Origin: Thermomicrobiales bacterium
GTDB lineage: Bacteria; Chloroflexota; Chloroflexia; Thermomicrobiales; UBA6265
Reading direction: 5' to 3'
Length of the DNA: 64,000 bases
Assembly (NCBI GenBank): GCA_020853615.1
Contig: JADYYO010000342.1
Coordinates: 3,172 to 67,171, forward strand
In this document: piece after piece, positions 1 through 64,000 of the stretch
Position numbering within the stretch: the stretch's first letter is position 1
Layout of the letters: each line of letters opens with the position of its first letter
Translations under genes and position numbers: made by a program
The notes under the pieces: model-generated
What the model was told of the DNA's origin: nothing
Seen by the model: the letters and a program-made list of their open reading frames with translations, nothing else
The model's database searches: none

Positions 1-67
1 GGGCCGGGTCCGTGGCCTGCGTGGTCAGCTCGACGATGTCGCTGCCGGCGCGCCGGGCGGTGCTCAT
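1..67 (-). CDS. hypothetical protein, 5' end only (runs off left edge)
   Basis: ATG (cat 65-67) 10 nt after stop of 78-1055 gene with GAGG upstream; N-term MSTARRAGSDIVELTTQATDP. Confidence 0.4.
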   Translation of the reverse strand, partial: MSTARRAGSDIVELTTQATDPA

Positions 68-77
68 GGGCTAGGCC

Positions 78-1055
78 TCACGGGAGCCAGTCCAGGCCCT
101 GGTAGAACCGGATGAAGTCGATGTCGAACATCGTCGCGCCACCCGCGCCGTTGTTGCACCGGGCCCAGATCGCGACCGCGTTGATGCCCGCGAGGCCCGC
201 GTTCGTGTAGGTGCCCATGTAGATCTTGCCGCCGTCGTCGATGACCCAGGCCGCGTAGTCGGTCGAGTTGAGCTTCTGGAGCGCCAGGTACCCCGAGTAG
301 AACGCATAGTCGCTCCGGTTCGTCGTCGTCGCGTTCTGCCGCGTGCCCTCGCTGTTGTTGACGATCGTCGCGCCGTTGCGCCCCCAGAACAAGGGCTTGA
401 TCACGTTCGCGACCGCGCCCTCCTGCGTGTTGTTGAGGTTGATCGTCGCGTGCTTCGCGAAGCTGAAACCCGCGCCCGTGTCCTCGAAGAACGAGAGCCC
501 GATGTCGCTGTCGGCGGCCGCGGGCGCGGTCGCATTCTTCCAGCTGAAGCGGAACCGGCACCACGCGAGCAGCGCCGCGGGCGTCGCGCCGCCGAACGCG
601 GCGCTGTCGATCCGCTGCCAGATCCCGCCGAGACCTGCGGCGGGCTGCATCCGGAGCCACGTGTTCTGCGTGAGCGCGGCCGCGCTCGAGTTGTCCGGGT
701 CGCGCAGGTTCTCCCACGACGCGCGGTTCGTGACGATCGGGTTGACGTAGGGCGCCGGCCGGGTCGTGAAGTCCAGCGCGGTGAAGCCGGTCTGGAGCCA
801 GCTCGCGCTCAGCGCGTTCGTGTTGAACTCGTCGTCCGCGGCGTGCGGCGTGATCCGGGGCGCCCAGAGCTCGTTGAGCGTCGGCACCGGCGTGAGCTGC
901 GAGACCGTGCCGCCGCCGCCCATCGCAAAGAGCTGCGCGGTGCCGTTGACGCTTTTCGCGTAGAGCTGCGCCTGGCCCGCGACGACGCCGGGGTCGGCGA
1001 CGCGCGCGATCAGCTTGCCCAGCTTCGAGCCGGCCCGACGCAGGATCGAGCTCAT
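78..1055 (-). CDS. virion fibre/receptor-binding-like beta-sandwich protein (lectin/ConA-like?)
   Basis: Real start MSSILRRAGSKLG at 1055 (ATGA overlap with upstream stop). The first 117 codons of the tracked ORF are Arg/Gly junk. Beta-rich N/T/G-rich sequence at the end of the late operon. Confidence 0.65.
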   Translation of the reverse strand: MSSILRRAGSKLGKLIARVADPGVVAGQAQLYAKSVNGTAQLFAMGGGGTVSQLTPVPTLNELWAPRITPHAADDEFNTNALSASWLQTGFTALDFTTRPAPYVNPIVTNRASWENLRDPDNSSAAALTQNTWLRMQPAAGLGGIWQRIDSAAFGGATPAALLAWCRFRFSWKNATAPAAADSDIGLSFFEDTGAGFSFAKHATINLNNTQEGAVANVIKPLFWGRNGATIVNNSEGTRQNATTTNRSDYAFYSGYLALQKLNSTDYAAWVIDDGGKIYMGTYTNAGLAGINAVAIWARCNNGAGGATMFDIDFIRFYQGLDWLP

Positions 1056-1627
1056 GCCTCGTCCTGCACTTGGAGGTACGCCTCGACGTCCGTCGTGATC
1101 GGCGCGAACGCGCCGGTCGTGGTGATCGCGATGTCGAGCAGGTCGCCGGCGGCGTAGGTGTCGATGCCCGGCGCCTGCGTCACCTGCGTACCGCTGCCCG
1201 CGACGCTGGTCGCCGCCAGCGTCCCGGGCGCGCCGTTGACCCGCACGGTCAACGTCACCGAGCCCGCTGTGATGGCCTCGGAGAACCGGCTCACCAGCCC
1301 GACGATCGACCCCGCGCGCACCGCGCGCCAGGTCGCGAACAACTGCGACACGTTGGTCTCGAGCTGCACGTCGCTCTGCGAGGCCGCGACGTCCTGCTGG
1401 GCCCACATCTCGTTGGGCGTGTACCGAGCGCCGCCCAGCGCCATCCAGTCAGTGTCGGCCGCGCCGAACTTGACGTAGACCACGCCGGCGACGTTGTCCA
1501 TCGCCAGCGAGCCCAGGTCGGCCGCGAGCCCGCCGCCGGTGTTCGGCGCGGTCGCGACGCGCCGGACGTCGGCGCCGTCGGTCTTGGACCCGACGCGCAG
1601 ATGCCCGCTCGAGGCGTAGGCGGTCAT
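1052..1627 (-). CDS. fibre-associated beta-rich virion protein
   Basis: Start MTAYASSGHLRVGSK (cat 1625-1627), ATGA overlaps at both ends; only the last 191 aa of tracked ORF 1052-2902 look genuine. Confidence 0.65.
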   Translation of the reverse strand: MTAYASSGHLRVGSKTDGADVRRVATAPNTGGGLAADLGSLAMDNVAGVVYVKFGAADTDWMALGGARYTPNEMWAQQDVAASQSDVQLETNVSQLFATWRAVRAGSIVGLVSRFSEAITAGSVTLTVRVNGAPGTLAATSVAGSGTQVTQAPGIDTYAAGDLLDIAITTTGAFAPITTDVEAYLQVQDEA

Positions 1628-2943
1628 CAGATCCCTCCCTGGTGGAACACGCGGACGAGCTGCTCGGTGTCGGTGATCGGCAGGACCGGCGAGAAGTCGG
1701 TCCACGCGAACGTCCCGGCGTTGCCCAGCGACACGTCGCCCGAGCCGCCGGTGACGTCGGTCGAGCTGTCGGTCGTGACCGAGGCGTTGCGGATGCACTC
1801 GAGGCCGTAGTCGTTGCCGGTGCCGACCACGGTCGTCATGACCACCTCGAAGGAGCCCAGCACGTAGACGCCCGAGCCGGCGTTGTTGGTGCAGCGGACG
1901 CCGGCGATCGACCACGTGCCGAACCGGCACTGGATCGCGGCGCCGGTGCCGTTGCGCACCTCGGCTTGCGTGATCTCGGCCGCGAACTGGGACGTGCCCG
2001 AGCCGCCGCCGAGCGGCGAGCATGTGTCGAGCACGACCTGGTCGACGACCGCCCGGCCGCGCGTGCTGACGATGTTGAGATCGCGCCCGGCGACCTTCTG
2101 CAAGGTCGGGAACGCGCCCTCGAAGATCAGCCCGCCGTCGCGGATGACCGAGCCGTAGACCAGCACCTGCGCGCTGCCGCCGGCGAGGTGGAGCCCGTCG
2201 AGCTGGCACATCGTGAAGTCGACCGGCTGGTGCGCCCAGACCGTGAACGCCGCCGACTTGCTGGCGGCGGTCGACGCGAACGCCAGGCCCCGGAACGACC
2301 AGTCCGCCAGCGCGGCCAGGTGGATCGCGCCGTCGAGCCCCTGGGCCGGGTCGCCGTAGGTGATCGTCGCGCCCGGCGCGTAGGCCGTCGTCGCTGCCGC
2401 GAACGTCGTCGCGCTCGCGACGTAGATCGTGTTCGGCCCGGCGCCCGAGGTGTACCCGTTCTTGACGATCGGGCCCACGCCGCCGTCGACGTCGACCAGG
2501 ATCAGGTCGTCCAGAGCGCCGGGGGTGATCGCCTCGGCGACGGTGATCGTCGTCAGGTTCGTCGCCGGATCGGCGACCTGCGACGTGACCGTGAAGGCCT
2601 GCACGGGGGTCAGGTCGGCGCGGATCTGGACCTGGCGCCGGTTCGGCAGATCGGGCACGACGGGCGCGTTGTAGGTGTTGATCGTGCCGCCAAGGTCGGT
2701 GCCGCCCAGCTGCAGCAGTTCGGCGGCCGCGATCGTCATGCCGGTGACGTCGATGATCGACGGGCGGTTGGTCGCGTAGAGCGGCACCTCGCGCAGCGCG
2801 CGCTCGAGCGTCGCGAACGCGTCGAGCGCGCTCGTGCCGCTGTTGTTGTTGTCGCCGCCCGGCCGCACGTACCACGTGAGCGCGGCCTCGCCCACGGGCC
2901 ACGTGAGCGTGATGAGGCGGTTCGTCGCGAAGTCGCCTTGCAT
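1627..2943 (-). CDS. right-handed beta-helix (pectate-lyase-like) tailspike/fibre protein
   Basis: 438 aa with periodic short G/N/T/V-rich strands (NIVSTRG, VVLDTCS, IQCRFGT, VRCTNNAGSGVYV, IRNASVTT) typical of parallel beta-helix depolymerase spikes. Confidence 0.7.
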   Translation of the reverse strand: MQGDFATNRLITLTWPVGEAALTWYVRPGGDNNNSGTSALDAFATLERALREVPLYATNRPSIIDVTGMTIAAAELLQLGGTDLGGTINTYNAPVVPDLPNRRQVQIRADLTPVQAFTVTSQVADPATNLTTITVAEAITPGALDDLILVDVDGGVGPIVKNGYTSGAGPNTIYVASATTFAAATTAYAPGATITYGDPAQGLDGAIHLAALADWSFRGLAFASTAASKSAAFTVWAHQPVDFTMCQLDGLHLAGGSAQVLVYGSVIRDGGLIFEGAFPTLQKVAGRDLNIVSTRGRAVVDQVVLDTCSPLGGGSGTSQFAAEITQAEVRNGTGAAIQCRFGTWSIAGVRCTNNAGSGVYVLGSFEVVMTTVVGTGNDYGLECIRNASVTTDSSTDVTGGSGDVSLGNAGTFAWTDFSPVLPITDTEQLVRVFHQGGI

Positions 2944-2952
2944 GGAGATCCC

Positions 2953-4839
2953 CTACGGGCCGTTGAAGACGTCGAAGGTGATCACGTCGCCCAGCATGGG
3001 CGCCGTCGTGGTCTCGACGTCGAACGAGGCCGCGATCTTGGACGCGACGGCGATGCCGAACTGCCGGACGACCACGCCCAGCATGGAGCGCACCTGGTAG
3101 GTCGCGTCCGGCTGCGCGACAGGCAGCGTGACGGTGAACGCCTGGCCCTCGACGCCGGTCGCGGTGTACGTGAACGACTGCCAGTTCGTCGGCCCGGCGC
3201 CGACCGTCGCGACGATCGTCCAGTCCGAAACGCCGTCACTGACCAGCAGGAGCGCGCCGTTGGCCGGCACCCGGACCGCGCCGGCGGCGCCGCCGATCGT
3301 GTCGGCGCCGTTCGGCGTCACCGTCGCGACGCCGCCGCCGTGCTCCGAGACCAGGACGAAGCAGCCCGGGCCCGACAGGCCCTGCGCGGCCGCGCCGATC
3401 GCCGGGAGCGGTTGCGCGATCGCGCCGCCGCTCGCGTCGAGCCGCATCCAGAGGTTGAACGTCGCCGAGACCGGCGCCACCGCCGGCGCCAGCAGGTACG
3501 GCGTCGGCACCAGCGACGGCGCGACGTCGAGCCGGGGCGCGTCGATCGTGCCCAGCCAGTTCGGGTAGACGGTGTTGACCGTCGCCAGCGAGCTCGACGC
3601 CCGCTGCAGCGTCGCGCCGACCGCGCCCACCACCGCGGCCGGCACGGCGATCGCGCTCGCGCCCTCGGTACCGATGAAGACGGTCGCGCCTGCCGGCGCG
3701 TCGATCACCGGCCCGGCGACGAGCGCGCTCGCGCCGATCTGCGACGTCTCGTAGAGCTCGAAGACGACCGTGTCGCCCGGGCCCAGCGCCGCCAGGCCGA
3801 AGAACGGCTGGCCGCCGGTGACCGTCTCGAGGACGGCCCCGTGGAGCGTCACGATGCCGCCGTTCAGCAGGTCGATCACCGCTGGCGCCGTCGTGTTGAG
3901 GTTGGTGACCTGCAGGTAGCCCTGGAAGCGGCGCAGCCCGGCGAACGACGAGCCCTCGGCCAGCTCGACGAACGCGCCGAACCCGTCGGCGCGGCCCTCC
4001 CACGTCACGCCGGTCATGTTGTACGCGCCGGCGGGCACCACCGCTGGCGAGACGAACTGGTCGTCGAACTGGATCGTGTAGCAGCCGCCGCCGCTGGCGT
4101 CGGCGCGCAAGAGGCCCAGCGCCGTGATCAGGTCCGCCCACGTGTCGAACGTGCCCGGCCCGGCGCTGCCGCCGCCCGGCTGGTAGATCAGGCAGTTCGA
4201 GATGCCGGGCGTGCCGCCGCCACCGCCGCCACCGCCGGCGTCGTTGACCGCGCCCACGGCCGCCGTCGCGGTGAACGGGATGACCGCCTTGCGGCCGCTC
4301 ACGCGGACCCGCATGAAGTTGGCCGTGACGACCGCGCTCTGCTGGCCGCCGTAGTTGGCGAACGCGACGACCGGCGCGTACGCCACGCCGTCCTCGGACG
4401 CCTCGATCGTCAGCGTCACGCCCAGGAACGAGCCTGCCGTGATGAACGTGCAGTAGGAGCCCAGCGCGCTGACGTCGACGGCCGCGCCGACGCCGTTGTT
4501 GGCCGGCATCGGCAGCGCCGCGAACTGCGCGCCGATGTCGCTAGCGCCGACGTCGGCGTTGGCGGTGAACGTGACCGCGCTCTTGCGGCCCTCGACGTTC
4601 ACGCGCATGTAGCGCGCCGCCACCTCGAGCAGCCGGCGCTGGTCGCCGTTCTGGAACGTCGTCACCGGCGCGAAGCCGGTCGCGCCGCCGGCGTCCTGCG
4701 AGATCTCGATCGTGATCGTCGCGCCGGGGAAGTCGCCGCGCACCACCACGGTCTTGTCGCGGCCCATGCCGCTCACGTCCACGGCGGCGCCCGGCCCGTT
4801 GGCGACGGGCATCGGCAGGTCGGCGAACAGGTTGGCCAT
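2953..4839 (-). CDS. large fibre/spike protein with duplicated N-terminal domain
   Basis: Start MANLFADLPMP (cat 4837-4839); two ~98-aa homologous repeats, G8 linker, ~420-aa beta-rich C-terminal domain. Confidence 0.75.
   Translation of the reverse strand: MANLFADLPMPVANGPGAAVDVSGMGRDKTVVVRGDFPGATITIEISQDAGGATGFAPVTTFQNGDQRRLLEVAARYMRVNVEGRKSAVTFTANADVGASDIGAQFAALPMPANNGVGAAVDVSALGSYCTFITAGSFLGVTLTIEASEDGVAYAPVVAFANYGGQQSAVVTANFMRVRVSGRKAVIPFTATAAVGAVNDAGGGGGGGGTPGISNCLIYQPGGGSAGPGTFDTWADLITALGLLRADASGGGCYTIQFDDQFVSPAVVPAGAYNMTGVTWEGRADGFGAFVELAEGSSFAGLRRFQGYLQVTNLNTTAPAVIDLLNGGIVTLHGAVLETVTGGQPFFGLAALGPGDTVVFELYETSQIGASALVAGPVIDAPAGATVFIGTEGASAIAVPAAVVGAVGATLQRASSSLATVNTVYPNWLGTIDAPRLDVAPSLVPTPYLLAPAVAPVSATFNLWMRLDASGGAIAQPLPAIGAAAQGLSGPGCFVLVSEHGGGVATVTPNGADTIGGAAGAVRVPANGALLLVSDGVSDWTIVATVGAGPTNWQSFTYTATGVEGQAFTVTLPVAQPDATYQVRSMLGVVVRQFGIAVASKIAASFDVETTTAPMLGDVITFDVFNGP
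4246..4836 (-). repeat. in-frame tandem duplication of a ~98-aa domain (aa 2-99 / 101-198)
   Basis: FADLPMPVANGPGAAVDVS...YMRVNVEGRKSAVTFTANADVGA versus FAALPMPANNGVGAAVDVS...FMRVRVSGRKAVIPFTATAAVGA. Confidence 0.85.
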
Positions 4840-4843
4840 CGGG

Positions 4844-5161
4844 CTATCGCTTCTTCCGGTTCCGGCGGAGGATCGCACCGCCGACGAGCAACGCGACGCC
4901 GCCGAGCACGTACGGCAGCGCCCCGCGGCAGCAGCCGCCGGCCTGCGCGGTCAGGATCGCGCGGTTCTGGATCAGGTCGCCGCGGAACTGCATCGCCATC
5001 ATCTTGGGCGTCGCGATGACGTTGCCGGACTTGTCGACCGCGCCCAGCGACGCGCACGGCCGCCCCTGGGCGCAGGGCGCGCAGCACGCGCCCAACGACT
5101 CCTCCATCTGGCCGCGGGGTCCGACGTAGAGCCGGGCGCCCGGCGCGAGCATGTACGGCAT
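4844..5161 (-). CDS. small Cys-rich tail-anchored membrane protein
   Basis: Start MPYMLAPGARLY (ATGA overlap at 5161); ends GGCCRGALPYVLGGVALLVGGAILRRNRKKR. Confidence 0.65.
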   Translation of the reverse strand: MPYMLAPGARLYVGPRGQMEESLGACCAPCAQGRPCASLGAVDKSGNVIATPKMMAMQFRGDLIQNRAILTAQAGGCCRGALPYVLGGVALLVGGAILRRNRKKR

Positions 5162-6258
5162 CAGCGTGCTCCCTTCCGGCCGCGGGGCCGCGGGTTCGAC
5201 GTCGCCGCCTCGGCGCTGACGCGCCGCAGGTCGCGCACCAGCCGGTTCAGCGTCTGCGCGGCCGCGTTGGTGATCACGCGGCGGCGGTTGAGCGACGCGA
5301 TCCGCTCCTGGATCTCGGCGAAGTCGTGCGCGCCCTTGATCGCCTCGAGCATGTGCTCGGTGAGGCCGTTGGCGAGGCCCCGCCGGTTCTGGGCGTGGAC
5401 CTCGTCCTGCATCGCCACCATCTGGGCGTTCGTGAAGCCCGCGGGGTTGGCCATCGACCGCGGCGACCAGTCGACGCGCCACGCGTCCCGATCGTCGTCG
5501 GGCGAGGCGTCCAGCCATGCCTGGAAATGGATCCGCTTGAGCGGGAACGGCTTGTGGTTGTCGGTCCACGCGACGCCGGTGCCGAGCGCCTGCATCGCGA
5601 GCGCGTGCCCGAACAGGTCCGCGAGCCGGCTGGACGGCTTGCGCCCGTCGGCCTGGGCGGCCGTGCGGAACAGATCGGCGATCGGCTTGTCGTTGGCCTG
5701 CTCGTAGAGCTCGATCAGCGCCTGGCCGGCCTCAAGCGCCGAGCGCGGCGTCTCGCCGGCGGCGTCGTTCCAGTCGCCGCCGCCCGGCGCCAGCTCGCGC
5801 TGCTGGGCCTTGGGGAGCCCCTCGACCCAGTCGGCGAACGACGTCACCCAGATCGCCCGGGCCATGCCGTCCTTGATGTCGTCGTCGAAGTCGTCGGGGT
5901 TGTGGCGGGTCATCGGCTTGTTGCCCTTCCGGCGGGGATTGTCCTCGAGACGATCGCGCTCCATCTGCGGGCGCCAGTGCTTGATGTAGGCCAGCGCCCG
6001 GTCGCCCCATCCGCGCTGGTAGGACGCCCATGCCTTGTCGGGATCAAGCCCCTCGAAGTCGCCTTGATCGGCGATCCACCGCGCCTTCGTCGCTGGCGCC
6101 TTGACGTCGTAGGTCTGATCGAGGATGTCGTCCAGGAGCTGCGCGTCGGTGTAGCCAGGATGCTCGCGGAGCGCCTCACGCACGTCGTCCATATCGAAGA
6201 CGTTTTCTGCGTCGCGGACGCCGTCCTGATAGAAATGGTGGAGCGTGAGGCGGGCCAT
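5161..6258 (-). CDS. hypothetical virion-module protein (365 aa)
   Basis: Full tracked ORF with normal composition (W/D/E/K-rich, helical); C-terminus ...ATSNPRPRGRKGAR. Confidence 0.75.
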   Translation of the reverse strand: MARLTLHHFYQDGVRDAENVFDMDDVREALREHPGYTDAQLLDDILDQTYDVKAPATKARWIADQGDFEGLDPDKAWASYQRGWGDRALAYIKHWRPQMERDRLEDNPRRKGNKPMTRHNPDDFDDDIKDGMARAIWVTSFADWVEGLPKAQQRELAPGGGDWNDAAGETPRSALEAGQALIELYEQANDKPIADLFRTAAQADGRKPSSRLADLFGHALAMQALGTGVAWTDNHKPFPLKRIHFQAWLDASPDDDRDAWRVDWSPRSMANPAGFTNAQMVAMQDEVHAQNRRGLANGLTEHMLEAIKGAHDFAEIQERIASLNRRRVITNAAAQTLNRLVRDLRRVSAEAATSNPRPRGRKGAR

Positions 6259-6262
6259 GCTG

Positions 6263-6901
6263 CTAGCGCGCGAAGACGAGCGCGCCCCCCTGCCCGACCG
6301 GGCGGATCACGTTGTTCTCGATCACCACGTGGAAGTCGCAGATGTTGCCGAGGCGCTCGCGGTAGCGCGGGTCGATCTCCCACGTGCAGCGGAACGGCGT
6401 CGACACCGACAGCCGACCGCCGACGCCGGCCGGGAAGGCCTGCGCCATCTGCGCGTGCGTCCAGCCCGGGAACGCGGGCACGAACGGGCCCGGCTCGTAC
6501 GCCATCTGCTTCTGATCGGCGGTGACCCGGAGCGCGTTGCGCTCCGCGAACTCGCGCGCGAGGCAGTGCGGGCACAGCAGGTGGAGGTACATCGGCTGAT
6601 CGGGGAGCTGGTAGACGTCGATCTCGACGATCATCTCCTGCCCGCCGATCGCGTACAGGCACTTCGGGTGCCCGGCCGCGCTCTGGTTGAGCCGGTAGCC
6701 CGGCGCGACGCCGCGCGCGCTGCCACCGGTGGGGTCGGCGGCGTCGCCGGCGACGTGGAACGTCTCCTTGTAGCTGTCGGAAGGCTGCATGCGATCGACG
6801 GTACACCCGCGGGCGGACGCACGCACGGCGACGGCCGCGAGGGCCCAGGCGCTTGCCAGGGCCAGCAGCACGATCGTCACGAGGTGCGGACGCGCGGGCA
6901 T
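6263..6901 (-). CDS. secreted protein with N-terminal signal peptide
   Basis: MPARPHLVTIVLLALASAWALAAVAVRASARGC...; CPHC motif; 4-nt gap to the upstream gene. Confidence 0.75.
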   Translation of the reverse strand: MPARPHLVTIVLLALASAWALAAVAVRASARGCTVDRMQPSDSYKETFHVAGDAADPTGGSARGVAPGYRLNQSAAGHPKCLYAIGGQEMIVEIDVYQLPDQPMYLHLLCPHCLAREFAERNALRVTADQKQMAYEPGPFVPAFPGWTHAQMAQAFPAGVGGRLSVSTPFRCTWEIDPRYRERLGNICDFHVVIENNVIRPVGQGGALVFAR

Positions 6902-6909
6902 GGACGAGC

Positions 6910-7245
6910 TCAGCGGCGGCGGCGAGCCGGGTTCTTGCGCTTGCGCAGGAGCAGCGCGCCGGCGACGACCGCGACGCCGCCGACCGCGACGGGGACCACC
7001 CAGCCCGGCATGCCGCCGCGCTGCTGCAGCGCCGCCTGCTGCTGCGCCGCGATCTGCTGGTAGGCCTGCGCCTGGCCGGCCGACTGCTGGCCGGACGAGT
7101 ACACCGAGACGGCCGCCTTCGCGCCCGACTTGATGAAATCGCCGATCTTGTCCAGCACGCCGTCCAGCCCGGTGGGCGTGGGGCCGCCGTAGCCGCGCCG
7201 GGCGATCAGCTCGGTGGGGCCGTTGGTGGGTTGGAAGTAGGACAT
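6910..7245 (-). CDS. tail-anchored membrane protein with NPARRRR terminus
   Basis: Start MSYFQPTNGP (cat 7243-7245); Gln-rich middle; ends VAVGGVAVVAGALLLRKRKNPARRRR. Confidence 0.7.
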   Translation of the reverse strand: MSYFQPTNGPTELIARRGYGGPTPTGLDGVLDKIGDFIKSGAKAAVSVYSSGQQSAGQAQAYQQIAAQQQAALQQRGGMPGWVVPVAVGGVAVVAGALLLRKRKNPARRRR

Positions 7246-7261
7246 GGCCGAGCTCCTTCGA

Positions 7262-7825
7262 TCAGCGCTTGCGCTTGGTGATGGTGCGGTACAGCACGAC
7301 GCCGCCGGCGGCGGCGCCCGCCCAGATCCACCACGGCAGCTTCTTCGGTGCCGGGGCGGCGGGTTCGGCGCTGGCCTTCGTCGGGATCTCGTCGATCTCG
7401 TCGTAGAACCCGCCGCCGCCACCGCCGCCACCGCCGCCCGAGGCGGGACGCCCGGGCTGGGGCGCGACCGTGCCCGGCGTGACGCTGGTCGACGTCGACA
7501 GCGCCGGGCGGCCGGGCTGCGCCTTGACCGGCGTCAGGGTCTGGAGCGGCGGGAGCGTCGTCAGCCGAGGCGGCTTGGGCGCCGGGAGCGCGGGCATCCC
7601 GCGCGGCCGGGGCACCGGGAACGCGACGGTCACGAGCGTCCGCGGCCCCGTGCCCGAGCCGCCGCTGGCGCCCGAGCCCGAGTCCTGGCCCGGTCCGCCC
7701 TGGTTGATCGCGCCGAGCGCGCGCCGGCCGCGCAGCATCGGCGCCGGCGCCGAACGCGGGGCGGGTGCGTGCGCGGCGATCGCGCCAGCGCCCTGGGTGC
7801 GATCGAGGAAGTAGTCCTGGCTCAT
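7262..7825 (-). CDS. Pro/Gly-rich tail-anchored membrane protein
   Basis: Start MSQDYFLDRTQ (cat 7823-7825, ATGA overlap); G10 tract; ends LPWWIWAGAAAGGVVLYRTITKRKR. Confidence 0.65.
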   Translation of the reverse strand: MSQDYFLDRTQGAGAIAAHAPAPRSAPAPMLRGRRALGAINQGGPGQDSGSGASGGSGTGPRTLVTVAFPVPRPRGMPALPAPKPPRLTTLPPLQTLTPVKAQPGRPALSTSTSVTPGTVAPQPGRPASGGGGGGGGGGFYDEIDEIPTKASAEPAAPAPKKLPWWIWAGAAAGGVVLYRTITKRKR

Positions 7826-8160
7826 GCGCTCCTCCGTCGACGGCCGCTGGCGTAGCCCAGGGCGAACAGGCCGACCACGACCGCGGCGGCGCCGACGGGC
7901 ACGACCCACGGCCGCTCCCGCACCCAGACGACGGCCTCGAGCGGCTTGACCGCCGAGCACAGCCCGATGCCCTTGGTGGGCGGCTTGGGCGGCGCCGGCG
8001 GCTGGCCCGGCCGGGCGGGCGCCTGCCCGCGCTGCTCCGCGGCGTGCAGGCGCAGCACGAGCGTCGCGACGCGATCGAGGCACGGATCGGTGACGATCGC
8101 GTTGGTCGCGCTCAGGACGTCGGCGATGCCGCTCATCGGCTGGTGGGTGACGTAGGGCAT
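7822..8160 (-). CDS. tail-anchored membrane protein
   Basis: Start MPYVTHQPMSG (cat 8158-8160); ends PWVVPVGAAAVVVGLFALGYASGRRRRSA. Confidence 0.65.
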   Translation of the reverse strand: MPYVTHQPMSGIADVLSATNAIVTDPCLDRVATLVLRLHAAEQRGQAPARPGQPPAPPKPPTKGIGLCSAVKPLEAVVWVRERPWVVPVGAAAVVVGLFALGYASGRRRRSA

Positions 8161-8288
8161 GGGCTGGTAGGCAGGGGCGCGGGCCGCTCGAGGCACCCGG
8201 CGACGATGAAGCGTTGGCAGCTCTCCCGTTCTGTTCAACGACCCGGCGTCGGCCGGTTGCCTCCAGGGGCCCCCGCGGGGGTCACGGT

Positions 8289-8978
8289 TCAGGGGAGGGC
8301 CTTCTTGGGCTTGAGCGCGCCGGTCAGGCGCTCGCGGGCGCCCAGCTTGTCCCAGACGAACCAGCCCACGGCGACGACGCCGCCGATCTTGAGCCAGAAC
8401 CCCGAGTCCGTACACTTGCCGCTCTTGATGCACTCGTAGTGCTCGCGCTCCTCGGCGGTCTGGGCGCGCGACCGGATCAGCGTCGTCAGCACGAGCGCGA
8501 TCGCGCCGACGACGATGACGGCCGGCCAGAGCCAGACGAAGCCGACGTCCTGGGGCTGCGTCGCCTCGCCGGGCAGGCGCCCGCTGATCGCGATCTGCGC
8601 CAGCTTGACCGCGGCCTCGGGATCCCGGCGGAGGTCCGGAGCCGGCAGTTGGCGGGCGTCGAAGACTTCGCCCAGGAGCTGGTAGAGGTGCTCGGCCAGC
8701 GGCTGCTCGTCGGCCATGCGCTCGCGCTGGAGCTTCGTGCGGAGCACCGGCGCCGGCGGCGCCACCGCGCCCGGCCGGCGCAGGAGCGCGTCGGGCACGG
8801 GCTGGCCGCTGGCGACGCGATCATTGATCCGCCGGTAGCGCAGCCACCGCTCGAGCCCGCGCCGCATCTGCTGGAGCTCGACGCGGGCGCGCTGCGCCTG
8901 CGCCGGCGTGACCGGGGTGGTCGCGTCGGCCGGGACGTCGAGTCCCATGGCGTAGGAGGGGGCCGCGTAGATCGACAT
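8289..8978 (-). CDS. two-TM membrane protein
   Basis: Start MSIYAAPSYAMG (cat 8976-8978); helices VGFVWLWPAVIVVGAIALVLTTLI and FWLKIGGVVAVGWFVW. Confidence 0.7.
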   Translation of the reverse strand: MSIYAAPSYAMGLDVPADATTPVTPAQAQRARVELQQMRRGLERWLRYRRINDRVASGQPVPDALLRRPGAVAPPAPVLRTKLQRERMADEQPLAEHLYQLLGEVFDARQLPAPDLRRDPEAAVKLAQIAISGRLPGEATQPQDVGFVWLWPAVIVVGAIALVLTTLIRSRAQTAEEREHYECIKSGKCTDSGFWLKIGGVVAVGWFVWDKLGARERLTGALKPKKALP

Positions 8979-9009
8979 GGCGAAGGCCTTGCTCGCGCGA
9001 ACGCGCGGG

Positions 9010-9648
9010 CTACAGGTTGACGATCTTGTAGCCGGGGAAGCCGACCCAGAGGACGCCGGCGGTGGTGGCCACCTCCTCGCCGCCGCCCGGGTTGAAGACG
9101 ATCCGCTCAAAGGTCGGCGTGAACCGCACGACCGAGTTGGGCGCGAACAGCGTCGGCACCGGCAGCGGAATCGCGTTGTCGGGCCGAGACAGGATCGGCG
9201 CGACCGGCGCGTTCTGGAACTCGCGCTGCGAGCCACCGTCGGTCACCTCGTAGCTGATGTCGATCAGGTCGGTGCCGAGCTCCTGGGTCGGCAGCGGCCA
9301 CGTCGAGACCGGCCGCCACGCGCCGAAGTTGGTCGCGTTCTCGGGCTCGGTCGGACGCCAGATCGCCATCGGGTAGTGCGTCGCGATGAACGGGCCGTCC
9401 TGCGAGATCTCGAAGCGCATCGCGGTGGCGCGCGTGCCGGCCACGTCATCGTTGAACGGGAGCACGGCGCAGAGCGTGTAGAAGATCCGCCGGCCCGGGA
9501 TCGAGTCGATCTGCTGCGTGATCGACTGGGGCTGGTTCTGCAGCGCGCTCACCAGCTCGTTGTAGCGAGCGGCGATCTGCGCCATCTGCTGCTGCTGCAC
9601 CTTCTGGCGCTGCAGCAACTGGCGGACGACAACTTCGACGTTGGCCAT
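9010..9648 (-). CDS. beta-rich virion protein, capsid candidate (N-terminal Gln-rich coiled coil)
   Basis: Start MANVEVVVRQLL (cat 9646-9648); strand-patterned sequence, no TM segment; adjacent to a second beta-rich protein. Confidence 0.75.
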   Translation of the reverse strand: MANVEVVVRQLLQRQKVQQQQMAQIAARYNELVSALQNQPQSITQQIDSIPGRRIFYTLCAVLPFNDDVAGTRATAMRFEISQDGPFIATHYPMAIWRPTEPENATNFGAWRPVSTWPLPTQELGTDLIDISYEVTDGGSQREFQNAPVAPILSRPDNAIPLPVPTLFAPNSVVRFTPTFERIVFNPGGGEEVATTAGVLWVGFPGYKIVNL

Positions 9649-9793
9649 CGGACACTCCCGGCAGGGGTTGGCAGGCGAACCTGCCCTCCGCACCGACACG
9701 GTGCGGGTGGGCGCCTGGACGCATCAGCGGCCGAGGCGCGGAAGATGGACGCCCGGGGCGTCGGCCAGATCGACCGACGCCCGGGCGGGTGCG

Positions 9794-10369
9794 CTACTGC
9801 GCGTCGCGGGTCTGCAGGCCGTCGATCAGGTACATGATGACCATCTGATCGTCGGTGGCCGCGCCGTTGATCAGGTCGAGCACGTTGGTCGTCCCGACCG
9901 CGAAGAACTCGGCGTTGACCGAGATGTTCTGGCGGACCGGGATGATGATCGGACGCGCCAGCTTGAGGATGGCGGTCTGGCTCGGGTCGCCGTTGTTGAG
10001 CACCGAGTCGGCGGCGTCGAAGCCCGCGATGCCACCGCCGGCCGGGAAGTACCAGCACGGCGCGACGAACTGCGGCTTGTCGCCGAGCGTCAGCGTGAAG
10101 TACAGCTGCGACACCGTCTGCAGGTACAGATCGCGGTGGTTGGTGCCGTCGAAGTACAGCCACGCGCGGAGCGCGAGGATGACGTAGGTCTGGTCGCTCG
10201 CGAGCTGACCGGGGACCTGGAGGTTGGTGCGGTCCAGCTGGCCGACGTTCGCGTTGCCGAACAGGCGGGTGCTGGGACCGACCGCGGGGGTGGGCGAGCC
10301 GGTGCTGCGGACCAGAGTGTCCCAGACGGGCTGGTGGCGGCGCTCGCGGACTCCGTGCAGGCGGGGCAT
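9794..10369 (-). CDS. beta-rich virion protein, capsid candidate
   Basis: Start MPRLHGVRERR (cat 10367-10369); alternating-hydrophobic strands (YVILALRAWLYFDG, LYFTLTLGDK, IIIPVRQNISVNAEFFAV). Confidence 0.75.
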   Translation of the reverse strand: MPRLHGVRERRHQPVWDTLVRSTGSPTPAVGPSTRLFGNANVGQLDRTNLQVPGQLASDQTYVILALRAWLYFDGTNHRDLYLQTVSQLYFTLTLGDKPQFVAPCWYFPAGGGIAGFDAADSVLNNGDPSQTAILKLARPIIIPVRQNISVNAEFFAVGTTNVLDLINGAATDDQMVIMYLIDGLQTRDAQ

Positions 10370-10527
10370 GACATTCTCCTCGTGACGAATCGGTGCCCGG
10401 GATGGGCGGGTGGCCCCGCACATGCGGGGCCGGTGGGCGAGGTGTCGACGAGGAGGAGCGAAGAAAGGCCGGGCGGAGCGTCACCGGCCGGCGCGCCCGG
10501 AGGCGCCGGCGGTCCGGGGGCGGCTGA

Positions 10528-11862
10528 TCAGCCGCCGAAGCCGCCGGCGAAGACGCCGCCGTACAGGTTGCGCGGGTTGTCGTAGGCGGCCGACGCGTTC
10601 GGGATCGCCTTGGTGAACGAGCGGGCCGGCACCGCCTCGAGCGCGGGCATCTGCTTGATCGGCGCGAGCAGGTTGCCCTGGCGCTGGCCGCCCAGGTACG
10701 CGTCGGCGCCCAGCTCCTCCTCGAGCCCCAGCTCCTCCTCGACCTGGCCCAGCTCCTCCTCGGCACCGACCTCGAGGTAGTCGCCCACCTCGACGTAGTC
10801 GCCCATCGTGATGTTGTCGTCGATCGGCGGCGCGCCGTTGACGCCGACGTAGTCGCCCAGGCCGTCCGCGTAGACGTCGCCCAGGCCGATCTTGGCCTTC
10901 ACCGAGGCCGGCGCGATCGCCGACAGCGCGTTGTCGAGCAGGTTGAGGCCGAGGCCGATCATCACCGAGGTGCGGTACTTGGCCAGCTTGGCCACCTTCT
11001 TGGTGGCGAAGTGACCGATCACGCCCAGGCCGATCGCCATCGCGGTGCCCTGCCACTGGCTCGGGAGCCGGTTGATGAGCGGCACGCGCGAGGCCAGCGT
11101 GTACGACGCCGCGCGGGCGCCGTACAGCGAGACCGCGATCGGCACCACCTGGGTCAGCGTGTCCATGAACACGCCGGCCGGGTTCGAGCGCATCCGGTAG
11201 CGCCGGATCGTCGCGCGGCCGAGCGCGGTCTTGTAGCGGTTGCGGATCGCCCGGCGGGCGCGGAGGATGCTCCGCTGCGTCGACGGCCGCGGGTTGCGGC
11301 GGTAGCGCCGGCGGCGGGCGTGGCTGCGCATCCGGCGCGCCGGGTTCCGCCGGCGGCGCCGGCGGGGCGCGTGGCTCGCGGCGGCGTTGTGGCGCCGGCG
11401 GCGGCGCCGGCGGGGCGCCGGGTTGGCGCGGCCCTCGGTCATCGCGACGGCGCGGCGGCGCCGGGCGCGGGTGCGGCGCGCGCGCCGGGCGTGCGGGCGG
11501 GTGCCGGGGCGGACGCGCCGGCGCGCCCGGGTGCGGGTCCGGCTGCGCCGGCGGCGCCGCTTCGGGGCGGACGTGCGGGCGGTCGCGCGCCGCTTGCGGC
11601 GGCGGCTGGTGGACGGGCGGCGCCGAGAGGCACCACGGCGCCGCTTCGTCTTGGCTCGCTTGCGGGCGTGCGCGAGAGCGGCAGCGCCATGGAGCTTCTT
11701 CCGGGCCATGTTCTTCTTCCTCCGAGGACGAGTGGGTGCGGCCGAGGTGGCCGCGCGCGACCGGCGGCCGTACCGGCCCCAGTCCTTGTGCGAGGTGGAC
11801 GCGCGCTTACCCCGTGCGTGCTTCCGGGGAGCCGGGGCGGGGTTCACGTAGGTGAGCGGCAT
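10528..11862 (-). CDS. protamine-like Arg-rich / membrane / acidic tripartite protein
   Basis: Full ORF. G/C third positions and AAG Lys codons persist through the Arg-rich half. Alternative start at 11709 (MARKKLHG, AGGAAG upstream). Confidence 0.75.
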   Translation of the reverse strand: MPLTYVNPAPAPRKHARGKRASTSHKDWGRYGRRSRAATSAAPTRPRRKKNMARKKLHGAAALAHARKRAKTKRRRGASRRRPSTSRRRKRRATARTSAPKRRRRRSRTRTRARRRVRPGTRPHARRARRTRARRRRAVAMTEGRANPAPRRRRRRRHNAAASHAPRRRRRRNPARRMRSHARRRRYRRNPRPSTQRSILRARRAIRNRYKTALGRATIRRYRMRSNPAGVFMDTLTQVVPIAVSLYGARAASYTLASRVPLINRLPSQWQGTAMAIGLGVIGHFATKKVAKLAKYRTSVMIGLGLNLLDNALSAIAPASVKAKIGLGDVYADGLGDYVGVNGAPPIDDNITMGDYVEVGDYLEVGAEEELGQVEEELGLEEELGADAYLGGQRQGNLLAPIKQMPALEAVPARSFTKAIPNASAAYDNPRNLYGGVFAGGFGG

Positions 11863-11921
11863 GGTTCTCTCTGGACCTCGAGACGCGGGTTGTCACCCGC
11901 ATCGACCGTGGGAGAGAACAC
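11863..11921 (-). promoter_or_regulatory. structured 5' leader (nested hairpins) abutting the start of the Arg-rich gene
   Basis: GTTCTCTC (11864-11871) pairs with GAGAGAAC (11912-11919); inner hairpin GCGGGT-TGTC-ACCCGC (11885-11900). Confidence 0.4.
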
Positions 11922-11981
11922 GGAGCGCGACGATGCACTGGGATGTTGATCTGATCTCCCCCAGCGTGTCAAGGCCCGCGC

Positions 11982-12215
11982 TCACGATGCGGCCAACTGC
12001 TGGATGCTGTCGCCCAGCGAGATGACCAGGCTGTCGCCGTCGTCGGCGACGTCGAGCACGATCCCGTCGTCGACGCTGTCGACCTCGGCGGCCAGCTCCT
12101 CGGCAGCCGCGCGCAGCTTGGCAGATTCGTCCATGCTCTGGCGACAGGCCTCGTCGTCGTCGTCGTAGACCGGCACGGCGGCCGGCGGTGGCGGCGGTGG
12201 CGGCAGCGGGATCAT
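11982..12215 (-). CDS. small highly acidic protein
   Basis: 77 aa with P7 then a D/E-rich sequence (VYDDDDEACRQSMDES...DVADDGDS); ATGA overlap with the upstream gene. Confidence 0.6.
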   Translation of the reverse strand: MIPLPPPPPPPAAVPVYDDDDEACRQSMDESAKLRAAAEELAAEVDSVDDGIVLDVADDGDSLVISLGDSIQQLAAS

Positions 12216-12616
12216 TCAGTGCCTCCTCGGATCTTGCGGACCAGCCCCTTGAAGGCCTCGAGCATCGCCTGCGACTGGCCCTGGAGCGCGTCGGCCTGCT
12301 GGCGCGACTGGGTGATGTGGCGCTCGAGCAGCTCCTGGTAGCGCTTGTCGTGCTTGTCCTGCTGATCGGCCAGGAGCTTGAGCGTCTCCTGGTGGCCGTC
12401 GCGAACCGCCTTGACCATCTGCGCGTGGAGATCGGCGATCTGGCGATCGTGCGCCTCTTGGCCCTTGGCCTGCGACGTCCGGTCCTCGCGCCGCTCGGCC
12501 AGGAACTGGCGCAGCCCGATGATGAGCGCCGCCAGCGCCAGCGCCGCGACGACGCCGATCGCGCCGTAGCGCTCCGCCCAGGACTCGGTCCCGGGCGGTG
12601 GAATCGTTGGGTTCAT
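12212..12616 (-). CDS. N-terminal TM + coiled-coil protein
   Basis: Start MNPTIPPPGTESW (cat 12614-12616); helix GAIGVVAALALAALIIGL followed by a Q/E/K-rich coiled coil. Confidence 0.7.
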   Translation of the reverse strand: MNPTIPPPGTESWAERYGAIGVVAALALAALIIGLRQFLAERREDRTSQAKGQEAHDRQIADLHAQMVKAVRDGHQETLKLLADQQDKHDKRYQELLERHITQSRQQADALQGQSQAMLEAFKGLVRKIRGGTE

Positions 12617-12669
12617 GGTGGCACGATCGCATGGCGTTAGGACGAGCGCGATGACCGTAGAAGGATGAG

Positions 12670-13158
12670 CTAGTGGACGATGCCGCGCCGCTCGACGCCG
12701 AGCCGGCCGCCCCAGATCAGCGCGAGCAGCCGGCGCTTGCTCTGGATGATCAGGAGCGCCTTGCCGGACGGCGTCGTGTAGAGCTCGGGCAGCGGCTCGG
12801 TGGCGCCGACCTTGCGAACGCGGCCGCCCTCGTCGCGGTACGCGAACCCCAGCGACTTGCCGAGCCACGTGAAGCTCTGCTGGCGCTGCAGCCAGCTCGG
12901 CACCGCCACCAGGTCGGCGTCGGCCGGCGGCCGCGCCTCGACGCGGTGGGCGATCACGCCGGCGCCGTGCTCGTGGATGTAGTCGATCCAGCCCTCGTCC
13001 TGGCCCGTCGTCGGGTTGAGCTTGTCCGAGCGGTAGAGCACGTGCTCGGCCGTGCCCAGCCGGATCACCTCCCGCGGGATCACCAGGTCGGCGTGGAAGT
13101 CCCCCTCGCCGCGCCAGTCGCGGGAGTGGAACGTCTTGAACATCCGGCGCGCGCTCAT
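12670..13158 (-). CDS. hypothetical protein (162 aa)
   Basis: Start MSARRMFKTFHSRDW (cat 13156-13158, ATGA overlap); only the tail of tracked 755-aa ORF 12670-14937 is genuine. Confidence 0.75.
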   Translation of the reverse strand: MSARRMFKTFHSRDWRGEGDFHADLVIPREVIRLGTAEHVLYRSDKLNPTTGQDEGWIDYIHEHGAGVIAHRVEARPPADADLVAVPSWLQRQQSFTWLGKSLGFAYRDEGGRVRKVGATEPLPELYTTPSGKALLIIQSKRRLLALIWGGRLGVERRGIVH

Positions 13159-13951
13159 CGGCGCCGCCGCCGGCGCCGGGCCGGGTTCGAGGTGGGCGCG
13201 GGCTTCTTGGGCTTCGCGAGGTAGTAGGCGGCGACGCCGAGCGCGCCCCACTTCGTCCACGTCCAGATCTTGCTGACCGTGTCGGGGATCGCGAGCACGG
13301 CCTCGCCGACCTCGACGACGACGCCGACGACCGTCCGCACGATCGCCGCGAGCTTCATGCACGCCGCCGACGCCGCCTGGAACATCGAGACGATGAACGG
13401 CTTGATGCACTCGAAGTACGCGACGGCCGTGTACCCGTTGCTGGTCGTCGTCATGCTCTCGAGCACCCACCGCCGCAGGCCGGGCGCCTCGATCACGCGG
13501 ATGTTCTTCGCCTGGGCTTCCTTGATCGCGCTCGTGTACTCGAGCGACGCGTTCATCTTCTTGTAGATCAGATCGAGGCGCCCGTAGAGGAACGTGCGCG
13601 CGTCGGCGGCGGCGCCCCGCTTGATCGACGCATCGATCGCGGCCGAGGCCCCCTTCAAGTAGGCGAACGTGGCGTCGCGCAGGCGGATCACCTCGTCGAC
13701 CGAGAACGTGTCGGGCGGGCGCCACGTCGCCGCGAGCCGGTTGGTCTCGCTGTCCAGGACGGCCGTGGCCGCCTTGGCCTTCGCCATGCACGCCTCGTCG
13801 GACGGCGCGCCGAACAGCGCGTTCGCCAGATCCTTCCACGGGTCGGTGATGAACGACAGCAACCCGTCGGTGGGCGTCGCGGTCACGAGCCCGGCGTGGG
13901 CCGGGGCCGTGTAGCGACCGCGGCTGATCGGCAACGTGCGGCGGTAGATCA
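13155..13951 (-). CDS. tail-anchored membrane protein with NPARRRRRRR terminus
   Basis: Start MIYRRTLPISRG (ATGA overlap at 13949-13951); C-terminal hydrophobic segments; ends WGALGVAAYYLAKPKKPAPTSNPARRRRRRR. Confidence 0.75.
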
Positions 13952-14275
13952 TCGCGACTTCCCTCCGAGGAGCACCTTGGCGCCGACGACGCCGGCGGCC
14001 ACCAGGAGCCCGATCTTGACCAGGCCCAGGCCGCCGCCGTCGTCGCTCGCGCCGAGCGCGCCCGCGCGATCGATCGCGACGCGCCCCTGGGCGTGAACAC
14101 CCGTGCCGACGAACCGCGCGCCGGCCGGCAGCGGCCACGCCGCCTGCTCGACGGTCGATCCGAGCGCCCGCGCGCGCAGGTGCGTCGGCTTCGGGGCGTG
14201 CGCGCCGACGTCGTCGCCGGCGGCGTCGTAGTAGTCGAACTGCCGCTGGCCGGGGTTCCAGACCGAGTAGCGCAT
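13949..14275 (-). CDS. tail-anchored membrane protein
   Basis: MRYSVWNPGQRQFDYYD...; ends GLGLVKIGLLVAAGVVGAKVLLGGKSR. Confidence 0.65.
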   Translation of the reverse strand: MRYSVWNPGQRQFDYYDAAGDDVGAHAPKPTHLRARALGSTVEQAAWPLPAGARFVGTGVHAQGRVAIDRAGALGASDDGGGLGLVKIGLLVAAGVVGAKVLLGGKSR

Positions 14276-14279
14276 CGGC

Positions 14280-14804
14280 TTAGAAGACCCAGTGGACGTG
14301 GTAGTTGACGCGATCGCGCCTGCCCCGGCCCTTGTTGCGGCGGCGCGCGAGCAGCACGAGCGCCGCCAGCCCGACCGCGCCCACGACCAGCGCCTTCTTC
14401 TCGCTGTCGCTCAGGTCGTCGACGAACCCGGCCGGGGCCTGGAAGTTGCGATCGCGGAGCGGCGGGTACGGGAGCTGGTAGGGCGAGAGCCCGCTCTCGT
14501 ACAGGTCGCCGCCCGAGAGCTCGCGCGTCTCGGCGGCCCGCTGGCCGCCGGGCACGCCGCCGGGCCAGCCGTGCCACTGGAACGGGTACGACCGCGCCTG
14601 CGCCGCGAAGCGGTAGTACGCGGTCGAGCCGGGCGGCTGACGCCGCCCGTTCGCGAGGTTGATCGCCGTGCGGATGATCGGGCCGGGTGCCGCGATGCTC
14701 CCCAGCGCAGGACGCCCTGGCGCGCAGCACGCCATCACGTGAACGACGTTGGGCGTGCGGTGGCACGCACACGGGCAGTTGTTGTAAGCAGGCGGCAACG
14801 GCAC
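14280..14804 (-). CDS. Cys-rich protein with C-proximal TM and basic tail
   Basis: GTG start at 14804 preceded by GAGGAG + 7 nt (VPLPPAYNNCPCACH...); ...ALVVGAVGLAALVLLARRRNKGRGRR... Confidence 0.6.
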   Translation of the reverse strand: MPLPPAYNNCPCACHRTPNVVHVMACCAPGRPALGSIAAPGPIIRTAINLANGRRQPPGSTAYYRFAAQARSYPFQWHGWPGGVPGGQRAAETRELSGGDLYESGLSPYQLPYPPLRDRNFQAPAGFVDDLSDSEKKALVVGAVGLAALVLLARRRNKGRGRRDRVNYHVHWVF

Positions 14805-14815
14805 GGGTGTTCTCC

Positions 14816-15523
14816 TCAGCGGCGACGGGTCCGGCGGACGCGGGTGCGGCGCGTCGGCGCGCGGCGACGCTTGCCCTTCGCCGGCGGGATCGCGAACTTG
14901 AACAGCGCGAGCCCGGCGACGCCGAGCGCGGCCGCACCCAGCGGCGACTGGAAGCCGCTTGGCAGGTACGTCAGCGCCGACACCGACGCGCTGCTCTGGA
15001 TCACCGACGGCGGCGGGTGGACGACGCCGCCCGAGCTCGAGGGCTGGGACGGCTGGCTGCTGCGCGGATCGGCGACCACCGGGTAGTTCATCTCGGCGGC
15101 GACCTGCTGGATCCGCGCGACGATCAGGTCCGCGGCCTGCGCGATCGTGTCGCACGGCTGGCCGCGGATGTTGGCCCACTGCAGGCCCATCGCCTGGGCC
15201 TCGGGCGTGATCGCCTTGCTGCCCAGCCACGCCATCGCGTCGGCGACGGCGTTCACCGTCGCGGGCCCGATCCGGCCGTCGACGGCGATCAGCTTCTTGC
15301 CGGCCTTGCTCAAGACACGGTTGGTCTGGCGCTGCAGCTCCTTGAACGTCGCGAGCGTCGCGGCGTTGGTCGGCAGGCAGATCCCCTTGAGCGGCGAGCA
15401 CGAGCCTTGCCGGTTCGCGGTGCTGCACCAGTTCGCGGCCGCGATCGACCCCAGCTCGGTGGGCGGCGCCAGCGGCGGCTCGAGGCTCACCATGTGATAG
15501 GCCATGCGGGGGACGTAGGGCAT
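14816..15523 (-). CDS. peptidoglycan-binding-domain protein, tail-anchored
   Basis: PG_binding_1-like LQRQTNRVLSKAGKKLIAVDGRIGPATVNAV; AGGAG RBS; ends GVAGLALFKFAIPPAKGKRRRAPTRRTRVRRTRRR. Confidence 0.8.
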   Translation of the reverse strand: MPYVPRMAYHMVSLEPPLAPPTELGSIAAANWCSTANRQGSCSPLKGICLPTNAATLATFKELQRQTNRVLSKAGKKLIAVDGRIGPATVNAVADAMAWLGSKAITPEAQAMGLQWANIRGQPCDTIAQAADLIVARIQQVAAEMNYPVVADPRSSQPSQPSSSGGVVHPPPSVIQSSASVSALTYLPSGFQSPLGAAALGVAGLALFKFAIPPAKGKRRRAPTRRTRVRRTRRR

Positions 15524-15535
15524 CTGGAGCTCCTG

Positions 15536-16009
15536 CTAGGACCGCTTGCGGCCCACGAAGTAGTAGAACGCGGCGCCACCCGCCAGCCACGCGAGCGGGT
15601 TGGACGCCAGGCTGATCACCGGATCGAGGACGTCGCCGGTGGCGGTGGCTCGGGCGGGCGGAAGCGTGGCCTGCGGCGCGCGCGCGACGACCTTGCCGGC
15701 CATCACGTCGCCGTAGATCTGCACCCAGGTCTTGTCCATCCACCGCGGCCCGGCGTAGACGCGCGTCGCGTCCATCGTGGCGCGGCCCATCCAGCCGTCG
15801 ACCGGCACGTGGTGGCCGCGCGCGGCGAGCATGTTCTGCAGCCCCTGGACGATCGCCTGCGTGGCCTGCGCGTACGGGTCGCAGGTCCGCGGCAGGAAGT
15901 ACATGTACGGGATCGCCATCTGGGCCAGGTACTGACCGATCCCGGCGTTGAGCACCATCTCGCGGACGTTCCACTGGTGCCCGCCGATCTGCTGGACGAG
16001 TTGGGCCAT
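15536..16009 (-). CDS. peptidoglycan-binding-like protein, tail-anchored
   Basis: Start MAQLVQQIGGH (cat 16007-16009); LQNMLAARGHHVPVDGWMGRATMDA; ends NPLAWLAGGAAFYYFVGRKRS. Confidence 0.7.
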   Translation of the reverse strand: MAQLVQQIGGHQWNVREMVLNAGIGQYLAQMAIPYMYFLPRTCDPYAQATQAIVQGLQNMLAARGHHVPVDGWMGRATMDATRVYAGPRWMDKTWVQIYGDVMAGKVVARAPQATLPPARATATGDVLDPVISLASNPLAWLAGGAAFYYFVGRKRS

Positions 16010-16013
16010 GGGA

Positions 16014-17051
16014 TCACCGCTTCTTCGTGGCGACGTAGAGGAGCCCCAGCCCGCCGACGACGGCCGCGCCGACCGCGACCGGCTTGACCCAGGTCGCGCG
16101 GGCCGGCGGCGGCGGCGGCGGCGGCATCGCGGGGAGCGCCGCCGCAGCGGCGCCACCGCCGCCACCGCGGTTGCAGACGCCCGAGGCGACGCTCGCGCCG
16201 GCGGCGCCGGCCGGGCCACCGGCGGCGGTCGCGGCCAGCTGGCCCGCGCCGGAGGTGACGACCGAGCAGGCCAGCCCGCCCAGCGCCGAGATGCCGCGGG
16301 TGACGAAGTTGCCGACCGACGAGGCCGCGCTCGAGGCCGCGCCGGCGACCGCGCCGGCCGCCGACTTGACGCCCGAGCCGATCGCCTGGCCGGCGCGCTT
16401 GACCGCCGAGACGGGGTTCAGATCGCTCAGACCGAAGCCCAGGCTCTCGAGCGCGTGGCTGGTCGCCCGGGGCACGGCGTCCGGGTAGACGCCGAGCGCG
16501 AGCTGGCCCTGCCGGCTCACCGGCTGGCGCTGGCCGCGCTGCGCGCGCCGCCCGGCCTCGACGATCTCGCGCAGCATGCCCTCGGACATGCTGGTGGCGA
16601 TCGCCTGCTGGAGCGCGTCGCGCGGGCTCGCGCCCTGGCTGCGGAGCTGCGTCGCGCGCGCCTCGACGGTCCGCCAGAGCGAGCGATCGATCGCGTCGAA
16701 CATCGCCCGGAGCGCCGCCGTCCGGTGCTCCGACGGCACGCTCCTGATCGAGTGCATGATCCACGACGCCGCCTTCTGGCCGTAGCCGGCGATCGCGTCG
16801 CCCTTGGCCGCACGCTGGGGCGCCTGCGCGCCCAGCGTGTCGTCGCCGAGCGAGCCCAGGCCCGCGTCCTTGCGGTCCAGGAGCGTCGTCCCGGCGCGCT
16901 GCGCCTGGAACTCCGGCACCAGCTCGCTGATCGTGCCGCGGGGCAGCCACGCGGTCGTGAACGTCCCCCGGCCCGGCGGCTCCGCCATGACGTAGGCCGG
17001 GATCGCGTAGCCGGGATCCCACGCGGACGGAAGGTTGTAGAAGTTCGACAT
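16014..17051 (-). CDS. Gly/Ala-rich tail-anchored virion-module protein
   Basis: Start MSNFYNLPSAWDPG (cat 17049-17051); P8 tract then VKPVAVGAAVVGGLGLLYVATKKR. Confidence 0.7.
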   Translation of the reverse strand: MSNFYNLPSAWDPGYAIPAYVMAEPPGRGTFTTAWLPRGTISELVPEFQAQRAGTTLLDRKDAGLGSLGDDTLGAQAPQRAAKGDAIAGYGQKAASWIMHSIRSVPSEHRTAALRAMFDAIDRSLWRTVEARATQLRSQGASPRDALQQAIATSMSEGMLREIVEAGRRAQRGQRQPVSRQGQLALGVYPDAVPRATSHALESLGFGLSDLNPVSAVKRAGQAIGSGVKSAAGAVAGAASSAASSVGNFVTRGISALGGLACSVVTSGAGQLAATAAGGPAGAAGASVASGVCNRGGGGGAAAAALPAMPPPPPPPARATWVKPVAVGAAVVGGLGLLYVATKKR

Positions 17052-17070
17052 GCAGGGGCTCCTTCGGGGG

Positions 17071-17673
17071 TCAGGCGATCGGCCAGATATGGGCGGCACG
17101 CACGCGGGCGAGCATCTTGGCCGCGCCCTCGGCGGCGACCGGGTCGAGCACGATCCACTGGCCGGTCAGCGGCTCGCGGACGCGCACGAAGACGTGGCTG
17201 TACTGGCGCTGGCCGCGCACGAACGCGTCCCGGAACGCGACCGTCATGATCTGGACCTCGCGGCCCAGGATCAGCAGCAGCGCCACCAGCAGCGCCGTCA
17301 TGTCGTCGCAGTCGAGCGACGGCCGCCACCGGGCGTCGCCCGCCTCGGCGACCTGGCCGGTGCGCGCGATCTCGAGCAGCTGGGCGGTGTGCCGCTCGAG
17401 CCGCGCCAGCACTTCCGCCGGCGACCGGACGAGCTCGACCGACCGCGGGTCGTTCGCGTAGCGGCAGTTCGCCAGCACCCAGTAGTGGACCGCGCCGATC
17501 TCGGACAGGTAGTCCTTCGACGGCAGCCGCCCGACGATCTCCTCCGCCAGCTCGCGGAGCGCGTAGTTCAGCTGGGCCTTGACGGCCAGCCGGCGGATGT
17601 TGTCGACGGTGTGCGGCGCGCCGCGAAAGCGCTCCGTCGTGACCCGTCGGCTTGCATCGAACTGACCGCGCAA
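17071..17673 (-). CDS. transglutaminase-like cysteine protease fold protein
   Basis: Cys-His-Asp core pattern: LDCDDMTALLVALLLILG ... YSHVFVRV ... WIVLDPV. Start is probably TTG at 17673 (uncertain). Confidence 0.7.
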   Translation of the reverse strand: MRGQFDASRRVTTERFRGAPHTVDNIRRLAVKAQLNYALRELAEEIVGRLPSKDYLSEIGAVHYWVLANCRYANDPRSVELVRSPAEVLARLERHTAQLLEIARTGQVAEAGDARWRPSLDCDDMTALLVALLLILGREVQIMTVAFRDAFVRGQRQYSHVFVRVREPLTGQWIVLDPVAAEGAAKMLARVRAAHIWPIA

Positions 17674-17712
17674 CGCATGTTCGCTTCCCGGGAGAGGGAG
17701 GCCTGTAGCGTA

Positions 17713-19629
17713 TCAGGTCTGGGCGCGAAACAGTAGCTGCGCGACCTGGCGGATCCACGTGCGGCCGTGCTGCGTCACCAGCGGGCTGGACGGCTTCTCG
17801 GCCGCGACCGCCTGCAGGAAGCGATCGATCCCCACCTCCTTGATCCACTGCACCGTCGCCGGCGGGATGAGCTTCGCCGCCGACGTCGCCACCTGCTCGG
17901 GCTTCACGCCGCGTCCGAGCGCGTTCTCGAGGTACGCGACCGCCATCGCCACCTCCTTGGACTCCGGCGGCGGCGTCGCAGGCGCGGGACCGCCCTGGGC
18001 GGCGGGCGCGGCCAGCGCGGGCGCCGGGGTGGGGGTTGGTGCGGGCGCGCCGGCGGGCGCCGCCGCACCAGCACCAGCGGCGGGCGCGCTCGGCAGATCG
18101 CGCCGGCGGCGCTGGGCCAGCTGGGGCGCGGGCGCGGCCGGAGGCGTGCCACCGGCGCCGGGCTGCGCGATCTGCTGGCGCGCCCGCTGCTTGGTCGCCG
18201 CCAGCATCTGGCGGACCTGCGCTTCCTCGTAGGGGCCCTCGAACAAGGCCTCGCCGCGGTGGATGTACCACTTGCCGTCATCGGGGTTCTTGAACGGGCG
18301 GCCGATGGGCGGCAGCATCCGCGGCTGCGGGTGCGGCGCGGGGGCCGCCGCCGGCGGCGCGTCGTCGCCGGCATCGGCATCGCCGACGTCGCCATCGCCG
18401 CCGCCGGTGAGCCGCTCGACGATCTTGATCCCCACCTCGCTGTTGCCGACCGCGTCCAGCACCTGCGCGTACCACGGCTTGTTCTCGTCGCCGCCCCCGC
18501 CGCCGCCGGTGAGCGCGTCCATCTGTTCCTTGATGGTCGCCATCTCCTTGAGCAGCTCGACCGGGGTCTTGTCCTTCTTGTCGCGCAGCGCGCCGATCTC
18601 GCCCTTGCTCTCGGCGATCTGCGCCTGGAGCCGGGCCACCTCGCCCTTGAGCGACGCGATCTGCGTCTCGTAGGCGATCTTCAGCGCGGCGCTCTCGCCG
18701 GACTGGCTGCGCTCGACGTGCTTGAGCTCGCGCTCGTGCGCCTTCGTCAGATCGGCGTTGGTCCGCTCCATCTGCTTCTGGAGATCGGCCAGCGCGCGAT
18801 CGTGGCGGTCCTCGAGCCGCTTGACGTCCTGCGCGTGCCCCTCGCGGAGCTGGCGCAGTTCGGAGGCGTGGTTGTCGCGCAGCTGATCGAGGCGCTTCTC
18901 GTAGCGATCAGCCTGGGCCTGGAGCTTGGCGTTCTCGTCGTCGACGGCCTTCGCGAGCAGCTTGTCGCGGAACTCGTCGCGCGGCGGCTGGCGCGTCGTC
19001 GCCGCCAGTAGATCCTGCTGGAGCCGCTCGTTGGTCGTGCGCATCGCGGCCAGCTCGTCGCGGAGCGGCCGCATCAGCAGATCGATCTGCGCCAGGTCGC
19101 CGAGGCCGCCCTGCTGGCGCCCCGCGGCGATCTCGCGCTCGAGCCGGTCGGCGCGCTCGCGCTCCTTGTCGGCGAACTTCGTCGCGACGCCGATCGCCGT
19201 GGCCGAGACGTTCTCGTTCTCGATCGGAATCGCCGCCGCCGGCGCCGCCTCCGTCAACGGCCGTCCGTGCATCTTCGGCTCGCCCGCGAGCCGCAACTGG
19301 CGCGCCTTGCCGTACCGCCACCCGCCCGTGTCCTTGGGGAGTTGCAGTTGGAGCTGGAACGTCCCGCCGCCCCACATGTCGCGGATGTACTCCTCGAGAT
19401 CATCGGGGACATCCTCGATCGTCTCGAGCACGCCGCCGCAGTTCTCGCCGTTGCGCCCGGTCCGGGGCGCCTTGCGATCGACGCGCACCTTGCAGGCCAG
19501 GCCGTTCGTGTTGGCGTTGAACCACTCGGCTGTCGACAGATCGTCTTCGTCGCGATCGCGGCGCAGCGCGGCCGACTCGCGGCCCTTGGTCGGGCGCTCG
19601 TCCATCGTCTCGGCGTCGGGCGTCGACAT
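17713..19629 (-). CDS. long coiled-coil protein (scaffold-like?)
   Basis: 638 aa with a ~250-aa heptad-like E/R/K/L/Q region, Pro/Ala linkers and a globular C-terminus; TAGATG junction with the upstream gene. Confidence 0.8.
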   Translation of the reverse strand: MSTPDAETMDERPTKGRESAALRRDRDEDDLSTAEWFNANTNGLACKVRVDRKAPRTGRNGENCGGVLETIEDVPDDLEEYIRDMWGGGTFQLQLQLPKDTGGWRYGKARQLRLAGEPKMHGRPLTEAAPAAAIPIENENVSATAIGVATKFADKERERADRLEREIAAGRQQGGLGDLAQIDLLMRPLRDELAAMRTTNERLQQDLLAATTRQPPRDEFRDKLLAKAVDDENAKLQAQADRYEKRLDQLRDNHASELRQLREGHAQDVKRLEDRHDRALADLQKQMERTNADLTKAHERELKHVERSQSGESAALKIAYETQIASLKGEVARLQAQIAESKGEIGALRDKKDKTPVELLKEMATIKEQMDALTGGGGGGDENKPWYAQVLDAVGNSEVGIKIVERLTGGGDGDVGDADAGDDAPPAAAPAPHPQPRMLPPIGRPFKNPDDGKWYIHRGEALFEGPYEEAQVRQMLAATKQRARQQIAQPGAGGTPPAAPAPQLAQRRRRDLPSAPAAGAGAAAPAGAPAPTPTPAPALAAPAAQGGPAPATPPPESKEVAMAVAYLENALGRGVKPEQVATSAAKLIPPATVQWIKEVGIDRFLQAVAAEKPSSPLVTQHGRTWIRQVAQLLFRAQT

Positions 19630-20196
19630 CTAGCCCTCCTGCCCGGGCGTCGCGCCGCCACCCTCGACCGGATCGACGACGGGCTCGCCCTCAGCCGGCT
19701 CGGGGCCGGCGTCGTCGTCGGGTGCCTCGGGATCACCCTCGCCGTCGAGCGTCGGGATCGCCATCACGACGTCGCGCACCGCGCTCTCGGTCGCGCGGTA
19801 GGTCCGGATCGCGTTCTGGGCGCGCTTCCGGGTGGTCTGGTCCGCCGTCTTCACGGCGGCCTCGAGCAGCTGGCAGATCACCTTGCCCTGCTCGAAGACG
19901 GCCATGATCTGGCCGATCGTCTCCTCGTGCAGAAACTCGCTGTCCTCGGCGAGCGCGTCCAGTTCCTGGGCCAGCTCGGACACCTCCTGGACGACGTCCT
20001 CCTGGACGGCTTCGGCCACGGCCTCGACGAGCGGGTAGGCGTTCATCGCCAGCTCGCGCTTGAGCCACTCGAAGACGCTCTGGACCGTCGGGACGGTCTC
20101 GCCCTCGGCGAGCGTCGCCTCGAGCGGCGTGGCGAGGATGCGCTCGCGCGCGAGCGCGGCGTCGGTCTTGGTCTGCTGCAAACGGGTGACGGTCAT
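19630..20196 (-). CDS. acidic helical protein
   Basis: 188 aa, GGAG RBS 7 nt upstream, E/D-rich, ends DPEAPDDDAGPEPAEGEP. Confidence 0.75.
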   Translation of the reverse strand: MTVTRLQQTKTDAALARERILATPLEATLAEGETVPTVQSVFEWLKRELAMNAYPLVEAVAEAVQEDVVQEVSELAQELDALAEDSEFLHEETIGQIMAVFEQGKVICQLLEAAVKTADQTTRKRAQNAIRTYRATESAVRDVVMAIPTLDGEGDPEAPDDDAGPEPAEGEPVVDPVEGGGATPGQEG

Positions 20197-20208
20197 CGGG
20201 AGAGGCTC

Positions 20209-20892
20209 CTACGGGTTGACGACGAGATCGGGGTTGTTCTCGAGGAAGGTCTCGCGGCGCTTCTGGAGCTGGCGCAGCTCCTTCGGATCGCCGGGATCCC
20301 ACTGGTTGCACTCGTAGACCAGGGTCTCGGTGAGATCGGTCTCGCAGCCGGGCTGGCGCATGCACGTGCGGACGATCTGGCGCGGCGCCTTGACGGGCTT
20401 GCCATCGGGCAGCGGGACGACCTGGTTGCCCTCGCAGACCATGCACGGCACCCATCGCGGCGCCGGCTCGTCGATGACGTGGTGGTGCGCGCCCGCGTGA
20501 TTCGCCACCAGCCGGCACGGGATCTCGCGGTGGATGCCCTGGCTCGGGCGGTAGCCGCACGCCGCGTCGTCCGACGGGGCAAGATCGGGCGTCGCCATGA
20601 CCTGGCCGCGCCCCGCGCAGTTCGGGCACGGCGCCATGTCGCGCAACCCGTGGACCGGGTCGAAGGTCTGCGCCGGGTTGCCGATGTCCAGGTGGACCTT
20701 GAGCTCGCCGTAGTAGCGACACGGGCCCCGCAGGCAGATGAACGTCTGCGGCGTCGCCTCGGGCAGCGGCGCCGGCGCGCCCACGGTCCCGGCCGCGATG
20801 CCGCCGTCGGGCGCGATCGGCGGGAGCGGGGCGCTGTCGATGTTGGCGTAGACGTCGATCGGGCTCTTGTGGCGCGGGGGGAGAGTCGGCAC
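20209..20892 (-). CDS. Cys-rich protein, first gene of late operon
   Basis: GTG at 20892 (VPTLPPRHKSPIDVY...). Several CxxC-type pairs (CPNCAGRG, CMVCEG). The upstream part of tracked ORF 20209-21231 is low-GC3 noncoding. Confidence 0.6.
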   Translation of the reverse strand: MPTLPPRHKSPIDVYANIDSAPLPPIAPDGGIAAGTVGAPAPLPEATPQTFICLRGPCRYYGELKVHLDIGNPAQTFDPVHGLRDMAPCPNCAGRGQVMATPDLAPSDDAACGYRPSQGIHREIPCRLVANHAGAHHHVIDEPAPRWVPCMVCEGNQVVPLPDGKPVKAPRQIVRTCMRQPGCETDLTETLVYECNQWDPGDPKELRQLQKRRETFLENNPDLVVNP

Positions 20893-21464
20893 GGGTGGTG
20901 ACACTACGCGATCCACCGGGCGGGTTCTAGCGCCGTTCGTGCGGCGTTTTCGCGAGCCCCGATCGCGCACGGGCGCAGCTTTCGATCGCCACCAGGCCGA
21001 GACCGTTGTGGCGTTTGGGTGCCGCTCGAGCGCGCGGGCAACGCCAAACCGCCGCGCAACTGCGCTCGGGGCCCGGTTTGGCGTTAGCGGATCCTGTTGC
21101 CAAAACGCGGATCGCGGTGCCGTTCCGGAGCGATCGATGGCGCGCAAGCGCGATCTGCGGCCTGGTACCGCGGTGGCCCCGGTCCCGCGCTGGACCGGGC
21201 GCCGGATGGCCCCGGTGCGATGCGATGCCACACCAGCCTACAGTGTAGGTGTTGCGGCCCGCAACATGGTTAAAATCCCCCGCCAACCTGTCAGGTTCCC
21301 GGACACTTTCCGGTGGATTTTCACCACGTGCCCGGTCAAGTACCCGGAAACACTGCGCCTAGAACCCGGCATGCCGGATGCTTTGACCGGGAATGCGGCC
21401 GGAATCCTCCGGCGCCCCCGGCTGGACAACCGGGGCCCGTCAACCCTCACCGACAGGATACCCG
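20893..21464. promoter_or_regulatory. 572-bp divergent control region between late (-) and early (+) operons
   Basis: Lowest-GC stretch. TTTGGCG/CGCCAAA inverted repeats (21010-21108). Palindromes CCTACAgTGTAGG (21237-21249) and GTTGCGgccCGCAAC (21251-21265). TAAAAT box at 21271-21276. CCGGA-N4/5-TCCGG palindromes at 21299-21313 and 21399-21412. Confidence 0.6.
20901..20906 (-). promoter_or_regulatory. -10-like TAGTGT, 8 nt upstream of GTG 20892 (leaderless late-operon promoter candidate)
   Basis: Minus strand reads gatcgcgTAGTGTcaccacccGTG. Confidence 0.35.
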
Positions 21465-22160
21465 ATGCTGGCGACCGAAAGCCGCGCCCATGGCGCGGTG
21501 GTACAGTGCCCGTCCTGCGCCTGGACGGGGCCGCGCACCGCGCGGGGCCCCATCCCAGCGCACAAGGTGATTCGGCTGGCGGGCCCGGGCGATCGACTCG
21601 CCTCCCGCCACCGCGGGGCCGCTCCCGTGGGACCCCGTCCCGCGTGCGCGGGCCCCATGTCCGACCGGCAGATCGCCCGGGCCATCGCCCGGACGTTCGC
21701 TGCGGTGCGCATGCCGGACCTTGCGCGACTCTCGACCACGCTTCCCCCCGATCTCTGGGCTACCAGCGCGCTGTACCGCGCGCTGGCCCCGATGCCGTGG
21801 GCCCGCTACGTGGTGCGCGTGCTGGCGCCGCTGGACCACGACGGTTCGCGCCGGACCGTGGTGCAAGCGTTCCACGTCCGGGCCCATGCGGAAGCGTGGG
21901 CCCACGCGTGCGCGCTGGCGCTGGGCCCCGCGGGGACCAGCGCGCGCACCGCGGGCTACGTGACCGTGGGTGCGCTGGACACCCGCCCCAAGCGGTGGGC
22001 CACCATGGCGAGCTACTACGGGCGGGATCTGGGGCTCGAGTCCCCGGTCACGTACACCGCGATCGATCCGGGTGGCGTGGTGTTCCGGTACACGGATCCC
22101 GCGCACTACCCCGGCCATGGCGACGCACCGTCGCGTGACGCGTGGGATCGGATCTGGTGA
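21465..22160 (+). CDS. hypothetical early protein
   Basis: ATG 21465 (MLATESRAHGAVVQCPSCAW); alternative start 21657 (MSDRQIARAIAR); the C-terminal 160 aa clearly look like protein. Confidence 0.55.
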   Translation: MLATESRAHGAVVQCPSCAWTGPRTARGPIPAHKVIRLAGPGDRLASRHRGAAPVGPRPACAGPMSDRQIARAIARTFAAVRMPDLARLSTTLPPDLWATSALYRALAPMPWARYVVRVLAPLDHDGSRRTVVQAFHVRAHAEAWAHACALALGPAGTSARTAGYVTVGALDTRPKRWATMASYYGRDLGLESPVTYTAIDPGGVVFRYTDPAHYPGHGDAPSRDAWDRIW

Positions 22161-22444
22161 TGCTGGCCCCGGCCGCATACACCGTCGCGTCCGACGCGTA
22201 CGCCCGGGGCCGCTCCGGGAAGTCTCGCGACCCGCTCCCGGGCGAACGTCCGGACGCCCCGCTCCCGGCCACGGATCCGTGGCTCGCGGGTCACTTGGAT
22301 CGGTGGCTGGAGCGTTGCGCGCCGCATGGCGCGGACGTCGCCGAGCTACGGGCCCGGATCCTCGGGTACTACGCGACCGATCCCGAGGATGCCCACCGGA
22401 GCGATTACCCGACGATCCTCCGCCGGACCGGGGGCGCGCGATGA
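22160..22444 (+). CDS. hypothetical small protein
   Basis: MLAPAAYTVASDAYARG...; TGATG junction with the upstream gene. Confidence 0.55.
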   Translation: MLAPAAYTVASDAYARGRSGKSRDPLPGERPDAPLPATDPWLAGHLDRWLERCAPHGADVAELRARILGYYATDPEDAHRSDYPTILRRTGGAR

Positions 22445-22677
22445 TGCCGTGCGCGGTCATGGTGCGCCTCCCGGGCGGCCGGCGCATCCTGGACAGCTAC
22501 CGGCCCGGACGTCCGTACTACCCCGGCCCGGGCGCCGCATGGCGCCGGGCGATCGTGATCGCGCGCGCCACGCGTGGCGTGGTGGTCACGGTCGAGACCT
22601 GCAATGGCGCGCGCCTCGCATCGATCACCCGCGCCACCGACGGCGCGATCACGATCGACACCCGGAGAACCCCATGA
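22441..22677 (+). CDS. hypothetical small protein
   Basis: ATGA overlap; MMPCAVMVRLPGGRRILDSYRPG... Confidence 0.55.
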   Translation: MMPCAVMVRLPGGRRILDSYRPGRPYYPGPGAAWRRAIVIARATRGVVVTVETCNGARLASITRATDGAITIDTRRTP

Positions 22678-23012
22678 AGATCCAAGCGTACACGAGCGGT
22701 GGCCGGTCGGAGATCGCCGCGGGCGGGTTTGATGGCCCGTGGCGGTTCGATCGGTACCACCCGGCGCCCCCGGCCGACGGGTGCCGGACGTGCGCGCGCA
22801 TCGCCCCGGCCCAGTGCAGCGACCACCGGCCCGTCATGGAGCGGTGCATGATCCTCGGGCCGGGCGATCTCAGTCTCCGGTGCGTCGGGTACAGCGGCAA
22901 CGGGCCGGCCCGGCCCGAGGATCCCGCGTGGCGCGCGTACGATCCGCGCTGCGGAAGCTGCTACCTCGGGACGCCACACACGATCGCGCGCCACGATCAC
23001 GAGACCGCGTGA
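22674..23012 (+). CDS. Cys-rich small protein
   Basis: ATGA overlap; MKIQAYTSGGRSEIAAGG...CRTCARIAP...CGSCYLG. Confidence 0.6.
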   Translation: MKIQAYTSGGRSEIAAGGFDGPWRFDRYHPAPPADGCRTCARIAPAQCSDHRPVMERCMILGPGDLSLRCVGYSGNGPARPEDPAWRAYDPRCGSCYLGTPHTIARHDHETA

Positions 23013-23091
23013 TCCGGTCGCGGGGTCCGGGCCATCGCCCGGGCCGCCTCCCGACGCTGCGAACCCTTCCCCTTCCCTCTGGAGCATCACC
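23013..23091 (+). repeat. intergenic repeat element copy A (hairpin + conserved 21-mer + SD)
   Basis: CCGGTCGCGGGG, hairpin CCGGGCcatcGCCCGG (23027-23042), core GCCTCCCGACGCTGCGAACCC (23046-23066), CT-rich tract, GGAG. Confidence 0.8.
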
Positions 23092-23460
23092 ATGATCACG
23101 TTCGATCTGTACTGGACCGAATCCGCGCGCGCCTGGCACGCGGTCATGCCCGGCGCGTGCGGAAGCGGCGCCACGCCGTGGGAAGCGCTGGCGGAAGCGT
23201 TGACCGTCTGGGATCGCCGCGGACGCCCGGAGGCCGATCCCGCGGACGTCCGGCGCGGCGGCGCGGACTGGGTGATCGATCACGTGGTCGACCGCGGCCC
23301 CGGTCACTTCTACCGCTACCACGTGCGCGGCGTGAACCTGAACCAGCGGCCCGGCGGGTACGCCCGGATCATCGACTGGGACGTTCCGAGCATCGCCGAC
23401 CCGCGTTACGAGATCCTCCCGGGCGCGTGGGGTTCCGCTTGCTGGAAGTGTGCCGCGTGA
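23092..23460 (+). CDS. hypothetical protein (122 aa)
   Basis: Full ORF MITFDLYWTESARAWHAV..., GGAG RBS. Confidence 0.7.
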   Translation: MITFDLYWTESARAWHAVMPGACGSGATPWEALAEALTVWDRRGRPEADPADVRRGGADWVIDHVVDRGPGHFYRYHVRGVNLNQRPGGYARIIDWDVPSIADPRYEILPGAWGSACWKCAA

Positions 23461-23669
23461 GCGATCCCGCGATCTACCTATCGACGTCGGATGGGCGCTG
23501 GCGCGTGATCCACCACGGCGCGCAACTGTGTGCTGATACCGATCTGGCCGGTGCGCGACGGGTCGCCGAAAAGTACCGTCTCGATCTCTCTGGAGTTCCC
23601 GTGTGGAATGGCGATCTCGGAATCTGGGAGGATCGGCCCGGCGCCCACCGTGGCGGGGGTGGGCGGTGA
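23457..23669 (+). CDS. hypothetical small protein
   Basis: GTGA overlap; VSDPAIYLSTSDGRWRVIHHGAQLCAD... Confidence 0.55.
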   Translation: MSDPAIYLSTSDGRWRVIHHGAQLCADTDLAGARRVAEKYRLDLSGVPVWNGDLGIWEDRPGAHRGGGGR

Positions 23670-24034
23670 GCATCGCGATCGGGATCCGCTGGCACGTCTA
23701 CCAGGTGCGAGACGGCGCGGCCGATAAGCACGTGGGGACCGTGGTGGCCATGGACGCGGACGGCGCGCGCCGCAAGGCGTTCCTGCGGTTCGGCTCGGGC
23801 CGTACTGCGCCGGTCGGCGACCGGCCCGGCCGCGGGTTCGCGATCGGGTTCACCCTGCGGTGCGAGCGCTGGTGCGAGGTGCGGCCCGGCGCCCACCGTA
23901 CCGCGGCGGAATGCGCGCCGACGCTGCTACCGGATCGCACGTGCGCCGTGTGCGGCGTCGCGCACGCGAACCCGTGCCCGACCTGCGGCGCCGGCGGGTT
24001 CCACGCCGACGGATGCCCGGAGATCGACGCGTAG
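23666..24034 (+). CDS. Cys-rich small protein
   Basis: GTGA overlap; VSIAIGIRWHVYQVRDG...CAVCGVAHANPCPTCGAGGFHADGC. Confidence 0.6.
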   Translation: MSIAIGIRWHVYQVRDGAADKHVGTVVAMDADGARRKAFLRFGSGRTAPVGDRPGRGFAIGFTLRCERWCEVRPGAHRTAAECAPTLLPDRTCAVCGVAHANPCPTCGAGGFHADGCPEIDA

Positions 24035-24127
24035 CCCGGTCGCGGGGCCGGTAGACGGTCCGGGGCCCAGTGCCCCGGCGCGCCTCCCGACGCTGCGAAC
24101 CCCTTCCCTTGCCCGAGGATCAGCACC
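24035..24127 (+). repeat. intergenic repeat element copy B
   Basis: CCGGTCGCGGGG, hairpin CCGGGGCccagtGCCCCGG (24060-24078), identical core GCCTCCCGACGCTGCGAACCC (24082-24102), GAGGA. Confidence 0.8.
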
Positions 24128-24799
24128 ATGCGCCAGCGCTACGCGATCACCTACGTCTCGGATCGGTCCGGGCTGCGAACCCTGCGGTTCGCGAACCAGG
24201 GCCACAACCACTATGACGATCCGAAGCATGCCGCGGCCTGGCTGCGGGCCGCGCTCAAAAACTCGCCGACCGGGCTCGGCTCGGATCGCGAAAAGATCTC
24301 GCTCGCGGTGTCCCCGGTCGAGTGTTACGACCACGGCGACGCCACGGGCGTCTACGTCGACGCCGTGCTGATGACCCTGCCGGATTGCCTCTGGCTGGAT
24401 CTGGCGTCGATCCCCGACAGCCTCGCCGGGCGCGGTTTCTGGGACGAGATCAAGCGGTACTGGCCGACGCCGACCCGGCCCCAGTTGGCCACCGCGCGCC
24501 GCGTGTGCGCGCAGCTGGCGGCGCTGGCCCGGCCGTACGCCATGATCCAAGTCGCGGAGTGCAACGGGATCCCCGAGGCGGCCCGGCCCGCCCTGGCCGA
24601 GAGCGCGCGCAAGATCGAGGATCAGGCGCGCGCGCTGATCGCGGAGCTCCCGCCGCTCACCAGCGGCAAGCGCGCGGGCGTCAAGTTCACCGGCGACCCG
24701 CGCGGGTTCACGCTGCGGGTGGTGATCCCCGACGCGCCCCACGACGGCAACACGTGGGGCCGCGATGGGGAGTTTGGGATCGATCCCGGCTACGTGTGA
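24128..24799 (+). CDS. hypothetical protein (223 aa)
   Basis: Full ORF MRQRYAITYVSDRSGLRTLRFANQGHNHYDDPKH...; normal composition. Confidence 0.75.
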   Translation: MRQRYAITYVSDRSGLRTLRFANQGHNHYDDPKHAAAWLRAALKNSPTGLGSDREKISLAVSPVECYDHGDATGVYVDAVLMTLPDCLWLDLASIPDSLAGRGFWDEIKRYWPTPTRPQLATARRVCAQLAALARPYAMIQVAECNGIPEAARPALAESARKIEDQARALIAELPPLTSGKRAGVKFTGDPRGFTLRVVIPDAPHDGNTWGRDGEFGIDPGYV

Positions 24800-24810
24800 C
24801 GGCGCCGACG

Positions 24811-24835
24811 GATGGCCCGGGATGGCCCGGGCCAT
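24811..24835 (+). repeat. 10-bp perfect tandem repeat GATGGCCCGG x2 overlapping 14-bp palindrome ATGGCCCGGGCCAT
   Basis: Read directly at 24811-24835 in the gap between the 24128-24799 and 24873-25040 genes. Confidence 0.8.
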
Positions 24836-24872
24836 GCTTCGGAATCGTTCACCTCACCTTGAAAGGATCACC

Positions 24873-25040
24873 ATGCGACTCCGCCAGTACGTTCGGGACA
24901 ACCGCGATCACCTGACCGCCTACGTGCGCCAGGCGCTCGGCCGGCCCACCGTCAAGCTCACCACGTCCGATCTGGAAGACTGGATCCGGAACGATGAATC
25001 CCTGTATCTGGCGGCAAAGCGGGCGGGGGCGAACCCGTGA
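24873..25040 (+). CDS. hypothetical small protein (55 aa)
   Basis: AAGGA RBS; MRLRQYVRDNRDHLTAYVRQALGRPTVKL... Confidence 0.55.
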   Translation: MRLRQYVRDNRDHLTAYVRQALGRPTVKLTTSDLEDWIRNDESLYLAAKRAGANP

Positions 25041-25834
25041 TGCCCCCTTCCGTGACCGACCTTCCGGCCCGGCTCGAGCCTGCGGTTCGCGCGGTGATCG
25101 CCGCGCGCGATGCCGGCGAGCCTGGGATCCTGATGATCCGGAGCCCCGGGCTCGGGGCGAGCATGCTCGCGAGCCGGATCCCGACCATGATCGATCTCAC
25201 CGAGCACCAGCGGCGCTGGATCGCCGTCGAGCATGACGCGTCGACGTGGACGTGGGAGAGCAAGAGCCCCGCGCCGACCGGCGCGCCGTTCCAGGCGCCG
25301 CACTACACGATCAGCGCGCCCGCCATGGCCGCGCGCCCGCACCGGGCGCACGACGTGCGGTGTCTGAACCCGACCACGCCGCGGTGTCTCTGCGGGCTCG
25401 CGTCCGATCGCAGCGCCGGCGGGCACGTCGTGACGAAAGCGAGCGTGTGCGAGTTGGCGCGGTTTGGCGTCCTCTTGCTGGACGAGATCGAGGAATTCCA
25501 GCGGTCGACTCTCGAGGCCGCGCGCGAGCGGCTCACCCGGATGGGGCCCACCGCGCCGTTCGTCGTCGCGGCGGCGCGGCCCTGCCCGTGCGGATACGGC
25601 GCGCCGGAACCCGCGGGCTCGGCGTACTGGCGCGATTGCCAGTGCAGCGCCGACGCGATCGCGCGCCACGTCGCGCGCGTCCAGCGGCACGCCGGCATCC
25701 TGCGGCTGGTCCGGTCCGTGGTCCTGCCGACCAACGGGATCGCCAGCCGGCCCACCGAACCGGCCGGCGGCGGGCCCCGGTGCCCCGACCTGGCGACGAT
25801 CCGCGCCGCGATGGCGGCGGAGCGCGCGGCGTGA
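25037..25834 (+). CDS. ComM/YifB (Mg-chelatase-type) AAA+ -like protein, degenerate Walker A
   Basis: IRSPGLGASMLASRIP (vs GPPGSGKTMLA), APHYTIS (PHHTxS), FGVLLLDEIEEFQRSTLEAARERL, AARPCPCGY (NPCPCGY). Confidence 0.7.
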   Translation: MMPPSVTDLPARLEPAVRAVIAARDAGEPGILMIRSPGLGASMLASRIPTMIDLTEHQRRWIAVEHDASTWTWESKSPAPTGAPFQAPHYTISAPAMAARPHRAHDVRCLNPTTPRCLCGLASDRSAGGHVVTKASVCELARFGVLLLDEIEEFQRSTLEAARERLTRMGPTAPFVVAAARPCPCGYGAPEPAGSAYWRDCQCSADAIARHVARVQRHAGILRLVRSVVLPTNGIASRPTEPAGGGPRCPDLATIRAAMAAERAA

Positions 25835-26061
25835 CCCGCCGGGACCACTGTCCGGACTGCGGCGCCGCATACGCGGCGCTCCGGGTCGGCCTGACGTTCG
25901 CGGACGTGCGCCGGGAACTTCGGGCCGAGCCGGAACGCCGACGCGTCACCCGCCACACCGTCCTGGGCCGGCTGCACGAGCACAAGATGAACCTCTGGCG
26001 CTACTGGCACGGGCCGGGGCGCTGCGTTGCCGACACCCACCACGCCCGCGAGGCCGCATGA
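25831..26061 (+). CDS. small zinc-ribbon-like protein
   Basis: GTGA overlap; VTRRDHCPDCGAAYAALRVG... Confidence 0.55.
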   Translation: MTRRDHCPDCGAAYAALRVGLTFADVRRELRAEPERRRVTRHTVLGRLHEHKMNLWRYWHGPGRCVADTHHAREAA

Positions 26062-26606
26062 CCACCGCGACCATGACCGAACCGATCACCCCCACCCTGC
26101 CGCTCCGGAAGCTCCGCGAGATCCTCGTGAGCCTCCCGGTCGATCAGCGCTGCGATCCGCTCTGCCCGGGCTGGATCGTGTCCGAGGGCAACGGCGGGTT
26201 GCGCGTCGAGCGCTGCGACGACTGCGACGGCGAGCGGCGCGCGCTGGGGATGCCCCAGATCTACGATGAGGACGTGCGCCGGTTGCCCGAGGCGCGCCGC
26301 GAGCGGCTCCGCGTCCTGGCCGGCAAGCCGCTCCGCGTCCTAGGCGTCACGTGCGCGGCGATGCACTGGACCGACGGCACCGCCAGCCAGTGGCGGGTCT
26401 ACCGGGTGCCCGTCCGCGGCTACCCGCGCCCGATCAAGGCGCTGGATCTCAACAAGGGCACCGTCATCGCCACGCCGACGATGCGCGGCGACTACACCGC
26501 CAACCAGCGCGGCCTCGCCGCGCAGTACGCCACCCAGGAATGGCCCGCGTTCGCGTGGCCGTCCGCCGACGACGAGATCGCCACCCTCGACAGGAGCAAC
26601 GCATGA
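26058..26606 (+). CDS. hypothetical protein (182 aa)
   Basis: ATGA overlap; MTTATMTEPITPTLPLRKLREILV...CDPLCPGW...CDDCDG. Confidence 0.65.
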   Translation: MTTATMTEPITPTLPLRKLREILVSLPVDQRCDPLCPGWIVSEGNGGLRVERCDDCDGERRALGMPQIYDEDVRRLPEARRERLRVLAGKPLRVLGVTCAAMHWTDGTASQWRVYRVPVRGYPRPIKALDLNKGTVIATPTMRGDYTANQRGLAAQYATQEWPAFAWPSADDEIATLDRSNA

Positions 26607-27133
26607 GCCACGCCAAGCCTTCCCGCCCCGCCCCGCCGTTCTCGGCCGCCGTCCTGGCCTCCGCCCGCGACTACGTGCCGGCGCTGATCGAGGCGTGCGG
26701 CAACCTCAACCCGATTGAGGTGCTGCTCGAGACCGCGCACTACCAGGCGGTTCTCGATCGCCTCGACATGGCCGAGTTCGTCGTGGGGTGGTTCCACGGC
26801 GTCGCCGAGGCGGCCGGCGGCGACAACGTCCGCGAGACCTATCTGCGGCTGCTCGAGGCCACGCGCCCGACCGCGCCCGCGAAGCGCACGGCGCCCGCGA
26901 AGCCCAAGGCCAAGGCCCCCGCGCCGGGGAAGCGCCAGCGCGTGGCCGTGGTGCCGCCGGCCGAGCTCGCGCCCCCCGCGGCGCCGCCCGCGCCCGCGCC
27001 CGCGCTGCCGCCGCCCCCGGCCAGCAAGCGCCAGGTGATGGCGGCGATCTACGAACCGCCGACCGTCACGCCGGCCGCCAGCCCCCGCGGCCGGCGCCAG
27101 CGGGGCACCAACCAGGCGAGCCTCGCGCTCTAG
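26603..27133 (+). CDS. hypothetical protein with Pro/Ala/Lys-rich C-terminus
   Basis: ATGA overlap; MSHAKPSRPAPPFSAAVLASARDYVPALIEACG... Confidence 0.6.
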   Translation: MSHAKPSRPAPPFSAAVLASARDYVPALIEACGNLNPIEVLLETAHYQAVLDRLDMAEFVVGWFHGVAEAAGGDNVRETYLRLLEATRPTAPAKRTAPAKPKAKAPAPGKRQRVAVVPPAELAPPAAPPAPAPALPPPPASKRQVMAAIYEPPTVTPAASPRGRRQRGTNQASLAL

Positions 27134-27142
27134 GGGGCCGCC

Positions 27143-27304
27143 ATGCTGATCTGTCCCCGCTGCAAGACGCCCGTGCGGGCCTGTCACCGCCGCGATCCCG
27201 GATGCACCCATTGCGATGGGTGCGGCTGGTGCGGCACCACCGCGAAGGAAGCGCCCATGCCGAACAAAGCGATCAAGGATGTCGCGCCCGGGGTCGCGCC
27301 GTGA
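27143..27304 (+). CDS. 53-aa zinc-ribbon protein (below ORF-track cutoff)
   Basis: MLICPRCKTPVRACHRRDPGCTHCDGCGWCG...; stop overlaps the next GTG (GTGA). Confidence 0.5.
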   Translation: MLICPRCKTPVRACHRRDPGCTHCDGCGWCGTTAKEAPMPNKAIKDVAPGVAP

Positions 27305-27696
27305 CCCGCGCGCTGGACGTGCTGCCGGAGGCGGCGCGCCGAGCGATGGCCTTGCGCGCGTCGATGGAGTTGCTCGGCGTCGATCTCGAGCGTGTGATCC
27401 TGGCGCTCTCGAGCAGCGAGACGCCCGACCACGCGCGGATCGTCGTCGCCTACTGCGCCACCGAGGGGGATCTCACGAGCGCGCGCTACGTCGCGGTCTG
27501 CGGGGACGTGCCGGTGACGTGGTCGATCGACGAGATCCCGCGCGCCTGGAACGCGCTCACCCAACCCCAGCGCGGGCTCGAGCGGCAACGGTGGGTGTCG
27601 CCCGACGCGCTGACGCTGCTCGTGCTCGATCTCCACCGCGCCGGCGTGCCGATGCCGCGGCTCCCGCCCGGGCTGACGCCCCCACCCCCGAACTAG
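27301..27696 (+). CDS. hypothetical protein (131 aa)
   Basis: VTRALDVLPEAARRAMALRASMELLGVDLERV...; followed by hairpin CCCGGCccggcGCCGGG (27705-27721). Confidence 0.6.
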   Translation: MTRALDVLPEAARRAMALRASMELLGVDLERVILALSSSETPDHARIVVAYCATEGDLTSARYVAVCGDVPVTWSIDEIPRAWNALTQPQRGLERQRWVSPDALTLLVLDLHRAGVPMPRLPPGLTPPPPN

Positions 27697-27777
27697 CGGC
27701 GAAACCCGGCCCGGCGCCGGGTCGCGCGGACCACGCCCCACCGCGCCTGATGAGCCAGGGCACCCCAGGAGACCACC

Positions 27778-28365
27778 ATGATCGTGATCCACCCCGACCA
27801 CAGCCTGACCGACCTGCAAGGCACGCTGCACCGCTGCGCCACCCGGCGCGTGGCCGAGCTCGCCGCCGCGACCAGCGCGCTCCGCGCGGCCGGCTGGACG
27901 GTGCGCGGCCCCGACACGCGCGCCGGCTGGCGCCGCCCGCTGCTGCTCGCGGGCGAGCGGTGCGGTGAGCCGCTGGACGGCGCGCGGAGCGACGAGCGCT
28001 GCCAGGGGCTGGTGATCTTCCGTGGCGGCGGCGTCGACGCGACGTCGCCCGACGCGCTCGTGATCGACGCCTGCGCGGGCCTGCCGCTCGCGGTGATCGA
28101 GGATCGTGGCGTCACGACGGCCGCCCGCGCGATCGTCGCGCTCTACCTCGGGCCGCTGCCCGGCGAGCCCATCCTGTACACCACGCACGGAGACGTTCGC
28201 GGCCCCTGTGGCCACGCTCACAAGTCGATCGAGGCCGCGGTGCGGTGCTTGCGCTCCGATCTGCGCACGAATTCGGACCGCAATGTAATGCGGCTGATCA
28301 ACGGGGGGCGTCAGCCGCTCACGCTCGACGAGGCTCGACTGGTGGATCACTTGGTGGAGGCGTAG
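27778..28365 (+). CDS. hypothetical protein (195 aa)
   Basis: AGGAGA RBS; MIVIHPDHSLTDLQGTLHRC... Confidence 0.75.
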   Translation: MIVIHPDHSLTDLQGTLHRCATRRVAELAAATSALRAAGWTVRGPDTRAGWRRPLLLAGERCGEPLDGARSDERCQGLVIFRGGGVDATSPDALVIDACAGLPLAVIEDRGVTTAARAIVALYLGPLPGEPILYTTHGDVRGPCGHAHKSIEAAVRCLRSDLRTNSDRNVMRLINGGRQPLTLDEARLVDHLVEA

Positions 28366-28368
28366 CCC

Positions 28369-29037
28369 GTGCCCAAGCCTATTCGCCCGCCGGTCTTTTC
28401 ACGCCGCTCGCCGCTCGCGCCCGGGCGCGTCCAGAACGCGGCGGCCCGCTGGTCCGACGCCATGCGCTACCCGCGCGAGCTCACCGACGACGCCGCGACC
28501 GGCGCCGCCGACGCGTACGCCGCCGAGCACGCCGCGCCCGTCATGCCGACGCGCGAGGCGTTCGTGGCGGCGGCCGGCCGCGCGCGCCTTGCGATCGCCG
28601 CGCTGGCGCTGGTGGCGGGCTGCGCTGGCCCCGCGCCCGAGCCCGGCCCGGACGGCGGCGCCGACGCCGGCGCCGACGCCGCGGACGGCGGCGCGTGCGC
28701 CGATCAGTGCCTGCCGCCCGACGCCGGCGACGCCGGCGCGGGCCTGCCGATCAACGCGGCGTGCGAGCCGACGCTCGACGAGTGCGCGCCCGGCCTGACG
28801 TGCCGGATCGCGTCCGCGCACGTCGGCACGTGCCGGCCGATCGGCACGCTCGCGGCCGGCGCGATCTGCACGGCGAGCGATCAGTGCGGCGCCGCCCAGG
28901 CGTGCCTGCCGGCGGAGGCACCCAACCGGCTGCGCTGCCAGGTCGTCTGCGCGATCGCGCGCCCGCTCGAGCGCTGCCAGGCCGGCGAGACCTGCGCCCC
29001 CCAGTGGGGTGCGGACACCGGCGTCTGCATCCCCTGA
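28369..29037 (+). CDS. Cys-rich lipoprotein
   Basis: Lipobox LALVAGC then a D/G/A linker and a 12-Cys domain (CADQC, CEPTLDEC, CTASDQC). Start is GTG 28369, or more likely ATG 28543. Confidence 0.7.
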   Translation: MPKPIRPPVFSRRSPLAPGRVQNAAARWSDAMRYPRELTDDAATGAADAYAAEHAAPVMPTREAFVAAAGRARLAIAALALVAGCAGPAPEPGPDGGADAGADAADGGACADQCLPPDAGDAGAGLPINAACEPTLDECAPGLTCRIASAHVGTCRPIGTLAAGAICTASDQCGAAQACLPAEAPNRLRCQVVCAIARPLERCQAGETCAPQWGADTGVCIP

Positions 29038-29052
29038 TTCCCCAGGAGTCCC

Positions 29053-29853
29053 ATGGAGATCCAACACTTCCCATACGCCCACCTGCGCGTCGCCGCGTGC
29101 AACCCGCGCGTCCAGATCGATCCCGCCGAGCTGCGCCAGCTGGCGCTGCACGTCGCGCGCGACGGCCTCTTGACGCCGCTCCGGGTGACGCCCGGCGGCG
29201 ACATCCTGGCCGGCCAGCGGCGCTGGCGCGCGATCGGGCTCGTGATCGCGTGGCGCGAGCATTTGGTCGACGGCGAGGATGGCGCGCAGCCCGACGAGCA
29301 TGCGCTGTTCGACATGCGGGCCCAAGCGCTGATCGGCGCGGTGCCGTGCGTCGTCGACGACGCCGGCGCCGCCCAGGCGCCGGTCCGCGCGCTCGCCGAG
29401 AACCTGCACCACGAGCCGATGAGCAGCTACGACACGGCCATGGCCTACGCCGCGCTGGCGGGCCCCGTCAACGAGCCGCGCCGGACGATGACCGAGCTTG
29501 CCCGCGAGACCGGGCGCAGCAAGAGCACCGTCTCGCGCATGCTGACCGCGTGGCGTCAGGCCGGCCCCGAGCTCCACGCCGCGTGGCAGGCGGGCCTGGC
29601 GTTCGAGCGCGTGCTCGCGCTGGCGGCGCTGCCGCTCGAGGCGCAGCGCGACGCGCTCGCTGGCGGTCACAAGAGTCACGGCCGGCCTGGGATCGAGGCC
29701 ACCAAGGCGGTGCTGCGCGAACTGCGCGAGACGCATGGCGACAGCCACCCGTACTCTGACGGCGCGATCGCCGCGCTGCGGTTCGTCGCCGGCGAGTTGC
29801 CGATGGACCAGTTCATCTCGACCATCAAGGCGGAAGTCGACGTCTCGCCATGA
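29053..29853 (+). CDS. ParB/Srx-fold N-terminal domain + HTH protein (ParB-like)
   Basis: LLTPLRVTPGGDILAGQRRWRA (GxRRxxA box), ENLHHEPMSSYDTA, HTH MTELARETGRSKSTVSRML; AGGAG RBS. Confidence 0.75.
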   Translation: MEIQHFPYAHLRVAACNPRVQIDPAELRQLALHVARDGLLTPLRVTPGGDILAGQRRWRAIGLVIAWREHLVDGEDGAQPDEHALFDMRAQALIGAVPCVVDDAGAAQAPVRALAENLHHEPMSSYDTAMAYAALAGPVNEPRRTMTELARETGRSKSTVSRMLTAWRQAGPELHAAWQAGLAFERVLALAALPLEAQRDALAGGHKSHGRPGIEATKAVLRELRETHGDSHPYSDGAIAALRFVAGELPMDQFISTIKAEVDVSP

Positions 29854-29892
29854 CGTCCGCGACCGCGATCACCCCCAGCACGGAGAATCCCT

Positions 29893-30105
29893 GTGACCAC
29901 TGAGAACCGCCCCGAGTGGAAACCCCACCGCGCAATCATCGCCGACCTGACGCCGAACCGCGCCACCGTCGTGCGCGTGCTGCCGCGCGGCGCGAAGGAC
30001 GCCGAGCACCGCCCTGACCAGCGGATGGTCGCCTCCGATGAGCCGATGTTCGTCGGTGATAGAGTGTGGATAACCGGACCCCAGGCCGTTGATATCGTGG
30101 GCTGA
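29893..30105 (+). CDS. hypothetical small protein
   Basis: GTG start with GGAGA RBS; TTENRPEWKPHRAIIADL... Confidence 0.55.
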   Translation: MTTENRPEWKPHRAIIADLTPNRATVVRVLPRGAKDAEHRPDQRMVASDEPMFVGDRVWITGPQAVDIVG

Positions 30106-30119
30106 ACAAGGAGATCGTC

Positions 30120-30590
30120 ATGGGTAATACCACCGCATTGATCTGTGGCCGCGGCACCGCACCGGCAGGCCTCCAAGCTGTCGTCGCGCAGGCAGACGCG
30201 CGCTGCGTCGTCATCGACCACCGCGATCCCGACGGGCAACGCAGCTGGTGGATCGATGGGCCGAATCGCGGTGAGCCGTTCGACGGCCAGTTGCAGCGCC
30301 GAATCTGCGCCGCCGCCAAGGCGCAGGGGATTGCCGGGTTCGTCGACGAGAGCGAGGCGACGGTGCCGGTCGCGCCCGCGCCGCGGCGGCGGGGCGGCGT
30401 CCACCGCCACCGCCCCAAGCACACCGACGAGCGCGTGTACATGGGCGAGCACCCCGCCGGCGCCGCCTACGCCAAGGTCCAGTCCGCCCAAGGTGGCGTC
30501 GCCATCCGCGACACGTGCAGCTGCGGCGCGACTCGCCTGACGCTCGCCAATGGCGCCCACGTCGCCCGCGGCAGTTGGACCTCGCCGTGA
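30120..30590 (+). CDS. hypothetical protein (156 aa)
   Basis: AAGGAG RBS; MGNTTALICGRGTAPAGLQAVV... Confidence 0.7.
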   Translation: MGNTTALICGRGTAPAGLQAVVAQADARCVVIDHRDPDGQRSWWIDGPNRGEPFDGQLQRRICAAAKAQGIAGFVDESEATVPVAPAPRRRGGVHRHRPKHTDERVYMGEHPAGAAYAKVQSAQGGVAIRDTCSCGATRLTLANGAHVARGSWTSP

Positions 30591-30799
30591 GATTCTACCG
30601 CGTTCACTTCAAGGCCTTCGACGTCGGATCGGCTGGCTTCGAGTTCTTCACCAATGAAGCCGCCGCCCGGAAGGCGCTGCGGCGCGACGCGCGGATGGAG
30701 CACGACCCGAGCTCGCTCGAGGTGATCGACGTCGAGCCTACCAAGGCGGGGATCTTGCGCGCCCTGCAACGCTACGCGAGCCACCCGGACAACGGGTAG
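30587..30799 (+). CDS. hypothetical small protein
   Basis: GTGA overlap; VRFYRVHFKAFDVGSAGFEFFTNEAAARKAL... Confidence 0.6.
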   Translation: MRFYRVHFKAFDVGSAGFEFFTNEAAARKALRRDARMEHDPSSLEVIDVEPTKAGILRALQRYASHPDNG

Positions 30800-30802
30800 A
30801 CT
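30797..30802 (+). promoter_or_regulatory. TAGACT box, 7 nt upstream of ATG 30810
   Basis: gGTAGACTGgcgcggATG; the TAG is also the stop of the upstream gene. Confidence 0.45.
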
Positions 30803-30809
30803 GGCGCGG

Positions 30810-30929
30810 ATGCTAACGGTCATGCGGGTTTGTTTCGGGATTGCCTTGTTGGCGTTCATCATCTACGCGACGCTGGCTGTGGTCGCAGGCGTCCGCCTGC
30901 TTTGGTGGCGCCTTCATCGCCGTCGGTAG
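30810..30929 (+). CDS. 39-aa single-TM protein (not in ORF track)
   Basis: MLTVMRVCFGIALLAFIIYATLAVVAGVRLLWWRLHRRR; sits just upstream of the lysis genes. Confidence 0.45.
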   Translation: MLTVMRVCFGIALLAFIIYATLAVVAGVRLLWWRLHRRR

Positions 30930-30945
30930 TGGTAGCGTCGCTGGC

Positions 30946-31191
30946 ATGGGATCGCTCTTGCGGCGCTGCGCGCCGTTCGTCGCCGTGCTGGCCTCGCTCC
31001 TGATCGCCTGCGCCACCCACGGCTGGACGCCGTGGTGCTGGGCCTGCGCGTGCGTCTGGACGGGCGACGCCCCGGCCACCCGGGCCAACGTCGACGGGGC
31101 GCTCTGCGCCTACCACGAGGCGCACGACGACGACGCGATCGTGCCGACGTGCCAGCGGTGCCTGATCGAGCGGGGGCTGGTCGCGATCTGA
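30946..31191 (+). CDS. small Cys-rich membrane/secreted protein
   Basis: MGSLLRRCAPFVAVLASLLIACATHGW...; the upstream part of tracked ORF 30841-31191 overlaps the 39-aa gene in another frame. Confidence 0.5.
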   Translation: MGSLLRRCAPFVAVLASLLIACATHGWTPWCWACACVWTGDAPATRANVDGALCAYHEAHDDDAIVPTCQRCLIERGLVAI

Positions 31192-31197
31192 TAGGAT
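31192..31197 (+). promoter_or_regulatory. TAGGAT box, 7 nt upstream of ATG 31205
   Basis: ctgaTAGGATggcggccATG. Confidence 0.4.
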
Positions 31198-31204
31198 GGC
31201 GGCC

Positions 31205-31771
31205 ATGCGTTTCTTCCGCCCGTCCCTGTTGTTCCTGACCCTCTGTTGCTTTGCGCTGCTCACGATGCTCTCGGTGCCGTGGGCGCTGGCCCAGGTCGCG
31301 CCCGCGACGCCGACCGCGTCCGACGGTGGGATGTTCTGGCAGGTCACCGACGGCGTGCTCAGGATCGTCGGGCCGGCGCTGGCGATCGTCCTGACCGCCC
31401 TGGCTGCGTTGCTGGTCCGGACGTTCCAGCAGAAGACGCACGCGACCGTCACCGATCGGCAGATGGCGATGATTGACACGTGGGTGGACGAGGCGGTGCG
31501 CTGGGTGGAGGAGCAGGTCCACAAGCGCGCCAAGGCCGGCGCCGGCAAGCCCGGCCCCGAGAGCAAGCTCGAGATGGGCGTGCGCTACGTGCTCGACCTG
31601 GTGGAAGCGGCTGGCATCCCCGGGTGGACCGCCCAGAAGGTCCAGCAGAAGATCGAGGCGGCGCTCCAGCACGAGCGGGTGGTGAACCGATCGCGCAGCT
31701 CGCTTGCGGAGGCGTTCGGCATGGGTCCGGACGCGATCAAGCCGCCGCCCAGCACCGGCGACGCGCCGTGA
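31205..31771 (+). CDS. holin, LL-H-like family
   Basis: N-terminal hydrophobic segments, then WVDEAVRWVEEQVHKRAKAGAGKPGPESKLEMGVRYVLDLVEAAGIP...KIEAAL, matching the LL-H holin pattern. Alternative ATG at 31196. Confidence 0.6.
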   Translation: MRFFRPSLLFLTLCCFALLTMLSVPWALAQVAPATPTASDGGMFWQVTDGVLRIVGPALAIVLTALAALLVRTFQQKTHATVTDRQMAMIDTWVDEAVRWVEEQVHKRAKAGAGKPGPESKLEMGVRYVLDLVEAAGIPGWTAQKVQQKIEAALQHERVVNRSRSSLAEAFGMGPDAIKPPPSTGDAP

Positions 31772-32280
31772 GCATCGCGATCGGCCTCGCCGCGCTGGCG
31801 GTGATCGGGAGCCTGGTGGCGCTCGCGTTCTACGCGCTGCGCCAGGCGTTCAAGCGCACCGACCAGGCGCTCGAGGGGTGGGTGTCGGCGCTCAAGCACG
31901 CCGACCGCGCGCTCGCGCTCCAGGACCGCGTTGACGTGCTGGGGCGGGAGGTGGAGAGTCGAGATCATGCCCTGGCCGACGTCAACCGCGAGATCACCCA
32001 GCACCGAAGCGCCCTCGAAGTCGTCCGCCGCCAGCGCGACGCCGCGCGCGACGGGCTCCAGGATATCCTCGCGCGCGTCACCGCCGGCGGCGATCTCGCC
32101 GGGCCGGCGGCTGCGCCTCGCGTGGCTCAGCTGGTGCGCGCTCAGCTTGACCGCCTGCAAGCTCTGGGGGGGCGGAGCGCCAGCGGCACGTTGCCCGGAG
32201 CCCCTGCCCCCGCTGCCGGCGCCGCCGCCGACGCTCCAGGTAGTGGAGCGGACGTGCGCGGGCCCGGACCTGCCGGCTGA
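31768..32280 (+). CDS. i-spanin-like protein (N-terminal TM + coiled coil)
   Basis: GTGA overlap; VSIAIGLAALAVIGSLVALAFYAL followed by a R/E/D/L-rich coiled coil. Confidence 0.6.
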   Translation: MSIAIGLAALAVIGSLVALAFYALRQAFKRTDQALEGWVSALKHADRALALQDRVDVLGREVESRDHALADVNREITQHRSALEVVRRQRDAARDGLQDILARVTAGGDLAGPAAAPRVAQLVRAQLDRLQALGGRSASGTLPGAPAPAAGAAADAPGSGADVRGPGPAG

Positions 32281-32461
32281 CGCGCTGGCCTTCCTGGCGC
32301 GCGACTGGCCCGAGCCCGATGCCCAGGGCGGCACCTATCTCTCCCCGCTCGCGACGATCAAGTTCGTGACCGCGCTGACCGCGCTGAACGACTACATCGA
32401 GGACGACCATGCCCAGTGCCACGCGCCGGCGCCCGCCCCAGCCGCAGCCCCAGACCCGTAG
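31967..32461 (+). CDS. o-spanin-like lipoprotein overlapping the i-spanin gene in another frame (start unresolved)
   Basis: RLRLAWLSWCALSLTAC (lipobox Cys codon 32156-32158) then Pro-rich CPEPLPPLPAPPP. No ATG/GTG lies close upstream (CTG at 32111; first ATG at 31967). Confidence 0.4.
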   Translation: MPWPTSTARSPSTEAPSKSSAASATPRATGSRISSRASPPAAISPGRRLRLAWLSWCALSLTACKLWGGGAPAARCPEPLPPLPAPPPTLQVVERTCAGPDLPADALAFLARDWPEPDAQGGTYLSPLATIKFVTALTALNDYIEDDHAQCHAPAPAPAAAPDP

Positions 32462-32999
32462 GTGCCGGTTCGAGGGCCGCCACGGCCGCTGCACCAGCAT
32501 CGCCACCAGCGACGGTTTTTGCGGTCGCCATCTCGAGGAGATCGCCGCCGACGTCGCGACGCCGACCCTGGGCGAGTCGATCCTGAACCTGTTTGCCGGC
32601 ACGCCGCGCCAGCAGCGCAAGGCCCAGGAGCACGTCGTGGCGGGGCTCGGCCAGTTCTTCCAGCAGACGATCGATCGGCGCTTCCCGCCGCCCGGCGCGC
32701 CGCCGGCTGGTGGCCAGGTCGGGCCCGGCCCGGCGGGGCCGGCGCGGCCACGCGTCTCGCCCGAGGCGATCGAGCGGCGCAAGCGGCAGATCGCGGCGCG
32801 CGCGACGATCGGGTTCGAGCCCGACGAGCCGCTGACCGTCGACGCGATCCGCAAGCGCCGCCATGAGCTCATGCGGGTCTGGCACACCGACAAGGCGGCC
32901 GGCGCGCCGGACCCGACGCGCGAGAAGATGGTCCGCCAGATCAACGCCGCCACCGAGTTCCTGCTGGCGCACGTCGCGCCCCCTCCGCCCCAACCGTAG
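32409..32999 (+). CDS. J-domain-like protein (HTD instead of HPD) with N-terminal Cys/His cluster
   Basis: LTVDAIRKRRHELMRVWHTDKAAG...REKMVRQINAATEFLL; N-terminal CRFEGRHGRCTSIATSDGFCGRH. Confidence 0.65.
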   Translation: MPSATRRRPPQPQPQTRRCRFEGRHGRCTSIATSDGFCGRHLEEIAADVATPTLGESILNLFAGTPRQQRKAQEHVVAGLGQFFQQTIDRRFPPPGAPPAGGQVGPGPAGPARPRVSPEAIERRKRQIAARATIGFEPDEPLTVDAIRKRRHELMRVWHTDKAAGAPDPTREKMVRQINAATEFLLAHVAPPPPQP

Positions 33000-33017
33000 C
33001 GGCGCCCCCCGGGGCGG

Positions 33018-33026
33018 TGGTAGCAT
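33018..33026 (+). promoter_or_regulatory. extended -10-like TGGTAGCAT upstream of the SLT gene
   Basis: Identical 9-mer to 40208-40216. Confidence 0.3.
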
Positions 33027-33058
33027 GACCCCCAGCTTTCCCAGGCTGGGGCCCCGCG

Positions 33059-33679
33059 TTGCTGCCCACGACCTACGATCCGCTGTTCCGCCGCTACGCG
33101 GGTTCGATCCCGGTCGCCTACCTGCGCGCGCTCACGCAGCGCGAGAGCGGCTTCAACCCCCGCGCCAACGCCGGCAAGGCGGCCGCGCAGGGCCTGCTGC
33201 AGATCACGACCGTGGCGCGCGACGCCTTCAACCGCGCCCAGGGCACGAGCTACACGCGGGACGACACGCTCGATCCCGAGGTGAACATCCGGATCGCGAC
33301 CAACCTGCTCCAGCGCATCATCGCCAGCTACCGCGCGCACCCGAGCGCCAACATGCGCGAGGACTGGAGCAACCCGGCGTTCGTCCAACTGCTGACCGCC
33401 GGCTGGAACGCCGGCTACTCCGAGGGCGGCGGCGTCGGCAAGGTCGCGCGCTACCTCGAGCAGCGCAACCTGCCGGTCACGCCCGCCACGGTCTACCAGC
33501 ACGCCGGCGCGGCCGGCGCGGTCGCGTTCTTGTCCGATCCGGCCCGGGCCCGCTGGCACCAGTCGGTGGCCGAGCTCTACCTGGCGCAGCCCGATCGCGC
33601 CTCCGCCGCCACGCCGGCGCTGGGCCTGCTGGCCATGGCGCTGCTCGCGTGGGGCGGCTACACCCTGCTGACGAGGTGA
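33059..33679 (+). CDS. lytic transglycosylase (SLT domain) with C-terminal TM anchor; endolysin candidate
   Basis: LTQRESGFNPRANAGKAAAQGLLQIT (catalytic-Glu motif ES-GLLQI); TTG start; ends LGLLAMALLAWGGYTLLTR. Confidence 0.75.
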   Translation: MLPTTYDPLFRRYAGSIPVAYLRALTQRESGFNPRANAGKAAAQGLLQITTVARDAFNRAQGTSYTRDDTLDPEVNIRIATNLLQRIIASYRAHPSANMREDWSNPAFVQLLTAGWNAGYSEGGGVGKVARYLEQRNLPVTPATVYQHAGAAGAVAFLSDPARARWHQSVAELYLAQPDRASAATPALGLLAMALLAWGGYTLLTR

Positions 33680-33683
33680 TCCG

Positions 33684-34310
33684 ATGGCCCCCAGCCTGCG
33701 CAACCTGACCCTGGGGCTGCCCCAGCAATTCGTGGAGACGGTCGCCGACCGGCTCCGCCAGACCGGCGGCCGGATGTCGCCCGAGGTGGCGCGCGCGCTG
33801 CCGAACGGGCCTGCCGGCGCCGACGCCAAGGATCTGCAGCGGTGGCGGACCGAGATGTCGGTCATCTTCACGACGCAGCTCGGCGTCTCGCAGCAGTTCT
33901 ACCAGGCCGAGCAGTGGCAGATCGTCCAGGTCATGCTCGAGACCGCGGGCCCGGTCGCGATCTCGACGCGGACCGACGTGCTGCCGGTGCTGTCGGGCAA
34001 GGGCCGGCTGCTCACGACGAACATCAACTACAAGTTCGTGCTGCCGCGGGGCGCGCGCCTCTACTACGCCGCCGAGTCGGTCAACCGGATCGCGTTCTCG
34101 GTGGAGCCGATCCCGTGGCTCGAGCAGCTCGCGATGGAGATCCGCCGCGTCAGCGCGGGCGGACTCGCGGGCGCGAAGGAGATCGTCAAGGCCGTCCTGC
34201 GCGGCCAGCCGGCGCGCGACGAGCTGCCCGCGATGCCCGAGCCGCCGCCGCCGGCGAGCGCGCCGCCGCCGCTCCGCCAGCTCAAGCGCCTCCCCAACTT
34301 CCGCGGATAG
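33684..34310 (+). CDS. hypothetical beta-rich protein (208 aa)
   Basis: Full ORF; WQIVQVMLETAGPVAISTRTDVLPVL...YKFVLPRGARLYYAAESVNRIAFSVEP. Confidence 0.7.
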   Translation: MAPSLRNLTLGLPQQFVETVADRLRQTGGRMSPEVARALPNGPAGADAKDLQRWRTEMSVIFTTQLGVSQQFYQAEQWQIVQVMLETAGPVAISTRTDVLPVLSGKGRLLTTNINYKFVLPRGARLYYAAESVNRIAFSVEPIPWLEQLAMEIRRVSAGGLAGAKEIVKAVLRGQPARDELPAMPEPPPPASAPPPLRQLKRLPNFRG

Positions 34311-34319
34311 CGAGCCCCC

Positions 34320-35237
34320 ATGACCCTGCCCAACCAGCCCAGCTCCGTCGACGCGGTCCTCGCCAACCAGGACTTCTTCCGGATCTTCCAGCCCGTCACG
34401 AGCCCCGGGGACATCTGGGAGATCGACAACGGCGCGCACGCGGTCTACATCGGCCCCAACAGCGATCTCGCGAAGGTCCGGCTGGCCTACTACCAGCGCG
34501 CGGCCGCGCTGAACCAGCAGGAGATCGCCGACGTCTCGGTCAACGGCCCGTTCGCGACGCGGATCGACGCGCTCAACGTCACGCCCTACCAGGGCCTGGG
34601 CGGCCAGAAGGGGCGGATCCTCGCCTACCCCGACGACATCGTGGATCTGGCCTACGAGCGCCCGACGTCGGCGCTCTCGGTGCCGCAGCGGCGCTACAAC
34701 GTCGTCCCGCGGATCGACCTGATCACCGCGCTCAAGCAGATCCCGGACATCCCGCAGGTCCGCGCCGATCGGACGCTCCGCTTCCCGCGGGTGCCGTTCC
34801 AGAACCTGGGCGAGACCGACACCAACGGCTCGACCGACATCGTGATTCCGATCTACGGCCGCCGCATGGTGACCGTCCAGATCGTCACGCCGGCGCTGGT
34901 CGCGCACGAGACCTCGTTCTTCCTGGCCGCGCTGCAGCCGGGCACGACGCAGCCGTTCGCCAAGTTCCTGGGCTCGGTGCTCAAGCCAGCGATCGCGGTC
35001 CAGGACACCGACTCCGTCGTCTACCGCGCCTCCGACCAGGTCAGCCAGATCACCGGCACTGGCACCACCGACGCGCCGTCGACGTTCGACTACACGCAGG
35101 AGTCGCAGCCGCTGCCGAGCGCCAAGGGCCAGGCCGACCTGCTGATCATCAACGTGCGCCCGGCGTACGGCGAGACCCCGCCGCCCGGCTACTCGATGAT
35201 CTCGCTGTTCATCCAGGTCTCCGACCGTGAGGCGTAG
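34320..35237 (+). CDS. hypothetical beta-rich virion-like protein (305 aa)
   Basis: Full ORF with normal composition, ends ADLLIINVRPAYGETPPPGYSMISLFIQVSDREA. Confidence 0.75.
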   Translation: MTLPNQPSSVDAVLANQDFFRIFQPVTSPGDIWEIDNGAHAVYIGPNSDLAKVRLAYYQRAAALNQQEIADVSVNGPFATRIDALNVTPYQGLGGQKGRILAYPDDIVDLAYERPTSALSVPQRRYNVVPRIDLITALKQIPDIPQVRADRTLRFPRVPFQNLGETDTNGSTDIVIPIYGRRMVTVQIVTPALVAHETSFFLAALQPGTTQPFAKFLGSVLKPAIAVQDTDSVVYRASDQVSQITGTGTTDAPSTFDYTQESQPLPSAKGQADLLIINVRPAYGETPPPGYSMISLFIQVSDREA

Positions 35238-35621
35238 ATGACGACCCCCGCGACCACCATCCAAGAGGCGATCGACCTGGCCGCCGACAACATCGCGGAG
35301 CTGTCCTACGACGGCGTCGTGTCGCTGGCCAGCCGGATGAACGACTGGGTCGACGGCATGTTCGTCGCCCCGGCCGGGATCTACATCGACGTCGACAGCA
35401 CGTCCCAGCGCCGGGTGCTGGACTGGTTCGGGCCGACGCGCCGGGCGCAGGCCGAGATCGAGGGCCCGAACCCCGGCGACAGCGGGCTGATCGGCACGTC
35501 GGCGGTGATCGACGCCGTCACGCGCGCGCTCTGCGCGGTGCGCGACTCGGCGCTGGCCGGCGCGATCACGGCGACGCAGGAGACCGACACGGTGACGCTG
35601 TTCAACACGGCGTGGACCTGA
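35238..35621 (+). CDS. hypothetical protein (127 aa)
   Basis: TAGATG junction; MTTPATTIQEAIDLAADNIAEL... Confidence 0.7.
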   Translation: MTTPATTIQEAIDLAADNIAELSYDGVVSLASRMNDWVDGMFVAPAGIYIDVDSTSQRRVLDWFGPTRRAQAEIEGPNPGDSGLIGTSAVIDAVTRALCAVRDSALAGAITATQETDTVTLFNTAWT

Positions 35622-35623
35622 CG

Positions 35624-35878
35624 ATGAAGATCGTCGACGCCCGCTCGGGCAAGGCCGTCCAGATCGGCCAGACGATCAAGTACCCGTGGACCCCGGAGTT
35701 CCAACCCCACGGGCCAGAGTGGATCAGGCTGGTCGACGTCCGTCCCGGCATCTGGAGCGCGAGCGCCATCATCCAGCGCGGCAACGGGGTGCGGTCCGAG
35801 ACCCTCGAGATCCCGCTGGTCGTGCGCTGGACGCACCCGAGCTACTTTCTGCAGCACGTCGCGTTTCTGCCGACGTAG
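35624..35878 (+). CDS. hypothetical small protein (84 aa)
   Basis: MKIVDARSGKAVQIGQTIKYPWTPEF... Confidence 0.65.
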   Translation: MKIVDARSGKAVQIGQTIKYPWTPEFQPHGPEWIRLVDVRPGIWSASAIIQRGNGVRSETLEIPLVVRWTHPSYFLQHVAFLPT

Positions 35879-35881
35879 ACT
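35876..35881 (+). promoter_or_regulatory. TAGACT box, 7 nt upstream of ATG 35889
   Basis: cGTAGACTGcggcgcATG; the TAG is the stop of the upstream gene. Confidence 0.45.
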
Positions 35882-35888
35882 GCGGCGC

Positions 35889-36452
35889 ATGCGCTCTCCC
35901 ACGAACCTCGAACGCCGCCCGATCAACCGCTGGGACTCCTTCGCCACCGACGAGTTTCGCCACCGCGCCTACCTGTTCGGGAGCGGGAACATCGGACGCA
36001 TGGACCACTGCAACATGGACGTGCCGGGCTCGCTGTCGCCGGACCTGACGACGGTGATCGAGCACGTCTACGCGCGGACCGAGGCGGCCCCGCGCGATCT
36101 GGTGGCGACCCTCGATCTCCATCGGTGGGCCAGCCACGCGGTCGTCCGCTTGCTCGTCGGCGACAAGCCGCGCCGCGTGTTCGCCCTGGCGGATCTGCTG
36201 CAGGAACGTCCGTGGGAGCCGGCGGCCATCGCGATCGCGCGCGAGATGGAGGCCGGCGAGCCCGCGGCGGCAGGAGTGGTCGCGGCCTACAAGGAGCGTC
36301 TCGGACAGCGGCGCGGCGACGGGCCGCCGGGGGTGGAGGTGCCGGTGCGCCAGTACGTCGCCGTCGACATCGATGCTCCGGACTGGCCGCCCGGGCCGCC
36401 GACCCGGATCTGGATCCATCTCGAGGGCTTCCAGGTCTGGCCGCAGTGCTGA
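35889..36452 (+). CDS. hypothetical protein (187 aa)
   Basis: Full ORF MRSPTNLERRPINRWDSFATDEFRHRAYLFG... Confidence 0.7.
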   Translation: MRSPTNLERRPINRWDSFATDEFRHRAYLFGSGNIGRMDHCNMDVPGSLSPDLTTVIEHVYARTEAAPRDLVATLDLHRWASHAVVRLLVGDKPRRVFALADLLQERPWEPAAIAIAREMEAGEPAAAGVVAAYKERLGQRRGDGPPGVEVPVRQYVAVDIDAPDWPPGPPTRIWIHLEGFQVWPQC

Positions 36453-36643
36453 TCGGCTTCGACCGCACGAGCGGCGAGATCCTGATCGACCGTCACGGTC
36501 GCCGCATCACCGATGTTGGTCTCGCGGCGTTGTGGTTGCGCTGGGACGCTGGCACGCCACCCGAGACGCGGGTTGCCGAGACGCTCGTGATCGACAACTA
36601 CACCCGGGGGCGCGACGACGGGATCCCGAGTGCCTTCGGGTAA
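36446..36643 (+). CDS. hypothetical small protein (65 aa)
   Basis: GTG overlapping the upstream stop (GTGCTGA); VLIGFDRTSGEILIDRHGRRITDVGLAALW... Confidence 0.5.
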   Translation: MLIGFDRTSGEILIDRHGRRITDVGLAALWLRWDAGTPPETRVAETLVIDNYTRGRDDGIPSAFG

Positions 36644-36653
36644 GGGCTACGTG

Positions 36654-36659
36654 TAGACT
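36654..36659 (+). promoter_or_regulatory. TAGACT box, 7 nt upstream of ATG 36667
   Basis: gtGTAGACTGcggcccATG. Confidence 0.45.
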
Positions 36660-36666
36660 GCGGCCC

Positions 36667-37687
36667 ATGAAGCTCTCCGTCATCACTCCGACCTGTCGCT
36701 CCAACCCGCGGTTCGCGGAGATGGCGGCGACGCTCCTGCAGTCGTTCATGCGCGCGCCGGCGACGACGCTGCTCGAGTGGCTCATCGTCGACGAGGTGCT
36801 CTGGCGCGATCCGCCCGAGGAGCGCCTGGCGCCGATCACCGAGGCGCTCGCGACACTGCCGCTCGAGGTGCGCCAGCGGATCCACGTCGATCACTTCGCG
36901 CCGCCGCCCGGCCAGCACCGCGGCCCCGACATCGCCGACCCGCTGCCCGCCCACAACACCGCGCGCAACGCCGGCCTGGCCGCGGTCGCGCCGGACAGCC
37001 GCTACGTCATCATCCTGTCGGACTGCTCGCTCGTCACGTCCGACTGGGTCACCGTCGCGTGCGAGCTGGCGCAGCAGCACGTGGGCTGGAAGTGCCGGCT
37101 GGCGCAGGTCCACGACATGGTCGTGCCCCACCACCAGCCGCTCCGCTACCAGGACGCGTGGGACACGTTCCACCCGGTCGCAGCGACGACGGTGGCCGGG
37201 CCGTGCTGGGGCGCGCCGCTCGACGCGTTCCTCGCGGTGGGCGGCTTCGACGCCGACTACGACGGCGAGGACGACTACTACGACCACGAGATCCTGCTGC
37301 GCCTCAGCCGCGTCGGGATCCAGTTCCACACCACCAAGCGCGCCGGCGTCGTCCGGCTCCGCCGCACCCTCGTCAAGCACGAGGTGACCAACCACCGCGA
37401 GGTGCTCCATGCGAAGCGCAACGTCGCCTTCTACCGCGCCCTGGCCGCCGACCGCGATCGTCTCCTGCCGGGTGGCAACGCCACCGGAGGTGCCCAGCTT
37501 GGCCGAGGCGCCCCCCACCAGCCGCCGCGTCCCGCTCCGGCTCCGGCTCCGGCTCGCGTGGCGCCGCCTGTGGCGGCCGGAACGCGTCGGGTTCCGGGCG
37601 CTGGCGTTCCGCCGGCGCGACCTGCACCGGCGCGTCCTGCGGCTGCACCTGCTGCAGACCACCGGCTCGCGGTGGGATCCGCCGTGA
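36667..37687 (+). CDS. family-2 (GT-A) glycosyltransferase; reading frame switches +1 near 37450-37500
   Basis: MKLSVITPTCRSNPRF..., GGFDADYDGEDDYYDHEILLRL. GC3 collapses in the starting frame after ~37455 while the +1 frame has high GC3 and stops at 37685-37687. Confidence 0.6.
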
Positions 37688-39309
37688 CGGCCGCGCCGCC
37701 GGTCGCGCGCAGGAACGATCCCCTGACGCCGGCGGCGCACGCGAGCGAGATCTGCGGCTACGTCCACGACGGCACCGCCTGCAAGCTGGTCACCGGCCAC
37801 GCCGGCGCGCACGTCTTCGGGACGCCCGAGTGGGTGTTCGGCGTCGACCCGGCGACGTACGTGCCGCGGTACCGGGAGCTCGAGGCCGCGATGGCCGAGC
37901 GCCGCCTCGCGATCGCCGATCCCCAGACGCCGGCCGAGCGGATCGAGCCGCTCAAGGCGGAGATCGCGGGGCTGGCCGACGAGCAGTCCGATCTCTGGTA
38001 TGCGCTCAGCCCGGCGCAGAAGGACGAGGTGGACCCCGAGGGCGCGCAGGCGCGCGCCTACGCCCGCGAGGCGGGCTCGATCCCGCAGGAGGCCCCGCTG
38101 TCGCTCCACGAGCGCGCCCAGCAGGCGAAGGCGGCCAAGGCGGCCCGGGTGGCGGCCGAGCAGGCCGGGACCGCGCCACCGCTGGCGGACGACGAGCGCT
38201 GCCCGTACACGCCCACCCAGGGGAGCTACGCCGGCATGCGTTGCCGCCACCGCGCGCGCCACGGCGGGCCGCACGCCTACATCGGCCAGACGCCGGCGGC
38301 GCCGGCGGCGCCCGCGGCCAAGAAGCCCGCGCCCACCGTGCCCCGCACGCCGCCGCAGCCCACCGCGGCGATCCAGCAGACGATGACCGCGCTGGCGGAC
38401 CACGGCCAGGTCGTGGTCGGCGAGCTCGCGCTCCTGCCCAAGAACCGCGCCCGGATCGCGGTGGCGATGGCGGTCGCGCTCCGCCAAGACGGGCTGCTCA
38501 CGCTCGAGGCCGACTACCGGCAGTTGCTGACCGAGATCGCCGCGGTCGAGTTCGGGCCGGCCGGCAACGCGCGGTCGGCTCTCGACGAGACGCCCGAGGG
38601 CTGGCTCGCCCAGCGGATGTCGACCTACGCCGGCGCCGAGCTCGACGCCGACCTGGCCGGCGTGGCCGAGATCTGCCAGATGCTCCCGGCGATCCCGGTC
38701 TCGCAGGTCGCGTTCCGCGCGCTCCACGACCACGCGCTGCAGGTCGACCGCTGGCGGGCCGCGAGCGGGCTGTCGCCCCGGGCCGAGATGAAGCTGATCG
38801 ATCGCGCCTACGCCTGCGCCGCCGACCACGGGATCGCGCTGACGCCGCCCGACGACTTTGGGGACTACGCGCTCGACGAGCTGGCCGAGCTCGAGCGCGC
38901 CAACGCCGAGGTGGGCCAGGACGAGATCGCGTCGGTCGAGCCGCTCTCGGCGGCGGCCGCCGCGTGGGAGGCGATGGGCCCGGTCCGGGCGATCGTCCAC
39001 ACCGACGCCTACCTGCAGGCGATCGCGCACGCCAACGGCATCACCGTCGACGAGGCGCAGCGCCGGCGGGACCAGCCGGTGACGCCCGCCGATCAGCCGC
39101 ACGACGACTACGCGACGATCGTGCGCTGGGTGGCGCCTGCCGACGTCACCGGGTTGCTGGCGAAGAACTGGGTGCTGGTCAACGAGGACGACCAGGATCA
39201 GCTCCGCACCTGCTGGCCGCTGCCGGAGCCCGAGTGGCCCGAGGAGCGCCAGCTGGCGTGGGTGCCCGACGCCGACGCGGTCGCGATGCTGACGCTCGAT
39301 CCGCTGTAG
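37684..39309 (+). CDS. hypothetical protein (541 aa) with two Cys/His motifs
   Basis: GTG 37684 in a GTGA overlap with the +1-frame stop; CGYVHDGTACKLVTGHAGAHVF and CPYTPTQGSYAGMRCRHRARHGGPHAY; GC3 high again from here. Confidence 0.6.
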   Translation: MTAAPPVARRNDPLTPAAHASEICGYVHDGTACKLVTGHAGAHVFGTPEWVFGVDPATYVPRYRELEAAMAERRLAIADPQTPAERIEPLKAEIAGLADEQSDLWYALSPAQKDEVDPEGAQARAYAREAGSIPQEAPLSLHERAQQAKAAKAARVAAEQAGTAPPLADDERCPYTPTQGSYAGMRCRHRARHGGPHAYIGQTPAAPAAPAAKKPAPTVPRTPPQPTAAIQQTMTALADHGQVVVGELALLPKNRARIAVAMAVALRQDGLLTLEADYRQLLTEIAAVEFGPAGNARSALDETPEGWLAQRMSTYAGAELDADLAGVAEICQMLPAIPVSQVAFRALHDHALQVDRWRAASGLSPRAEMKLIDRAYACAADHGIALTPPDDFGDYALDELAELERANAEVGQDEIASVEPLSAAAAAWEAMGPVRAIVHTDAYLQAIAHANGITVDEAQRRRDQPVTPADQPHDDYATIVRWVAPADVTGLLAKNWVLVNEDDQDQLRTCWPLPEPEWPEERQLAWVPDADAVAMLTLDPL

Positions 39310-39312
39310 ACT
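39307..39312 (+). promoter_or_regulatory. TAGACT box, 7 nt upstream of ATG 39320
   Basis: ctGTAGACTGgagcgcATG; the TAG is the stop of the upstream gene. Confidence 0.45.
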
Positions 39313-39319
39313 GGAGCGC

Positions 39320-39937
39320 ATGGCGCTCGACCTCGGCTTCCGGAAGCCCGTCCCCGACAACGTCTTTGCCGAGGTGATGAGCGGGTGGGGCCGGCCGCGC
39401 GCCGGCGGCAAGGAGCACTCGGGGCTCGACATCCTCCTGCCGATCGGCAAGCCGGTCGTGGCGATGGCGGACGGGCAGGTGATCCGCGTCCAGGCCACCG
39501 ACGACGGCGGCTCGGCCGGCATCTTCCTCGTGATCCGCCACCCGTCGGGGATCTCGAGCCGCTACATCCACCTGGGCCGGGCCGACGTGCGGCTCAACCA
39601 GCAGGTCGCCAAGGGCCAGGTGATCGGCGCGTCGGGCAACACCGCGATCAAGAACAGCCCGCCGCACATGCACGTCGACATCAAGGTGCCGGCGGCGCTC
39701 TTGCCGCAGATCGAGGCGGCCGCCGGCAAGCCGCCGGGCGGGTGGCACCCGCTGGTCAACCCCTGGGGCTACGGCGTGCCGGCCGAGCCGTGGATCCCGG
39801 TCGACCGCTACTCGGCCCGGACGCTCGAGGACGCGCAGCGCAACGGGATCCCGCTCTACCGGGGCGGGGCCGCGAAGGCGGTCGGGCTCGCCGCGCTGCT
39901 GCTCTTGGGCTGGGGGCTCTACCGCCTGACGCGCTAG
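39320..39937 (+). CDS. M23/LytM metallopeptidase with C-terminal TM anchor
   Basis: HSGLDILLPIGKPVVAMADGQV, RYIHLGRADVRLNQQVAKGQVIGASGNT, PPHMHVDI; ends AVGLAALLLLGWGLYRLTR. Confidence 0.8.
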   Translation: MALDLGFRKPVPDNVFAEVMSGWGRPRAGGKEHSGLDILLPIGKPVVAMADGQVIRVQATDDGGSAGIFLVIRHPSGISSRYIHLGRADVRLNQQVAKGQVIGASGNTAIKNSPPHMHVDIKVPAALLPQIEAAAGKPPGGWHPLVNPWGYGVPAEPWIPVDRYSARTLEDAQRNGIPLYRGGAAKAVGLAALLLLGWGLYRLTR

Positions 39938-40200
39938 ATGCGCTCGCGGATCTGCTGCGGCTGGGCCGGCCCGTCGATGCGGGGTTGCGCCGGGGCCAAC
40001 GGGAAGTCGCGCAGGGCCTCGGCGCGCGCCGCGTCGTTCATGCGGAGGAGCTCGTCGTTGTGCGCCTTGCACAACCGCGGCTCGAGGCCCTCGGCAAAGA
40101 CGCCCAGGGCGATGTCGTAGAGGACGGTGTACTCGGCCGGGCTCGCGCACCGGCAGCACGTGGCCGGCGCGGGTGGTTCGACAACGTCGGTGTTCGGCAT
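39934..40200 (-). CDS. hypothetical small protein (88 aa)
   Basis: Full ORF MPNTDVVEPPAPATCCRCASPAEYTVLYDIALGVF...; convergent overlap with the M23 gene stop. Confidence 0.65.
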   Translation of the reverse strand: MPNTDVVEPPAPATCCRCASPAEYTVLYDIALGVFAEGLEPRLCKAHNDELLRMNDAARAEALRDFPLAPAQPRIDGPAQPQQIRERI

Positions 40201-40206
40201 CCGACG

Positions 40207-40216
40207 ATGGTAGCAT
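40207..40216. promoter_or_regulatory. overlapping divergent -10 boxes in a 23-bp intergenic gap
   Basis: Plus strand TAGCAT (40211-40216) + 7 nt + ATG 40224. Minus strand TACCAT (40212-40207) + 6 nt + ATG 40200. Confidence 0.45.
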
Positions 40217-40223
40217 CGGCCCC

Positions 40224-40571
40224 ATGTACGCGTGGCCCGACGATGCCCCCCGGATCAGCCCCACCCCCGCGCTCGAGGCGCACTACCGCGCGGCGATCGC
40301 CGCGTCGGTCGCGTGGCTCGAGGCCAACGCCGCGCCGGCGCCGACGTGGAGCGGCGGCCACCACGCCAGCCCGGCGGATCCCGCCGCGCAGGCGCACCAC
40401 GCCGCGATCGTGGCGGCGATCGCGGCGCAGCCCGGGCCGACGCCGCAGGGCCTCGCGCTCCGGACGATCGTCACCGTCGCGGCGCGCTGCGCGTTCGTCG
40501 CGCGCGCCGGCGGCTTTGGCGAGGCGGGCTGGGCCAAGGTGCGGGCGACCTTCCAGAGCCCGCGGTCGTAG
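40224..40571 (+). CDS. hypothetical Ala-rich protein (115 aa)
   Basis: MYAWPDDAPRISPTPALEAHYRAAIAASVAWLEAN... Confidence 0.6.
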   Translation: MYAWPDDAPRISPTPALEAHYRAAIAASVAWLEANAAPAPTWSGGHHASPADPAAQAHHAAIVAAIAAQPGPTPQGLALRTIVTVAARCAFVARAGGFGEAGWAKVRATFQSPRS

Positions 40572-40573
40572 CC

Positions 40574-41188
40574 GTGCCGATCCGCGGCCAGCGCGTCGTG
40601 ATCGTCGGGGACAGCCTGTCGGCCGGGCCGCACACGCCCGGCCAGGTGCTGGCCGATCGGCTCGCCGCCGCCGGCGCCGACGTTCGCGTGAACGCGCGCG
40701 TCGGGCGCAGCGCCAACAACTTCTACGGCCGCGAGGACTGGCGGGGCCAGCTGCAGCAGATCGCGGCGACGCACCCCGACGTCGCGATCGTCGTGCTCGG
40801 CACCAACGACATCGGCCTGTCGATGACCGTCGACGCCCAGCGCATGACGCAGCTCCGCGACGCGCTCGCCGGCGCCGGCGCCGACGTCTACGCGTTCGGG
40901 CCGCCGACGTTCCCGCCCGGCACCCGGCTGGTCGCCGGCCAGCCCCAGGTCGTGCGGATGATGCGCGACGTGTTCGGCGGTGATCGCTTCATCGACCTGA
41001 CGCCGCTGACCGCCGACCTGGTGACGAGCCAGCACCGGACCGGAGACCAGGTTCACTTCACCGCCGCCGGCGGCGACGTCGCCGGGCAGCGCATGGCCGA
41101 CGCGTTCCTGCGGGCCTCGAGCGCGCCGGGCGGCGGCTGGCCGGTCGCGGTCGCGCTGCTCGTGGCCGGCTGGTTCCTGCTGCGGTAG
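40574..41188 (+). CDS. SGNH/GDSL hydrolase (esterase) with C-terminal TM anchor
   Basis: GTG start; VVIVGDSLSAG (block I), VLGTNDIG (block III), GDQVHFT (block V DxxH); ends GGWPVAVALLVAGWFLLR. Confidence 0.75.
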   Translation: MPIRGQRVVIVGDSLSAGPHTPGQVLADRLAAAGADVRVNARVGRSANNFYGREDWRGQLQQIAATHPDVAIVVLGTNDIGLSMTVDAQRMTQLRDALAGAGADVYAFGPPTFPPGTRLVAGQPQVVRMMRDVFGGDRFIDLTPLTADLVTSQHRTGDQVHFTAAGGDVAGQRMADAFLRASSAPGGGWPVAVALLVAGWFLLR

Positions 41189-42118
41189 CTACGGCTGGAG
41201 GCCGTAGGCGTAGTTCATCGGGATGCGCTGCTCGATCCCGTCGAACCAGACGTGGGCGCGGCCCGGGATCCGGACCTGCTTGCCCCAGCCCTTGGTGCCG
41301 GTGAAGACGTCGAAGTGCGCGCCGAAGATGCCGCCGCCGGTGTCGTTCACGGTCACCCAGCCGTCGTGGACGTCGCCGCCCGGCAGGCGGAGCCCGACGA
41401 GCTCGAGCACCCAGACCCGGGTGCCGGCCGGCACGACGCCGCCCAGGCTCGCGTAGCGATCGTCGTGCCGCGGCAGCCGGCCGTTGTCGGCGGCGACCGT
41501 GCGGAACGGCCGGCACTCGATCCCCTTGGCGCAGATCGGCCAGCCGCCGGGCCCGGGCCGCTTCACCGCGAACGTGCGGACCTGCGTCACCTGCTGGCCG
41601 CTGACCCGCAGCCCGGCGTACCCCGGCTTGTTGGGCAGCCAGCCGTTGCGCTGCGCCAGCGCCAGCACCGGCTTGTAGAGCGGGGCGTCGGCGCCGGCGT
41701 CGCGCCAGCCGCTCACGTTGATCAGCCGCCCGTCCGCGAGGATGCTCGAGCCCTCGAGCGAGGCCTCGACGAACGCGTGGGCGTTGACCGGCGCGAGCAC
41801 GTGCCCGTCGGCGCCGTAGAGCGGCACCTGGCCCGGGCCCCACGGCTGGACCATGCCCACGTGGTAGTAGGTCAACTGCCAGCGGCGCATCGACTGGATC
41901 TGCGCCGGCGCGCTGCGCTGCAGGGCCTGCGCGATCGGCGCGAGGACGTGGTCCGTCTTGGCGCCGAACCACCCGTCGGCCTCGCCGCACGCCGGGTAGT
42001 CGCGCTGGAAGCGCCGCAGGTCGTCGCGCCAGTTCTCGCCCTCGTAGTCGCCGTCCACCTCGCCGTCGTAGTAGCCCAGCTTCTGGAGTGCGGCCTGTGC
42101 CTCGGGGATGCTCAGCAT
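41189..42118 (-). CDS. peptidoglycan-binding domain + 3D (MltA/RlpA-like) domain muralytic protein
   Basis: LQKLGYYDGEVDGDYEGENWRDDLRRFQ...ADGWFGAKT; C-terminal VNDTGGGIFGAHFDVFTG. Confidence 0.75.
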   Translation of the reverse strand: MLSIPEAQAALQKLGYYDGEVDGDYEGENWRDDLRRFQRDYPACGEADGWFGAKTDHVLAPIAQALQRSAPAQIQSMRRWQLTYYHVGMVQPWGPGQVPLYGADGHVLAPVNAHAFVEASLEGSSILADGRLINVSGWRDAGADAPLYKPVLALAQRNGWLPNKPGYAGLRVSGQQVTQVRTFAVKRPGPGGWPICAKGIECRPFRTVAADNGRLPRHDDRYASLGGVVPAGTRVWVLELVGLRLPGGDVHDGWVTVNDTGGGIFGAHFDVFTGTKGWGKQVRIPGRAHVWFDGIEQRIPMNYAYGLQP

Positions 42119-42149
42119 GGCCGCGAGCGTACCCCGGGCCGGCCCGGCG

Positions 42150-42554
42150 TCACCAGTCGAACGGGAACGCGCCCTCGGCGTTGCCGTGGCGCTCGCGACC
42201 GCCGGCGGCGACGTAGCGCTCGACGTCGGCCGCCAGGTGCGCGGGCACGTCCGCCGGCGCGGCGCCTTGGCCGAGCTGGTAGGCCCAGACCCGCACCGCG
42301 CGCTCGTGCGCCGCGATCGCCGCCGGCGTCGGCGGGATCCACGGGATGCGCGACGCGGGCGCTGACGACCACCGCGGAAGCGCCAGTGGCACCGGCGGGG
42401 GAGGCTCGGGCCGGCGGGTCAGGGCGACGTACGCGGCGGCGCCGGCAAAGCCGCCCACGACCGCGGTGGCGATCGGGTGGCGGCGAAAGAAGCCGCCTAC
42501 GGCCCGGGCGACGTCGGGATCGTTCAAGAGCCCGAGCAACCCCGGCCCGCTCAT
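42150..42554 (-). CDS. membrane protein (134 aa)
   Basis: Start MSGPGLLGLLNDPDVARAV (ATGA overlap at 42551-42554); helix HPIATAVVGGFAGAAAYVAL. Confidence 0.6.
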   Translation of the reverse strand: MSGPGLLGLLNDPDVARAVGGFFRRHPIATAVVGGFAGAAAYVALTRRPEPPPPVPLALPRWSSAPASRIPWIPPTPAAIAAHERAVRVWAYQLGQGAAPADVPAHLAADVERYVAAGGRERHGNAEGAFPFDW

Positions 42555-42853
42555 CGCCGCTGGGCCGCCGCGGCCTGCGCGTTGGTGATGCGCGTGCTCC
42601 GCGCCTGCTGCTCGAGCGGCTCGATCCGGCGCGAGATCTCGGTCAGGAGCCGGATGTACGCGGGGATGTGCCCGACGTTCTTGTAGATCGAGCGCTCGGT
42701 CTTGCCGTTGCGGGTCCACTCGCGGAACACCGCGAACGAGTGCTTGCCGTCGACGGCGCGTTCGGTGATCACGCCCACCAGGCCATCGGGGTCGCGGATC
42801 TCGGCCACCACGATGAACGCGGGCGAGGGATCGTCGGGGAGAGCGTCGGGCAT
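42551..42853 (-). CDS. hypothetical protein (100 aa)
   Basis: Full ORF MPDALPDDPSPAFIVVAEIRDPDGLVGVITERAVDGKHSF... Confidence 0.7.
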   Translation of the reverse strand: MPDALPDDPSPAFIVVAEIRDPDGLVGVITERAVDGKHSFAVFREWTRNGKTERSIYKNVGHIPAYIRLLTEISRRIEPLEQQARSTRITNAQAAAAQRR

Positions 42854-42859
42854 GGTGGG

Positions 42860-43048
42860 CTACATCACCTTGTAGTGCGTCCAGTCGCCGTGGTTGCGCG
42901 GCTTGACCGAGAAGTTGTCGCCGCGCTTGAGCTTGCGCTTGCGCGGCATCTCCAGGTAGGCGCGCTTGGCGCCGTCCAGCGAGCGGGCGTTCACGGTGCT
43001 CATGCGGCCGTCGGGGCCGCGCACCAGGTACATCTCGACGGCCGACAT
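42860..43048 (-). CDS. small basic protein (62 aa)
   Basis: MSAVEMYLVRGPDGRMSTVNARSLDGAKRAYLEMPRKRKLKRGDNF...; first gene of a 3-gene minus-strand operon. Confidence 0.65.
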   Translation of the reverse strand: MSAVEMYLVRGPDGRMSTVNARSLDGAKRAYLEMPRKRKLKRGDNFSVKPRNHGDWTHYKVM

Positions 43049-43120
43049 CGGGCCATCATCCTACCACCACGTGGCGATTGCTGTCAGGTCGCACCTCGGG
43101 CCCGGGTACGATGCGCCCGC
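43049..43120. promoter_or_regulatory. 72-bp divergent promoter region (candidate genetic switch)
   Basis: Minus strand CTGACA-N18-TAGGAT (43063-43058) + 9 nt + ATG 43048. Plus strand TACGAT (43107-43112) + 8 nt + ATG 43121. Palindromes CCACGTGG (43067-43074) and CGGGCCCG. Confidence 0.45.
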
Positions 43121-43324
43121 ATGCTGTCTCCCTCCGCCAAGGCCTTCCGGCTCCAGCTCATCGCCGCCGCCCACTGCAAGGGCCTCGCGAGCGGCGTCCA
43201 CCTGTGGGTCGCCGACGACATCCCCGGCGGGGTGATCTGCGCCGGCTGCGTCGAGCGGCGCGCGCGGGCCGACGTGATCGCCAGCCCCAGCGACGACGAG
43301 CCGCTCGAGGCGACCGCGCCCTAG
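43121..43324 (+). CDS. small protein (67 aa) with CxxC
   Basis: MLSPSAKAFRLQLIAAAHCKGLASGVHLWVADDIPGGVICAGCVERR...; only the tail of tracked 690-aa ORF 41252-43324 is genuine. Confidence 0.6.
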   Translation: MLSPSAKAFRLQLIAAAHCKGLASGVHLWVADDIPGGVICAGCVERRARADVIASPSDDEPLEATAP

Positions 43325-43860
43325 CCCTCGTTCGCCGGCGCGGCCGCCGGCGGCGGCAGCTCCGGCGCCATCGACTCGCCGGTCAGCGCGACCGCGATGC
43401 AGTCGAGCCACGAGCCGTCGGTCAGCGCGCCGGCGGCGCGCGCCTCGGTCAGCCGGGTGTGCGCGAGCCGGTAGCCGCGGATCATCTTCTGATGATCGGC
43501 GACGATCGCCTCCTGCACGTAGCGGACGTCCTGCGAGGCCCCGCGGCCGGGGCGTTCGATCGTCAGCACCAGGTGGTTGGGCGCGCCGTCCGTCGATTCC
43601 GCGCCGCCGGCCATCGTCGAACACACGTACGAGGTGCCGTCGTCGAGCAGCATCGGGATCAGCGAGTTGCCGCGCAGCTCGCGCACCCGCTGCAGATCCT
43701 GCTGGTGCTTGGTGTGCTCGTCGGCCCGCGCCGCCTGCATCGCGTTCTTGAACCATGTCTCGAGCATCTCGGGGCCGAGGCCCCGGCGCAGGAACTCCTT
43801 GGCCCACGCGTGGTGGTCGGTGCAGTTGACGGTCCAGTCGGGAGTGGGAGAGGCAGTCAT
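43321..43860 (-). CDS. hypothetical protein (179 aa), last gene of integrase operon
   Basis: Full ORF MTASPTPDWTVNCTDHHAWAKEFLRRGLGPEMLETWFKN... Confidence 0.75.
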   Translation of the reverse strand: MTASPTPDWTVNCTDHHAWAKEFLRRGLGPEMLETWFKNAMQAARADEHTKHQQDLQRVRELRGNSLIPMLLDDGTSYVCSTMAGGAESTDGAPNHLVLTIERPGRGASQDVRYVQEAIVADHQKMIRGYRLAHTRLTEARAAGALTDGSWLDCIAVALTGESMAPELPPPAAAPANEG

Positions 43861-43979
43861 CGTGGCGTCCTTCGGTTGAGAGTCCAGTTTCGGTCACGCG
43901 GGCGTTCCTCGAGCTCGGCCAGCGCGACGGTTCCACAGGTCATCCACACCCTGTGGACAACCGCGATCATCACGTTCAT
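43857..43979 (-). CDS. 40-aa ORF coupled by ATGA overlaps on both sides (excisionase/RDF-sized)
   Basis: MNVMIAVVHRVWMTCGTVALAELEERPRDRNWTLNRRTPR; its ATG overlaps the int stop and its stop overlaps the next ATG. Confidence 0.4.
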   Translation of the reverse strand: MNVMIAVVHRVWMTCGTVALAELEERPRDRNWTLNRRTPR

Positions 43980-44833
43980 CGACGTTCCTCGACCGGCGGC
44001 TCGAACATGGATTCGGCGACCCGGTCGATCGCCTCGCCGCGGACGTGGTCGACGTACTGCATCGCCGTCGACAGGTTGGCCCACTGCATGTGCTCCATCA
44101 GCTTCGGGAGCGCCTCGGCGTCGCCGGCGTGGGCGCGCAGGAACGTCACCGCGTAGGTTCGACGCAGCCGGTGCGGGTGCAGCCCGTCGATCCCACACCG
44201 TCCTCCCAGCCGCTTGAGTTGGCGCTGGACCTTCCGGGCCGCGCTCTGCAGCCGCACCTCCTCGTCCTTGGACGTCGGAACGAGCAGGTGCGCGACGGTA
44301 TCCCAGCCGCGCTCGTGCGCGAGCAGCTCGAGCCACGGCTTGAACGTCTTGAGCACGGTGAACTCGAGGTAGCGCCGCCCCTTCGCAACGAACGAGAGCC
44401 GGCCCGTAACGAGCGCGCTGACGATCTGCGCGCGCTGCATCCTCAGCACGTCGGCGTCGCGGAACCCGCGGTATGCCATCAACCCGATCACCGCGCGCAT
44501 CGGCGGTGTAAGATCCTTCGCCGCCCGCACCTCGAGCATGAGCCGCTGCAGCGGCTGGGCGTCGACCGGCACTTTCTCTTTCGCGCGCCGGGGCGGCGGC
44601 AAGCGGAACTCGCCCAACGCCTCGCGCAGCGCAGGGTCCACGGCGTAGTCCGCCCAGCGGCGGGCGGCCGCCCGCACCAACCGGCGCGTCTTCGGCGCGC
44701 CCCGCTTGAGCCGCTCGATCCAGCCGCCGTCCTCGGTCGCGCGCTTCGCGTGGTGGACGTAGATCGCGACCGTGCCGGGCTGGAGCCCGAACCGCCCCAG
44801 GTAGGTGCGGAAGCCGTCGAGCGTGGTGGCCAT
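43976..44833 (-). CDS. int: tyrosine recombinase / phage integrase
   Basis: C-terminal catalytic motifs GLHPHRLRRTYAVTFL (HxLRHT-type) and LMEHMQWANLSTAMQYV (GH..x..T..Y); start MATTLDGFRTYL (a GTG at 44845 is also possible). Confidence 0.85.
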   Translation of the reverse strand: MATTLDGFRTYLGRFGLQPGTVAIYVHHAKRATEDGGWIERLKRGAPKTRRLVRAAARRWADYAVDPALREALGEFRLPPPRRAKEKVPVDAQPLQRLMLEVRAAKDLTPPMRAVIGLMAYRGFRDADVLRMQRAQIVSALVTGRLSFVAKGRRYLEFTVLKTFKPWLELLAHERGWDTVAHLLVPTSKDEEVRLQSAARKVQRQLKRLGGRCGIDGLHPHRLRRTYAVTFLRAHAGDAEALPKLMEHMQWANLSTAMQYVDHVRGEAIDRVAESMFEPPVEERR

Positions 44834-44845
44834 GTCCGAAAACAC

Positions 44846-45125
44846 CGTGCGCCGGTCTCCATGCGCTGGTCAAGGCGAGATCCCGGTCTTGACGCGGGGC
44901 GCGGACGTTGGCAGGATGACCGGGTAAGGACATCGGCTGGTCGCCATTGTCCCTGTCGCAACGCTGGCCCGGGATGTCCCCCCGGGCCAGCGCCCTTTTC
45001 GGGCCACCGTTGGCAGATCACTGAACACGCGCACCGTGCCGATCTCCCCGGGAGTGGCGACGGTTGCAGAGTTTCGGTCCGAAAAGGTTGCAACCCCGAC
45101 CCGGCTTCCGCAGGATGCGAGGCCG
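44846..45125. promoter_or_regulatory. int-adjacent noncoding region, attP/regulatory candidate
   Basis: IR GTCAAG-N13-CTTGAC (44869-44893). Direct repeats GTTGGCAG (44907, 45009) and GTTGCA (45063, 45087). Palindrome TTTCGGtCCGAAA (45072-45084). Confidence 0.45.
44964..45000 (+). terminator. 10-bp GC stem-loop followed by CGCCCTTTTC
   Basis: CTGGCCCGGG-atgtccc-CCCGGGCCAG then a T4 run. Its orientation does not match any upstream plus-strand gene, so the function is uncertain. Confidence 0.35.
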
Positions 45126-45353
45126 ATGACCGACTTCACGATCGAGACGTGGGTGGGCGGCCACCGTTGTCCGTGCGGCGGGACGGTGGAGATCGGCGTG
45201 CTCGCCGACGACACCCCGGTCCCGCCGGGCTGCCTACCGATCGTCGTTACCCACACTCTCCCGGCCTGCGACAAGTTCACGCAGCTCGAGGCGGCCGACT
45301 TCGTCTCGTACCTGGTGCGGCACCTGACCGCGCCAGCGCCGGTGCCGGCGTGA
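45126..45353 (+). CDS. small Cys-containing protein (75 aa)
   Basis: MTDFTIETWVGGHRCPCGGTVEIGVLADD... Confidence 0.6.
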   Translation: MTDFTIETWVGGHRCPCGGTVEIGVLADDTPVPPGCLPIVVTHTLPACDKFTQLEAADFVSYLVRHLTAPAPVPA

Positions 45354-45568
45354 GCGCGCCCCTGCGCGGCGTGCCGCTGCTCGTGTCGGTGGTGACGTCG
45401 ATGTTTGCGCCACCGCCGCTGCGCGAGGCATTGCTGCAGCGCTCGGCGTGCAAACGCCTGCAGGAGATGGCGGAGGGCAATCCTGCGCTCGTCACGCTCC
45501 TTGGCGGCGTGATCGCCGAGCATCTGGCCGCGCACCACCTCGACGAGATCGGACTGCCCCGATGGTGA
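45350..45568 (+). CDS. hypothetical small protein (72 aa)
   Basis: GTGA overlap; VSAPLRGVPLLVSVVTSMFAPPPLREALLQRS... Confidence 0.5.
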   Translation: MSAPLRGVPLLVSVVTSMFAPPPLREALLQRSACKRLQEMAEGNPALVTLLGGVIAEHLAAHHLDEIGLPRW

Positions 45569-45993
45569 ACATGAACGCGATGATGAGCGCGATGACGGTG
45601 CTTGGGATGGTTGACGGCCCCGAGTTGCTGGTGACGTACGACGGCCACCGCCCGCTCGCGGTGGTCGCGCCGCTTTGCCCGATCACGACCACGACCCGCG
45701 CGCTCTACGACCGCACGCTCTACGACCGCACGCTCGTGGTCGACGCGATCGCGCGCCCCCGGCCGCAGGTGCTGCCCACCGCCGTGCTGATGGCGGCCGC
45801 GTTGGCGTCGACGCCGACCGACATCCTGCCTCGGCGGCAGGGCGGGCTCGATCCGCACCTTGATCGCCGCCACGCGATCGAGGCGGCACGCAAGGCCGAG
45901 GCGCCGGCTCAGCCGAGCGCGCCTGGCGCCGGCGTGGGCGTCAGCGAGGCGCGCCGGCGGCGCCGGGCCGCGAAGCGCAAGAGGGGGTTCTAG
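45565..45993 (+). CDS. hypothetical protein (142 aa) with basic C-terminus
   Basis: GTGA overlap; VNMNAMMSAMTVLGMVDGPELLVTYDG...; ends EARRRRRAAKRKRGF. Confidence 0.55.
   Translation: MNMNAMMSAMTVLGMVDGPELLVTYDGHRPLAVVAPLCPITTTTRALYDRTLYDRTLVVDAIARPRPQVLPTAVLMAAALASTPTDILPRRQGGLDPHLDRRHAIEAARKAEAPAQPSAPGAGVGVSEARRRRRAAKRKRGF
45702..45735 (+). repeat. 15-bp tandem repeat GCTCTACGACCGCAC x2.3 (encodes LYDRT-LYDRT)
   Basis: Read directly at 45702-45735. Confidence 0.85.
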
Positions 45994-46301
45994 TGGAGTC
46001 GCTTGCCCAGCAGCTGCGGGACACCGTCCGCAAGGGCCTCCCCATCCACCAGCGGATCGAGCTCGAGCGCCACCTGGCCGGGCTGTCGGGCTCGCACTGC
46101 GCGCGCGCGATCGGCTGGTCGCACACGCTCTGGCAAGAGCTCGAGGCCGGCCAGCGGGAGCCCCGCCACGAGGAGCTGCCGCGGATCGCCAAGATCCTAG
46201 GGATCAGCGTCCGCCGGCTGACCGGCGGCCACGCCAAGAAGACGCCCGGCTGGAAGCCGATCGGCCGGCCCCGCACCCGCAAGGCGATCACCGCGGCATG
46301 A
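45993..46301 (+). CDS. XRE/Cro-CI-type helix-turn-helix regulator
   Basis: GTG overlapping the TAG stop; LSGSHCARAIGWSHTLWQELEAGQREPRHEELPRIAKILGISVRRL. Confidence 0.7.
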   Translation: MESLAQQLRDTVRKGLPIHQRIELERHLAGLSGSHCARAIGWSHTLWQELEAGQREPRHEELPRIAKILGISVRRLTGGHAKKTPGWKPIGRPRTRKAITAA

Positions 46302-47203
46302 GCGAAGGCAAGTACACCAAGGTGGGCACCGCGCTGTTCGCGTGGGAGCCCTACCTGGCCGTCCGGCGCGAGAGTTCGGATGCCGCGCACCTGTGGCTCG
46401 CGCTCTACGCGTCCGCGCCCGCGAAGCTGCTCATCCCCGGCCTCTGGATGGGCGGCGTGGGCACGATGGCCGACGCGAGCCGCCTGACGTTCCACGAGTG
46501 CGTCCACGCGCTCGACCTGCTGTGCGAGCGCGGTCTGGCCGAGTTCGACCCCAAGACCCAGTTGCTGCGCCTGACGGCCCTGCCCGACAAGAGCGAGGCC
46601 GCGCCCAACCAGGCCTGCCTGCTCGGCTGGTGGAGCCGCCGGCAGGGCCTGCCCGACTGCGGTGTCCGCGAACGCCACCTCGACCTGATGGCGTGGTTGA
46701 CCCTGCCGATCAAGCCCTCGAAGCGCTCCACCGGGCTCGAGATGCAGCGCGCCTGGGACAACACCTGGGGCGCGGCACTGCACGCTCGTGCAGGTCTTTC
46801 CTTCCCAGCTTCTCAGGTTCCGGTTCTGGGTGCCGCAAAACCAAACCAGCTCGACCTGTTGTCCAGCCCACCAAATCGAGACGGTGGGGGGGACCGTCAG
46901 GGGGACGGTCGGGGGGACCGTCCGGAAGAGGTAGAGGTATTGGTAGAGGAGAGAGGGAGAGGTGCAGGAGAGGGAGACCCGGACCACCGGCTCTGGGCGG
47001 CCGTCCTGGCGTCCGCCTCGGAGGGCATCACGGTCCAGAACTTCGACATGTGGCTGGCGCCGCTCCAGTGCCAGCGCGAGGACACCCAGCTCCGGGTGAT
47101 CGCCCCGTCCGAGTTCCACGCGCAGTGGGTGAAGAACAACTACCTGCGCCAGCTGCAAGCCGCCGTCGACCAGCAGGCCCCGGGCCTGCGCATCGCCATC
47201 TGA
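46298..47203 (+). CDS. replication initiator-like protein with DnaA-domain-I-like C-terminus
   Basis: ATGA overlap. C-terminus LWAAVLASASEGITVQNFDMWLAPLQCQREDTQLRVIAPSEFHAQWVKNNYLRQLQAAV matches the DnaA N-terminal domain pattern. Low-GC3 linker carries DNA repeats. Confidence 0.65.
   Translation: MSEGKYTKVGTALFAWEPYLAVRRESSDAAHLWLALYASAPAKLLIPGLWMGGVGTMADASRLTFHECVHALDLLCERGLAEFDPKTQLLRLTALPDKSEAAPNQACLLGWWSRRQGLPDCGVRERHLDLMAWLTLPIKPSKRSTGLEMQRAWDNTWGAALHARAGLSFPASQVPVLGAAKPNQLDLLSSPPNRDGGGDRQGDGRGDRPEEVEVLVEERGRGAGEGDPDHRLWAAVLASASEGITVQNFDMWLAPLQCQREDTQLRVIAPSEFHAQWVKNNYLRQLQAAVDQQAPGLRIAI
46885..46922 (+). repeat. three tandem ~12-bp iteron-like repeats GGGGG(G)ACSGTC, followed by purine-rich lower-GC tract to ~46975
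   Basis: GGGGGGGACCGTC A GGGGGACGGTC GGGGGGACCGTC, then GAAGAGGTAGAGGTATTGGTAGAGGAGAGAGGGAGAGG. Confidence 0.7.
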
Positions 47204-47225
47204 CCAGCCACGAAAGGGACATCCA

Positions 47226-48293
47226 ATGAACGAGACCGACCAGCGCCATCCCGTCAACAGCATCGTCGCGACCGACCACGAGATCCACATCCGCCTCGGC
47301 GGGCTGGCGGTGGCGATCCGCCTTGGCGCAGACGCCACCGACACCGCGGTGATCAACGAGGATCTGTACCTGCCGCTCTACAGCGTGGTTTCGCGCGAGA
47401 TCGCGAAGCGCATCAAGCTTGATGGCAAGTGGCCACAGCGCTTCCGTGAGTTCTTCGAGGCCGACCCCGAGTTCATCAGGAGCTTCGGCGGCGCCATCGA
47501 CGCCTCGATCGCCACCGCTGCCGCGAATGCGCCAGCGACCGACGATGAGCTTGCGGCGCTGTTGCGCGGCGAGAGCCTTCCGCGCGGACGGCGCGTGCTG
47601 GTGATGCAGGCGGCGCTGATCCGGCTCGAGTGGCGGCTCGGGGAGCAGTTGCCGCCGCAGATGCGCGAGATCGGGGCGCGCCTCGAGTCGCTGGAGCGCA
47701 ACATCCAGCAGCTCCGGTCGAACGTCGACGCCAACCTGACGACGCGGATCAGCAAGCTCGAGAGCGACATCACGGCGCTCAAGGTGCAGAAGGGCCACCA
47801 AGGCGACGTCAACGCCGAGCACAAAAAGGCCATCTCCGAGCTCTCGGTCGCGGTCGCCGGCCTCGATCGGGCGGCGCCGCCCGAGCTGGCGTCGCTCGTC
47901 GAGCTGGTGACCGGCCAGCAGGACCAGATCGACAAGCTGCAGGCGATGCTCGAGCCGCGCATCCCCGCCGGTGTGGTCGACGGGCGCCCGGTCGCCGGCC
48001 CGGAGATCGGGATCGCGCTCGACGGCGAGATCGCGCGGGCGATCGACCGCCAGGATCTCGCGACCCGCACGCACGTCGACGAGGCGGTCCGCAGGCTGGC
48101 CGCGACGATCCGCCAGTACGTCCGCGACCAGGTCCAGCAGGCGCTGCGCCGCCGGCCCTCGGCGCTCCGCCGCGTCTGGGACGCGCTCGCCGATCGCGGC
48201 GCGCCGTCCGCGCCCGCACCCGCGCAGGAGCCGGCGGCGGTTCCGCCGGCGATCGCCGAGCTGGCCGAGCAGGCGCTCCGGCGGGGGCGGTGA
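47226..48293 (+). CDS. coiled-coil protein (355 aa)
   Basis: Full ORF MNETDQRHPVNSIVATDHEIHIRLGG...; central heptad-like region (LESLERNIQQLRSNVDANLTTRISKLESDITALK). Confidence 0.75.
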   Translation: MNETDQRHPVNSIVATDHEIHIRLGGLAVAIRLGADATDTAVINEDLYLPLYSVVSREIAKRIKLDGKWPQRFREFFEADPEFIRSFGGAIDASIATAAANAPATDDELAALLRGESLPRGRRVLVMQAALIRLEWRLGEQLPPQMREIGARLESLERNIQQLRSNVDANLTTRISKLESDITALKVQKGHQGDVNAEHKKAISELSVAVAGLDRAAPPELASLVELVTGQQDQIDKLQAMLEPRIPAGVVDGRPVAGPEIGIALDGEIARAIDRQDLATRTHVDEAVRRLAATIRQYVRDQVQQALRRRPSALRRVWDALADRGAPSAPAPAQEPAAVPPAIAELAEQALRRGR

Positions 48294-48298
48294 CCCCG

Positions 48299-49888
48299 AT
48301 GGACGCGTTGCCCGACGGGCCGATCGACGTCGAGATCTTCTCGTGCGCCGGCGGCATGGCCGAGGGGTTCCGGCGCGCCGGGATCACGTTCCACATGGCC
48401 GTCGACATGGCCAAGGACCACTGCGACAGCTACGAGCGCAACCTCGGCCATCGGCCGGTGCAGATGGACGCCCGCGACCTGCTGCGGATGGCGCGCCTGG
48501 GCTGGCGCGTGCCCGTGCGGCTGCTCGTCGCCGATCCGCCCTGCACGCCGTGGTCGCGCGCCGGCAAGCGCCAGGGCGTCAGCGACGACCGCGACATGCT
48601 CCGGCAGACCGCCGAGATCATCGGGCTGCTCCGGCCCCGGGCCTACCTGATCGGCAACGTGCCGGGGCTCGAGGACGCCAACAACCTGGCGGTCGTGCAG
48701 GACGTGATCGGCGGGCTCGCGCGGTGGGGATACTGCGTCAGCGACTTCGCCGCGCTCGACGCGGCCGACTACGGCGTGCCCCAGCACCGCGTGCGGCCGT
48801 TCTGGTTCGGGCACCGCCACGGCCCGTGCCTGCGGTGGCCGTTGCCGACGCACGGCGACCCGTGCGACATCAAGGACACGCTGCCCGGCCTGCCGATGCC
48901 CGCGCCGTGGGTGACGTGCGGGCAGGCGCTCGGTCACCTGTCGCCGCGCGAGCTGGGGCGCATGGTCTGGCTGCGGAAGCGGCCGGCGGCGCCGGCGTCG
49001 GCGCTCCGCGCGAGCGTACCCGAGCGCCCGGCCCGGACCGTCTGCGCCTCGAGCTTGGGCGACGGGAACGTGATCAACTACAGCCGCAAGCACGCGCCGT
49101 CCGCCGGCAACCAGCCCGCCAAGACCGTGCGGACCGGCGGCCGAGGCGGCCACCAGGCCGTCGTCCTCGAGAACACCAACGACTCGGACCCGGGCCAGCC
49201 GGCCAAGACGATCGTCGCGGCCCGGCGAGGCACGCAGGCGATGACGCTGCACGACACGCCCAACCACCCGCCCGCGATGGCGTTTGGCGGCCGCGATGGC
49301 GGCGTCGACCGCACGCACCAGCAAAACAAGCCCGCGCGCGCGATCACGACGCAGACCGGCGACCATGGTGTGCTGGTGCTCGCGATCGAGGGCGCCCGGC
49401 GGCGGGTGCCGCAGTCGGAGCGCGTCGTCGCGACCGATGGCCCGGCGACGACGCTCCAGGCGCGGGAGGATCGGCAGGGCACCGGCATGGTGATGGAGTG
49501 GCCGTGGGCGCGGCCGTCGACGGCGATCATGGCCGATCCCCGGCTGGGCCAGCCGGGCCACAAGGACAAGGCCTGGAAGGGCAAGGGCGGCCAGCGCGCG
49601 CGCGCGAAGCAGCGCGGCGTGCTCTTAAGCGAGCGCGCCGGCGCGATCCTGCAGGGGTTCCCCGAGACCTGGGTGTTCTCGGGCGTCACGAAGAAGACGC
49701 GGTGGAGCCAGATCGGCCAAGCGATGCCGCCGCCCCTCGCGCACGCGGTCGCGCAGAGCATCGTCGCGCAGCTTGCCGCCACCGTCGACGACGGGCCGCC
49801 CGAGAACTACGTGGGCTGGGTGCCCCCGGTCGCGCGCACCGAGTCCGAGGCGCGCGAGCAGCTCGTGCTGGTCGGGGGATCGCCATGA
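48299..49888 (+). CDS. dcm: DNA (cytosine-5) methyltransferase-like, long repeat-containing target-recognition region
   Basis: Motif I IFSCAGGMAEGF, IV DPPCTPWSRAG, VI IGNVPGL (ENV Glu replaced by Gly), VIII QHRVRPFWFG, IX/X LQGFPETWVF...GQAMPPPLA. Confidence 0.8.
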   Translation: MDALPDGPIDVEIFSCAGGMAEGFRRAGITFHMAVDMAKDHCDSYERNLGHRPVQMDARDLLRMARLGWRVPVRLLVADPPCTPWSRAGKRQGVSDDRDMLRQTAEIIGLLRPRAYLIGNVPGLEDANNLAVVQDVIGGLARWGYCVSDFAALDAADYGVPQHRVRPFWFGHRHGPCLRWPLPTHGDPCDIKDTLPGLPMPAPWVTCGQALGHLSPRELGRMVWLRKRPAAPASALRASVPERPARTVCASSLGDGNVINYSRKHAPSAGNQPAKTVRTGGRGGHQAVVLENTNDSDPGQPAKTIVAARRGTQAMTLHDTPNHPPAMAFGGRDGGVDRTHQQNKPARAITTQTGDHGVLVLAIEGARRRVPQSERVVATDGPATTLQAREDRQGTGMVMEWPWARPSTAIMADPRLGQPGHKDKAWKGKGGQRARAKQRGVLLSERAGAILQGFPETWVFSGVTKKTRWSQIGQAMPPPLAHAVAQSIVAQLAATVDDGPPENYVGWVPPVARTESEAREQLVLVGGSP

Positions 49889-50790
49889 CCGACCTGCACA
49901 CGTGGGATCCGGCGAAGCTCGCGGCGGTGCCGCTGCTCAAGTGGGTCGGCGGCAAGAGCGCGCTCCTGCCCGAGCTCCGCAAGCGCCTCCCGACGCGGTT
50001 CGGGACGTACTACGAGCCGTTCGCCGGCGGCGCCGCCCTGTTCTTCGCGCTGGCGGCCGCGGTCGTGCGCCGGGATGCTTATCCGTGGAGCCACATCTCG
50101 GATCTGAACCCGCACCTGATCGGCGCGTACCGCCTCGTGCGCGACCATCCGTCGGAGGTGTTGGCCGCACTGGTCGACTACGAACGGCGCCACGCCACCG
50201 TGCGTCCATCGAAGCGATACCCGGCGCCCGCGCTCTACTACCAGGTCCGCGAGATCTGGAATGCCGGGGCGTTCACGACCGATCACCAGCACGCGGCCGC
50301 GTTCCTGTACCTCAACCGGACGTGCTTCAACGGCATCTGGCGGGTCAACAAGGAGGGCAAGTTCAACGTGCCGGCCGGGCGCTACAAGCGGCCGCGGATC
50401 GCGGACGAACGGCGGCTCCGGGTGTGCGCCGCCGCGCTTGCGGGCGCGCGCGTGGCGGTCGAGCGGTGGCAGGACGCGATCGAGGGCATCACCAAGAACG
50501 ATCTGGTCTACTTCGATCCGCCGTACGTGCCGCTGTCCGAGACCGCGAACTTCACGGCGTACACGCAGCAGGGCTTCGGGAAAGACGACCACGCGGAGCT
50601 GGCGGAGGCTGCGCACGCGCTCGTCCGCAAGGGCGTCCACGTGATCATCAGCAACAGCGACACGCCGGCGGTCCGCAAGCTCTACAAGGGCATGCGGATC
50701 AGCCGGGTGAAGATGGCGCGCTCGCTCTCGTGCAAGGGTGACCGGCGCCAGCCCGTGGGGGAGCTGCTGATCGTCGGAGGCCGACGGTGA
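49885..50790 (+). CDS. dam: Dam-family DNA N6-adenine methyltransferase
   Basis: ATGA overlap; LLKWVGGKSALLPEL, YYEPFAGGAALFF, CFNGIWRVN, VYFDPPYVPLS. Confidence 0.85.
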   Translation: MTDLHTWDPAKLAAVPLLKWVGGKSALLPELRKRLPTRFGTYYEPFAGGAALFFALAAAVVRRDAYPWSHISDLNPHLIGAYRLVRDHPSEVLAALVDYERRHATVRPSKRYPAPALYYQVREIWNAGAFTTDHQHAAAFLYLNRTCFNGIWRVNKEGKFNVPAGRYKRPRIADERRLRVCAAALAGARVAVERWQDAIEGITKNDLVYFDPPYVPLSETANFTAYTQQGFGKDDHAELAEAAHALVRKGVHVIISNSDTPAVRKLYKGMRISRVKMARSLSCKGDRRQPVGELLIVGGRR

Positions 50791-51419
50791 TCCTGCGAGC
50801 GGCCGCACGCGACGAGGTGCTCTCACTGTTCGAGCGGCACCATGCCTACGCGGGCATTTCACGCTCGACGACGTACCTGTTTGCTGTGGAGGAACCGTGC
50901 GGCATCGTCGCAGCGTTCGCGTGGCAGCCCCCCCCGCCCGGCGCCGCCAAGAGCGTCTGCGCCGAGGCACCTCATGGCGTGCTGGCCCTGTCCCGCATGG
51001 TCGCGGTGCCAAGGACGGATCGGGCGCTGCGGCACATCTCGAAGCCGCTTCGCCAGCAGATGCGCCGCATGATCGATCGGACGCGATGGCCTGTGCTCGT
51101 GACCTACTCCGACGAGGGACTGGGGCACACGGGCCACGTCTACAAGTGCTCTGGCTGGCAGCCGACGATCCGGAGCCAGCGACCGCAGTTCGTGGATGCT
51201 GATGGCGTTCGCCGGTCAGCTTACGCGAACGGCCGTAGCGGCCACGCTCATCTCCGGTCGATCGGCACGGCCACGATTCAGCGCTGGGAGCACTGGTCGT
51301 GCGAACGCGGTGACGCCGCCCGCTGGATGGAAGCGCATGGGTGGCAGCGCGTGGCCGTGCCCGGCAAGCAATGGCGCTCGGGCAGTCCCGCGTTCACGTG
51401 GGTGCGGAGCCTCGCATGA
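50787..51419 (+). CDS. Mom-like / GNAT-fold DNA-modification protein candidate
   Basis: GTGA overlap; ERHHAYAG, VLALSRMVAVP, VLVTYSDEGLGHTGHVYKCSGWQPT resembles the Mom-family YaD..GH.G.iY.a.gW core. Confidence 0.45.
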   Translation: MILRAAARDEVLSLFERHHAYAGISRSTTYLFAVEEPCGIVAAFAWQPPPPGAAKSVCAEAPHGVLALSRMVAVPRTDRALRHISKPLRQQMRRMIDRTRWPVLVTYSDEGLGHTGHVYKCSGWQPTIRSQRPQFVDADGVRRSAYANGRSGHAHLRSIGTATIQRWEHWSCERGDAARWMEAHGWQRVAVPGKQWRSGSPAFTWVRSLA

Positions 51420-52099
51420 GCGACGCGGTCGACGAACTGGCGATCGCGCGCAAGGCCCGGGCGGCTGCCGACGAGTTGGCGGACCTGCGCGCGCAGAACG
51501 CGCGGCTGGTCGAGCTGCTCGACGTGCTGCGGGCCCAGTCGGCCGGCATCGCCGAGACGCCGCGCCCCCACGCCGAGCAGAAGTGCTACCGCTGCGCCGC
51601 GGTCTACGTCGACAACAAGCGGCGCGTCGTCGAGTGCCAGCGGTGCGGCGCGGAGCTCGACCCGATCGAGGTGCTGCACGAGTTCGCGGTGCGCGAGCGG
51701 CGGTTCCTGGCCAGCAACGATCTGGCCAAGCGCGAGCTCGCCCGGCTGCACGCCGAGATCGAGGCGCTCAAGGGCGACCTGCAGACGGCCCGCCGGCCGC
51801 CCACGCGCGTCGAGTGCCCGCGGGGCTGCGGGAAGTTCGTCGCGGCCAGCGACGTCCACCCGCGGGGCGTGGCGCCGCACGCCTGCTACGCGGCCCGCGC
51901 CAAGCGCCACCTGGTGCCGCGCGTCATCCAGGAGCGCTGGCGCGTCGTCACCGACGCCGGCGGGGGACGGTGGACCGACATGGTGACCGCCACGCGCGCC
52001 GCCGCCGTCACCGCCGGCGCGCGCGTCGAAGAATACCTCGGCCCGATCGGCGACGCGGCCGAGCGCGCGACCGAGCGGCGCGCGCTCGAGCGGCGATGA
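51416..52099 (+). CDS. zinc-ribbon + coiled-coil protein (227 aa)
   Basis: ATGA overlap; MSDAVDELAIARKARAAADEL...CYRCAAVYVDNKRRVVECQRCGAEL. Confidence 0.7.
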   Translation: MSDAVDELAIARKARAAADELADLRAQNARLVELLDVLRAQSAGIAETPRPHAEQKCYRCAAVYVDNKRRVVECQRCGAELDPIEVLHEFAVRERRFLASNDLAKRELARLHAEIEALKGDLQTARRPPTRVECPRGCGKFVAASDVHPRGVAPHACYAARAKRHLVPRVIQERWRVVTDAGGGRWTDMVTATRAAAVTAGARVEEYLGPIGDAAERATERRALERR

Positions 52100-52621
52100 T
52101 CAGGCGGGGTCGGGGGCGTCGGGGCCGCCGACCGCGCCGGGGATGTCCTCGGCCAGCGCGACGTTCGGCTGCGGGTGGCGCGCGCAGAAGTGGTAGGTCT
52201 CGAAGGTCGGGGTCTCGGGCTCGTCGGTCTTCATCAGCAGCACCGAGACCGCGTCCATGACCGCGCCGTCCTCGACGTTGCCCTTCTTGAGCACGTCTCG
52301 GACCACCTGCAGGTCGGCGCGCAGCTTGTCGCACTCGTCATCGGCGTGGCCGATCTTGGTCATCAACTCGTCGACCAACGCGATCGCCCGCTGGCGCTCC
52401 TGCCCGTTGGCCTTGAGCATCTCGGACAGCGAGGCCCAGAGCGGCGCGATCGCCTTGCGGAGCCGGCCGCCGGCGGTGACGCCGTGGACCTCGGGCAGCT
52501 TTGCCGCCCACCACCCCTCCGGCAACTCGGCCCCGCAGAGGGCCGGCGCCTCGACCTGCTGATCGCAGGCCTGCTTGGTGGCGGGGTCGATGCCGTCGCA
52601 GAACAGGAAAGCCTTGTGCAT
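52100..52621 (-). CDS. hypothetical protein (173 aa)
   Basis: Full ORF MHKAFLFCDGIDPATKQACDQQVEAPALCG...; convergent with the upstream gene. Confidence 0.75.
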   Translation of the reverse strand: MHKAFLFCDGIDPATKQACDQQVEAPALCGAELPEGWWAAKLPEVHGVTAGGRLRKAIAPLWASLSEMLKANGQERQRAIALVDELMTKIGHADDECDKLRADLQVVRDVLKKGNVEDGAVMDAVSVLLMKTDEPETPTFETYHFCARHPQPNVALAEDIPGAVGGPDAPDPA

Positions 52622-52726
52622 GCGGGTACGATAAGCCCGCTCGGTTGACGGTCAATGGCGAGGCTGCATATACTTCCGAACACCTACGGGCGCGACCTCC
52701 CTCAGCGCACAAGTCGGAGCCCCAGC
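52622..52726. promoter_or_regulatory. back-to-back divergent promoters sharing a palindromic -35
   Basis: Plus strand TTGACG (52645-52650)-N18-TATACT (52669-52674), then GGAG + 7 nt + ATG 52727. Minus strand TTGACC-N16-TATCGT (52633-52628) + 6 nt + ATG 52621. Core TTGACgGTCAA. Confidence 0.6.
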
Positions 52727-53434
52727 ATGCCCAAGCCCGCCGCGTCGAAGTCGCCCGCCAAGCCCACCAAGACGCGCCCCGGCGCCGTGCGGCGCCGGCG
52801 GGCCCGCGCGACGGCCCGGGCGGTCATCCAGCGCAGCAACCCGGCCGGCGGCGGCTGGGGCGAGCTGGGCGCGATCGCCAAGCAGGTGGGCGCCGGCGCC
52901 GCCGGCTACGCGGGGACGCGGGTGGTCCAGCGGATCGCGTGGACGCTCACCCACAAGCGCCGGCCGACGTGGAGCAAGCACGTCCAGGCGCTGGCGGGCG
53001 TCGCGACGTTCGGCGCCGTGCTCTACGGGGCCTCCAAGATCCGGGCGCTCGACGGCTACCACGAGGCGGTCCTGGTCGGCTCGGGCGTCGCGGCGGCGCA
53101 GGGCGTCGTGCAGGCCTACGTGCCGAAGTACGCGTGGCTGCTCCAGGACCCGCGCGGCGACGCGGGGCGTGCGTTGCCGGCGGCGGCGCCCGAGGCGCCG
53201 GCCGCGCAGGGCGACGACGATCTCCTCGAGCAGCAGATCCAGCAGATGGAGCGGCTGCCGCAGCGGCCGCCGCAGCAGCGGCGCGCGCCGGTCGCGCAGG
53301 CGCTGCAGACGGCCGCCGCCGCAAGCGGCGACGGGATCGACCTCGACGAGAAGCTGCTCGAGGAGCTCGGCGACGAGGACGTCGACGACCTCTACGCCGG
53401 CACGTTCGAGAACCCCACCCTGTTCGCGAACTGA
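52727..53434 (+). CDS. paralog of the 10528-11862 protein (basic N-term / hydrophobic core / acidic C-term)
   Basis: MPKPAASKSPAKPTKTRPGAVRRRRARATARAVIQRSNPAGG...; WSKHVQALAGVATFGAVLYGASKIRALDGYHEAVLVGSGV aligns with QWQGTAMAIGLGVIGHFATKKVAKLAKYRTSVMIGLGL; ends LEELGDEDVDDLYAGTFENPTLFAN. Confidence 0.75.
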   Translation: MPKPAASKSPAKPTKTRPGAVRRRRARATARAVIQRSNPAGGGWGELGAIAKQVGAGAAGYAGTRVVQRIAWTLTHKRRPTWSKHVQALAGVATFGAVLYGASKIRALDGYHEAVLVGSGVAAAQGVVQAYVPKYAWLLQDPRGDAGRALPAAAPEAPAAQGDDDLLEQQIQQMERLPQRPPQQRRAPVAQALQTAAAASGDGIDLDEKLLEELGDEDVDDLYAGTFENPTLFAN

Positions 53435-53441
53435 GGCCCCG

Positions 53442-53735
53442 ATGCCCTACCTCGCCGCGAGCAGCCTGGGCGCCGACGAGACGACGGGATCGACCGTCGG
53501 GCTTGAGGTGCTCAACCGGGTCGACCTGCGCACCCAGCAGATCCTGGCCGGCCAGCGGCGCGCCGAGGCGCGCTGGAAGTGGCAGACGATCGCCGCGGTC
53601 GCCGGCGCCGTGTTCGCGGCGGTCCGCCTGGGCATCATCGCCGTGCCGCACGTGCGGGCGCGCCGCCAGCAGCGCCTGGGGCAGCTGGGCGAGGCCACGC
53701 CGAACCCGGCGCGCCGGCGCCGCCGGCGACGGTGA
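53442..53735 (+). CDS. small membrane protein with NPARRRRRRR terminus
   Basis: MPYLAASSLGADETTG...WQTIAAVAGAVFAAVRLGIIAV...GEATPNPARRRRRRR. Confidence 0.7.
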   Translation: MPYLAASSLGADETTGSTVGLEVLNRVDLRTQQILAGQRRAEARWKWQTIAAVAGAVFAAVRLGIIAVPHVRARRQQRLGQLGEATPNPARRRRRRR

Positions 53736-53935
53736 GCGCCACGCGGCCCCGGGCCGCCGTCGCCGCGCTCCTGGCGGTGGCCGGCCACCAGCCCAACCAC
53801 GGCTCCGTCCAGTGCGAGCGGTGCCGGCGGTGGACGCCGGCGCTCTCCGCCGAGGGGAGCTACCACTGCGCGTGCGGCGACGCCTGCTACGTCGAGCCCG
53901 CCCGCGCCGCCGATCAGTCGCGGAACTCGATGTAG
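53732..53935 (+). CDS. small zinc-ribbon-like protein (67 aa)
   Basis: GTGA overlap; ...VQCERCRRWTPALSAEGSYHCACGDAC. Confidence 0.5.
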   Translation: MSATRPRAAVAALLAVAGHQPNHGSVQCERCRRWTPALSAEGSYHCACGDACYVEPARAADQSRNSM

Positions 53936-54273
53936 AACTCGATCTCCGGGGTTGCGGCCGCGCCGTCTTCGTTGGTGACCTCGATCTGGAACGCGAGGCC
54001 GGTGCCGCTCTTGACGATGCGCAGCGGCACGGCGGTCGCCGGCGCGTCGCCGACGAAGTTCCATGTGACGCGGACCGACTCGGTCAGCGGGATCGTGTCG
54101 CCCTGGTAGGCGTACGGCTTGGGGTTGAACCCGTCGGGCAGCGCCTCGGCGCCGACGACGGTGGAGCCGAACAAACCGAACAGGCCGCTCGCAGCGGCGG
54201 CGAGCGAGAGGCCGGTGACGCGCACGCAGCGGTCGCTGATCTGGGTCTTGACGGCGGTTCCGGTGAAAGCCAT
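53914..54273 (-). CDS. small beta-sandwich-like protein (119 aa)
   Basis: GGAGA RBS + 7 nt; MAFTGTAVKTQISDRCVRVTGLSL...LAFQIEVTNEDGAAATPEIEFYIEFRD. Confidence 0.7.
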   Translation of the reverse strand: MAFTGTAVKTQISDRCVRVTGLSLAAAASGLFGLFGSTVVGAEALPDGFNPKPYAYQGDTIPLTESVRVTWNFVGDAPATAVPLRIVKSGTGLAFQIEVTNEDGAAATPEIEFYIEFRD

Positions 54274-54366
54274 GACGAAATCTCCTGCAGGGGCTGGCGG
54301 GGAGCTACCCGGCGAGGATAGGCGAAATCGGGATCGGCCGCCAGCGCGTGATACCGTGACCGGCGG

Positions 54367-55206
54367 ATGACCCTCATGATCCGCTACTTCTGCCTCGTGG
54401 CGCGAGGCGCCGCCGGCGACGCCGCCCACGCCTACCTGGTCGCCCTCGCGCAGACCGGCCGGCCGCTCCGGGCGCAGCCGATCGGCCTGGCCCAGTTCGA
54501 CTGCGAGCCCCGCTGGTGGCAGGTGACCCGGCTGTTCACGCGCCCGATGGGGACGCGCTTCGTCAACGTCGTCTGCGCCCGGCCCGGGCTGGCGCTGGGC
54601 GTGCGCCTGCCGGCGCGCGCGCTCCGCCCGCAGGGCGCGGACGACCCGCTGCGCGAGCTCGAGCGCGCGATCGGTCCGCTGCCCGACGCGCCCGACGACG
54701 TCTACCAGCCCGAGCTGGCGCTGGCCGGGCTCTACACCGTGGGCTGCCGGAACGTCGCGATCACGAGCGCGACGCCGCCGCCCAGCGACGTCGAGCTCGC
54801 CGCGCTCCACCGCTACGACCTGGTGATCGCCACCAGCCCGGACGACCGGGATCGGCTCCGGGATCTGCTGGGTCATCGTCACCCCCGCGTGGTACACGTG
54901 CCACCCGACGCCTCCCTCCTGGGCGCCTTCCTCGACGAACTATGCGGATCATCTACTTCGGCCACTACTCCGCCCTCACCGGCTACGGGCGCGCCTGCCG
55001 CGACTACTGCGCCGCCCTCCACCGCGCCGGCCACGATCTCCGGATCGTCGACTGGCAGTCGATCCCCGGCAACCAGGAGCGCGCCCTCAGCGCTCCGGAG
55101 CCGCGGTTCCGGGCGCTGGATGATCTCCTGGTGCCGTGGCCTCTGGCGCTGGGCGACGACGACGTGGCGATCGTTCACGGCACGCCGAAGCTCCTCGCGG
55201 CGGTGA
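54367..55206 (+). CDS. truncated paralog of the GT1 N-terminal half; ORF tail (after ~54945) is out-of-frame read-through of the GT1 gene
   Basis: MIRYFCLVARGAAGDAAHAYLVALAQTGRPLR parallels MRIIYFGHYSALTGYGRACRDYCAALHRAGHDLR; no stop codon until 55206. Confidence 0.5.
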   Translation: MTLMIRYFCLVARGAAGDAAHAYLVALAQTGRPLRAQPIGLAQFDCEPRWWQVTRLFTRPMGTRFVNVVCARPGLALGVRLPARALRPQGADDPLRELERAIGPLPDAPDDVYQPELALAGLYTVGCRNVAITSATPPPSDVELAALHRYDLVIATSPDDRDRLRDLLGHRHPRVVHVPPDASLLGAFLDELCGSSTSATTPPSPATGAPAATTAPPSTAPATISGSSTGSRSPATRSAPSALRSRGSGRWMISWCRGLWRWATTTWRSFTARRSSSRR

Positions 55207-56171
55207 TGGTGCAGGGCGCGCTGCCGCGCGGTGGCCGCCGCGTCGCGATGACGACGTGGGAGACCGACACGTTCCCCGGCGAGTTCATCGCTCCGCTCGG
55301 CTGCTACGACCGGATCCTCGTGCCGTCGGTGTTCTGCCGCAACGCGATCCTGGCCGCGCGTGATCGTCGCGAGGAGCCGTGGGTCGACGACGTCGTGGCG
55401 GTCGTGCCCCACACCTTCGATCCTGACTGGTGGACGCCGGCGCCGGTGTCGACGTTCCCGCCGGTCAACTTCTACAGCGTCGGCACGTGGAGCGAGCGCA
55501 AGAACCACGAGGCCGTGATCAAGGCGTACCTGCACGCGTTCACGCCTGACGATCCGGTCCACCTGACGATCATCAGCTCGGCGAGCGAGGGCCAGCGCGT
55601 CACGCACGCGTTCCAGTCGGTGCTGGGGCGCAGCGGCCTCGCGCCGGCTCAGATCCCGTCGATCGAGCTCGTCCACGCTCCGCTGGGTGACGCCGAGATG
55701 CGGGAGCTGCTGCAGCGCCAGCACGTCTACGTCAACGCCTCGCGTGGTGAGGGCTGGGGCCTGTCGGTGTTCGAGGCCGCGCTCCTGGGCCACGAGATCC
55801 TGACGCCTAACGAGGCGAGCGGCGAGGCGCAGTTCCTCGCGCGCTACGACAACCAGATGGAGATCGACAGCTGGATGACGCCGTGCTTCGCCGGCCCGGG
55901 CCTGCCGATCGTCCAGAACAACCAGGTCATGGGCGAGAAGACGCTGACCGTGCCCGGCATGAGCGCCCGCGGGATCTGGATCGACATCAACGTTCACGAT
56001 CTGGCCCACACGATGCGCGAGTCGCTCGTCTGTCGACTGTCGAAGTGCGGGCGCCACGCGAACACCCCGCGCGATGTCGCGCTTGCGGCCGAGACCCACG
56101 CGCGCCTGGTCGATCACTTCGGCTACGCGGCCGTGGCGGCGACGTTGACCGAGGCGCTGCAGCCGCTGTAG
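54942..56171 (+). CDS. family-1 (GT-B, GT4-like) glycosyltransferase
   Basis: MRIIYFGHYSALTGYG...; nucleotide-sugar half HVYVNASRGEGWGLSVFEAALLGHEILTP (E-x7-E region). Confidence 0.8.
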   Translation: MRIIYFGHYSALTGYGRACRDYCAALHRAGHDLRIVDWQSIPGNQERALSAPEPRFRALDDLLVPWPLALGDDDVAIVHGTPKLLAAVMVQGALPRGGRRVAMTTWETDTFPGEFIAPLGCYDRILVPSVFCRNAILAARDRREEPWVDDVVAVVPHTFDPDWWTPAPVSTFPPVNFYSVGTWSERKNHEAVIKAYLHAFTPDDPVHLTIISSASEGQRVTHAFQSVLGRSGLAPAQIPSIELVHAPLGDAEMRELLQRQHVYVNASRGEGWGLSVFEAALLGHEILTPNEASGEAQFLARYDNQMEIDSWMTPCFAGPGLPIVQNNQVMGEKTLTVPGMSARGIWIDINVHDLAHTMRESLVCRLSKCGRHANTPRDVALAAETHARLVDHFGYAAVAATLTEALQPL

Positions 56172-56211
56172 AAGCGGGACGTTCTCCACCCCAGCACGAG
56201 GTACATCGACC

Positions 56212-56544
56212 ATGTCCACGTTCACCGCCGCCGAATCGCTCGCCATGATGTTCCACCACGCCGTCAAGGCCGAGCCGACCCGGCCGCTCCAGATCTGCCT
56301 GCCCTACACGGGCCCCATCGGGCCCGGCATCGTCCGCGTCGCCGGCGAGGCGGTCGGCGCGGAGGGCATCTACACGATCGAGACCCAGGCCCAGATGGGC
56401 CAGGGGCCGAAGGCACGGATCCTCACGCTGCCGATCACCTTCGCCGCCGAGGATCTCGTCTGGTTCTCGACGGGCGCGGTCGAGCAGGAGCAGCCGCTGG
56501 TGGTGCCGCTCAACGGCGGCGGCCTGATCGTCCCCCGCAGCTAG
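56212..56544 (+). CDS. hypothetical protein (110 aa)
   Basis: Full ORF MSTFTAAESLAMMFHHAVKAEPTRPLQICLPYTGPIG... Confidence 0.7.
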   Translation: MSTFTAAESLAMMFHHAVKAEPTRPLQICLPYTGPIGPGIVRVAGEAVGAEGIYTIETQAQMGQGPKARILTLPITFAAEDLVWFSTGAVEQEQPLVVPLNGGGLIVPRS

Positions 56545-56576
56545 GACGCAGCCGGGGGGCGGGATCTGCCCGCGCG

Positions 56577-56623
56577 CGACAAACAGTTGACATGCGGCGG
56601 ACGTTTGTCGTAGAGGTGGGGGC
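56577..56623 (+). promoter_or_regulatory. sigma70-type promoter with flanking operator-like inverted repeat, leaderless GTG
   Basis: CGACAAAC (56577-56584) ag TTGACA (56587-56592) ... GTTTGTCG (56603-56610) TAGAGG (56611-56616) + 7 nt + GTG 56624; 18-nt spacer. Confidence 0.55.
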
Positions 56624-56815
56624 GTGCGTTGGGAACACATCGACGGCGTGGGCACGGTCTGCTTCCAGCCCGACGGATCGGTCTCGATCCTCGTGGCGGA
56701 CGGCGACGGGCTGCCCGAGACGGTCACGGACGCCATCGCGGCGACCGGGCTGTCCGCGGATGCGTTGATCCAGCGTATGCTGGATGCCGCCCATGCCCCC
56801 GACCCGCAGCGGACC
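56624..56815 (+). CDS. N-terminal segment of a split/frameshifted gene (continues in frame of 56784-57125?)
   Basis: VRWEHIDGVGTVCFQPDGSVSILVADGDGLPETVTDAIAATGLSADALIQRMLDAA is protein-like. Beyond ~56850 this frame loses GC3 and has no stop until 57241. Confidence 0.35.
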
Positions 56816-57125
56816 CCCCGTGCAACGCCCAGCGCAACGCCCGGCCACGCCGGGCCGCCCGACGCCCCGGACGGGGCCGCTGGGTGCGGTGCCGTGCCCG
56901 CACTGCGGCCACAAGCTGGACATGCGGCCGATGGCCGGCGTCGCGATGGGTGGGGTGGGGGAGGGGGACGTCGGGATCGAGGTGGGCGCGGTCTGGAGCT
57001 GCGACCACTGCCGGCAGAAGTTCAAGATCACGGCGCTGGACCGGATCGTCGTGGTGAAGGTCGCGCCGATGGCGCCGGCGGTTGCGGCGCCGCGACCGGG
57101 CGCGCCGCCGCCCCGGCGCCGCTAG
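56784..57125 (+). CDS. zinc-ribbon protein (113 aa)
   Basis: Pro-rich N-terminus then CPHCGHKL...CDHCRQKFKITALDRIVVVKV; high GC3. Confidence 0.6.
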   Translation: MPPMPPTRSGPPVQRPAQRPATPGRPTPRTGPLGAVPCPHCGHKLDMRPMAGVAMGGVGEGDVGIEVGAVWSCDHCRQKFKITALDRIVVVKVAPMAPAVAAPRPGAPPPRRR

Positions 57126-57251
57126 GTTCGCCCGCAGAGGGCTGTGACCGGGGCGGCGCCCCAACGCGACGGTGCTCGGCCGAGACGCGCCACAGGCGTG
57201 CGCGTCGTCCGTACGGCTCGGCCCCGATCGGGCGTGCATAGCGCAAGTCTC

Positions 57252-57273
57252 GGGGCCCGCTGCAGCGGGCCCC
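57252..57273 (+). terminator. 22-nt perfect GC palindrome (11-bp stem) followed by weak T tract
   Basis: GGGGCCCGCTG/CAGCGGGCCCC then ggggcggaTCTTTC; lies between two operons. Confidence 0.45.
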
Positions 57274-57311
57274 GGGGCGGATCTTTCACCACCAACCGAG
57301 GATGCTCTCCC

Positions 57312-57695
57312 ATGGGTTCTGAGTCGAAAGCCGAAGCCGCCGCCGCCCAAGCCACGCTGGCTCGCGACTTCGTGATGGCGCGCTGCGCGGCCGCTCGCGC
57401 GTCGCTGCAAGCCGCGCTCGAGTCGATCGACCAGGTGCTGCTCGCGTTCGTCGCACCCGACACCGACCCGAAGGGCAAGGATCGCACGCAGGCGCTCGAG
57501 GACGCCGACGCCGCGCTGGGCGACGCGGCCAGCTCGATCCACGCGGCGATGTCCGAGTTCGGCGAGATCGATCCCGCGGAGGGCGAGCCGGAGGCCGACG
57601 ACGACGACGACGACGACGACGAGGACGAGGACGAGGACGACGACGACGACGAGGACGACGAGGAGCAACCGCGCCGGCGCGGAGGCCGTCGGTGA
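57312..57695 (+). CDS. helical protein with extreme poly-Asp/Glu tail
   Basis: GAGGA RBS; MGSESKAEAAAAQATLARDFVMARC...EADDDDDDDDEDEDEDDDDDEDDEEQPRRRGGRR. Confidence 0.7.
   Translation: MGSESKAEAAAAQATLARDFVMARCAAARASLQAALESIDQVLLAFVAPDTDPKGKDRTQALEDADAALGDAASSIHAAMSEFGEIDPAEGEPEADDDDDDDDEDEDEDDDDDEDDEEQPRRRGGRR
57597..57665 (+). repeat. GAC/GAG trinucleotide repeat tract (23 acidic codons)
   Basis: gacgacgacgacgacgacgacgacgaggacgaggacgaggacgacgac... Confidence 0.85.
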
Positions 57696-57982
57696 GCGAA
57701 GGCCTCGTGCTCCGCGTGGAGCGCGTGGAGGCGCCGCCGATGCTCGGCGATCGGGTGATCTACACCCGCGCCCAGGGCGACGAGTACGCCGCGATCATCG
57801 TGAAGGTGGTCGTCTCCCGACCCGACGACAAGCGGGTCCAGCTCGCCGTCTTCATGCCGGGCGCGATCGCCACCGGATCGCCGGACGTGTTCGAGTCGAA
57901 GACGTGGTACTCGCGCTGGGTCGGCTTCGACGCTCACGGCGCGCAGAACACCTGGCGCTGGCGCCCGGACGGGTCGCGGTGA
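57692..57982 (+). CDS. hypothetical small protein (96 aa)
   Basis: GTGA overlap; SEGLVLRVERVEAPPMLGDRVIYTRAQGDEYAAIIVKVV... Confidence 0.65.
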   Translation: MSEGLVLRVERVEAPPMLGDRVIYTRAQGDEYAAIIVKVVVSRPDDKRVQLAVFMPGAIATGSPDVFESKTWYSRWVGFDAHGAQNTWRWRPDGSR

Positions 57983-58581
57983 GCTCCGCGCGCGTCGTCA
58001 CGCCGCCCGGCACGCGCACGTCGCGGGCCATGCCGGGGGCGTTGCCCGGGCCGCTCGTGACCGTCGAGCACGGCGAGCGCGTGGTCTGGGGCGACGACAA
58101 GGAGCTCGAGGCGGTGCTCGCGGACGCGCTGGCGTCGCGGCAGATGAGCTTCCACCCGACCGTTGGCGGCAAGCTGCTGGTGCGCGTCCAGGCCGCGACG
58201 ATCGTGCCGATGGTGCGCTGGGTGATCCAGTGGCGGACGCTGCCGCCCAGCCAGAACGAGATCATGCGGCGCTTCCGCACGCCGCAGGCGTACGACCGGC
58301 TGCTGGCCAGCTGGCGCCAGGTGTTCGGCGCGGCCGCCACCACCATTCCGAAGGCGACCGGCCGCCGGCGCCTCGAGATCACGCGGTTCGTCCGCGACAA
58401 GAACTACCGGCTGGATCGAGGGAACCTCGTCGGAGGGTGCAAGCCACTCCTCGACGCTGCGGTCCACGCCGGGTTGCTGATCGACGACAGGGAGGACCAC
58501 CTCGATGACCACTACGACCAACGGATCGACCCCGTCGAGCGGGTCCGGATCGCCATCTCCGACCTGCCCGCCAGCGGGTGA
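57979..58581 (+). CDS. rusA: RusA-like Holliday-junction resolvase
   Basis: GTGA overlap; ...PPSQNEIMRRFRTPQAY...RRRLEITRFVRDKNYRLDRGNLVGGCKPLLDAAVHAGLLIDDRE (D-x-x-N...K..lDal...g...DD pattern). Confidence 0.55.
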   Translation: MSSARVVTPPGTRTSRAMPGALPGPLVTVEHGERVVWGDDKELEAVLADALASRQMSFHPTVGGKLLVRVQAATIVPMVRWVIQWRTLPPSQNEIMRRFRTPQAYDRLLASWRQVFGAAATTIPKATGRRRLEITRFVRDKNYRLDRGNLVGGCKPLLDAAVHAGLLIDDREDHLDDHYDQRIDPVERVRIAISDLPASG

Positions 58582-58717
58582 CGCCGACCGCTGCGCCTGC
58601 GGCGCGGACGCGTGGGCGACGTCGGCGACGCTGATCGCCTGTCTCGCGTGCGGTCGGCTCTGGGGCCGCGTCAACGGCGCGTGGGTGCTCGACCCCGACA
58701 CGGTGCGTCGTGGCTGA
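58505..58717 (+). CDS. small Cys-rich protein (70 aa), 77-nt overlap with the rusA-like gene
   Basis: High GC3 downstream of 58581 (DADRCACGADAWATSATLIACLACGRLWG); the only in-frame start is ATG 58505. Confidence 0.45.
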   Translation: MTTTTNGSTPSSGSGSPSPTCPPAGDADRCACGADAWATSATLIACLACGRLWGRVNGAWVLDPDTVRRG

Positions 58718-59207
58718 TGATCTGGGCCAGGCCCGGCGCGAGAGCACGCTCACGCCCGAGCAACTGCTCGCGCAGGCGCTCAAGGACAAGGCGTTCCCGA
58801 CGCACCGCTTCCGGCTCGAGAGCCCGAAGGCGGGCGCGTCGCGGCTGCTGACGCAGAAGGCGGCCGCGCGCGCCCAGGCGCGCTACGGCGGCGACGTCGT
58901 GGAGCTCGTCACGATGAAGGACTGGCTGACCGCGACCGCGCAGTCCCTGCCGACGTGCGAGCGCGCGTCGTGCCAGGCGCCGGCGGGTCTCCCGTGCCGC
59001 GACGTTCACGGCATCCGCAAGCCGCACCCGAACCGGCTCGGCAAGCGCGAGTCGACGCGGATCGCGCTCGAGGAGTACCTGCGGTGCGAGACGTGCGGGG
59101 CGTGGCCCGGCAAGTCGTGCGTGACCGAGAGCGGCATGGTCCGGCGCGCGCACAAGGATCGGCCGATGCTGGCGCCGCCGGCGCCGGTCGCGGAGCCCGC
59201 GCCGTGA
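58710..59207 (+). CDS. hypothetical Cys-containing protein (165 aa)
   Basis: GTG start; ADDLGQARRESTLTPEQLLAQALKDKAFP...CERASCQAPAGLPCRD...CETCGAWPGKSC. Confidence 0.6.
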   Translation: MADDLGQARRESTLTPEQLLAQALKDKAFPTHRFRLESPKAGASRLLTQKAAARAQARYGGDVVELVTMKDWLTATAQSLPTCERASCQAPAGLPCRDVHGIRKPHPNRLGKRESTRIALEEYLRCETCGAWPGKSCVTESGMVRRAHKDRPMLAPPAPVAEPAP

Positions 59208-59485
59208 CCCGGACCCGCTACTTCACGCCAGCGGCGAAGGTCGCGCGGCCCGAGCACGTCCGCGAGGCGCGGCCCAGCACGATCCCGTGGTCGTCCAACC
59301 CCGCCGACTCGATCGCCGTCTTCCGCCCGGCGCGCTGCACGGTCGCGCGCTGCGCCGAGAAGCCGATGATCTGGCGGCGCTGCCGCCGCTGCCGCCAGCC
59401 GATCGCCCGCTGCTACCAGCACGAGGCGCCCGACCCGATCGCCACCGCCCACGCCACCCACGAGGCCGCATGTCCAGCACGATGA
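59204..59485 (+). CDS. small Cys-rich protein (93 aa)
   Basis: GTGA overlap; VTRTRYFTPAAKVARPEHV...CTVARCAEKPMIWRRCRRCRQPIARC. Confidence 0.5.
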   Translation: MTRTRYFTPAAKVARPEHVREARPSTIPWSSNPADSIAVFRPARCTVARCAEKPMIWRRCRRCRQPIARCYQHEAPDPIATAHATHEAACPAR

Positions 59486-60210
59486 GCACCGAGACGCGCG
59501 TCTACCTGCGCGAGCGCCGCCGCCAGCAGCGGATCGAGCGGTCGTCCGAGACCGCGGCGGCCACCGAGACCCAGATCGCCCGGCTGGCCGAGCCGGCGTT
59601 CAAGGATCACGTCTTGACCGCCGAGGGCCCGCACTGGCGGTGTGGGCGGCCGGACACCGGCGTCTACGGCTTCTGGCTCTACGCGCCGGCCGGCGCGATC
59701 ATGGTGTGGGGCGACATCGGTTCGTTCATGCTGCGCCACGGCTCCAAGGACAGCCTCGCCTGGCTAGCGGGCGCCGTCCGCAACGGCGACCCGGACTACC
59801 TGCTGGGCAAGCTCTGCGCGGCCGACGGGGCGATCAGCGAGTTCAAGCGCGGCGACGCGTTCCGGTACATCGACGAGATGGTCCGCGGGAGCGGCAACGC
59901 CGCGCGGTGGCGCGCGGTGCGCCAGCGCTTCCACGAGCGGCTGCCGCACACCTACGGCAACTCCGAGGAGGCGAACGCCTTTTACGCGGCCTGCCACGAG
60001 CATCGCGCCGATCCGTGCGGGGCGATGGGGTGGGCCAGCGGGCCGCTCTACCTCTGGCATGCGCTCCGCGTCTTCGCGCGCCTCCATCGCCGGGCGACGC
60101 ACTGCGGGGTCTGCGATCGGCAGACCACGAACCAGAACCACGCGCCGGTCGGCGCCGGGCTGCCGCCGGAGCCGACGTGCGATGCGTGCATCACCCCCAA
60201 CCAGGACTAG
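59470..60210 (+). CDS. hypothetical protein (246 aa)
   Basis: MSSTMSTETRVYLRERRRQQRIERS...GVYGFWLYAPAGAIMVWGDIGSFMLRHG... Confidence 0.7.
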   Translation: MSSTMSTETRVYLRERRRQQRIERSSETAAATETQIARLAEPAFKDHVLTAEGPHWRCGRPDTGVYGFWLYAPAGAIMVWGDIGSFMLRHGSKDSLAWLAGAVRNGDPDYLLGKLCAADGAISEFKRGDAFRYIDEMVRGSGNAARWRAVRQRFHERLPHTYGNSEEANAFYAACHEHRADPCGAMGWASGPLYLWHALRVFARLHRRATHCGVCDRQTTNQNHAPVGAGLPPEPTCDACITPNQD

Positions 60211-60214
60211 CGAC

Positions 60215-60763
60215 ATGACCAGCCGAGCCGAGTCCGATCGAGCCACGTCCGAGGGCGTGCCCCAACCGCTCCTCACCTCCCGCCCCGACGATCACACGCT
60301 CCGCGTGGGCGTCGTCGGCCAGATCGACGACGAGCCCACGTCGGACGGGATCTGCGACGACTCCTACGACGGGCCGACGACGTCCGCCAAGGCCAACCAG
60401 ACCGCGATGGTGCGGTTGCCCTCGGGGGCGACCGCGGTGGTCAAGGCCGGCCAGGTGCCGCCGGCCGGCGCGCGGACGATCACGCCCGCGCCGACGTCGC
60501 CGCGCGTGCGGCGCGACGGGCTGGGCCAGCCGATCGACCCGCGCCAGCACTACTTCATCCAGGACAGCCGGCAGTGCGTCGGCAACATGATGCTGTTCTG
60601 GGGGCCGGAGCGCAGCGGCTACCTGTGCTGCATCGACGACGCCGGGCGCTACCGCGGCGACGCCCTGCCCGGCAGTCGCGAGACCGACGTGGCGTGGCCC
60701 GTGGGCTACATCGAAGCCAAGGCGGCCCGCTACGTCGACGTCCAGCGCGTGGGGAAGCCGTGA
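60215..60763 (+). CDS. hypothetical protein (182 aa)
   Basis: MTSRAESDRATSEGVPQPLL...QHYFIQDSRQCVGNMMLFWGPERSGYLCCIDDAGRY. Confidence 0.65.
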   Translation: MTSRAESDRATSEGVPQPLLTSRPDDHTLRVGVVGQIDDEPTSDGICDDSYDGPTTSAKANQTAMVRLPSGATAVVKAGQVPPAGARTITPAPTSPRVRRDGLGQPIDPRQHYFIQDSRQCVGNMMLFWGPERSGYLCCIDDAGRYRGDALPGSRETDVAWPVGYIEAKAARYVDVQRVGKP

Positions 60764-61035
60764 CGCCCGCGCAGAAAACCATCATCGCCATCGCCGCCGG
60801 GGTGGCGTGCGGCGCGGCGTTCACGTTTGCCACCGGCTGCGAGGCTCCGCCTGAGCGCCGGGCGCGCCACCTGGTCGAGCAGGCCGGCGGCGGCCCGACG
60901 ACGTGCGTCACCGCCGACAGCGGCGAGAACGGCGACGACATCTCGTTCTGCACCAACGGCGTCACCCTGACGATCTGCGTCCAGGGTGGCGGCTGCATCA
61001 CCGTCGCCGCGCCGGCGGAAAGGCTCTCCCCATGA
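60760..61035 (+). CDS. small lipoprotein (91 aa)
   Basis: GTGA overlap; VTPAQKTIIAIAAGVACGAAFTFATGC (lipobox) then a Cys-containing domain. Confidence 0.6.
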   Translation: MTPAQKTIIAIAAGVACGAAFTFATGCEAPPERRARHLVEQAGGGPTTCVTADSGENGDDISFCTNGVTLTICVQGGGCITVAAPAERLSP

Positions 61036-62222
61036 CCTGGCACCACGACCACGATCACGCCACCGCGGCGACGACATCGCCCGCGCCCGCCGCCGGCGGC
61101 ACGCCCGGCAAGCGCACGCTCACGAGCCGCCTGCCGGCCCGCCGGGCGGCGCCGTCGCCGGCGGCAGACGACGCGAACGAGATCGAGATGACCGGCGTGC
61201 CGCTCATCGACGATGGCCTGTTCTGCGACGATCAGCCCTCGGGGACGCCGGGGTGCCCGCTCAACGGCACCGAGGCCGGCTACCTGCTGTTCGCGATCCA
61301 GACCCGCGCCCTCGAGTACGCCAGCGTCGTGATGACCCAGATCGGGCGCGTCCGGCTCGAGCTGGTGACGAAGCGGACGGCGCACTGGGACGCCTGGAGC
61401 GAGGCGATCTTCATGGCGATCACGACCGCGATGATCGGCCCGCTCGCCGGCGCGGTCGCGACGGCCGCCGCCCGGACGGCGGTGGCGGTGGCGGTCCGGG
61501 GCGCGACCAAGGCGGCGTGGACGCTGGCCTCGGTCGACCCGAAGCGGATCGCCGGCGCGCTGCAGATGGTCAGCAAGATGGTCCGCACCTCGCTGGCGCA
61601 CCGCAAGGACGCGCCGCCGACGACGCAGCAGGAGTTCCTCGACTACATGGAGACGCTGGCCGCGCCATCGGCCAGCGCGCTGCTCGACGGCATCGCCGAG
61701 CAGCAGCTCGACCAGCGCGAGATGCTCGAGTTGCTGGCCCGGCTCTCCGATCCGGCGCTGACCGGCCCGGCCGCCGTCCGCGATCGTCTGCGGACGCTGG
61801 TCGGGCAGTTCGAGCTCAACCGCGTCGGCCGGATCGGCGATCGGCGCGAGGGCATCGGCGACGAGGCGGAGCTGGCCGAGCCCGTCTGGGCGACGCTCCG
61901 CAAGCAGCGCTACCTCGTGCTCTGCGAGAGCTTCGGGGCGGCGCACCTGGGCGTCGAGCTCAACGGCGCGAACCTGCCCGATCGGACGCTGGGCGACGCC
62001 TTCACCGGCGCGCCGGCGCCGGCGCGCGAGCCGCTCGCGATGGCCAGCCGGACGTTCGTCCGGATCATCGAACCCGCGTTCCACGACCTGGTGCTGGCCG
62101 AGTACACCGCCAAGCGCAAGCGCGCGCCCGATCACGTCGACTTCAACGAGCCCGACCAGCGCCAGGCGCGTTGGTTCGCCGCCTTCTACGCCGCCACCAA
62201 GCAGCTCGCGCCCCAGGAGTAG
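61032..62222 (+). CDS. hypothetical protein (396 aa) with N-terminal PGKRTLT motif
   Basis: ATGA overlap; MTWHHDHDHATAATTSPAPAAGGTPGKRTLTSRLPARR...; internal hydrophobic segment IFMAITTAMIGPLAGAVATAAA. Confidence 0.7.
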   Translation: MTWHHDHDHATAATTSPAPAAGGTPGKRTLTSRLPARRAAPSPAADDANEIEMTGVPLIDDGLFCDDQPSGTPGCPLNGTEAGYLLFAIQTRALEYASVVMTQIGRVRLELVTKRTAHWDAWSEAIFMAITTAMIGPLAGAVATAAARTAVAVAVRGATKAAWTLASVDPKRIAGALQMVSKMVRTSLAHRKDAPPTTQQEFLDYMETLAAPSASALLDGIAEQQLDQREMLELLARLSDPALTGPAAVRDRLRTLVGQFELNRVGRIGDRREGIGDEAELAEPVWATLRKQRYLVLCESFGAAHLGVELNGANLPDRTLGDAFTGAPAPAREPLAMASRTFVRIIEPAFHDLVLAEYTAKRKRAPDHVDFNEPDQRQARWFAAFYAATKQLAPQE

Positions 62223-62226
62223 CCCG

Positions 62227-62679
62227 ATGCGCACCTCCCACCTCCGCCAGCGGATCGTCCCGCTCACCACCGGCGCCATCTTCGTCGCGGCGTTCGTGAT
62301 CGCCGTGGCGATCGCCGCCCGCGCGATCCGCGACAAGGACCGGCTCGCCCAGCGGGTCCAGGCGCTCGAGGCCTCGCGCGCCCAGGCCTGCCTGATGGTC
62401 GAAGCCCGGCTCGCGCTGGGCCGCTCGATCGCCGATCAGTGGCTGGCCGGCCGGGCACCGCACCTCGAGCCAGATCGCGTCCGGCTGCGCGAGGATCTCG
62501 TGCTGATCACCGTCCAGTCCGACCCGTGCCTCTACCCGCTCCCCGAGGCCACCACCCGGGCGCTCGACGCGATGTTCGCCGGCACGCTCGAGGACGAGGT
62601 GCTGGCCCAGGGCGTCCAGTCGCTCGACGACGCACTGATCCGGCAGGCCTACAAGGGCTGGCCGCTCCGCACCGACTGA
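62227..62679 (+). CDS. N-terminally anchored membrane protein (150 aa)
   Basis: MRTSHLRQRIVPLTTGAIFVAAFVIAVAIAARAI... Confidence 0.7.
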   Translation: MRTSHLRQRIVPLTTGAIFVAAFVIAVAIAARAIRDKDRLAQRVQALEASRAQACLMVEARLALGRSIADQWLAGRAPHLEPDRVRLREDLVLITVQSDPCLYPLPEATTRALDAMFAGTLEDEVLAQGVQSLDDALIRQAYKGWPLRTD

Positions 62680-62717
62680 CCCGAACCACCTCACCCCACT
62701 CCGAAGGACTCTCCCCG

Positions 62718-63272
62718 ATGAAGATCTACGCCGCCTCCTCGTGGCGCAACCCGTGGCAGCAGCCCGTGGTCGCGCACCTCCGCTCGCTCGGCCACGACGT
62801 CTACGACTTCCGCAACCCGCCCACCGGGAGCGGGTTTGGCTGGCGTGAGCTCGATCCGAACTGGCAGCGGTGGTCGCCCACCGAGTACCGCCAGAACCTC
62901 GAGAAGCCCCGGGCCCGCGAGGGGTTCGAGAGCGACTTCAAGGCGATGCGCGAGTGCGACGCCTGCGTGCTGATCCAGCCGTGCGGCACCAGCGCCCACC
63001 TCGAGCTGGGCTGGTGCGCCGGCGCCGGCCGCCACACCGCGGTCTACTTCCCGCTCGACACCCGGGCCGACCTGGCCAGCGTCGGGCACACGGGCTCGGC
63101 CACCGGCGGAACCACCGGGATCCCCTGCGGCGCCTGCGGCGACATGGAGGGGTGCCACCTGCCGGCCAAGCTCCACCGGATCGAGCCCGAGCTGATGGTC
63201 AAGCTGGCCGACGCGCTGCTCCTGGGCCGCGTCGAGCTCGAGGACTGGCTCAAGAAGGTCGACCGGCGGTGA
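62718..63272 (+). CDS. nucleoside 2-deoxyribosyltransferase-like (Rossmann-like) protein
   Basis: MKIYAASSWRNPWQQ..., MRECDACVLIQPCGTSAHLELGWCAGAGRHTAVYF (sD..v...p...s.G...ElG.a pattern) with a Cys-containing insertion. Confidence 0.5.
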   Translation: MKIYAASSWRNPWQQPVVAHLRSLGHDVYDFRNPPTGSGFGWRELDPNWQRWSPTEYRQNLEKPRAREGFESDFKAMRECDACVLIQPCGTSAHLELGWCAGAGRHTAVYFPLDTRADLASVGHTGSATGGTTGIPCGACGDMEGCHLPAKLHRIEPELMVKLADALLLGRVELEDWLKKVDRR

Positions 63273-63691
63273 ACTGCTGCGCGATCCACGGCGGCGACGC
63301 GGACCCGGCCACGCTGGCCCGGGTCGAGCACCCGCGTGCGGCGAAGCCGTACCGCTGTTGCGAGTGCGCCGCCGTGATCGATCGCGGCGAGCGCCACGAG
63401 CACTACACGCTGCTGTCGGAAGGCGGTTGGGACACGTACCGGACGTGCCTGTCGTGCGTCGAGATCCGGACGCACTTCGCCTGCGACGGATGGCTGTTCG
63501 GCGAGATCTGGAACGATCTGGCCGACGAGTTCCTCCCCAACCTGCGCGCCGGCGGCCCGTGTCTCGAGGGCCTGAGCCCCGCGGCCCGCGCCCGGCTGTT
63601 CGAGCTGCACCTCGCGCTCAAGGCCGAGGTGCCGCACTGGACGCGCGCCCACAAGCCCGATCCGGGCGACAAGCACTGGAGCCACCGATGA
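63269..63691 (+). CDS. Cys-rich protein (140 aa)
   Basis: GTGA overlap; VNCCAIHGGDADPATLARVEHPRAAKPYRCCECAAVIDRGERHEHY...CLSCVEIRTHFACDG. Confidence 0.6.
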   Translation: MNCCAIHGGDADPATLARVEHPRAAKPYRCCECAAVIDRGERHEHYTLLSEGGWDTYRTCLSCVEIRTHFACDGWLFGEIWNDLADEFLPNLRAGGPCLEGLSPAARARLFELHLALKAEVPHWTRAHKPDPGDKHWSHR

Positions 63692-64000
63692 CCACGCACA
63701 CGATCCCACCCCGCGATCCGCTCGCCGACGAGGCGACGATCGCCGCGCTCCGCGACCTGCACGCCGCCCTGGTCGGGCGGACCGCGCTCCTCGAGCGCAA
63801 GATCGCCGACGCCGACCAGCGGCACGTCGTCGAGCGCGCCAACGCCGAGCTCTGGGGCATCATGCGGGTGCTGCAGGCGGCCAACGCGCTGCGCACCTAC
63901 CCCGACCAGCCCGCGGGGGAGCCGCCCGGCTACAACATGGGCGTCGTCCAGTGGCAGCACCTCGCGCACGAGGGCTACGCGATGATGCGCGAGCTGCTCG
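63688..64000 (+). CDS. hypothetical protein, 5' part only (runs off right edge)
   Basis: ATGA overlap; MTTHTIPPRDPLADEATIAALRDLHAALVGRTALLERKIADADQRH...; no stop before the window end. Confidence 0.6.
   Translation, partial: MTTHTIPPRDPLADEATIAALRDLHAALVGRTALLERKIADADQRHVVERANAELWGIMRVLQAANALRTYPDQPAGEPPGYNMGVVQWQHLAHEGYAMMRELL

Follow-up and report, generated by a model that had tools for sequence, protein, structure and literature searches.

The window (the whole 64-kb stretch of DNA that was analyzed) is sequence from a novel high-GC phage with almost no recognizable genes. Two repeated intergenic cassettes lie in an ORFan-rich, rightward operon, whose "early" label is an assumption drawn from gene order. 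The genes flanking both cassettes are on the + strand and were called from GC3 frame bias; none of the flanking proteins matched Pfam, PHROG, or NCBIfam. A tRNA search of the phage sequence found none, and no similar known phages were found. The features to which we refer are the following.

23010-23012, + strand: TGA stop codon of ORFan G (22674-23012); the cassette begins 1 nt downstream
23014-23025, + strand: copy 1 12-mer, CCGGTCGCGGGG, basal part of the 5' arm
23024-23045, + strand: copy 1 apical hairpin, GGTCCGGGC-CATC-GCCCGGGCC, 9 bp including one G-U
23046-23066, + strand: copy 1 21-mer, the 3' arm of the palindrome, with its first ∼19 nt opposite the 5' arm
23067-23091, + strand: copy 1 leader, comprising a G-poor pyrimidine tract, the SD GGAG (23081-23084), and a spacer
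23092, + strand: ATG start of ORFan H
24032-24034, + strand: TAG stop codon of ORFan J (23666-24034), upstream of copy 2
24036-24047 and 24048-24058, + strand: copy 2 5' arm, the 12-mer and then CCGGTAGACGG
24038-24100, + strand: copy 2 complete imperfect palindrome, predicted long hairpin, MFE −39.2 kcal/mol
24060-24078, + strand: copy 2 apex, CCGGGGC-CCAGT-GCCCCGG
24082-24102, + strand: copy 2 3' arm, identical to the 21-mer
24103-24127, + strand: copy 2 leader, with pyrimidine tract and the SD GAGGA (24115-24119)
24128, + strand: ATG start of ORFan K
24794-24852, + strand: third-gap long imperfect hairpin, from the K stop codon, predicted at −40 kcal/mol (z = −3.4 to −5.0)
29053-29853: gene for a ParB_N plus HTH protein
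43976-44845: gene for the sole tyrosine recombinase, a short (289-aa) phage-type integrase, 20 kb from the cassettes

The first-pass annotation had described a repeat in two gaps of this operon, and both copies proved to be real, above chance, and noncoding. The 21-mer (GCCTCCCGACGCTGCGAACCC) matches exactly at the two sites listed, with no third match in the 64-kb window even when 3 mismatches are allowed (0.04 expected); the 12-mer likewise has only two exact matches in the 64 kb. That the cassettes are noncoding is supported by indels of 1, 2 to 3, and 11 nt that population variants carry inside them. The small GC hairpin without a U tract is present in both copies as described; in copy 1, its core, CCGGGC/CATC/GCCCGG, extends to 9 bp.

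A C/T tract and an SD do follow each core, but they are not specific to the cassette; they are the generic leader of this genome, since leaders window-wide have 47% C and 24% G at positions −30 to −15 versus 36/36 overall. Each of the two SDs lies 7 to 8 nt ahead of its ATG. In a third gap, which follows K, the annotated 10-bp tandem repeat (GGATGGCCCG twice, 24810-24829) and 14-bp palindrome (ATGGCCCGGGCCAT, 24822-24835) were confirmed, and a single ∼59-nt hairpin, identical in 11 of 11 sequences (the window and L001 to L010), spans both. This gap matches the cassette profile only weakly (E = 0.016): its sequence looks unrelated, while its architecture is equivalent, and it is possibly a diverged third member of the cassette family.

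A single imperfect palindrome

One imperfect palindrome accounts for both the 12-mer and the 21-mer, which form its two arms; it is ∼63 to 65 nt long, is centered on the small GC hairpin, and begins 1 to 4 nt past the upstream stop codon. The earlier modular reading, in which a 12-mer box and a hairpin precede an independent 21-mer core, is not supported, because the 21-mer pairs with the 12-mer plus CCGGTAGAC. When alignment columns 7 to 35 are set symmetrically and without bulges against columns 41 to 69, 80.5% of cells pair; sliding the 3' partner by 1 to 3 columns drops this to 36 to 46%. The resulting long hairpin has 23 pairs and five 1x1 mismatches over 28 positions, with an MFE of −39 to −43 kcal/mol, and the MFE structure of the isolated cores is exactly the predicted long hairpin. 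In an nhmmer comparison, the full cassette also matched its own reverse complement (E = 0.0035).

Folding energies differ among copies. The isolated core of the full copy 1 of L002 folds at −43.2 kcal/mol (z = −3.6), and core z-scores are −2.3 for L001 copy 2, −1.7 for window copy 2, and −0.8 for window copy 1. With their flanks included, the window copies are thermodynamically unexceptional (z = −0.25 to −0.65), and a simple palindrome scan did not rank them above shuffled sequence. Sense and antisense strands fold equally well, so that a hairpin could also form at the DNA level.

Window copy 1 lacks 11 nt of the 5' arm, GGCCGGTAGAC (equivalently CCGGTAGACGG), deleted right after the 12-mer. 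These 11 nt are kept in the other four copy 1 variants and in all four complete copy 2 variants, and window copy 1 is a derivative that has lost them. Its persistence despite this loss counts against the hairpin reading, whereas the third gap, with the same architecture in a different sequence, counts for it. Depending on the variant, the outer arms lie 21 to 25 nt apart; on B-DNA such variation would shift the helical phase, whereas a hairpin would tolerate it, which favors a folded hairpin over a duplex operator. All full-length variants keep the five mismatches, which argues for sequence-specific recognition, as a hairpin serving stability alone would not need them.

Variation, distribution, and gene exchange

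Our conservation set comprises 9 distinct full-length variants from >10 samples, all of them close relatives. Across these variants the arms differ by only two SNPs, each of which is compatible with pairing (C-G to U-G, and an A·C mismatch to A-U); the hairpin tip and the leader do vary. Four different tips occur, all with a GC stem of 5 to 9 bp, and a paired G/C insertion is among the differences. Haplotype B is ∼9% diverged over the last ∼85 nt of gene J, yet its copy 2 shows no change at any of the 60 nucleotides of the arms; in L052, genes G and H are diverged by 5 to 6% and cassette 1 carries 1 SNP. Among these near-identical variants, 0 pairs have changed on both sides. The frozen arms could alternatively be caused by recency, by gene conversion between the copies, or by recombination tracts, and the paired tip changes could stem from quasi-palindrome template switching without selection.

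As to wider occurrence, all strain-level metagenomic relatives covering the site retain the cassette and its 21-mer, a result that at this shallow depth speaks for the first-pass annotation in the refutation test it had set. Deeper conservation was not found. The cassette was absent from IMG/VR, INPHARED, PLSDB, GTDB genomes, and JGI metagenomes. An 18-mer core had 0 matches in IMG/VR; it had 12 in JGI metagenomes and 17 in GTDB, all without the cassette context and in the number that chance predicts. A blastn search against phages and plasmids gave nothing relevant, protein-guided IMG/VR searches found no relatives, and distant relatives of K and of the AAA+ gene (L011 to L014) lack the cassette. 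A profile search of ∼73 kb (the window plus ∼9 kb beyond both ends) yielded no further copies besides the weak match of gap 3. By these searches, the cassette appears to be confined to one phage population.

Much of this would also be expected of a selfish or neutral quasi-palindrome that was copied to a second gap (MITE/REP-like, or by illegitimate recombination), is kept alike by gene conversion, and regulates nothing. Such an element could well be private to one population and missing from distant relatives and public collections, show no covarying pairs, tolerate an 11-nt arm deletion in one copy, and be thermodynamically unremarkable in the window; moreover, the leader variant v9 (L052 and relatives) resembles a chimera of copy 1 and copy 2, which fits conversion. 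We nonetheless regard this origin as unlikely. Neither a transposase nor a RAYT gene turned up; there are 2 to 3 copies in ∼73 kb and none in GTDB genomes, rather than the many dispersed copies of REP/BIME or MITE-like elements. The copies are also precisely placed in the same orientation, 1 to 4 nt past a stop codon and ahead of a functional leader; their arms are unchanged within blocks diverged by 5 to 10%; and the third gap repeats the architecture with a different sequence.

The region has many gene indels among strain variants. Right after the 21-mer of copy 2, some genomes carry a 124-aa ORFan gene, X124, and others do not; in relatives that have it, the copy 2 leader is swapped for another leader, X124, and a 28-nt spacer before K. 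One variant, L061, is recombinant within the leader, joining a type-A tip and leader start to a type-B leader end and X124, and its mapped crossover falls in the leader/SD region. In L001/L006, the boundary between a divergent and an identical block lies inside cassette 1. The other gene indels of the region use unrelated microhomologies and not the cassette, which is thus not a general shuffling device. Segmental duplication carrying genes along was rejected because the G and J proteins, and those of H, K, and X124, are mutually unrelated.

These junctions bear on the idea of a DNA-level site, a cruciform or single-strand hairpin for a phage protein that would act in ORFan-cassette recombination, as an attC-like or linker sequence, or in regulator or ParB-like binding. 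In integrons, attC sites have R'' and R' cores (RYYYAAC / GTTRRRY), one site follows each cassette ORF, and IntI and attI are nearby. Like attC, our element is an imperfect palindrome after an ORF, with conserved outer parts, a center variable in sequence and length, and an adjacent single ORF that comes and goes. The L061 recombinant, the block boundary at copy 1, the equal folding of both strands, the clustering of the half-site GCGAACC in 23059-25084, a perfect palindrome (GGTTCGCGAACC) at 24186, and the encoded ParB_N plus HTH protein can be added to this side. We consider a DNA-level site distinctly unlikely, however, as the arm ends read TGCGAAC and GTTCGCA and no R'/R'' boxes were found; no site follows the variable ORF, the X124-K spacer being without a palindrome; no IntI-type integrase is nearby, and the sole tyrosine recombinase is a phage-type enzyme 20 kb away. 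Further, the crossover in the leader/SD region is what ordinary homologous recombination predicts, the other indels arose by microhomology, and the variable arm spacing speaks against a duplex operator.

A broader version, to which we give only a slim chance, is that the palindrome with its frozen arms and free tip is a folded DNA or RNA site for some unknown early protein controlling ORFan-cassette exchange or the expression of blocks. The kept mismatches, the variable tip, X124, and L061 fit such a site but are accounted for just as well by ordinary homologous recombination. A site of this kind would mean that a high-GC phage lineage not seen before has an integron-like or PeSL-like (see below) shuffling device.

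Transcription and translation signals

On our reading, the cassette is not a promoter. The claim that the 21-mer is no housekeeping promoter was borne out, in that a σ70 scan returned 0 sites in 20500-34000 and no TTGAC-N17-TANNNT could be seen by eye; nothing points to the alternative-promoter or activator-site roles also suggested for it. Within the 21-mer and leader, a σ54 promoter was rejected because GG-N10-GC does not fit by eye, and an ECF promoter because GAACC lacks a CGTC-type −10 at 16 to 17 nt by eye. A k-mer search for a shared intergenic motif that might be a phage-specific promoter gave only generic GGGCCC-type stem sequences. Host-type TTGAC-N17/18-TAnnnT candidates occur elsewhere in the window, which suggests a probably conventional host polymerase. 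Among ∼70 scanned ORFs, all large ones included, neither an RNA polymerase nor a σ domain was found.

Nor is the hairpin a canonical intrinsic terminator: a terminator scan was empty at the cassettes, there is no U tract, and the 9 nt past the stems (CUUCCCCUU and CCUUCCCUU) are not a U-rich tract of 7 to 9 nt. With purified RNA polymerases, intrinsic termination requires the U tract, and U-less hairpins alone do not terminate (PMC3993855).

No known RNA family was recognized: Rfam gave no match at the gathering score or at an E value of ≤5. The same result weighs on the earlier proposal of a nut/put-like RNA that modifies the elongating RNA polymerase through processive antitermination or other protein or polymerase binding. 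A structured, conserved RNA without a U tract in a long phage operon would be suitable, and its frozen sequence suggests specific recognition. However, lambda nut and HK022 put RNAs are marked by a family match or by boxA plus boxB and by a single site just past an early promoter; here, no boxA-like sequence is visible, no downstream canonical terminators needing override were found, and the two copies, 1 kb apart, lie between cistrons, 1.4 kb and 2.4 kb from the start of the operon. We therefore judge this role very improbable. An RfaH ops-like element was also rejected; GCCGGTAGACGG agrees with GGCGGTAGnnTG at 8 of its 10 specified positions, but it is missing from window copy 1 and sits in the wrong context.

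Both upstream genes end in GCG plus a stop codon, and the 21-mer contains a GCG in frame with the downstream ATG; since the copies are homologous, this shared arrangement amounts to one coincidence. Programmed translational bypass was rejected on several grounds: a +1 C in L052 and L055 breaks the frame, other GCG codons occur within the gap, neither gap 3 nor the X124-K spacer fits the scheme, and every downstream gene is served by an SD of its own at a suitable distance.

Two families of promoter-bearing intergenic motifs invite comparison. The promoter-early stem-loops (PeSLs) of T4-type phages comprise a strong σ70-like early promoter and an AT-rich upstream region, occur in dozens of copies, and give rise to mini-circles via recombination between neighboring motifs (Arbiol et al. 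2010, PMC2839356; Comeau et al. 2014, PMC4122927). Like a PeSL, our cassette is a conserved composite motif of up to ∼100 bp that fills the stop-to-ATG gap in an ORFan-rich, hyperplastic region, includes a G/C-run stem-loop, and holds indel or replacement junctions between close relatives. Unlike a PeSL, it has no σ70 −35/−10 (either strand, 16- to 18-nt spacing, by eye) and no AT-rich upstream region, exists in 2 to 3 copies, forms a 63-nt imperfect palindrome instead of a short stem-loop, and has no sequence or host relationship with PeSLs. Cluster K mycobacteriophages, which are likewise high in GC, carry the SAS/ESAS motifs repeatedly in their intergenic gaps (Pope et al. 2011, PMC3203893; PMC11373665). 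The ESAS is an imperfect inverted repeat with a variable spacer, arms of 15 to 17 bp, and SigA-like −35/−10 hexamers inside, and the conserved 13-bp SAS follows it immediately downstream (PMC3203893, PMC11373665). Our cassette shares with them the repetition just ahead of several ribosome-binding sites and an inverted repeat with a variable center, but its arms are ∼28 nt long and contain no hexamers, and the SD region differs between copies.

It is unlikely, in our assessment, that the cassette is a PeSL-like composite in which an attenuating hairpin is joined to a non-σ70 promoter in the 21-mer/leader, recognized by a polymerase or σ that the phage either modifies or encodes. In such an arrangement each ORFan block would form its own transcription unit. 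The order of stop codon, stem-loop, conserved block, SD, and ATG and the ORFan-rich, indel-prone setting match PeSLs (PMC2839356, PMC4122927), more of the sequence is conserved than pairing requires, its mismatches being frozen, and an inverted repeat and a promoter do occur together in the Cluster K ESAS (PMC11373665). Set against this are the lack of σ70-like hexamers and of σ54 or ECF spacing by eye, a host polymerase that is probably conventional, and the absence of polymerase and σ domains among the ∼70 ORFs. In addition, there are only 2 to 3 copies in >70 kb, none of them heading the operon, and ∼19 of the 21 nt of the 21-mer are explained as a hairpin arm.

A proposed intercistronic RNA hairpin and its possible roles

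Our preferred explanation, held tentatively and with somewhat less than even confidence, is that the cassette acts as an RNA hairpin between cistrons, serving in processing, 3'-end protection, or attenuation, and doubles as a patch of homology for recombination. An RNase processing site was one of the four alternatives offered by the first-pass annotation, and as a putative function it fits the findings. In the sense transcript, the palindrome would form a long, irregular RNA hairpin punctuating the polycistronic mRNA. This hairpin may be an RNase III-type, double-strand-specific processing site, a barrier to 3' exonucleases that protects the upstream cistron, or both; any role as an attenuator would be at most weak and sensitive to translation. 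The downstream gene would be left with a short, unstructured leader. The 60 to 90 bp of shared sequence would also act as a homology patch for exchange of ORFans between co-circulating genomes, a role for which the variants provide partial demonstration.

A similar arrangement is reported for T7 and T3, where, according to Dunn and Studier, the RNase III sites between early genes are mutually similar, irregular hairpins of ∼50 to 60 nt with mismatches; in T7, cleavage reportedly leaves a protective 3' hairpin on the upstream message and a short leader on the downstream one. The cassette resembles such sites in its predicted fold, an irregular hairpin of about two turns between cistrons with no U tract. 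It differs in having no sequence similarity to them and only 2 to 3 candidate sites. Streptomyces phage phiC31 is likewise said to have U-less hairpin terminators beside phage-specific early promoters (Ingham et al., 1993/1995). The likeness is of U-less GC hairpins in intergenic gaps of the early region of a high-GC phage, followed by a conserved phage-specific sequence; the cassette, however, shows no repeated promoter consensus beyond the hairpin arm.

Taken as a whole, the cassette is a modest, plausible variant of phage intercistronic systems, closest to the PeSLs of T4-type phages, the RNase III sites of T7, and the ESAS of Cluster K. It opens no long-standing question and is restricted to one population, where it can be used as a marker of strain-level mosaicism. 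If the hairpins are processing or stability signals, then an uncultivated high-GC phage punctuates its accessory-gene operon in the manner of T7, and the idea of conserved intergenic cassettes as joints for swapping ORFans would extend past the T4-type phages.

A phage-like element and its intergenic gaps

The window (72.5% GC) holds a phage-like element in which very few genes are recognizable.

Layout of the element (window coordinates)
78-20892: leftward block, including a weak tape-measure-like protein
764 bp between the leftward and rightward blocks: divergent gap
21657-41188, + strand: rightward block of small ORFans, then AAA+ (Mg_chelatase-like), ParB_N/HTH, holin, SLT lysozyme, and M23 peptidase
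43976-44845: integrase

Further rightward genes, two DNA methyltransferases among them, lie downstream of the integrase. No terminase, portal, or capsid was recognized in ∼70 scanned ORFs (all large ones included), the window yielded no tRNAs or Rfam families, and INPHARED phages and IMG/VR contained nothing similar to the element. The majority of its large proteins lack a Pfam or PHROG match, marking a very poorly characterized phage lineage; the element nevertheless turns up in numerous Logan and ENA samples, though without relatives in IMG/VR or INPHARED. A 1066-aa Ig/cadherin-like protein lies just outside the left window end (11561-14761 of L048, a contig that extends past it). A 53-aa Cys-rich (zinc-ribbon-like) ORF, MLICPRCKTPVRACHRRDPGCTHCDGCGWCG... 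(27143-27304), sits inside a 167-bp gap of the gene caller and is kept in the strain-level relative L002 with amino acid changes. The divergent control gap contains the palindromes CTACAGTGTAG and GTTGCGGCCCGCAAC (21238-21265).

Most other junctions in the rightward operon are 4-nt stop/start overlaps, unlike the gaps described here. Our finding concerns three consecutive gaps between + strand genes called from GC3 frame bias:

23013-23091, + strand: gap between genes G and H (cassette copy 1)
24035-24127, + strand: gap between genes J and K (cassette copy 2)
24800-24872, + strand: gap between genes K and L

A repeated palindrome

The first-pass annotation described the cassette as a series of modules (stop codon, 12-mer, GC hairpin, 21-mer core, CT tract, and SD), and we found every one where it had been placed. 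The 21-mer (23046-23066 and 24082-24102) has two exact copies in the window and no others at ≤3 mismatches (0.04 expected), and the 12-mer (23014-23025 and 24036-24047) matches exactly in the two cassettes only. The cassette is thus a real repeated intergenic element, beyond chance. Gene-carrying duplication was ruled out because only the spacer is repeated: the flanking proteins are unrelated (G versus J; H versus K versus X124, a 124-aa ORFan of some relatives). Indels of 1, 2 to 3, and 11 nt within the cassette among population variants fit the expectation for noncoding DNA.

Exact-protein lookups located the phage on many metagenome contigs from >10 samples, which gave nine distinct full-length cassette variants. 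Eight of these have CCGGTAGACGG directly after the 12-mer, where window copy 1 carries an 11-nt deletion. With this stretch restored, the sequence from 12-mer through 21-mer is a single imperfect palindrome: alignment columns 7-35 set bulge-free against columns 41-69 form standard pairs in 80.5% of cells, compared to 36 to 46% when the partner is slid by 1 to 3 columns, and the whole cassette aligns with its reverse complement (E = 0.0035). The annotated sequences therefore stand but their separateness does not: one ∼63-nt structure has the hairpin as its tip and the 12-mer and 21-mer as the two sides of its base, with ∼19 of the 21 nt of the 21-mer forming the 3′ arm. Folded in isolation, the cores give precisely this hairpin (L002 copy 1, −43.2 kcal/mol, z = −3.6; L001 copy 2, z = −2.3; window copy 2, z = −1.7), and the deleted window copy 1 keeps its basal helix, with 11 nt bulged out (z = −0.8). 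With flanks, the window copies do not exceed shuffled sequence in stability (z = −0.25 and −0.65), and a crude palindrome scan of the window did not single them out; the case for a long hairpin rests on in-register pairing, the full-length variants, and the conservation pattern, not on energy.

The CT tract is not a special cassette part, since positions −30 to −15 upstream of genes with a real gap are 47% C and 24% G window-wide. GC-rich RNAs usually keep their ribosome-binding sites free of structure by such a G-poor, C-rich leader.

The gap between K and L shares the cassette's architecture but not clear sequence similarity (profile E = 0.016). An irregular ∼59-nt hairpin (−40 kcal/mol; z = −3.4 and −5.0 in two calculations) starts within the K stop codon and precedes a G-poor leader and SD, and the gap is identical in 11 of 11 sequences (the window and L001-L010). 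The same design in three successive spacers favors a structural role and disfavors a sequence-specific promoter. Other intergenic gaps with significantly stable RNA are 9649-9793 (z = −5.2), 57126-57311 (z = −3.3), 11863-11981 (z = −2.75), and 8161-8288 (z = −2.45), and stems of the GGGCCC/CCCGGG type are repeated in most gaps. To judge from sequence, U-less GC hairpins may be a general punctuation of this phage. The top-scoring long imperfect hairpin in our window-wide scan, above all shuffles, is at 25874-25940, inside a gene (25831-26061) and abutting the left junction (25868) of a 600-bp deletion in L004/L005.

Conservation and gene exchange

The arms differ at only two SNPs among the nine variants, both C to T: one in the 12-mer (C-G becoming U-G) and one at 21-mer position 2 (an A·C mismatch becoming A-U). 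The tip has four versions (CCGGGC/CATC/GCCCGG, CCGGGGC/CCAGT/GCCCCGG, CCGGGGC/ATC/GCCCCGG, and CCGGG/CATGC/CCCGG), every one a hairpin, with one difference being a paired G/C insertion. The outer-arm distance therefore varies from 21 to 25 nt, a change in spacing that a hairpin would tolerate, unlike a dimeric protein bound to duplex DNA. Recognition of the cassette at the DNA level, by a protein or for recombination, is quite unlikely. On the other side, recurring GCGAACC-type sites could be a protein-binding half-site, or could pair as RNA with the cassette 3′ arm: 9 of the 18 GCGAACC/GGTTCGC sites in the window fall within 23059-25084. Gene K repeats the final 11 nt of the 21-mer, GCTGCGAACCC, at 24172, next to a perfect 12-bp palindrome, GGTTCGCGAACC (24186-24197), and CCTGCGGTTCGCG is found again at 24181 and 25079.

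Haplotype B (L001 and relatives) has the final ∼85 nt of gene J ∼9% diverged from the window while the 60 arm nt of copy 2 are identical (chance ∼0.003, our estimate); in L052, genes G and H are 5 to 6% diverged and cassette 1 has one SNP (P ∼0.07, our estimate). Such low change beside diverged genes suggests constraint on the arms. No pair has changed on both sides among the sequences compared, all close relatives. Gene conversion homogenizing the two copies could also conserve the arms, and quasi-palindrome template switching can produce "compensatory" tip changes without selection. A neutral or selfish palindromic repeat is a somewhat unlikely explanation.

The rightward ORFan region (21600-31000) is hyperplastic among near-identical metagenomic strains (L001-L010 and L052-L064), with many gene-level differences between variants within 10 kb and abrupt shifts in SNP density (0% versus 5 to 10% blocks).

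Variable stretches of the rightward region
23475-23673: gene I, absent from L009/L052/L055; the junction lies within a 7-nt microhomology, CGCGATC
25869-26467: absent from L004/L005
27805-28276: absent from L004
28168-28612 and 29796-30942: replaced by other sequence in L002/L003

Directly behind the copy 2 21-mer, L001/2/4/5/8/10 have the window's 25-nt leader swapped for another leader, X124, and a 28-nt leader-like spacer. L061 joins the window-type tip and leader start to the other leader's end and X124, implying a crossover in the SD region, and L001/L006 switch from diverged to identical sequence inside cassette 1. The remaining indels lie at unrelated microhomologies, inside genes or at gene ends, so that the cassette is one of several places where recombination joins sequence and is not specialized for it. 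Genes I and J, adjacent but unrelated, share an exact 18-nt direct repeat, CGGCCCGGCGCCCACCGT (23634-23651 and 23882-23899), that encodes RPGAHR in both and may be a recombination scar or hotspot.

Candidate functions and known systems

Neither a σ70-like promoter nor a U-tract terminator was found in the cassette region, and no Rfam family matches the cassette. Host-type candidates (TTGAC-N17/18-TAnnnT) occur in other gaps, so the host polymerase seems conventional. Outside the cassettes, σ70-like candidates seen by eye are TTGACG-N18-TATACT at 52645, TTGACG-N17-CAGGAT at 44889, TTGCAA-N17-CAGGAT at 45088, and TTGACA-N18-TAGAGG at 56587. Hairpins without U tracts do not terminate purified polymerases (PMC3993855).

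Both genes preceding a cassette end in GCG and a stop codon (23007-23012 and 24029-24034), and the downstream ATG shares its frame, via a Pro/Ser-rich stretch, with a GCG of the 21-mer (23059-23094 and 24095-24130). We judged this resemblance to gene 60-style bypass to be coincidental, the two copies being homologous: the frame is broken by a +1 C in L052/L055, and neither the third gap nor the X124-K spacer fits the pattern.

IMG/VR has no match to the 18-nt core, whose 12 JGI metagenome and 17 GTDB genome matches all lack cassette context and are as many as chance alone would give for an 18-mer. A blastn search of phage and plasmid sequences returned nothing relevant, the cassette is absent from L011-L014 (relatives at 33 to 51% protein identity), and there are no extra copies in the window or ∼9 kb past its ends. 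Together these searches indicate an element private to one phage population. The distant relative L014, with an AAA+ protein of 33% identity, carries a 22-nt repeat of its own, CGGGCGGTGCGGCCGTGACGCG, at three gene junctions (10826-10847, 10990-11011, and 15598-15619); repeats at gene junctions, each specific to its lineage, may be common among these phages.

Our best-supported reading of the cassette is a hairpin between cistrons that would act as RNA. It may serve for RNase III-type processing, for protection of the 3′ end, or for both, and any attenuation by it would be weak at most. The next gene would be left with a short unstructured leader, and the cassette would incidentally supply homology for gene exchange. 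Near analogues are the T7 early RNase III sites and the U-less terminators of phiC31; the cassette fits the structural definition of an RNase III site and would be a candidate cleavage target. It does not qualify as attC, nut/put, ESAS, or REP, and an antitermination RNA is very improbable. T4-type PeSLs (PMC2839356, PMC4122927) and Cluster K ESAS motifs (PMC3203893, PMC11373665) are also among the nearest analogues. The cassette resembles PeSLs in location and gene shuffling but lacks their defining promoter and is therefore not a member; a PeSL-like cassette with an unrecognized promoter is unlikely. The cassette is best described as a promoter-less version of the repeated stem-loop cassettes known from the accessory-gene regions of other phages.

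Follow-up and report, generated by a model that had tools for sequence, protein, structure and literature searches.

What can remain of a hexameric helicase when its gene is found in a phage-like operon, at half the usual size and with a substituted Walker A motif? This question is raised by a gene on the forward strand of the window, by which we mean the whole stretch of 64,000 nucleotides analyzed here. ComM (L. pneumophila, structures 8RXD and 8RXT; V. cholerae) and YifB of E. coli are hexameric branch-migration helicases that combine a Lon-like N-domain with an AAA+ module and a Mg_chelatase_C domain. The open reading frame of the short relative extends on the plus strand from a GTG at 25037 to a stop at 25834, and its GC3 of 0.92 is consistent with the coding frame. 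The ATG at 25040 is more likely to be the translation start than the GTG at 25037, since it forms a TGATG one-base overlap with the upstream stop codon and agrees with the called start in the relatives. The coding sequence (25040..25834, +) then specifies 264 amino acids, and all residue numbers of the window protein, here also called mini-ComM, count from this ATG.

The initial annotation had placed the protein in the ComM/Mg-chelatase family, and this was upheld by profile searches as well as by a structure model. Pfam PF01078 (Mg_chelatase) was matched with an E-value of 1.3e-17 (64.3 bits against a cut-off of 20.3), and the top PDB sequence match was ComM 8rxd (E 2.8e-9). The AF2 model (pLDDT 88.7, pTM 0.86) has the secondary-structure order of a five-stranded alpha/beta AAA+ core fold, from beta1, P-loop and alpha through to beta5. 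In a Foldseek search with this model, ComM 8rxt/8rxd came first (TMq 0.52-0.57), followed by LonB and MCMs, all with a probability of 1.00, so that the nearest structures are AAA+ relatives of the H2-insert/PS1-hairpin clade (clade-7). The equivalog cut-off of TIGR00368 was missed (42 bits against 362.4), as was that of NF007365 (31.7 bits against 530). Likewise, the absence of the Lon-like N-domain was confirmed: there was no Pfam match to PF13541 (ChlI, Lon-protease-like), the alignment to ComM begins at about residue 200, and the N-terminus corresponds to about ComM residue 185-200.

To interpret the remainder, residue roles in ComM were mapped onto the window protein through sequence alignments. 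In the structure of the L. pneumophila protein, K224 is the Walker A lysine, residues 281-289 form the helix-2 insert (H2i), and residues 324-336, among them R328, form the pore loop of the pre-sensor-1 beta-hairpin (Ps1-beta); the residues that act across subunit interfaces are the sensor-3 R316, R381 and R463, the last being a trans arginine finger carried by the lid (PMC11612176). The P-loop of the window protein, SPGLGASM (25142..25165, +), is degenerate as the initial annotation had stated. Within RSPGLGASML (residues 34-43) the glycines are kept, the position of K224 is taken by A40 and the threonine by S41; a lysine occupies the former position in 25 of 25 full-length proteins. The Walker B motif VLLLDE (residues 144-149; 25469..25486, +) is intact. 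At the sensor-1 position, which is asparagine in 25 of 25 full-length ComM/YifB proteins, the window protein has R180 (25577..25579, +), aligned with ComM N346, a position counted from the alignment.

The mechanical parts have fared no better. At TRMGPTAP (25535..25558, +), 12 residues are missing relative to ComM 320-340, and in the AF2 model the helix 155-171 leads straight into the strand 174-179 without a hairpin. The spacing from Walker B to CPCG is accordingly 32 residues in the window protein and 31-33 in its short relatives, as compared with 44 in full-length proteins. There was no match to PF13335, the Mg_chelatase_C lid. The protein stops after the first lid helix, of which its C-terminal helix (25790..25828, +) is a remnant, and it has neither the arginine finger nor the DprA interface, both of which are carried by the remainder of the lid. 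Also missing are the DNA contacts made by the Lon domain of ComM and the N-terminal adenine-contacting GQ motif; the sensor-3 arginine (R162) and the R381 equivalent (R222) are retained. Sequestration of DprA was considered as a function and ruled out, the DprA interface lying in the missing C-terminal domain.

Hexamerization of ComM requires ATP and DNA, and a Walker A mutation in ComM eliminates both DNA binding and helicase activity (PMC11612176). With the Lon-like ring domain, the Ps1 hairpin, the arginine-finger lid, the Walker A lysine and the sensor-1 asparagine all lost, the window protein could not be a ring translocase, and these losses argue against ATP- and DNA-dependent hexamerization, helicase activity or branch migration. 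Judged from the alignments, the initial picture of a protein with a dead Walker A and no Lon-like domain, in which the zinc motif and Walker B are kept, is right but understates the degeneration.

The window protein is not alone in this condition. Profile searches, with 448 matches at E<1e-30, brought up many short relatives, and we analyzed 85 of them (190-300 aa) in comparison with 25 full-length ComM/YifB proteins. The 85 form a monophyletic group, within which the window protein clusters. We define this 'ARFG' clade by a length of 200-300 aa, the motifs LARFGVLxLD and HxRxWxxxE, the Ps1-beta deletion and the lack of both Lon domain and lid; the window protein shows all of these features. 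Signature residues specific to the clade are W60, E64, R141, F142, M168 and P173. Members have diverged to about 33% identity to each other, and 34 columns are invariant among eight proteins at 33-52% identity. On this sequence evidence the clade is an old, diverged and monophyletic group rather than a host gene captured recently. It makes up a large family of short ComM-like proteins that was previously undescribed.

Every ATP-site residue that is invariant in the full-length proteins is relaxed in the short clade. In the former (n=25), GK[ST], the Walker B DE, the sensor-1 asparagine, the sensor-3 arginine and the R381 equivalent are all present in 100%. In the latter, GK[ST] is found in 39 of the 85 members, with about 18 state changes on a neighbor-joining tree, and many of the members without it show G-R-T instead. 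The sensor-1 asparagine is present in 24%, a basic sensor-3 residue in 32% and a basic residue at the R381 position in 24%. Conservation is higher for PGxG (85-91%) and for the Walker B aspartate (92%) and glutamate (79%), and about half of the clade retains GK[ST] together with DE. Close to the window protein, all members of its 90% cluster have a serine or threonine after A40, so that the hydroxyl is retained, while the nearest relatives, P0002 (GAH/DQ) and P0003 (GGG/SE), have decayed further at the ATP site.

Other parts of the protein tell of a different kind of constraint. The zinc motif noticed at the outset, PCPCGY at residues 181-186, belongs together with C200 and C202 to an embedded C4 zinc finger (C182, C184, C200, C202; 25583..25645, +) that is inherited from ComM and would bind metal; its four cysteines are kept in 94-98% of the 85 short sequences. 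Basic residues are also conserved in the clade, namely R198 inside the finger and R213, the latter in 87%. R213 lies with R209 in the helix that follows the finger (25649..25699, +), where the two align with K373 and R369. In ComM, R366, R369 and K373 make up a DNA-contact patch, the second such patch of the protein (PMC11612176). Furthermore, PFQAPHYTIS (25286..25315, +) is the local version of the ComM-family motif PFRAPHHTxS, of which PFRAPH is 89-99% conserved in the short clade despite the relaxed ATP site, and LARFGVLxLD, which in the form LARFGVLxLDE encloses the Walker B motif, is 92-100% conserved. The PFRAPHHT and GE..LARFGVL elements flank the former pore loop, and together with the zinc finger and the basic helix they may form one contiguous surface.

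The pore loop itself has been remodeled. At the H2i position, between ComM residues 280 and 282, the window protein has an insertion of about 30 amino acids (25334..25450, +) that bears H104, C108, C116 and C118 (H-x3-C-x7-C-x-C), which may form a second zinc knuckle; the AF2 confidence within the insertion is low (62-79). An insertion of at least 20 amino acids occurs here in 64 of the 85 short-clade members, 51 of which have at least two cysteines and at least four cysteines plus histidines. The H2i loop of full-length ComM/YifB (GGGxxPxPGE) has a fixed length of 6-8 amino acids and contains no cysteine.

 The leftward and rightward gene arrays are separated by a divergent intergenic region (21232..21392), which we presume to contain the operon promoter and which coincides with the only drop in GC between 20500 and 28449, the stretch that was profiled (0.60 at 21250-21399). 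Mini-ComM lies 3.6 kb into the tightly packed, same-strand rightward array, with the ParB-like, holin and lysis genes lying beyond it. The stop codon of an upstream 55-aa ORF (24873..25040, +) overlaps its start by 1 nt, and it is followed by three genes of 76, 182 and 176 aa (25831..27133, +), the first two of which are rich in cysteine; these three are translationally coupled with mini-ComM, as indicated by 4-nt stop/start overlaps, and a family search with them found none. The coupling is conserved in the relatives. That the operon is early, as first proposed, is made plausible by the position in the array, from which we infer early expression itself.

Across the related phage-like loci, mini-ComM is the only gene of the rightward operon common to all, and in the long-contig loci with a divergent layout it always follows the divergent region at a distance of a few genes. 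A protein with ParB_N and HTH domains (29053..29853, +) is the second most conserved rightward-operon gene. The neighbors in these loci encode ArdA, RadC, DNA methylases, Mom, beta-clamp, UvrD and ParB-like proteins, which are typical of early or establishment regions, and no partner gene conserved across the whole clade was found in them. In one locus, L133, there is a mosaic junction at the 3' end of mini-ComM, and the upstream genes are unrelated. When about 40 ORFs in the window were scanned against Pfam and PHROG, the matches comprised only ParB_N/HTH, holin, SLT, M23, GDSL, PG-binding/3D, an integrase (43976-44845) and a weak glycosyltransferase, with no recognized replication gene. A search for origins, iterons, promoters and terminators gave nothing informative, there being no iterons or origin-like repeats near mini-ComM. 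A conjugative element, which we considered because of ArdA, RadC, ParB and SLT, was set aside in view of the holin and lysis cassette and of scanned ORFs without a match to a T4SS ATPase.

A megablast of 12 kb against deposited phages gave no match, and tblastn with the window protein and with a clade member that has an intact GKT, recovered only full-length comM at about 30% identity. The window protein matched nothing in the PHROG library at E<=1 and no family in the PADLOC library, BrxL included, at E<=0.01. A scan of IMG/VR yielded zero members of the ARFG clade and only other reduced ComM-like forms; a metagenome scan with the back-translated LARFGVLxLD motif gave 9 genuine matches out of 120, and in a scan of genome contigs with a motif common to all ComMs the matches were swamped by host comM. 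A literature search turned up no account of ComM-like proteins that are truncated or phage-encoded. In MT835528, a full-length comM adjoins a dprA-like gene. The contig ends of Acinetobacter prophages bear comM/yifB fragments.

Our tentative hypothesis, to which we give somewhat less than even credence, is that mini-ComM is a motor-dead descendant of ComM/YifB that acts by hydrolysis-independent, zinc-dependent binding to DNA or to a partner early in infection. The branch-migration helicase would have been reduced to the AAA+ alpha/beta core with its embedded zinc finger and would still be functional. Selection would maintain the surface that in ComM borders the DNA channel, made up of the PFRAPHHT and GE..LARFGVL strands, the C4 zinc finger and the basic helix behind it; in most clade members this surface also bears the Cys/His-rich insertion that has newly replaced the H2i pore loop. 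It is from these maintained elements that we suggest a stoichiometric, hydrolysis-independent and zinc-dependent binding to DNA, possibly alongside a protein partner, which would serve the establishment, replication or recombination program of uncultured, high-GC, temperate phage-like elements. Of the two mechanisms initially offered, a nucleotide-independent DNA-binding factor fits better, given the conserved zinc finger, R198/R213 and the flanking motifs, with the binding itself being a prediction. Nucleotide-free DNA binding would be a new property, because the Walker A mutation kills DNA binding in ComM.

A bolder version of this hypothesis, which we regard as rather doubtful, is that a virus-specific lineage made a hexameric helicase into a new kind of small zinc-dependent module for binding DNA or junctions, with the AAA+ core as a mere scaffold and a zinc knuckle in exchange for the pore loop. 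As a core early phage factor, such a module could recognize or cap branched or incoming DNA, or cap host ComM-type rings, and the repeated, independent loss of the ATP site would indicate that its function is fully uncoupled from nucleotide hydrolysis.

Another possibility, though an unlikely one, is that the protein has no direct role with nucleic acids and is instead an adaptor, whose zinc modules and AAA+ core bring in or tie up some host or phage component, such as the machinery of replication, the ParB-like protein or the small, cysteine-rich proteins coupled to it. Zinc knuckles often mediate protein contacts, mini-ComM is translationally coupled to four small genes, among the other rightward genes only the one for ParB_N+HTH recurs, and the mosaic junction in L133 suggests co-variation at the level of modules. 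However, no neighbor is conserved throughout the clade, and the conserved basic residues map to the DNA-contact patch of ComM.

The initial annotation had also proposed that the protein could poison the host ComM/YifB hexamer. In a broader form, a dominant-negative poison or cap subunit would dock on host ComM/YifB, or on another clade-7 AAA+ protein (e.g., BrxL-like), and block hexamer assembly, thereby suppressing branch migration or transformation-type recombination that is able to damage or cure the element. The alpha/beta core that forms ring interfaces is indeed retained, R162 and R222 are present in the window protein itself, and amino acid changes relative to the closest relative are concentrated in the surface loops 66-120. 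A precedent is BchD/ChlD, a degenerate AAA+ paralog of the same Pfam family that pairs with the active BchI ring. Mobile elements are also known to disable comM by insertion, AbaR islands being reported to disrupt it (PMC11441513), and comM/yifB fragments lie at the prophage contig ends mentioned above. Yet the proposal gained no support from our analysis: the interface positions R316 and R381 are unconstrained in the clade, the lid with R463 is absent, neither the Lon ring nor the DprA-binding domain is present, and ComM assembles only with ATP and DNA. Moreover, the clade is ancient and monophyletic, with a signature of its own that does not track host ComM sequences, and mini-ComM is a core gene of the phage group rather than a variable accessory counter-defense gene, located in a coupled lytic-type operon, away from the integrase and outside any lysogeny module. 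There was no PADLOC match, even to BrxL. Overall, we consider the poison or cap improbable.

The retained parts of the ATP site raise the question of whether the protein could be a nucleotide-binding switch, in which binding of ATP/Mg or slow hydrolysis gates the binding of DNA or a partner, as in AAA+ initiators and loaders. With GK[ST] plus DE in about half of the clade, and with S41, DE, R162 and R222 in the window protein, some nucleotide binding or switching is possible, and the conservation of PGxG and Walker B, the many G-R-T variants, the P-loop glycines and the hydroxyl kept after A40 point in the same direction. However, AAA+ proteins as a rule no longer bind nucleotide productively once the Walker A lysine is changed to alanine, and in ComM this change removes DNA binding and helicase activity too. 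Sensor 1, the GQ motif and the lid have disappeared as well, and the further decay in P0002 and P0003 argues against selection on the ATP site in this sub-branch. For the window protein we therefore consider a switch decidedly unlikely, and the NCBI label 'ATP-binding protein' is probably wrong for this member. That the gene is a decaying remnant without function, to which the loss of multiple catalytic motifs and a dN/dS of 0.52 (against a 95%-identical relative and based on 22 substitutions), above the 0.10-0.12 of the upstream genes, might point, is very improbable in light of intact, full-length ORFs of similar size in all 85 sequences and every related locus, the invariant columns, the confident AF2 fold and the conserved translational coupling. 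Along with the intact ORFs, the same dN/dS value counts as evidence that the gene is being maintained.

The hypothesis of a motor-dead, DNA- or partner-binding protein can be placed among known systems. With ComM/YifB the window protein shares the PF01078 core, PFRAPHHTxS, GE..LA..GVL.LDE..EF, the PCPCG…CxC zinc finger, the basic helix and the first lid helix, but it is half the size, has no Lon-like domain or lid, has alanine in Walker A and arginine at sensor 1, combines the Ps1-beta deletion with the His/Cys H2i insertion, and is encoded in a phage-like operon. Other reduced ComM-like proteins of viral contigs, the forms from IMG/VR and the P0036/P0039 types (350-440 aa), share the Ps1-beta deletion (29-33 residues from Walker B to CPCG), the loss of the lid and phage-like contexts with Mom, PAPS reductase and phiTE_072 neighbors, but keep the Lon-like N-domain and GKT and do not have the ARFG signature. 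They resemble intermediates along the same path of reduction.

More distant parallels are provided by other AAA+ proteins. The N-terminal AAA+ module of BchD/ChlD is likewise degenerate and non-hydrolyzing and works by binding, but the protein is large and non-viral, with an integrin-I domain, a BchI partner and no zinc finger. The clamp-loader subunit delta-prime (HolB) also combines an AAA+ fold with a dead P-loop and a zinc module, as a static 'stator' in DNA metabolism, but it belongs to another AAA+ clade, keeps the lid and collar domains and sits in a defined pentamer. MCM and archaeal LonB, the next-best structural matches, share the H2-insert/PS1-hairpin clade, but are only 12-17% identical and are full motors with intact pore loops.

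If confirmed, the series of full-length, lid- and hairpin-less, Lon-less and Walker A-less forms would be a clear natural example of the graded conversion of an AAA+ motor into a pseudo-ATPase, one in which the lysine has been lost repeatedly. Such a series would lend itself to the question of which helicase elements remain of value after motor function has disappeared. If host ComM/YifB or recombination intermediates are the target, it would represent a protein-level mechanism in the conflict between mobile elements and natural transformation. Mini-ComM would in any case be a conserved, unannotated core early gene of a large, uncultured, high-GC phage-like group, in which most of the scanned ORFs match no known family. 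The hosts are hinted at only by the labels of metagenome-assembled genomes, namely Thermomicrobiales, Kofleriaceae and Acidimicrobiales.

The window protein is encoded on the forward strand by an open reading frame that extends from a GTG codon at 25037 to a stop codon at 25834, and its third-position GC content of 0.92, in surrounding DNA of 72% GC, fits a genuine coding frame. The ATG at 25040 is the likelier start, since it overlaps by one base (TGATG) with the stop codon of an upstream ORF (55 aa) and the same start is called in near-identical contigs; residues are numbered from this ATG (264 aa). The assignment to the ComM/Mg-chelatase family in the initial annotation was borne out, with profile and structure checks both giving ComM relatives. 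The Pfam Mg_chelatase model (PF01078) matched with an E-value of 1.3e-17 (64 bits vs a cut-off of 20), the YifB/ComM NCBIfam models matched weakly (42 bits vs a cut-off of 362), and the best match to a solved structure was Legionella ComM (8rxd, E 2.8e-9). When an AlphaFold2 model from a 55-sequence alignment (pLDDT 88.7, pTM 0.86) was searched with Foldseek, ComM (8rxt/8rxd) ranked at the top (TMq 0.52-0.57) and archaeal LonB and MCM subunits came next; no close match was found among predicted viral structures (best E-value 3.4e-4).

The motifs read from the sequence were likewise confirmed, namely RSPGLGASML in the Walker A position where ComM has GxPGSGKTML, a retained Walker B (VLLLDE) and the zinc motif PCPCGY…CQC. 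The loss of motor parts is, however, wider than first noticed. Residue roles in ComM (PMC11612176) were transferred via sequence alignments, which place Ala40 at Walker A K224, Ser41 at the next Thr and Arg180 at the sensor-1 Asn (N346 in Legionella ComM, counted from the alignment). Twelve residues are deleted in the region across the Ps1-beta hairpin, a pore loop (324-336, with DNA-contacting R328), and in the AlphaFold2 model helix 155-171 leads directly to strand 174-179. The second pore loop, H2i (281-289), is replaced by about 30 residues with H104, C108, C116 and C118. The Lon-like N-terminal domain is absent, as claimed, together with its DNA contacts, and the protein ends after the first lid helix, without the C-terminal Mg-chelatase domain that in ComM holds the trans arginine finger R463 (PMC11612176) and the surface via which DprA recruits ComM (PMC12012524). 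Walker B and the C4 zinc finger are retained, as are R162 (the sensor-3 Arg) and R222, an Arg in the position of R381. Of the three basic residues that make up ComM's second DNA-contact patch, two are kept (R209 and R213). Although homologous to ComM/YifB, the protein fails most of the defining features of that family, and should not be labeled ComM, helicase or, for the window member, “ATP-binding protein,” the NCBI name of a member of its 90% cluster.

Only eight relatives were recovered with the single sequence, but a profile of short proteins identified about 40 proteins of 200-350 aa with PF01078 only, scoring well above full-length ComM/YifB, and many more came from an exhaustive search across 1.84 billion representatives, where they ranked above proteins of 470-530 aa. 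The 85 short sequences analyzed were monophyletic in a neighbor-joining tree. They share the signature LARFGVLxLD, HxRxWxxxE, M168 and P173, as well as a hairpin deletion that leaves 31-33 residues between Walker B and CPCG, vs 44 in full-length proteins. No description of such proteins was found in a literature search, nor were members found in deposited phage genomes or IMG/VR; the clade is large and undescribed.

Residues of the ATP site that are invariant in 25 full-length proteins vary in the short clade: GK[ST] is present in 39 of 85 members, with at least about 18 state changes on the tree, sensor-1 Asn in 24%, a basic residue at sensor-3 in 32% and at the R381 equivalent in 24%, while the Walker B Asp and Glu occur in 92% and 79%, respectively. 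The N-terminal GQ/R/H motifs are likewise lost. Conserved are the four cysteines (94-98%), R213 (87%), R198 (75%), PFRAPH (89-99%) and the strand that bears Walker B. [quoted passage not shown] Of these 64, 51 have two or more Cys and a combined Cys and His count of four or more, in recurring patterns such as H-x3-C-xn-C-x-C, C-x-C-x6-H-x2-H and C-x-C-x8-C-x2-H. Since the insertion is found whether or not Walker A is intact, the dead Walker A is one symptom of an ATP site freed from selection across the whole clade; selection appears instead to act on the zinc-bearing face. Degenerate AAA+ paralogs are an already familiar theme; what is new and testable is the family-level picture and the apparent replacement of a pore loop by a putative zinc knuckle.

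To work as a ring translocase, a protein must have pore loops, domains that form the ring and a nucleotide site that is completed in trans. Judged by sequence, all three are missing or unconstrained in the window protein (mini-ComM), and ATP-driven branch migration would effectively be excluded. The elements under selection flank or form the DNA-facing parts of ComM and include a likely second metal site, which favors a role in DNA binding. Of the two mechanisms in the initial annotation, we thus tentatively prefer hydrolysis-independent DNA binding: mini-ComM may be a zinc-dependent early protein that binds DNA, and possibly also a partner, with a core part in the establishment, replication or recombination of this phage group. 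It would then resemble BchD and the clamp-loader delta-prime subunit in using a degenerate AAA+ scaffold. A pure protein adaptor comes next and is unlikely. The other proposed mechanism, a subunit that poisons host ComM, is improbable: mobile elements often inactivate comM, prophage contig ends with comM/yifB fragments were observed and two trans-acting arginines are kept in the window allele, but the lid, Lon domain and DprA surface are missing, the clade-wide pattern of conservation argues against it, and mini-ComM behaves as a core gene. A residual nucleotide switch is similarly unlikely. The gene is functional, and the reading of it as a dead remnant is very unlikely. Its dN/dS against a 95%-identical relative is 0.52, based on 13 non-synonymous and 9 synonymous changes (the amino-acid changes mostly in loops 66-120), with values of 0.10 to 0.59 in neighboring genes.

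In all long-contig loci with a divergent layout, a divergent intergenic region separates a conserved leftward array from a rightward one, and mini-ComM follows a few genes after the start of the latter. The “early operon” is a reasonable reading of this position, from which we infer early expression itself. By tblastn and clustering, mini-ComM is the only rightward gene common to all related loci. The second most shared, in five loci, encodes a ParB_N and HTH protein (29053-29853); no partner ParA turned up. On the leftward side, six gene families are shared. Genes in the same operon in relatives encode ArdA, RadC, large DNA methylases, Mom, PAPS reductase, a UvrD-type helicase and beta-clamp. 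In the window, mini-ComM belongs to a six-gene run (24873-27304), of which five are joined by stop/start overlaps (-1, -4, -4, -4) and the sixth follows after a 9-nt gap. Two of its products, of 76 aa and 182 aa, carry the motifs CPDC…C and CxxxC…CDDC, respectively. Apart from its 55-aa and 53-aa ORFs, four genes of the run were scanned, and no family match was found in them. Its 176-aa gene (26603-27133) encodes a Pro/Ala-rich low-complexity stretch, where local GC reaches 0.85 (26950-27099).

The element looks like a temperate phage, as judged from a holin, an SLT lysozyme, an M23 peptidase (39320-39937), a GDSL lipase (40232-41188), a PG_binding+3D protein (41189-42118, reverse strand) and a tyrosine integrase (43976-44845, reverse strand). 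The cell-wall-enzyme cluster followed by the integrase (39320-44845) may mark the end of a prophage. Most scanned ORFs in the window had no family match. The leftward array (1-21231, reverse strand) comprises about 20 genes, some with ORFs of 438-641 aa; none had a Pfam match at E<=0.01, and PHROG gave just two marginal matches (E 5e-4 and 2e-3). The homolog of 17071-17673 in three related contigs (L005, L006 and L008) is a Transglut_core protein. The leftward genes presumably encode virion proteins of a phage group not yet described. The stretch at 22058-23225 contains several imperfect direct-repeat pairs spaced about 410-530 nt apart (D2-D5) and two perfect inverted repeats of 15-16 nt (22550/22643 and 22850/22908); the GC3 filter gave no gene there, and small ORFs are called there in relatives.

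A comparison of 25040-26900 with L133:1-2261, a related contig, covered three genes of the run. Nucleotide identity is 97-100% from about 26019 to 26900, the 182-aa and 176-aa genes being 98-99% identical, 82-90% over the 76-aa gene and about 60-65% across mini-ComM (51% at the amino-acid level), upstream of which the two are unalignable. The drop indicates a sharp mosaic junction at the 3' end of mini-ComM, with diverged mini-ComM alleles swapped between otherwise near-identical backbones.

ComM-like forms of 311-442 aa were found on viral contigs (L092-L094, L097, L101, L103 and L107 from IMG/VR, and L010 and L011). They mostly retain GKT, lack the Ps1-beta hairpin and have no room for a full lid; a Lon-like N-terminal domain has Pfam support in the L010 and L011 proteins only, and the L010 gene neighbors Mom and PAPS reductase. 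The 400-440-aa forms, from phage-like contigs and IMG/VR, appear to retain the Lon-like domain while hairpin and lid are already gone; they look like intermediates of reduction, which suggests that the entire reduction series is viral. The match in L009 (MT835528.1) is a full-length bacterial-type comM (510 aa) directly followed by a dprA-like gene; although filed as phage, the record probably represents bacterial DNA or the flank of a prophage. The sibling “Bacteriophage sp.” human faecal records match at similar identity. Fragments of comM/yifB at the contig ends of CAKLQH020000037.1, CAKLQF020000032.1 and related Acinetobacter phage MD-2021a contigs are consistent with prophage integration into comM.
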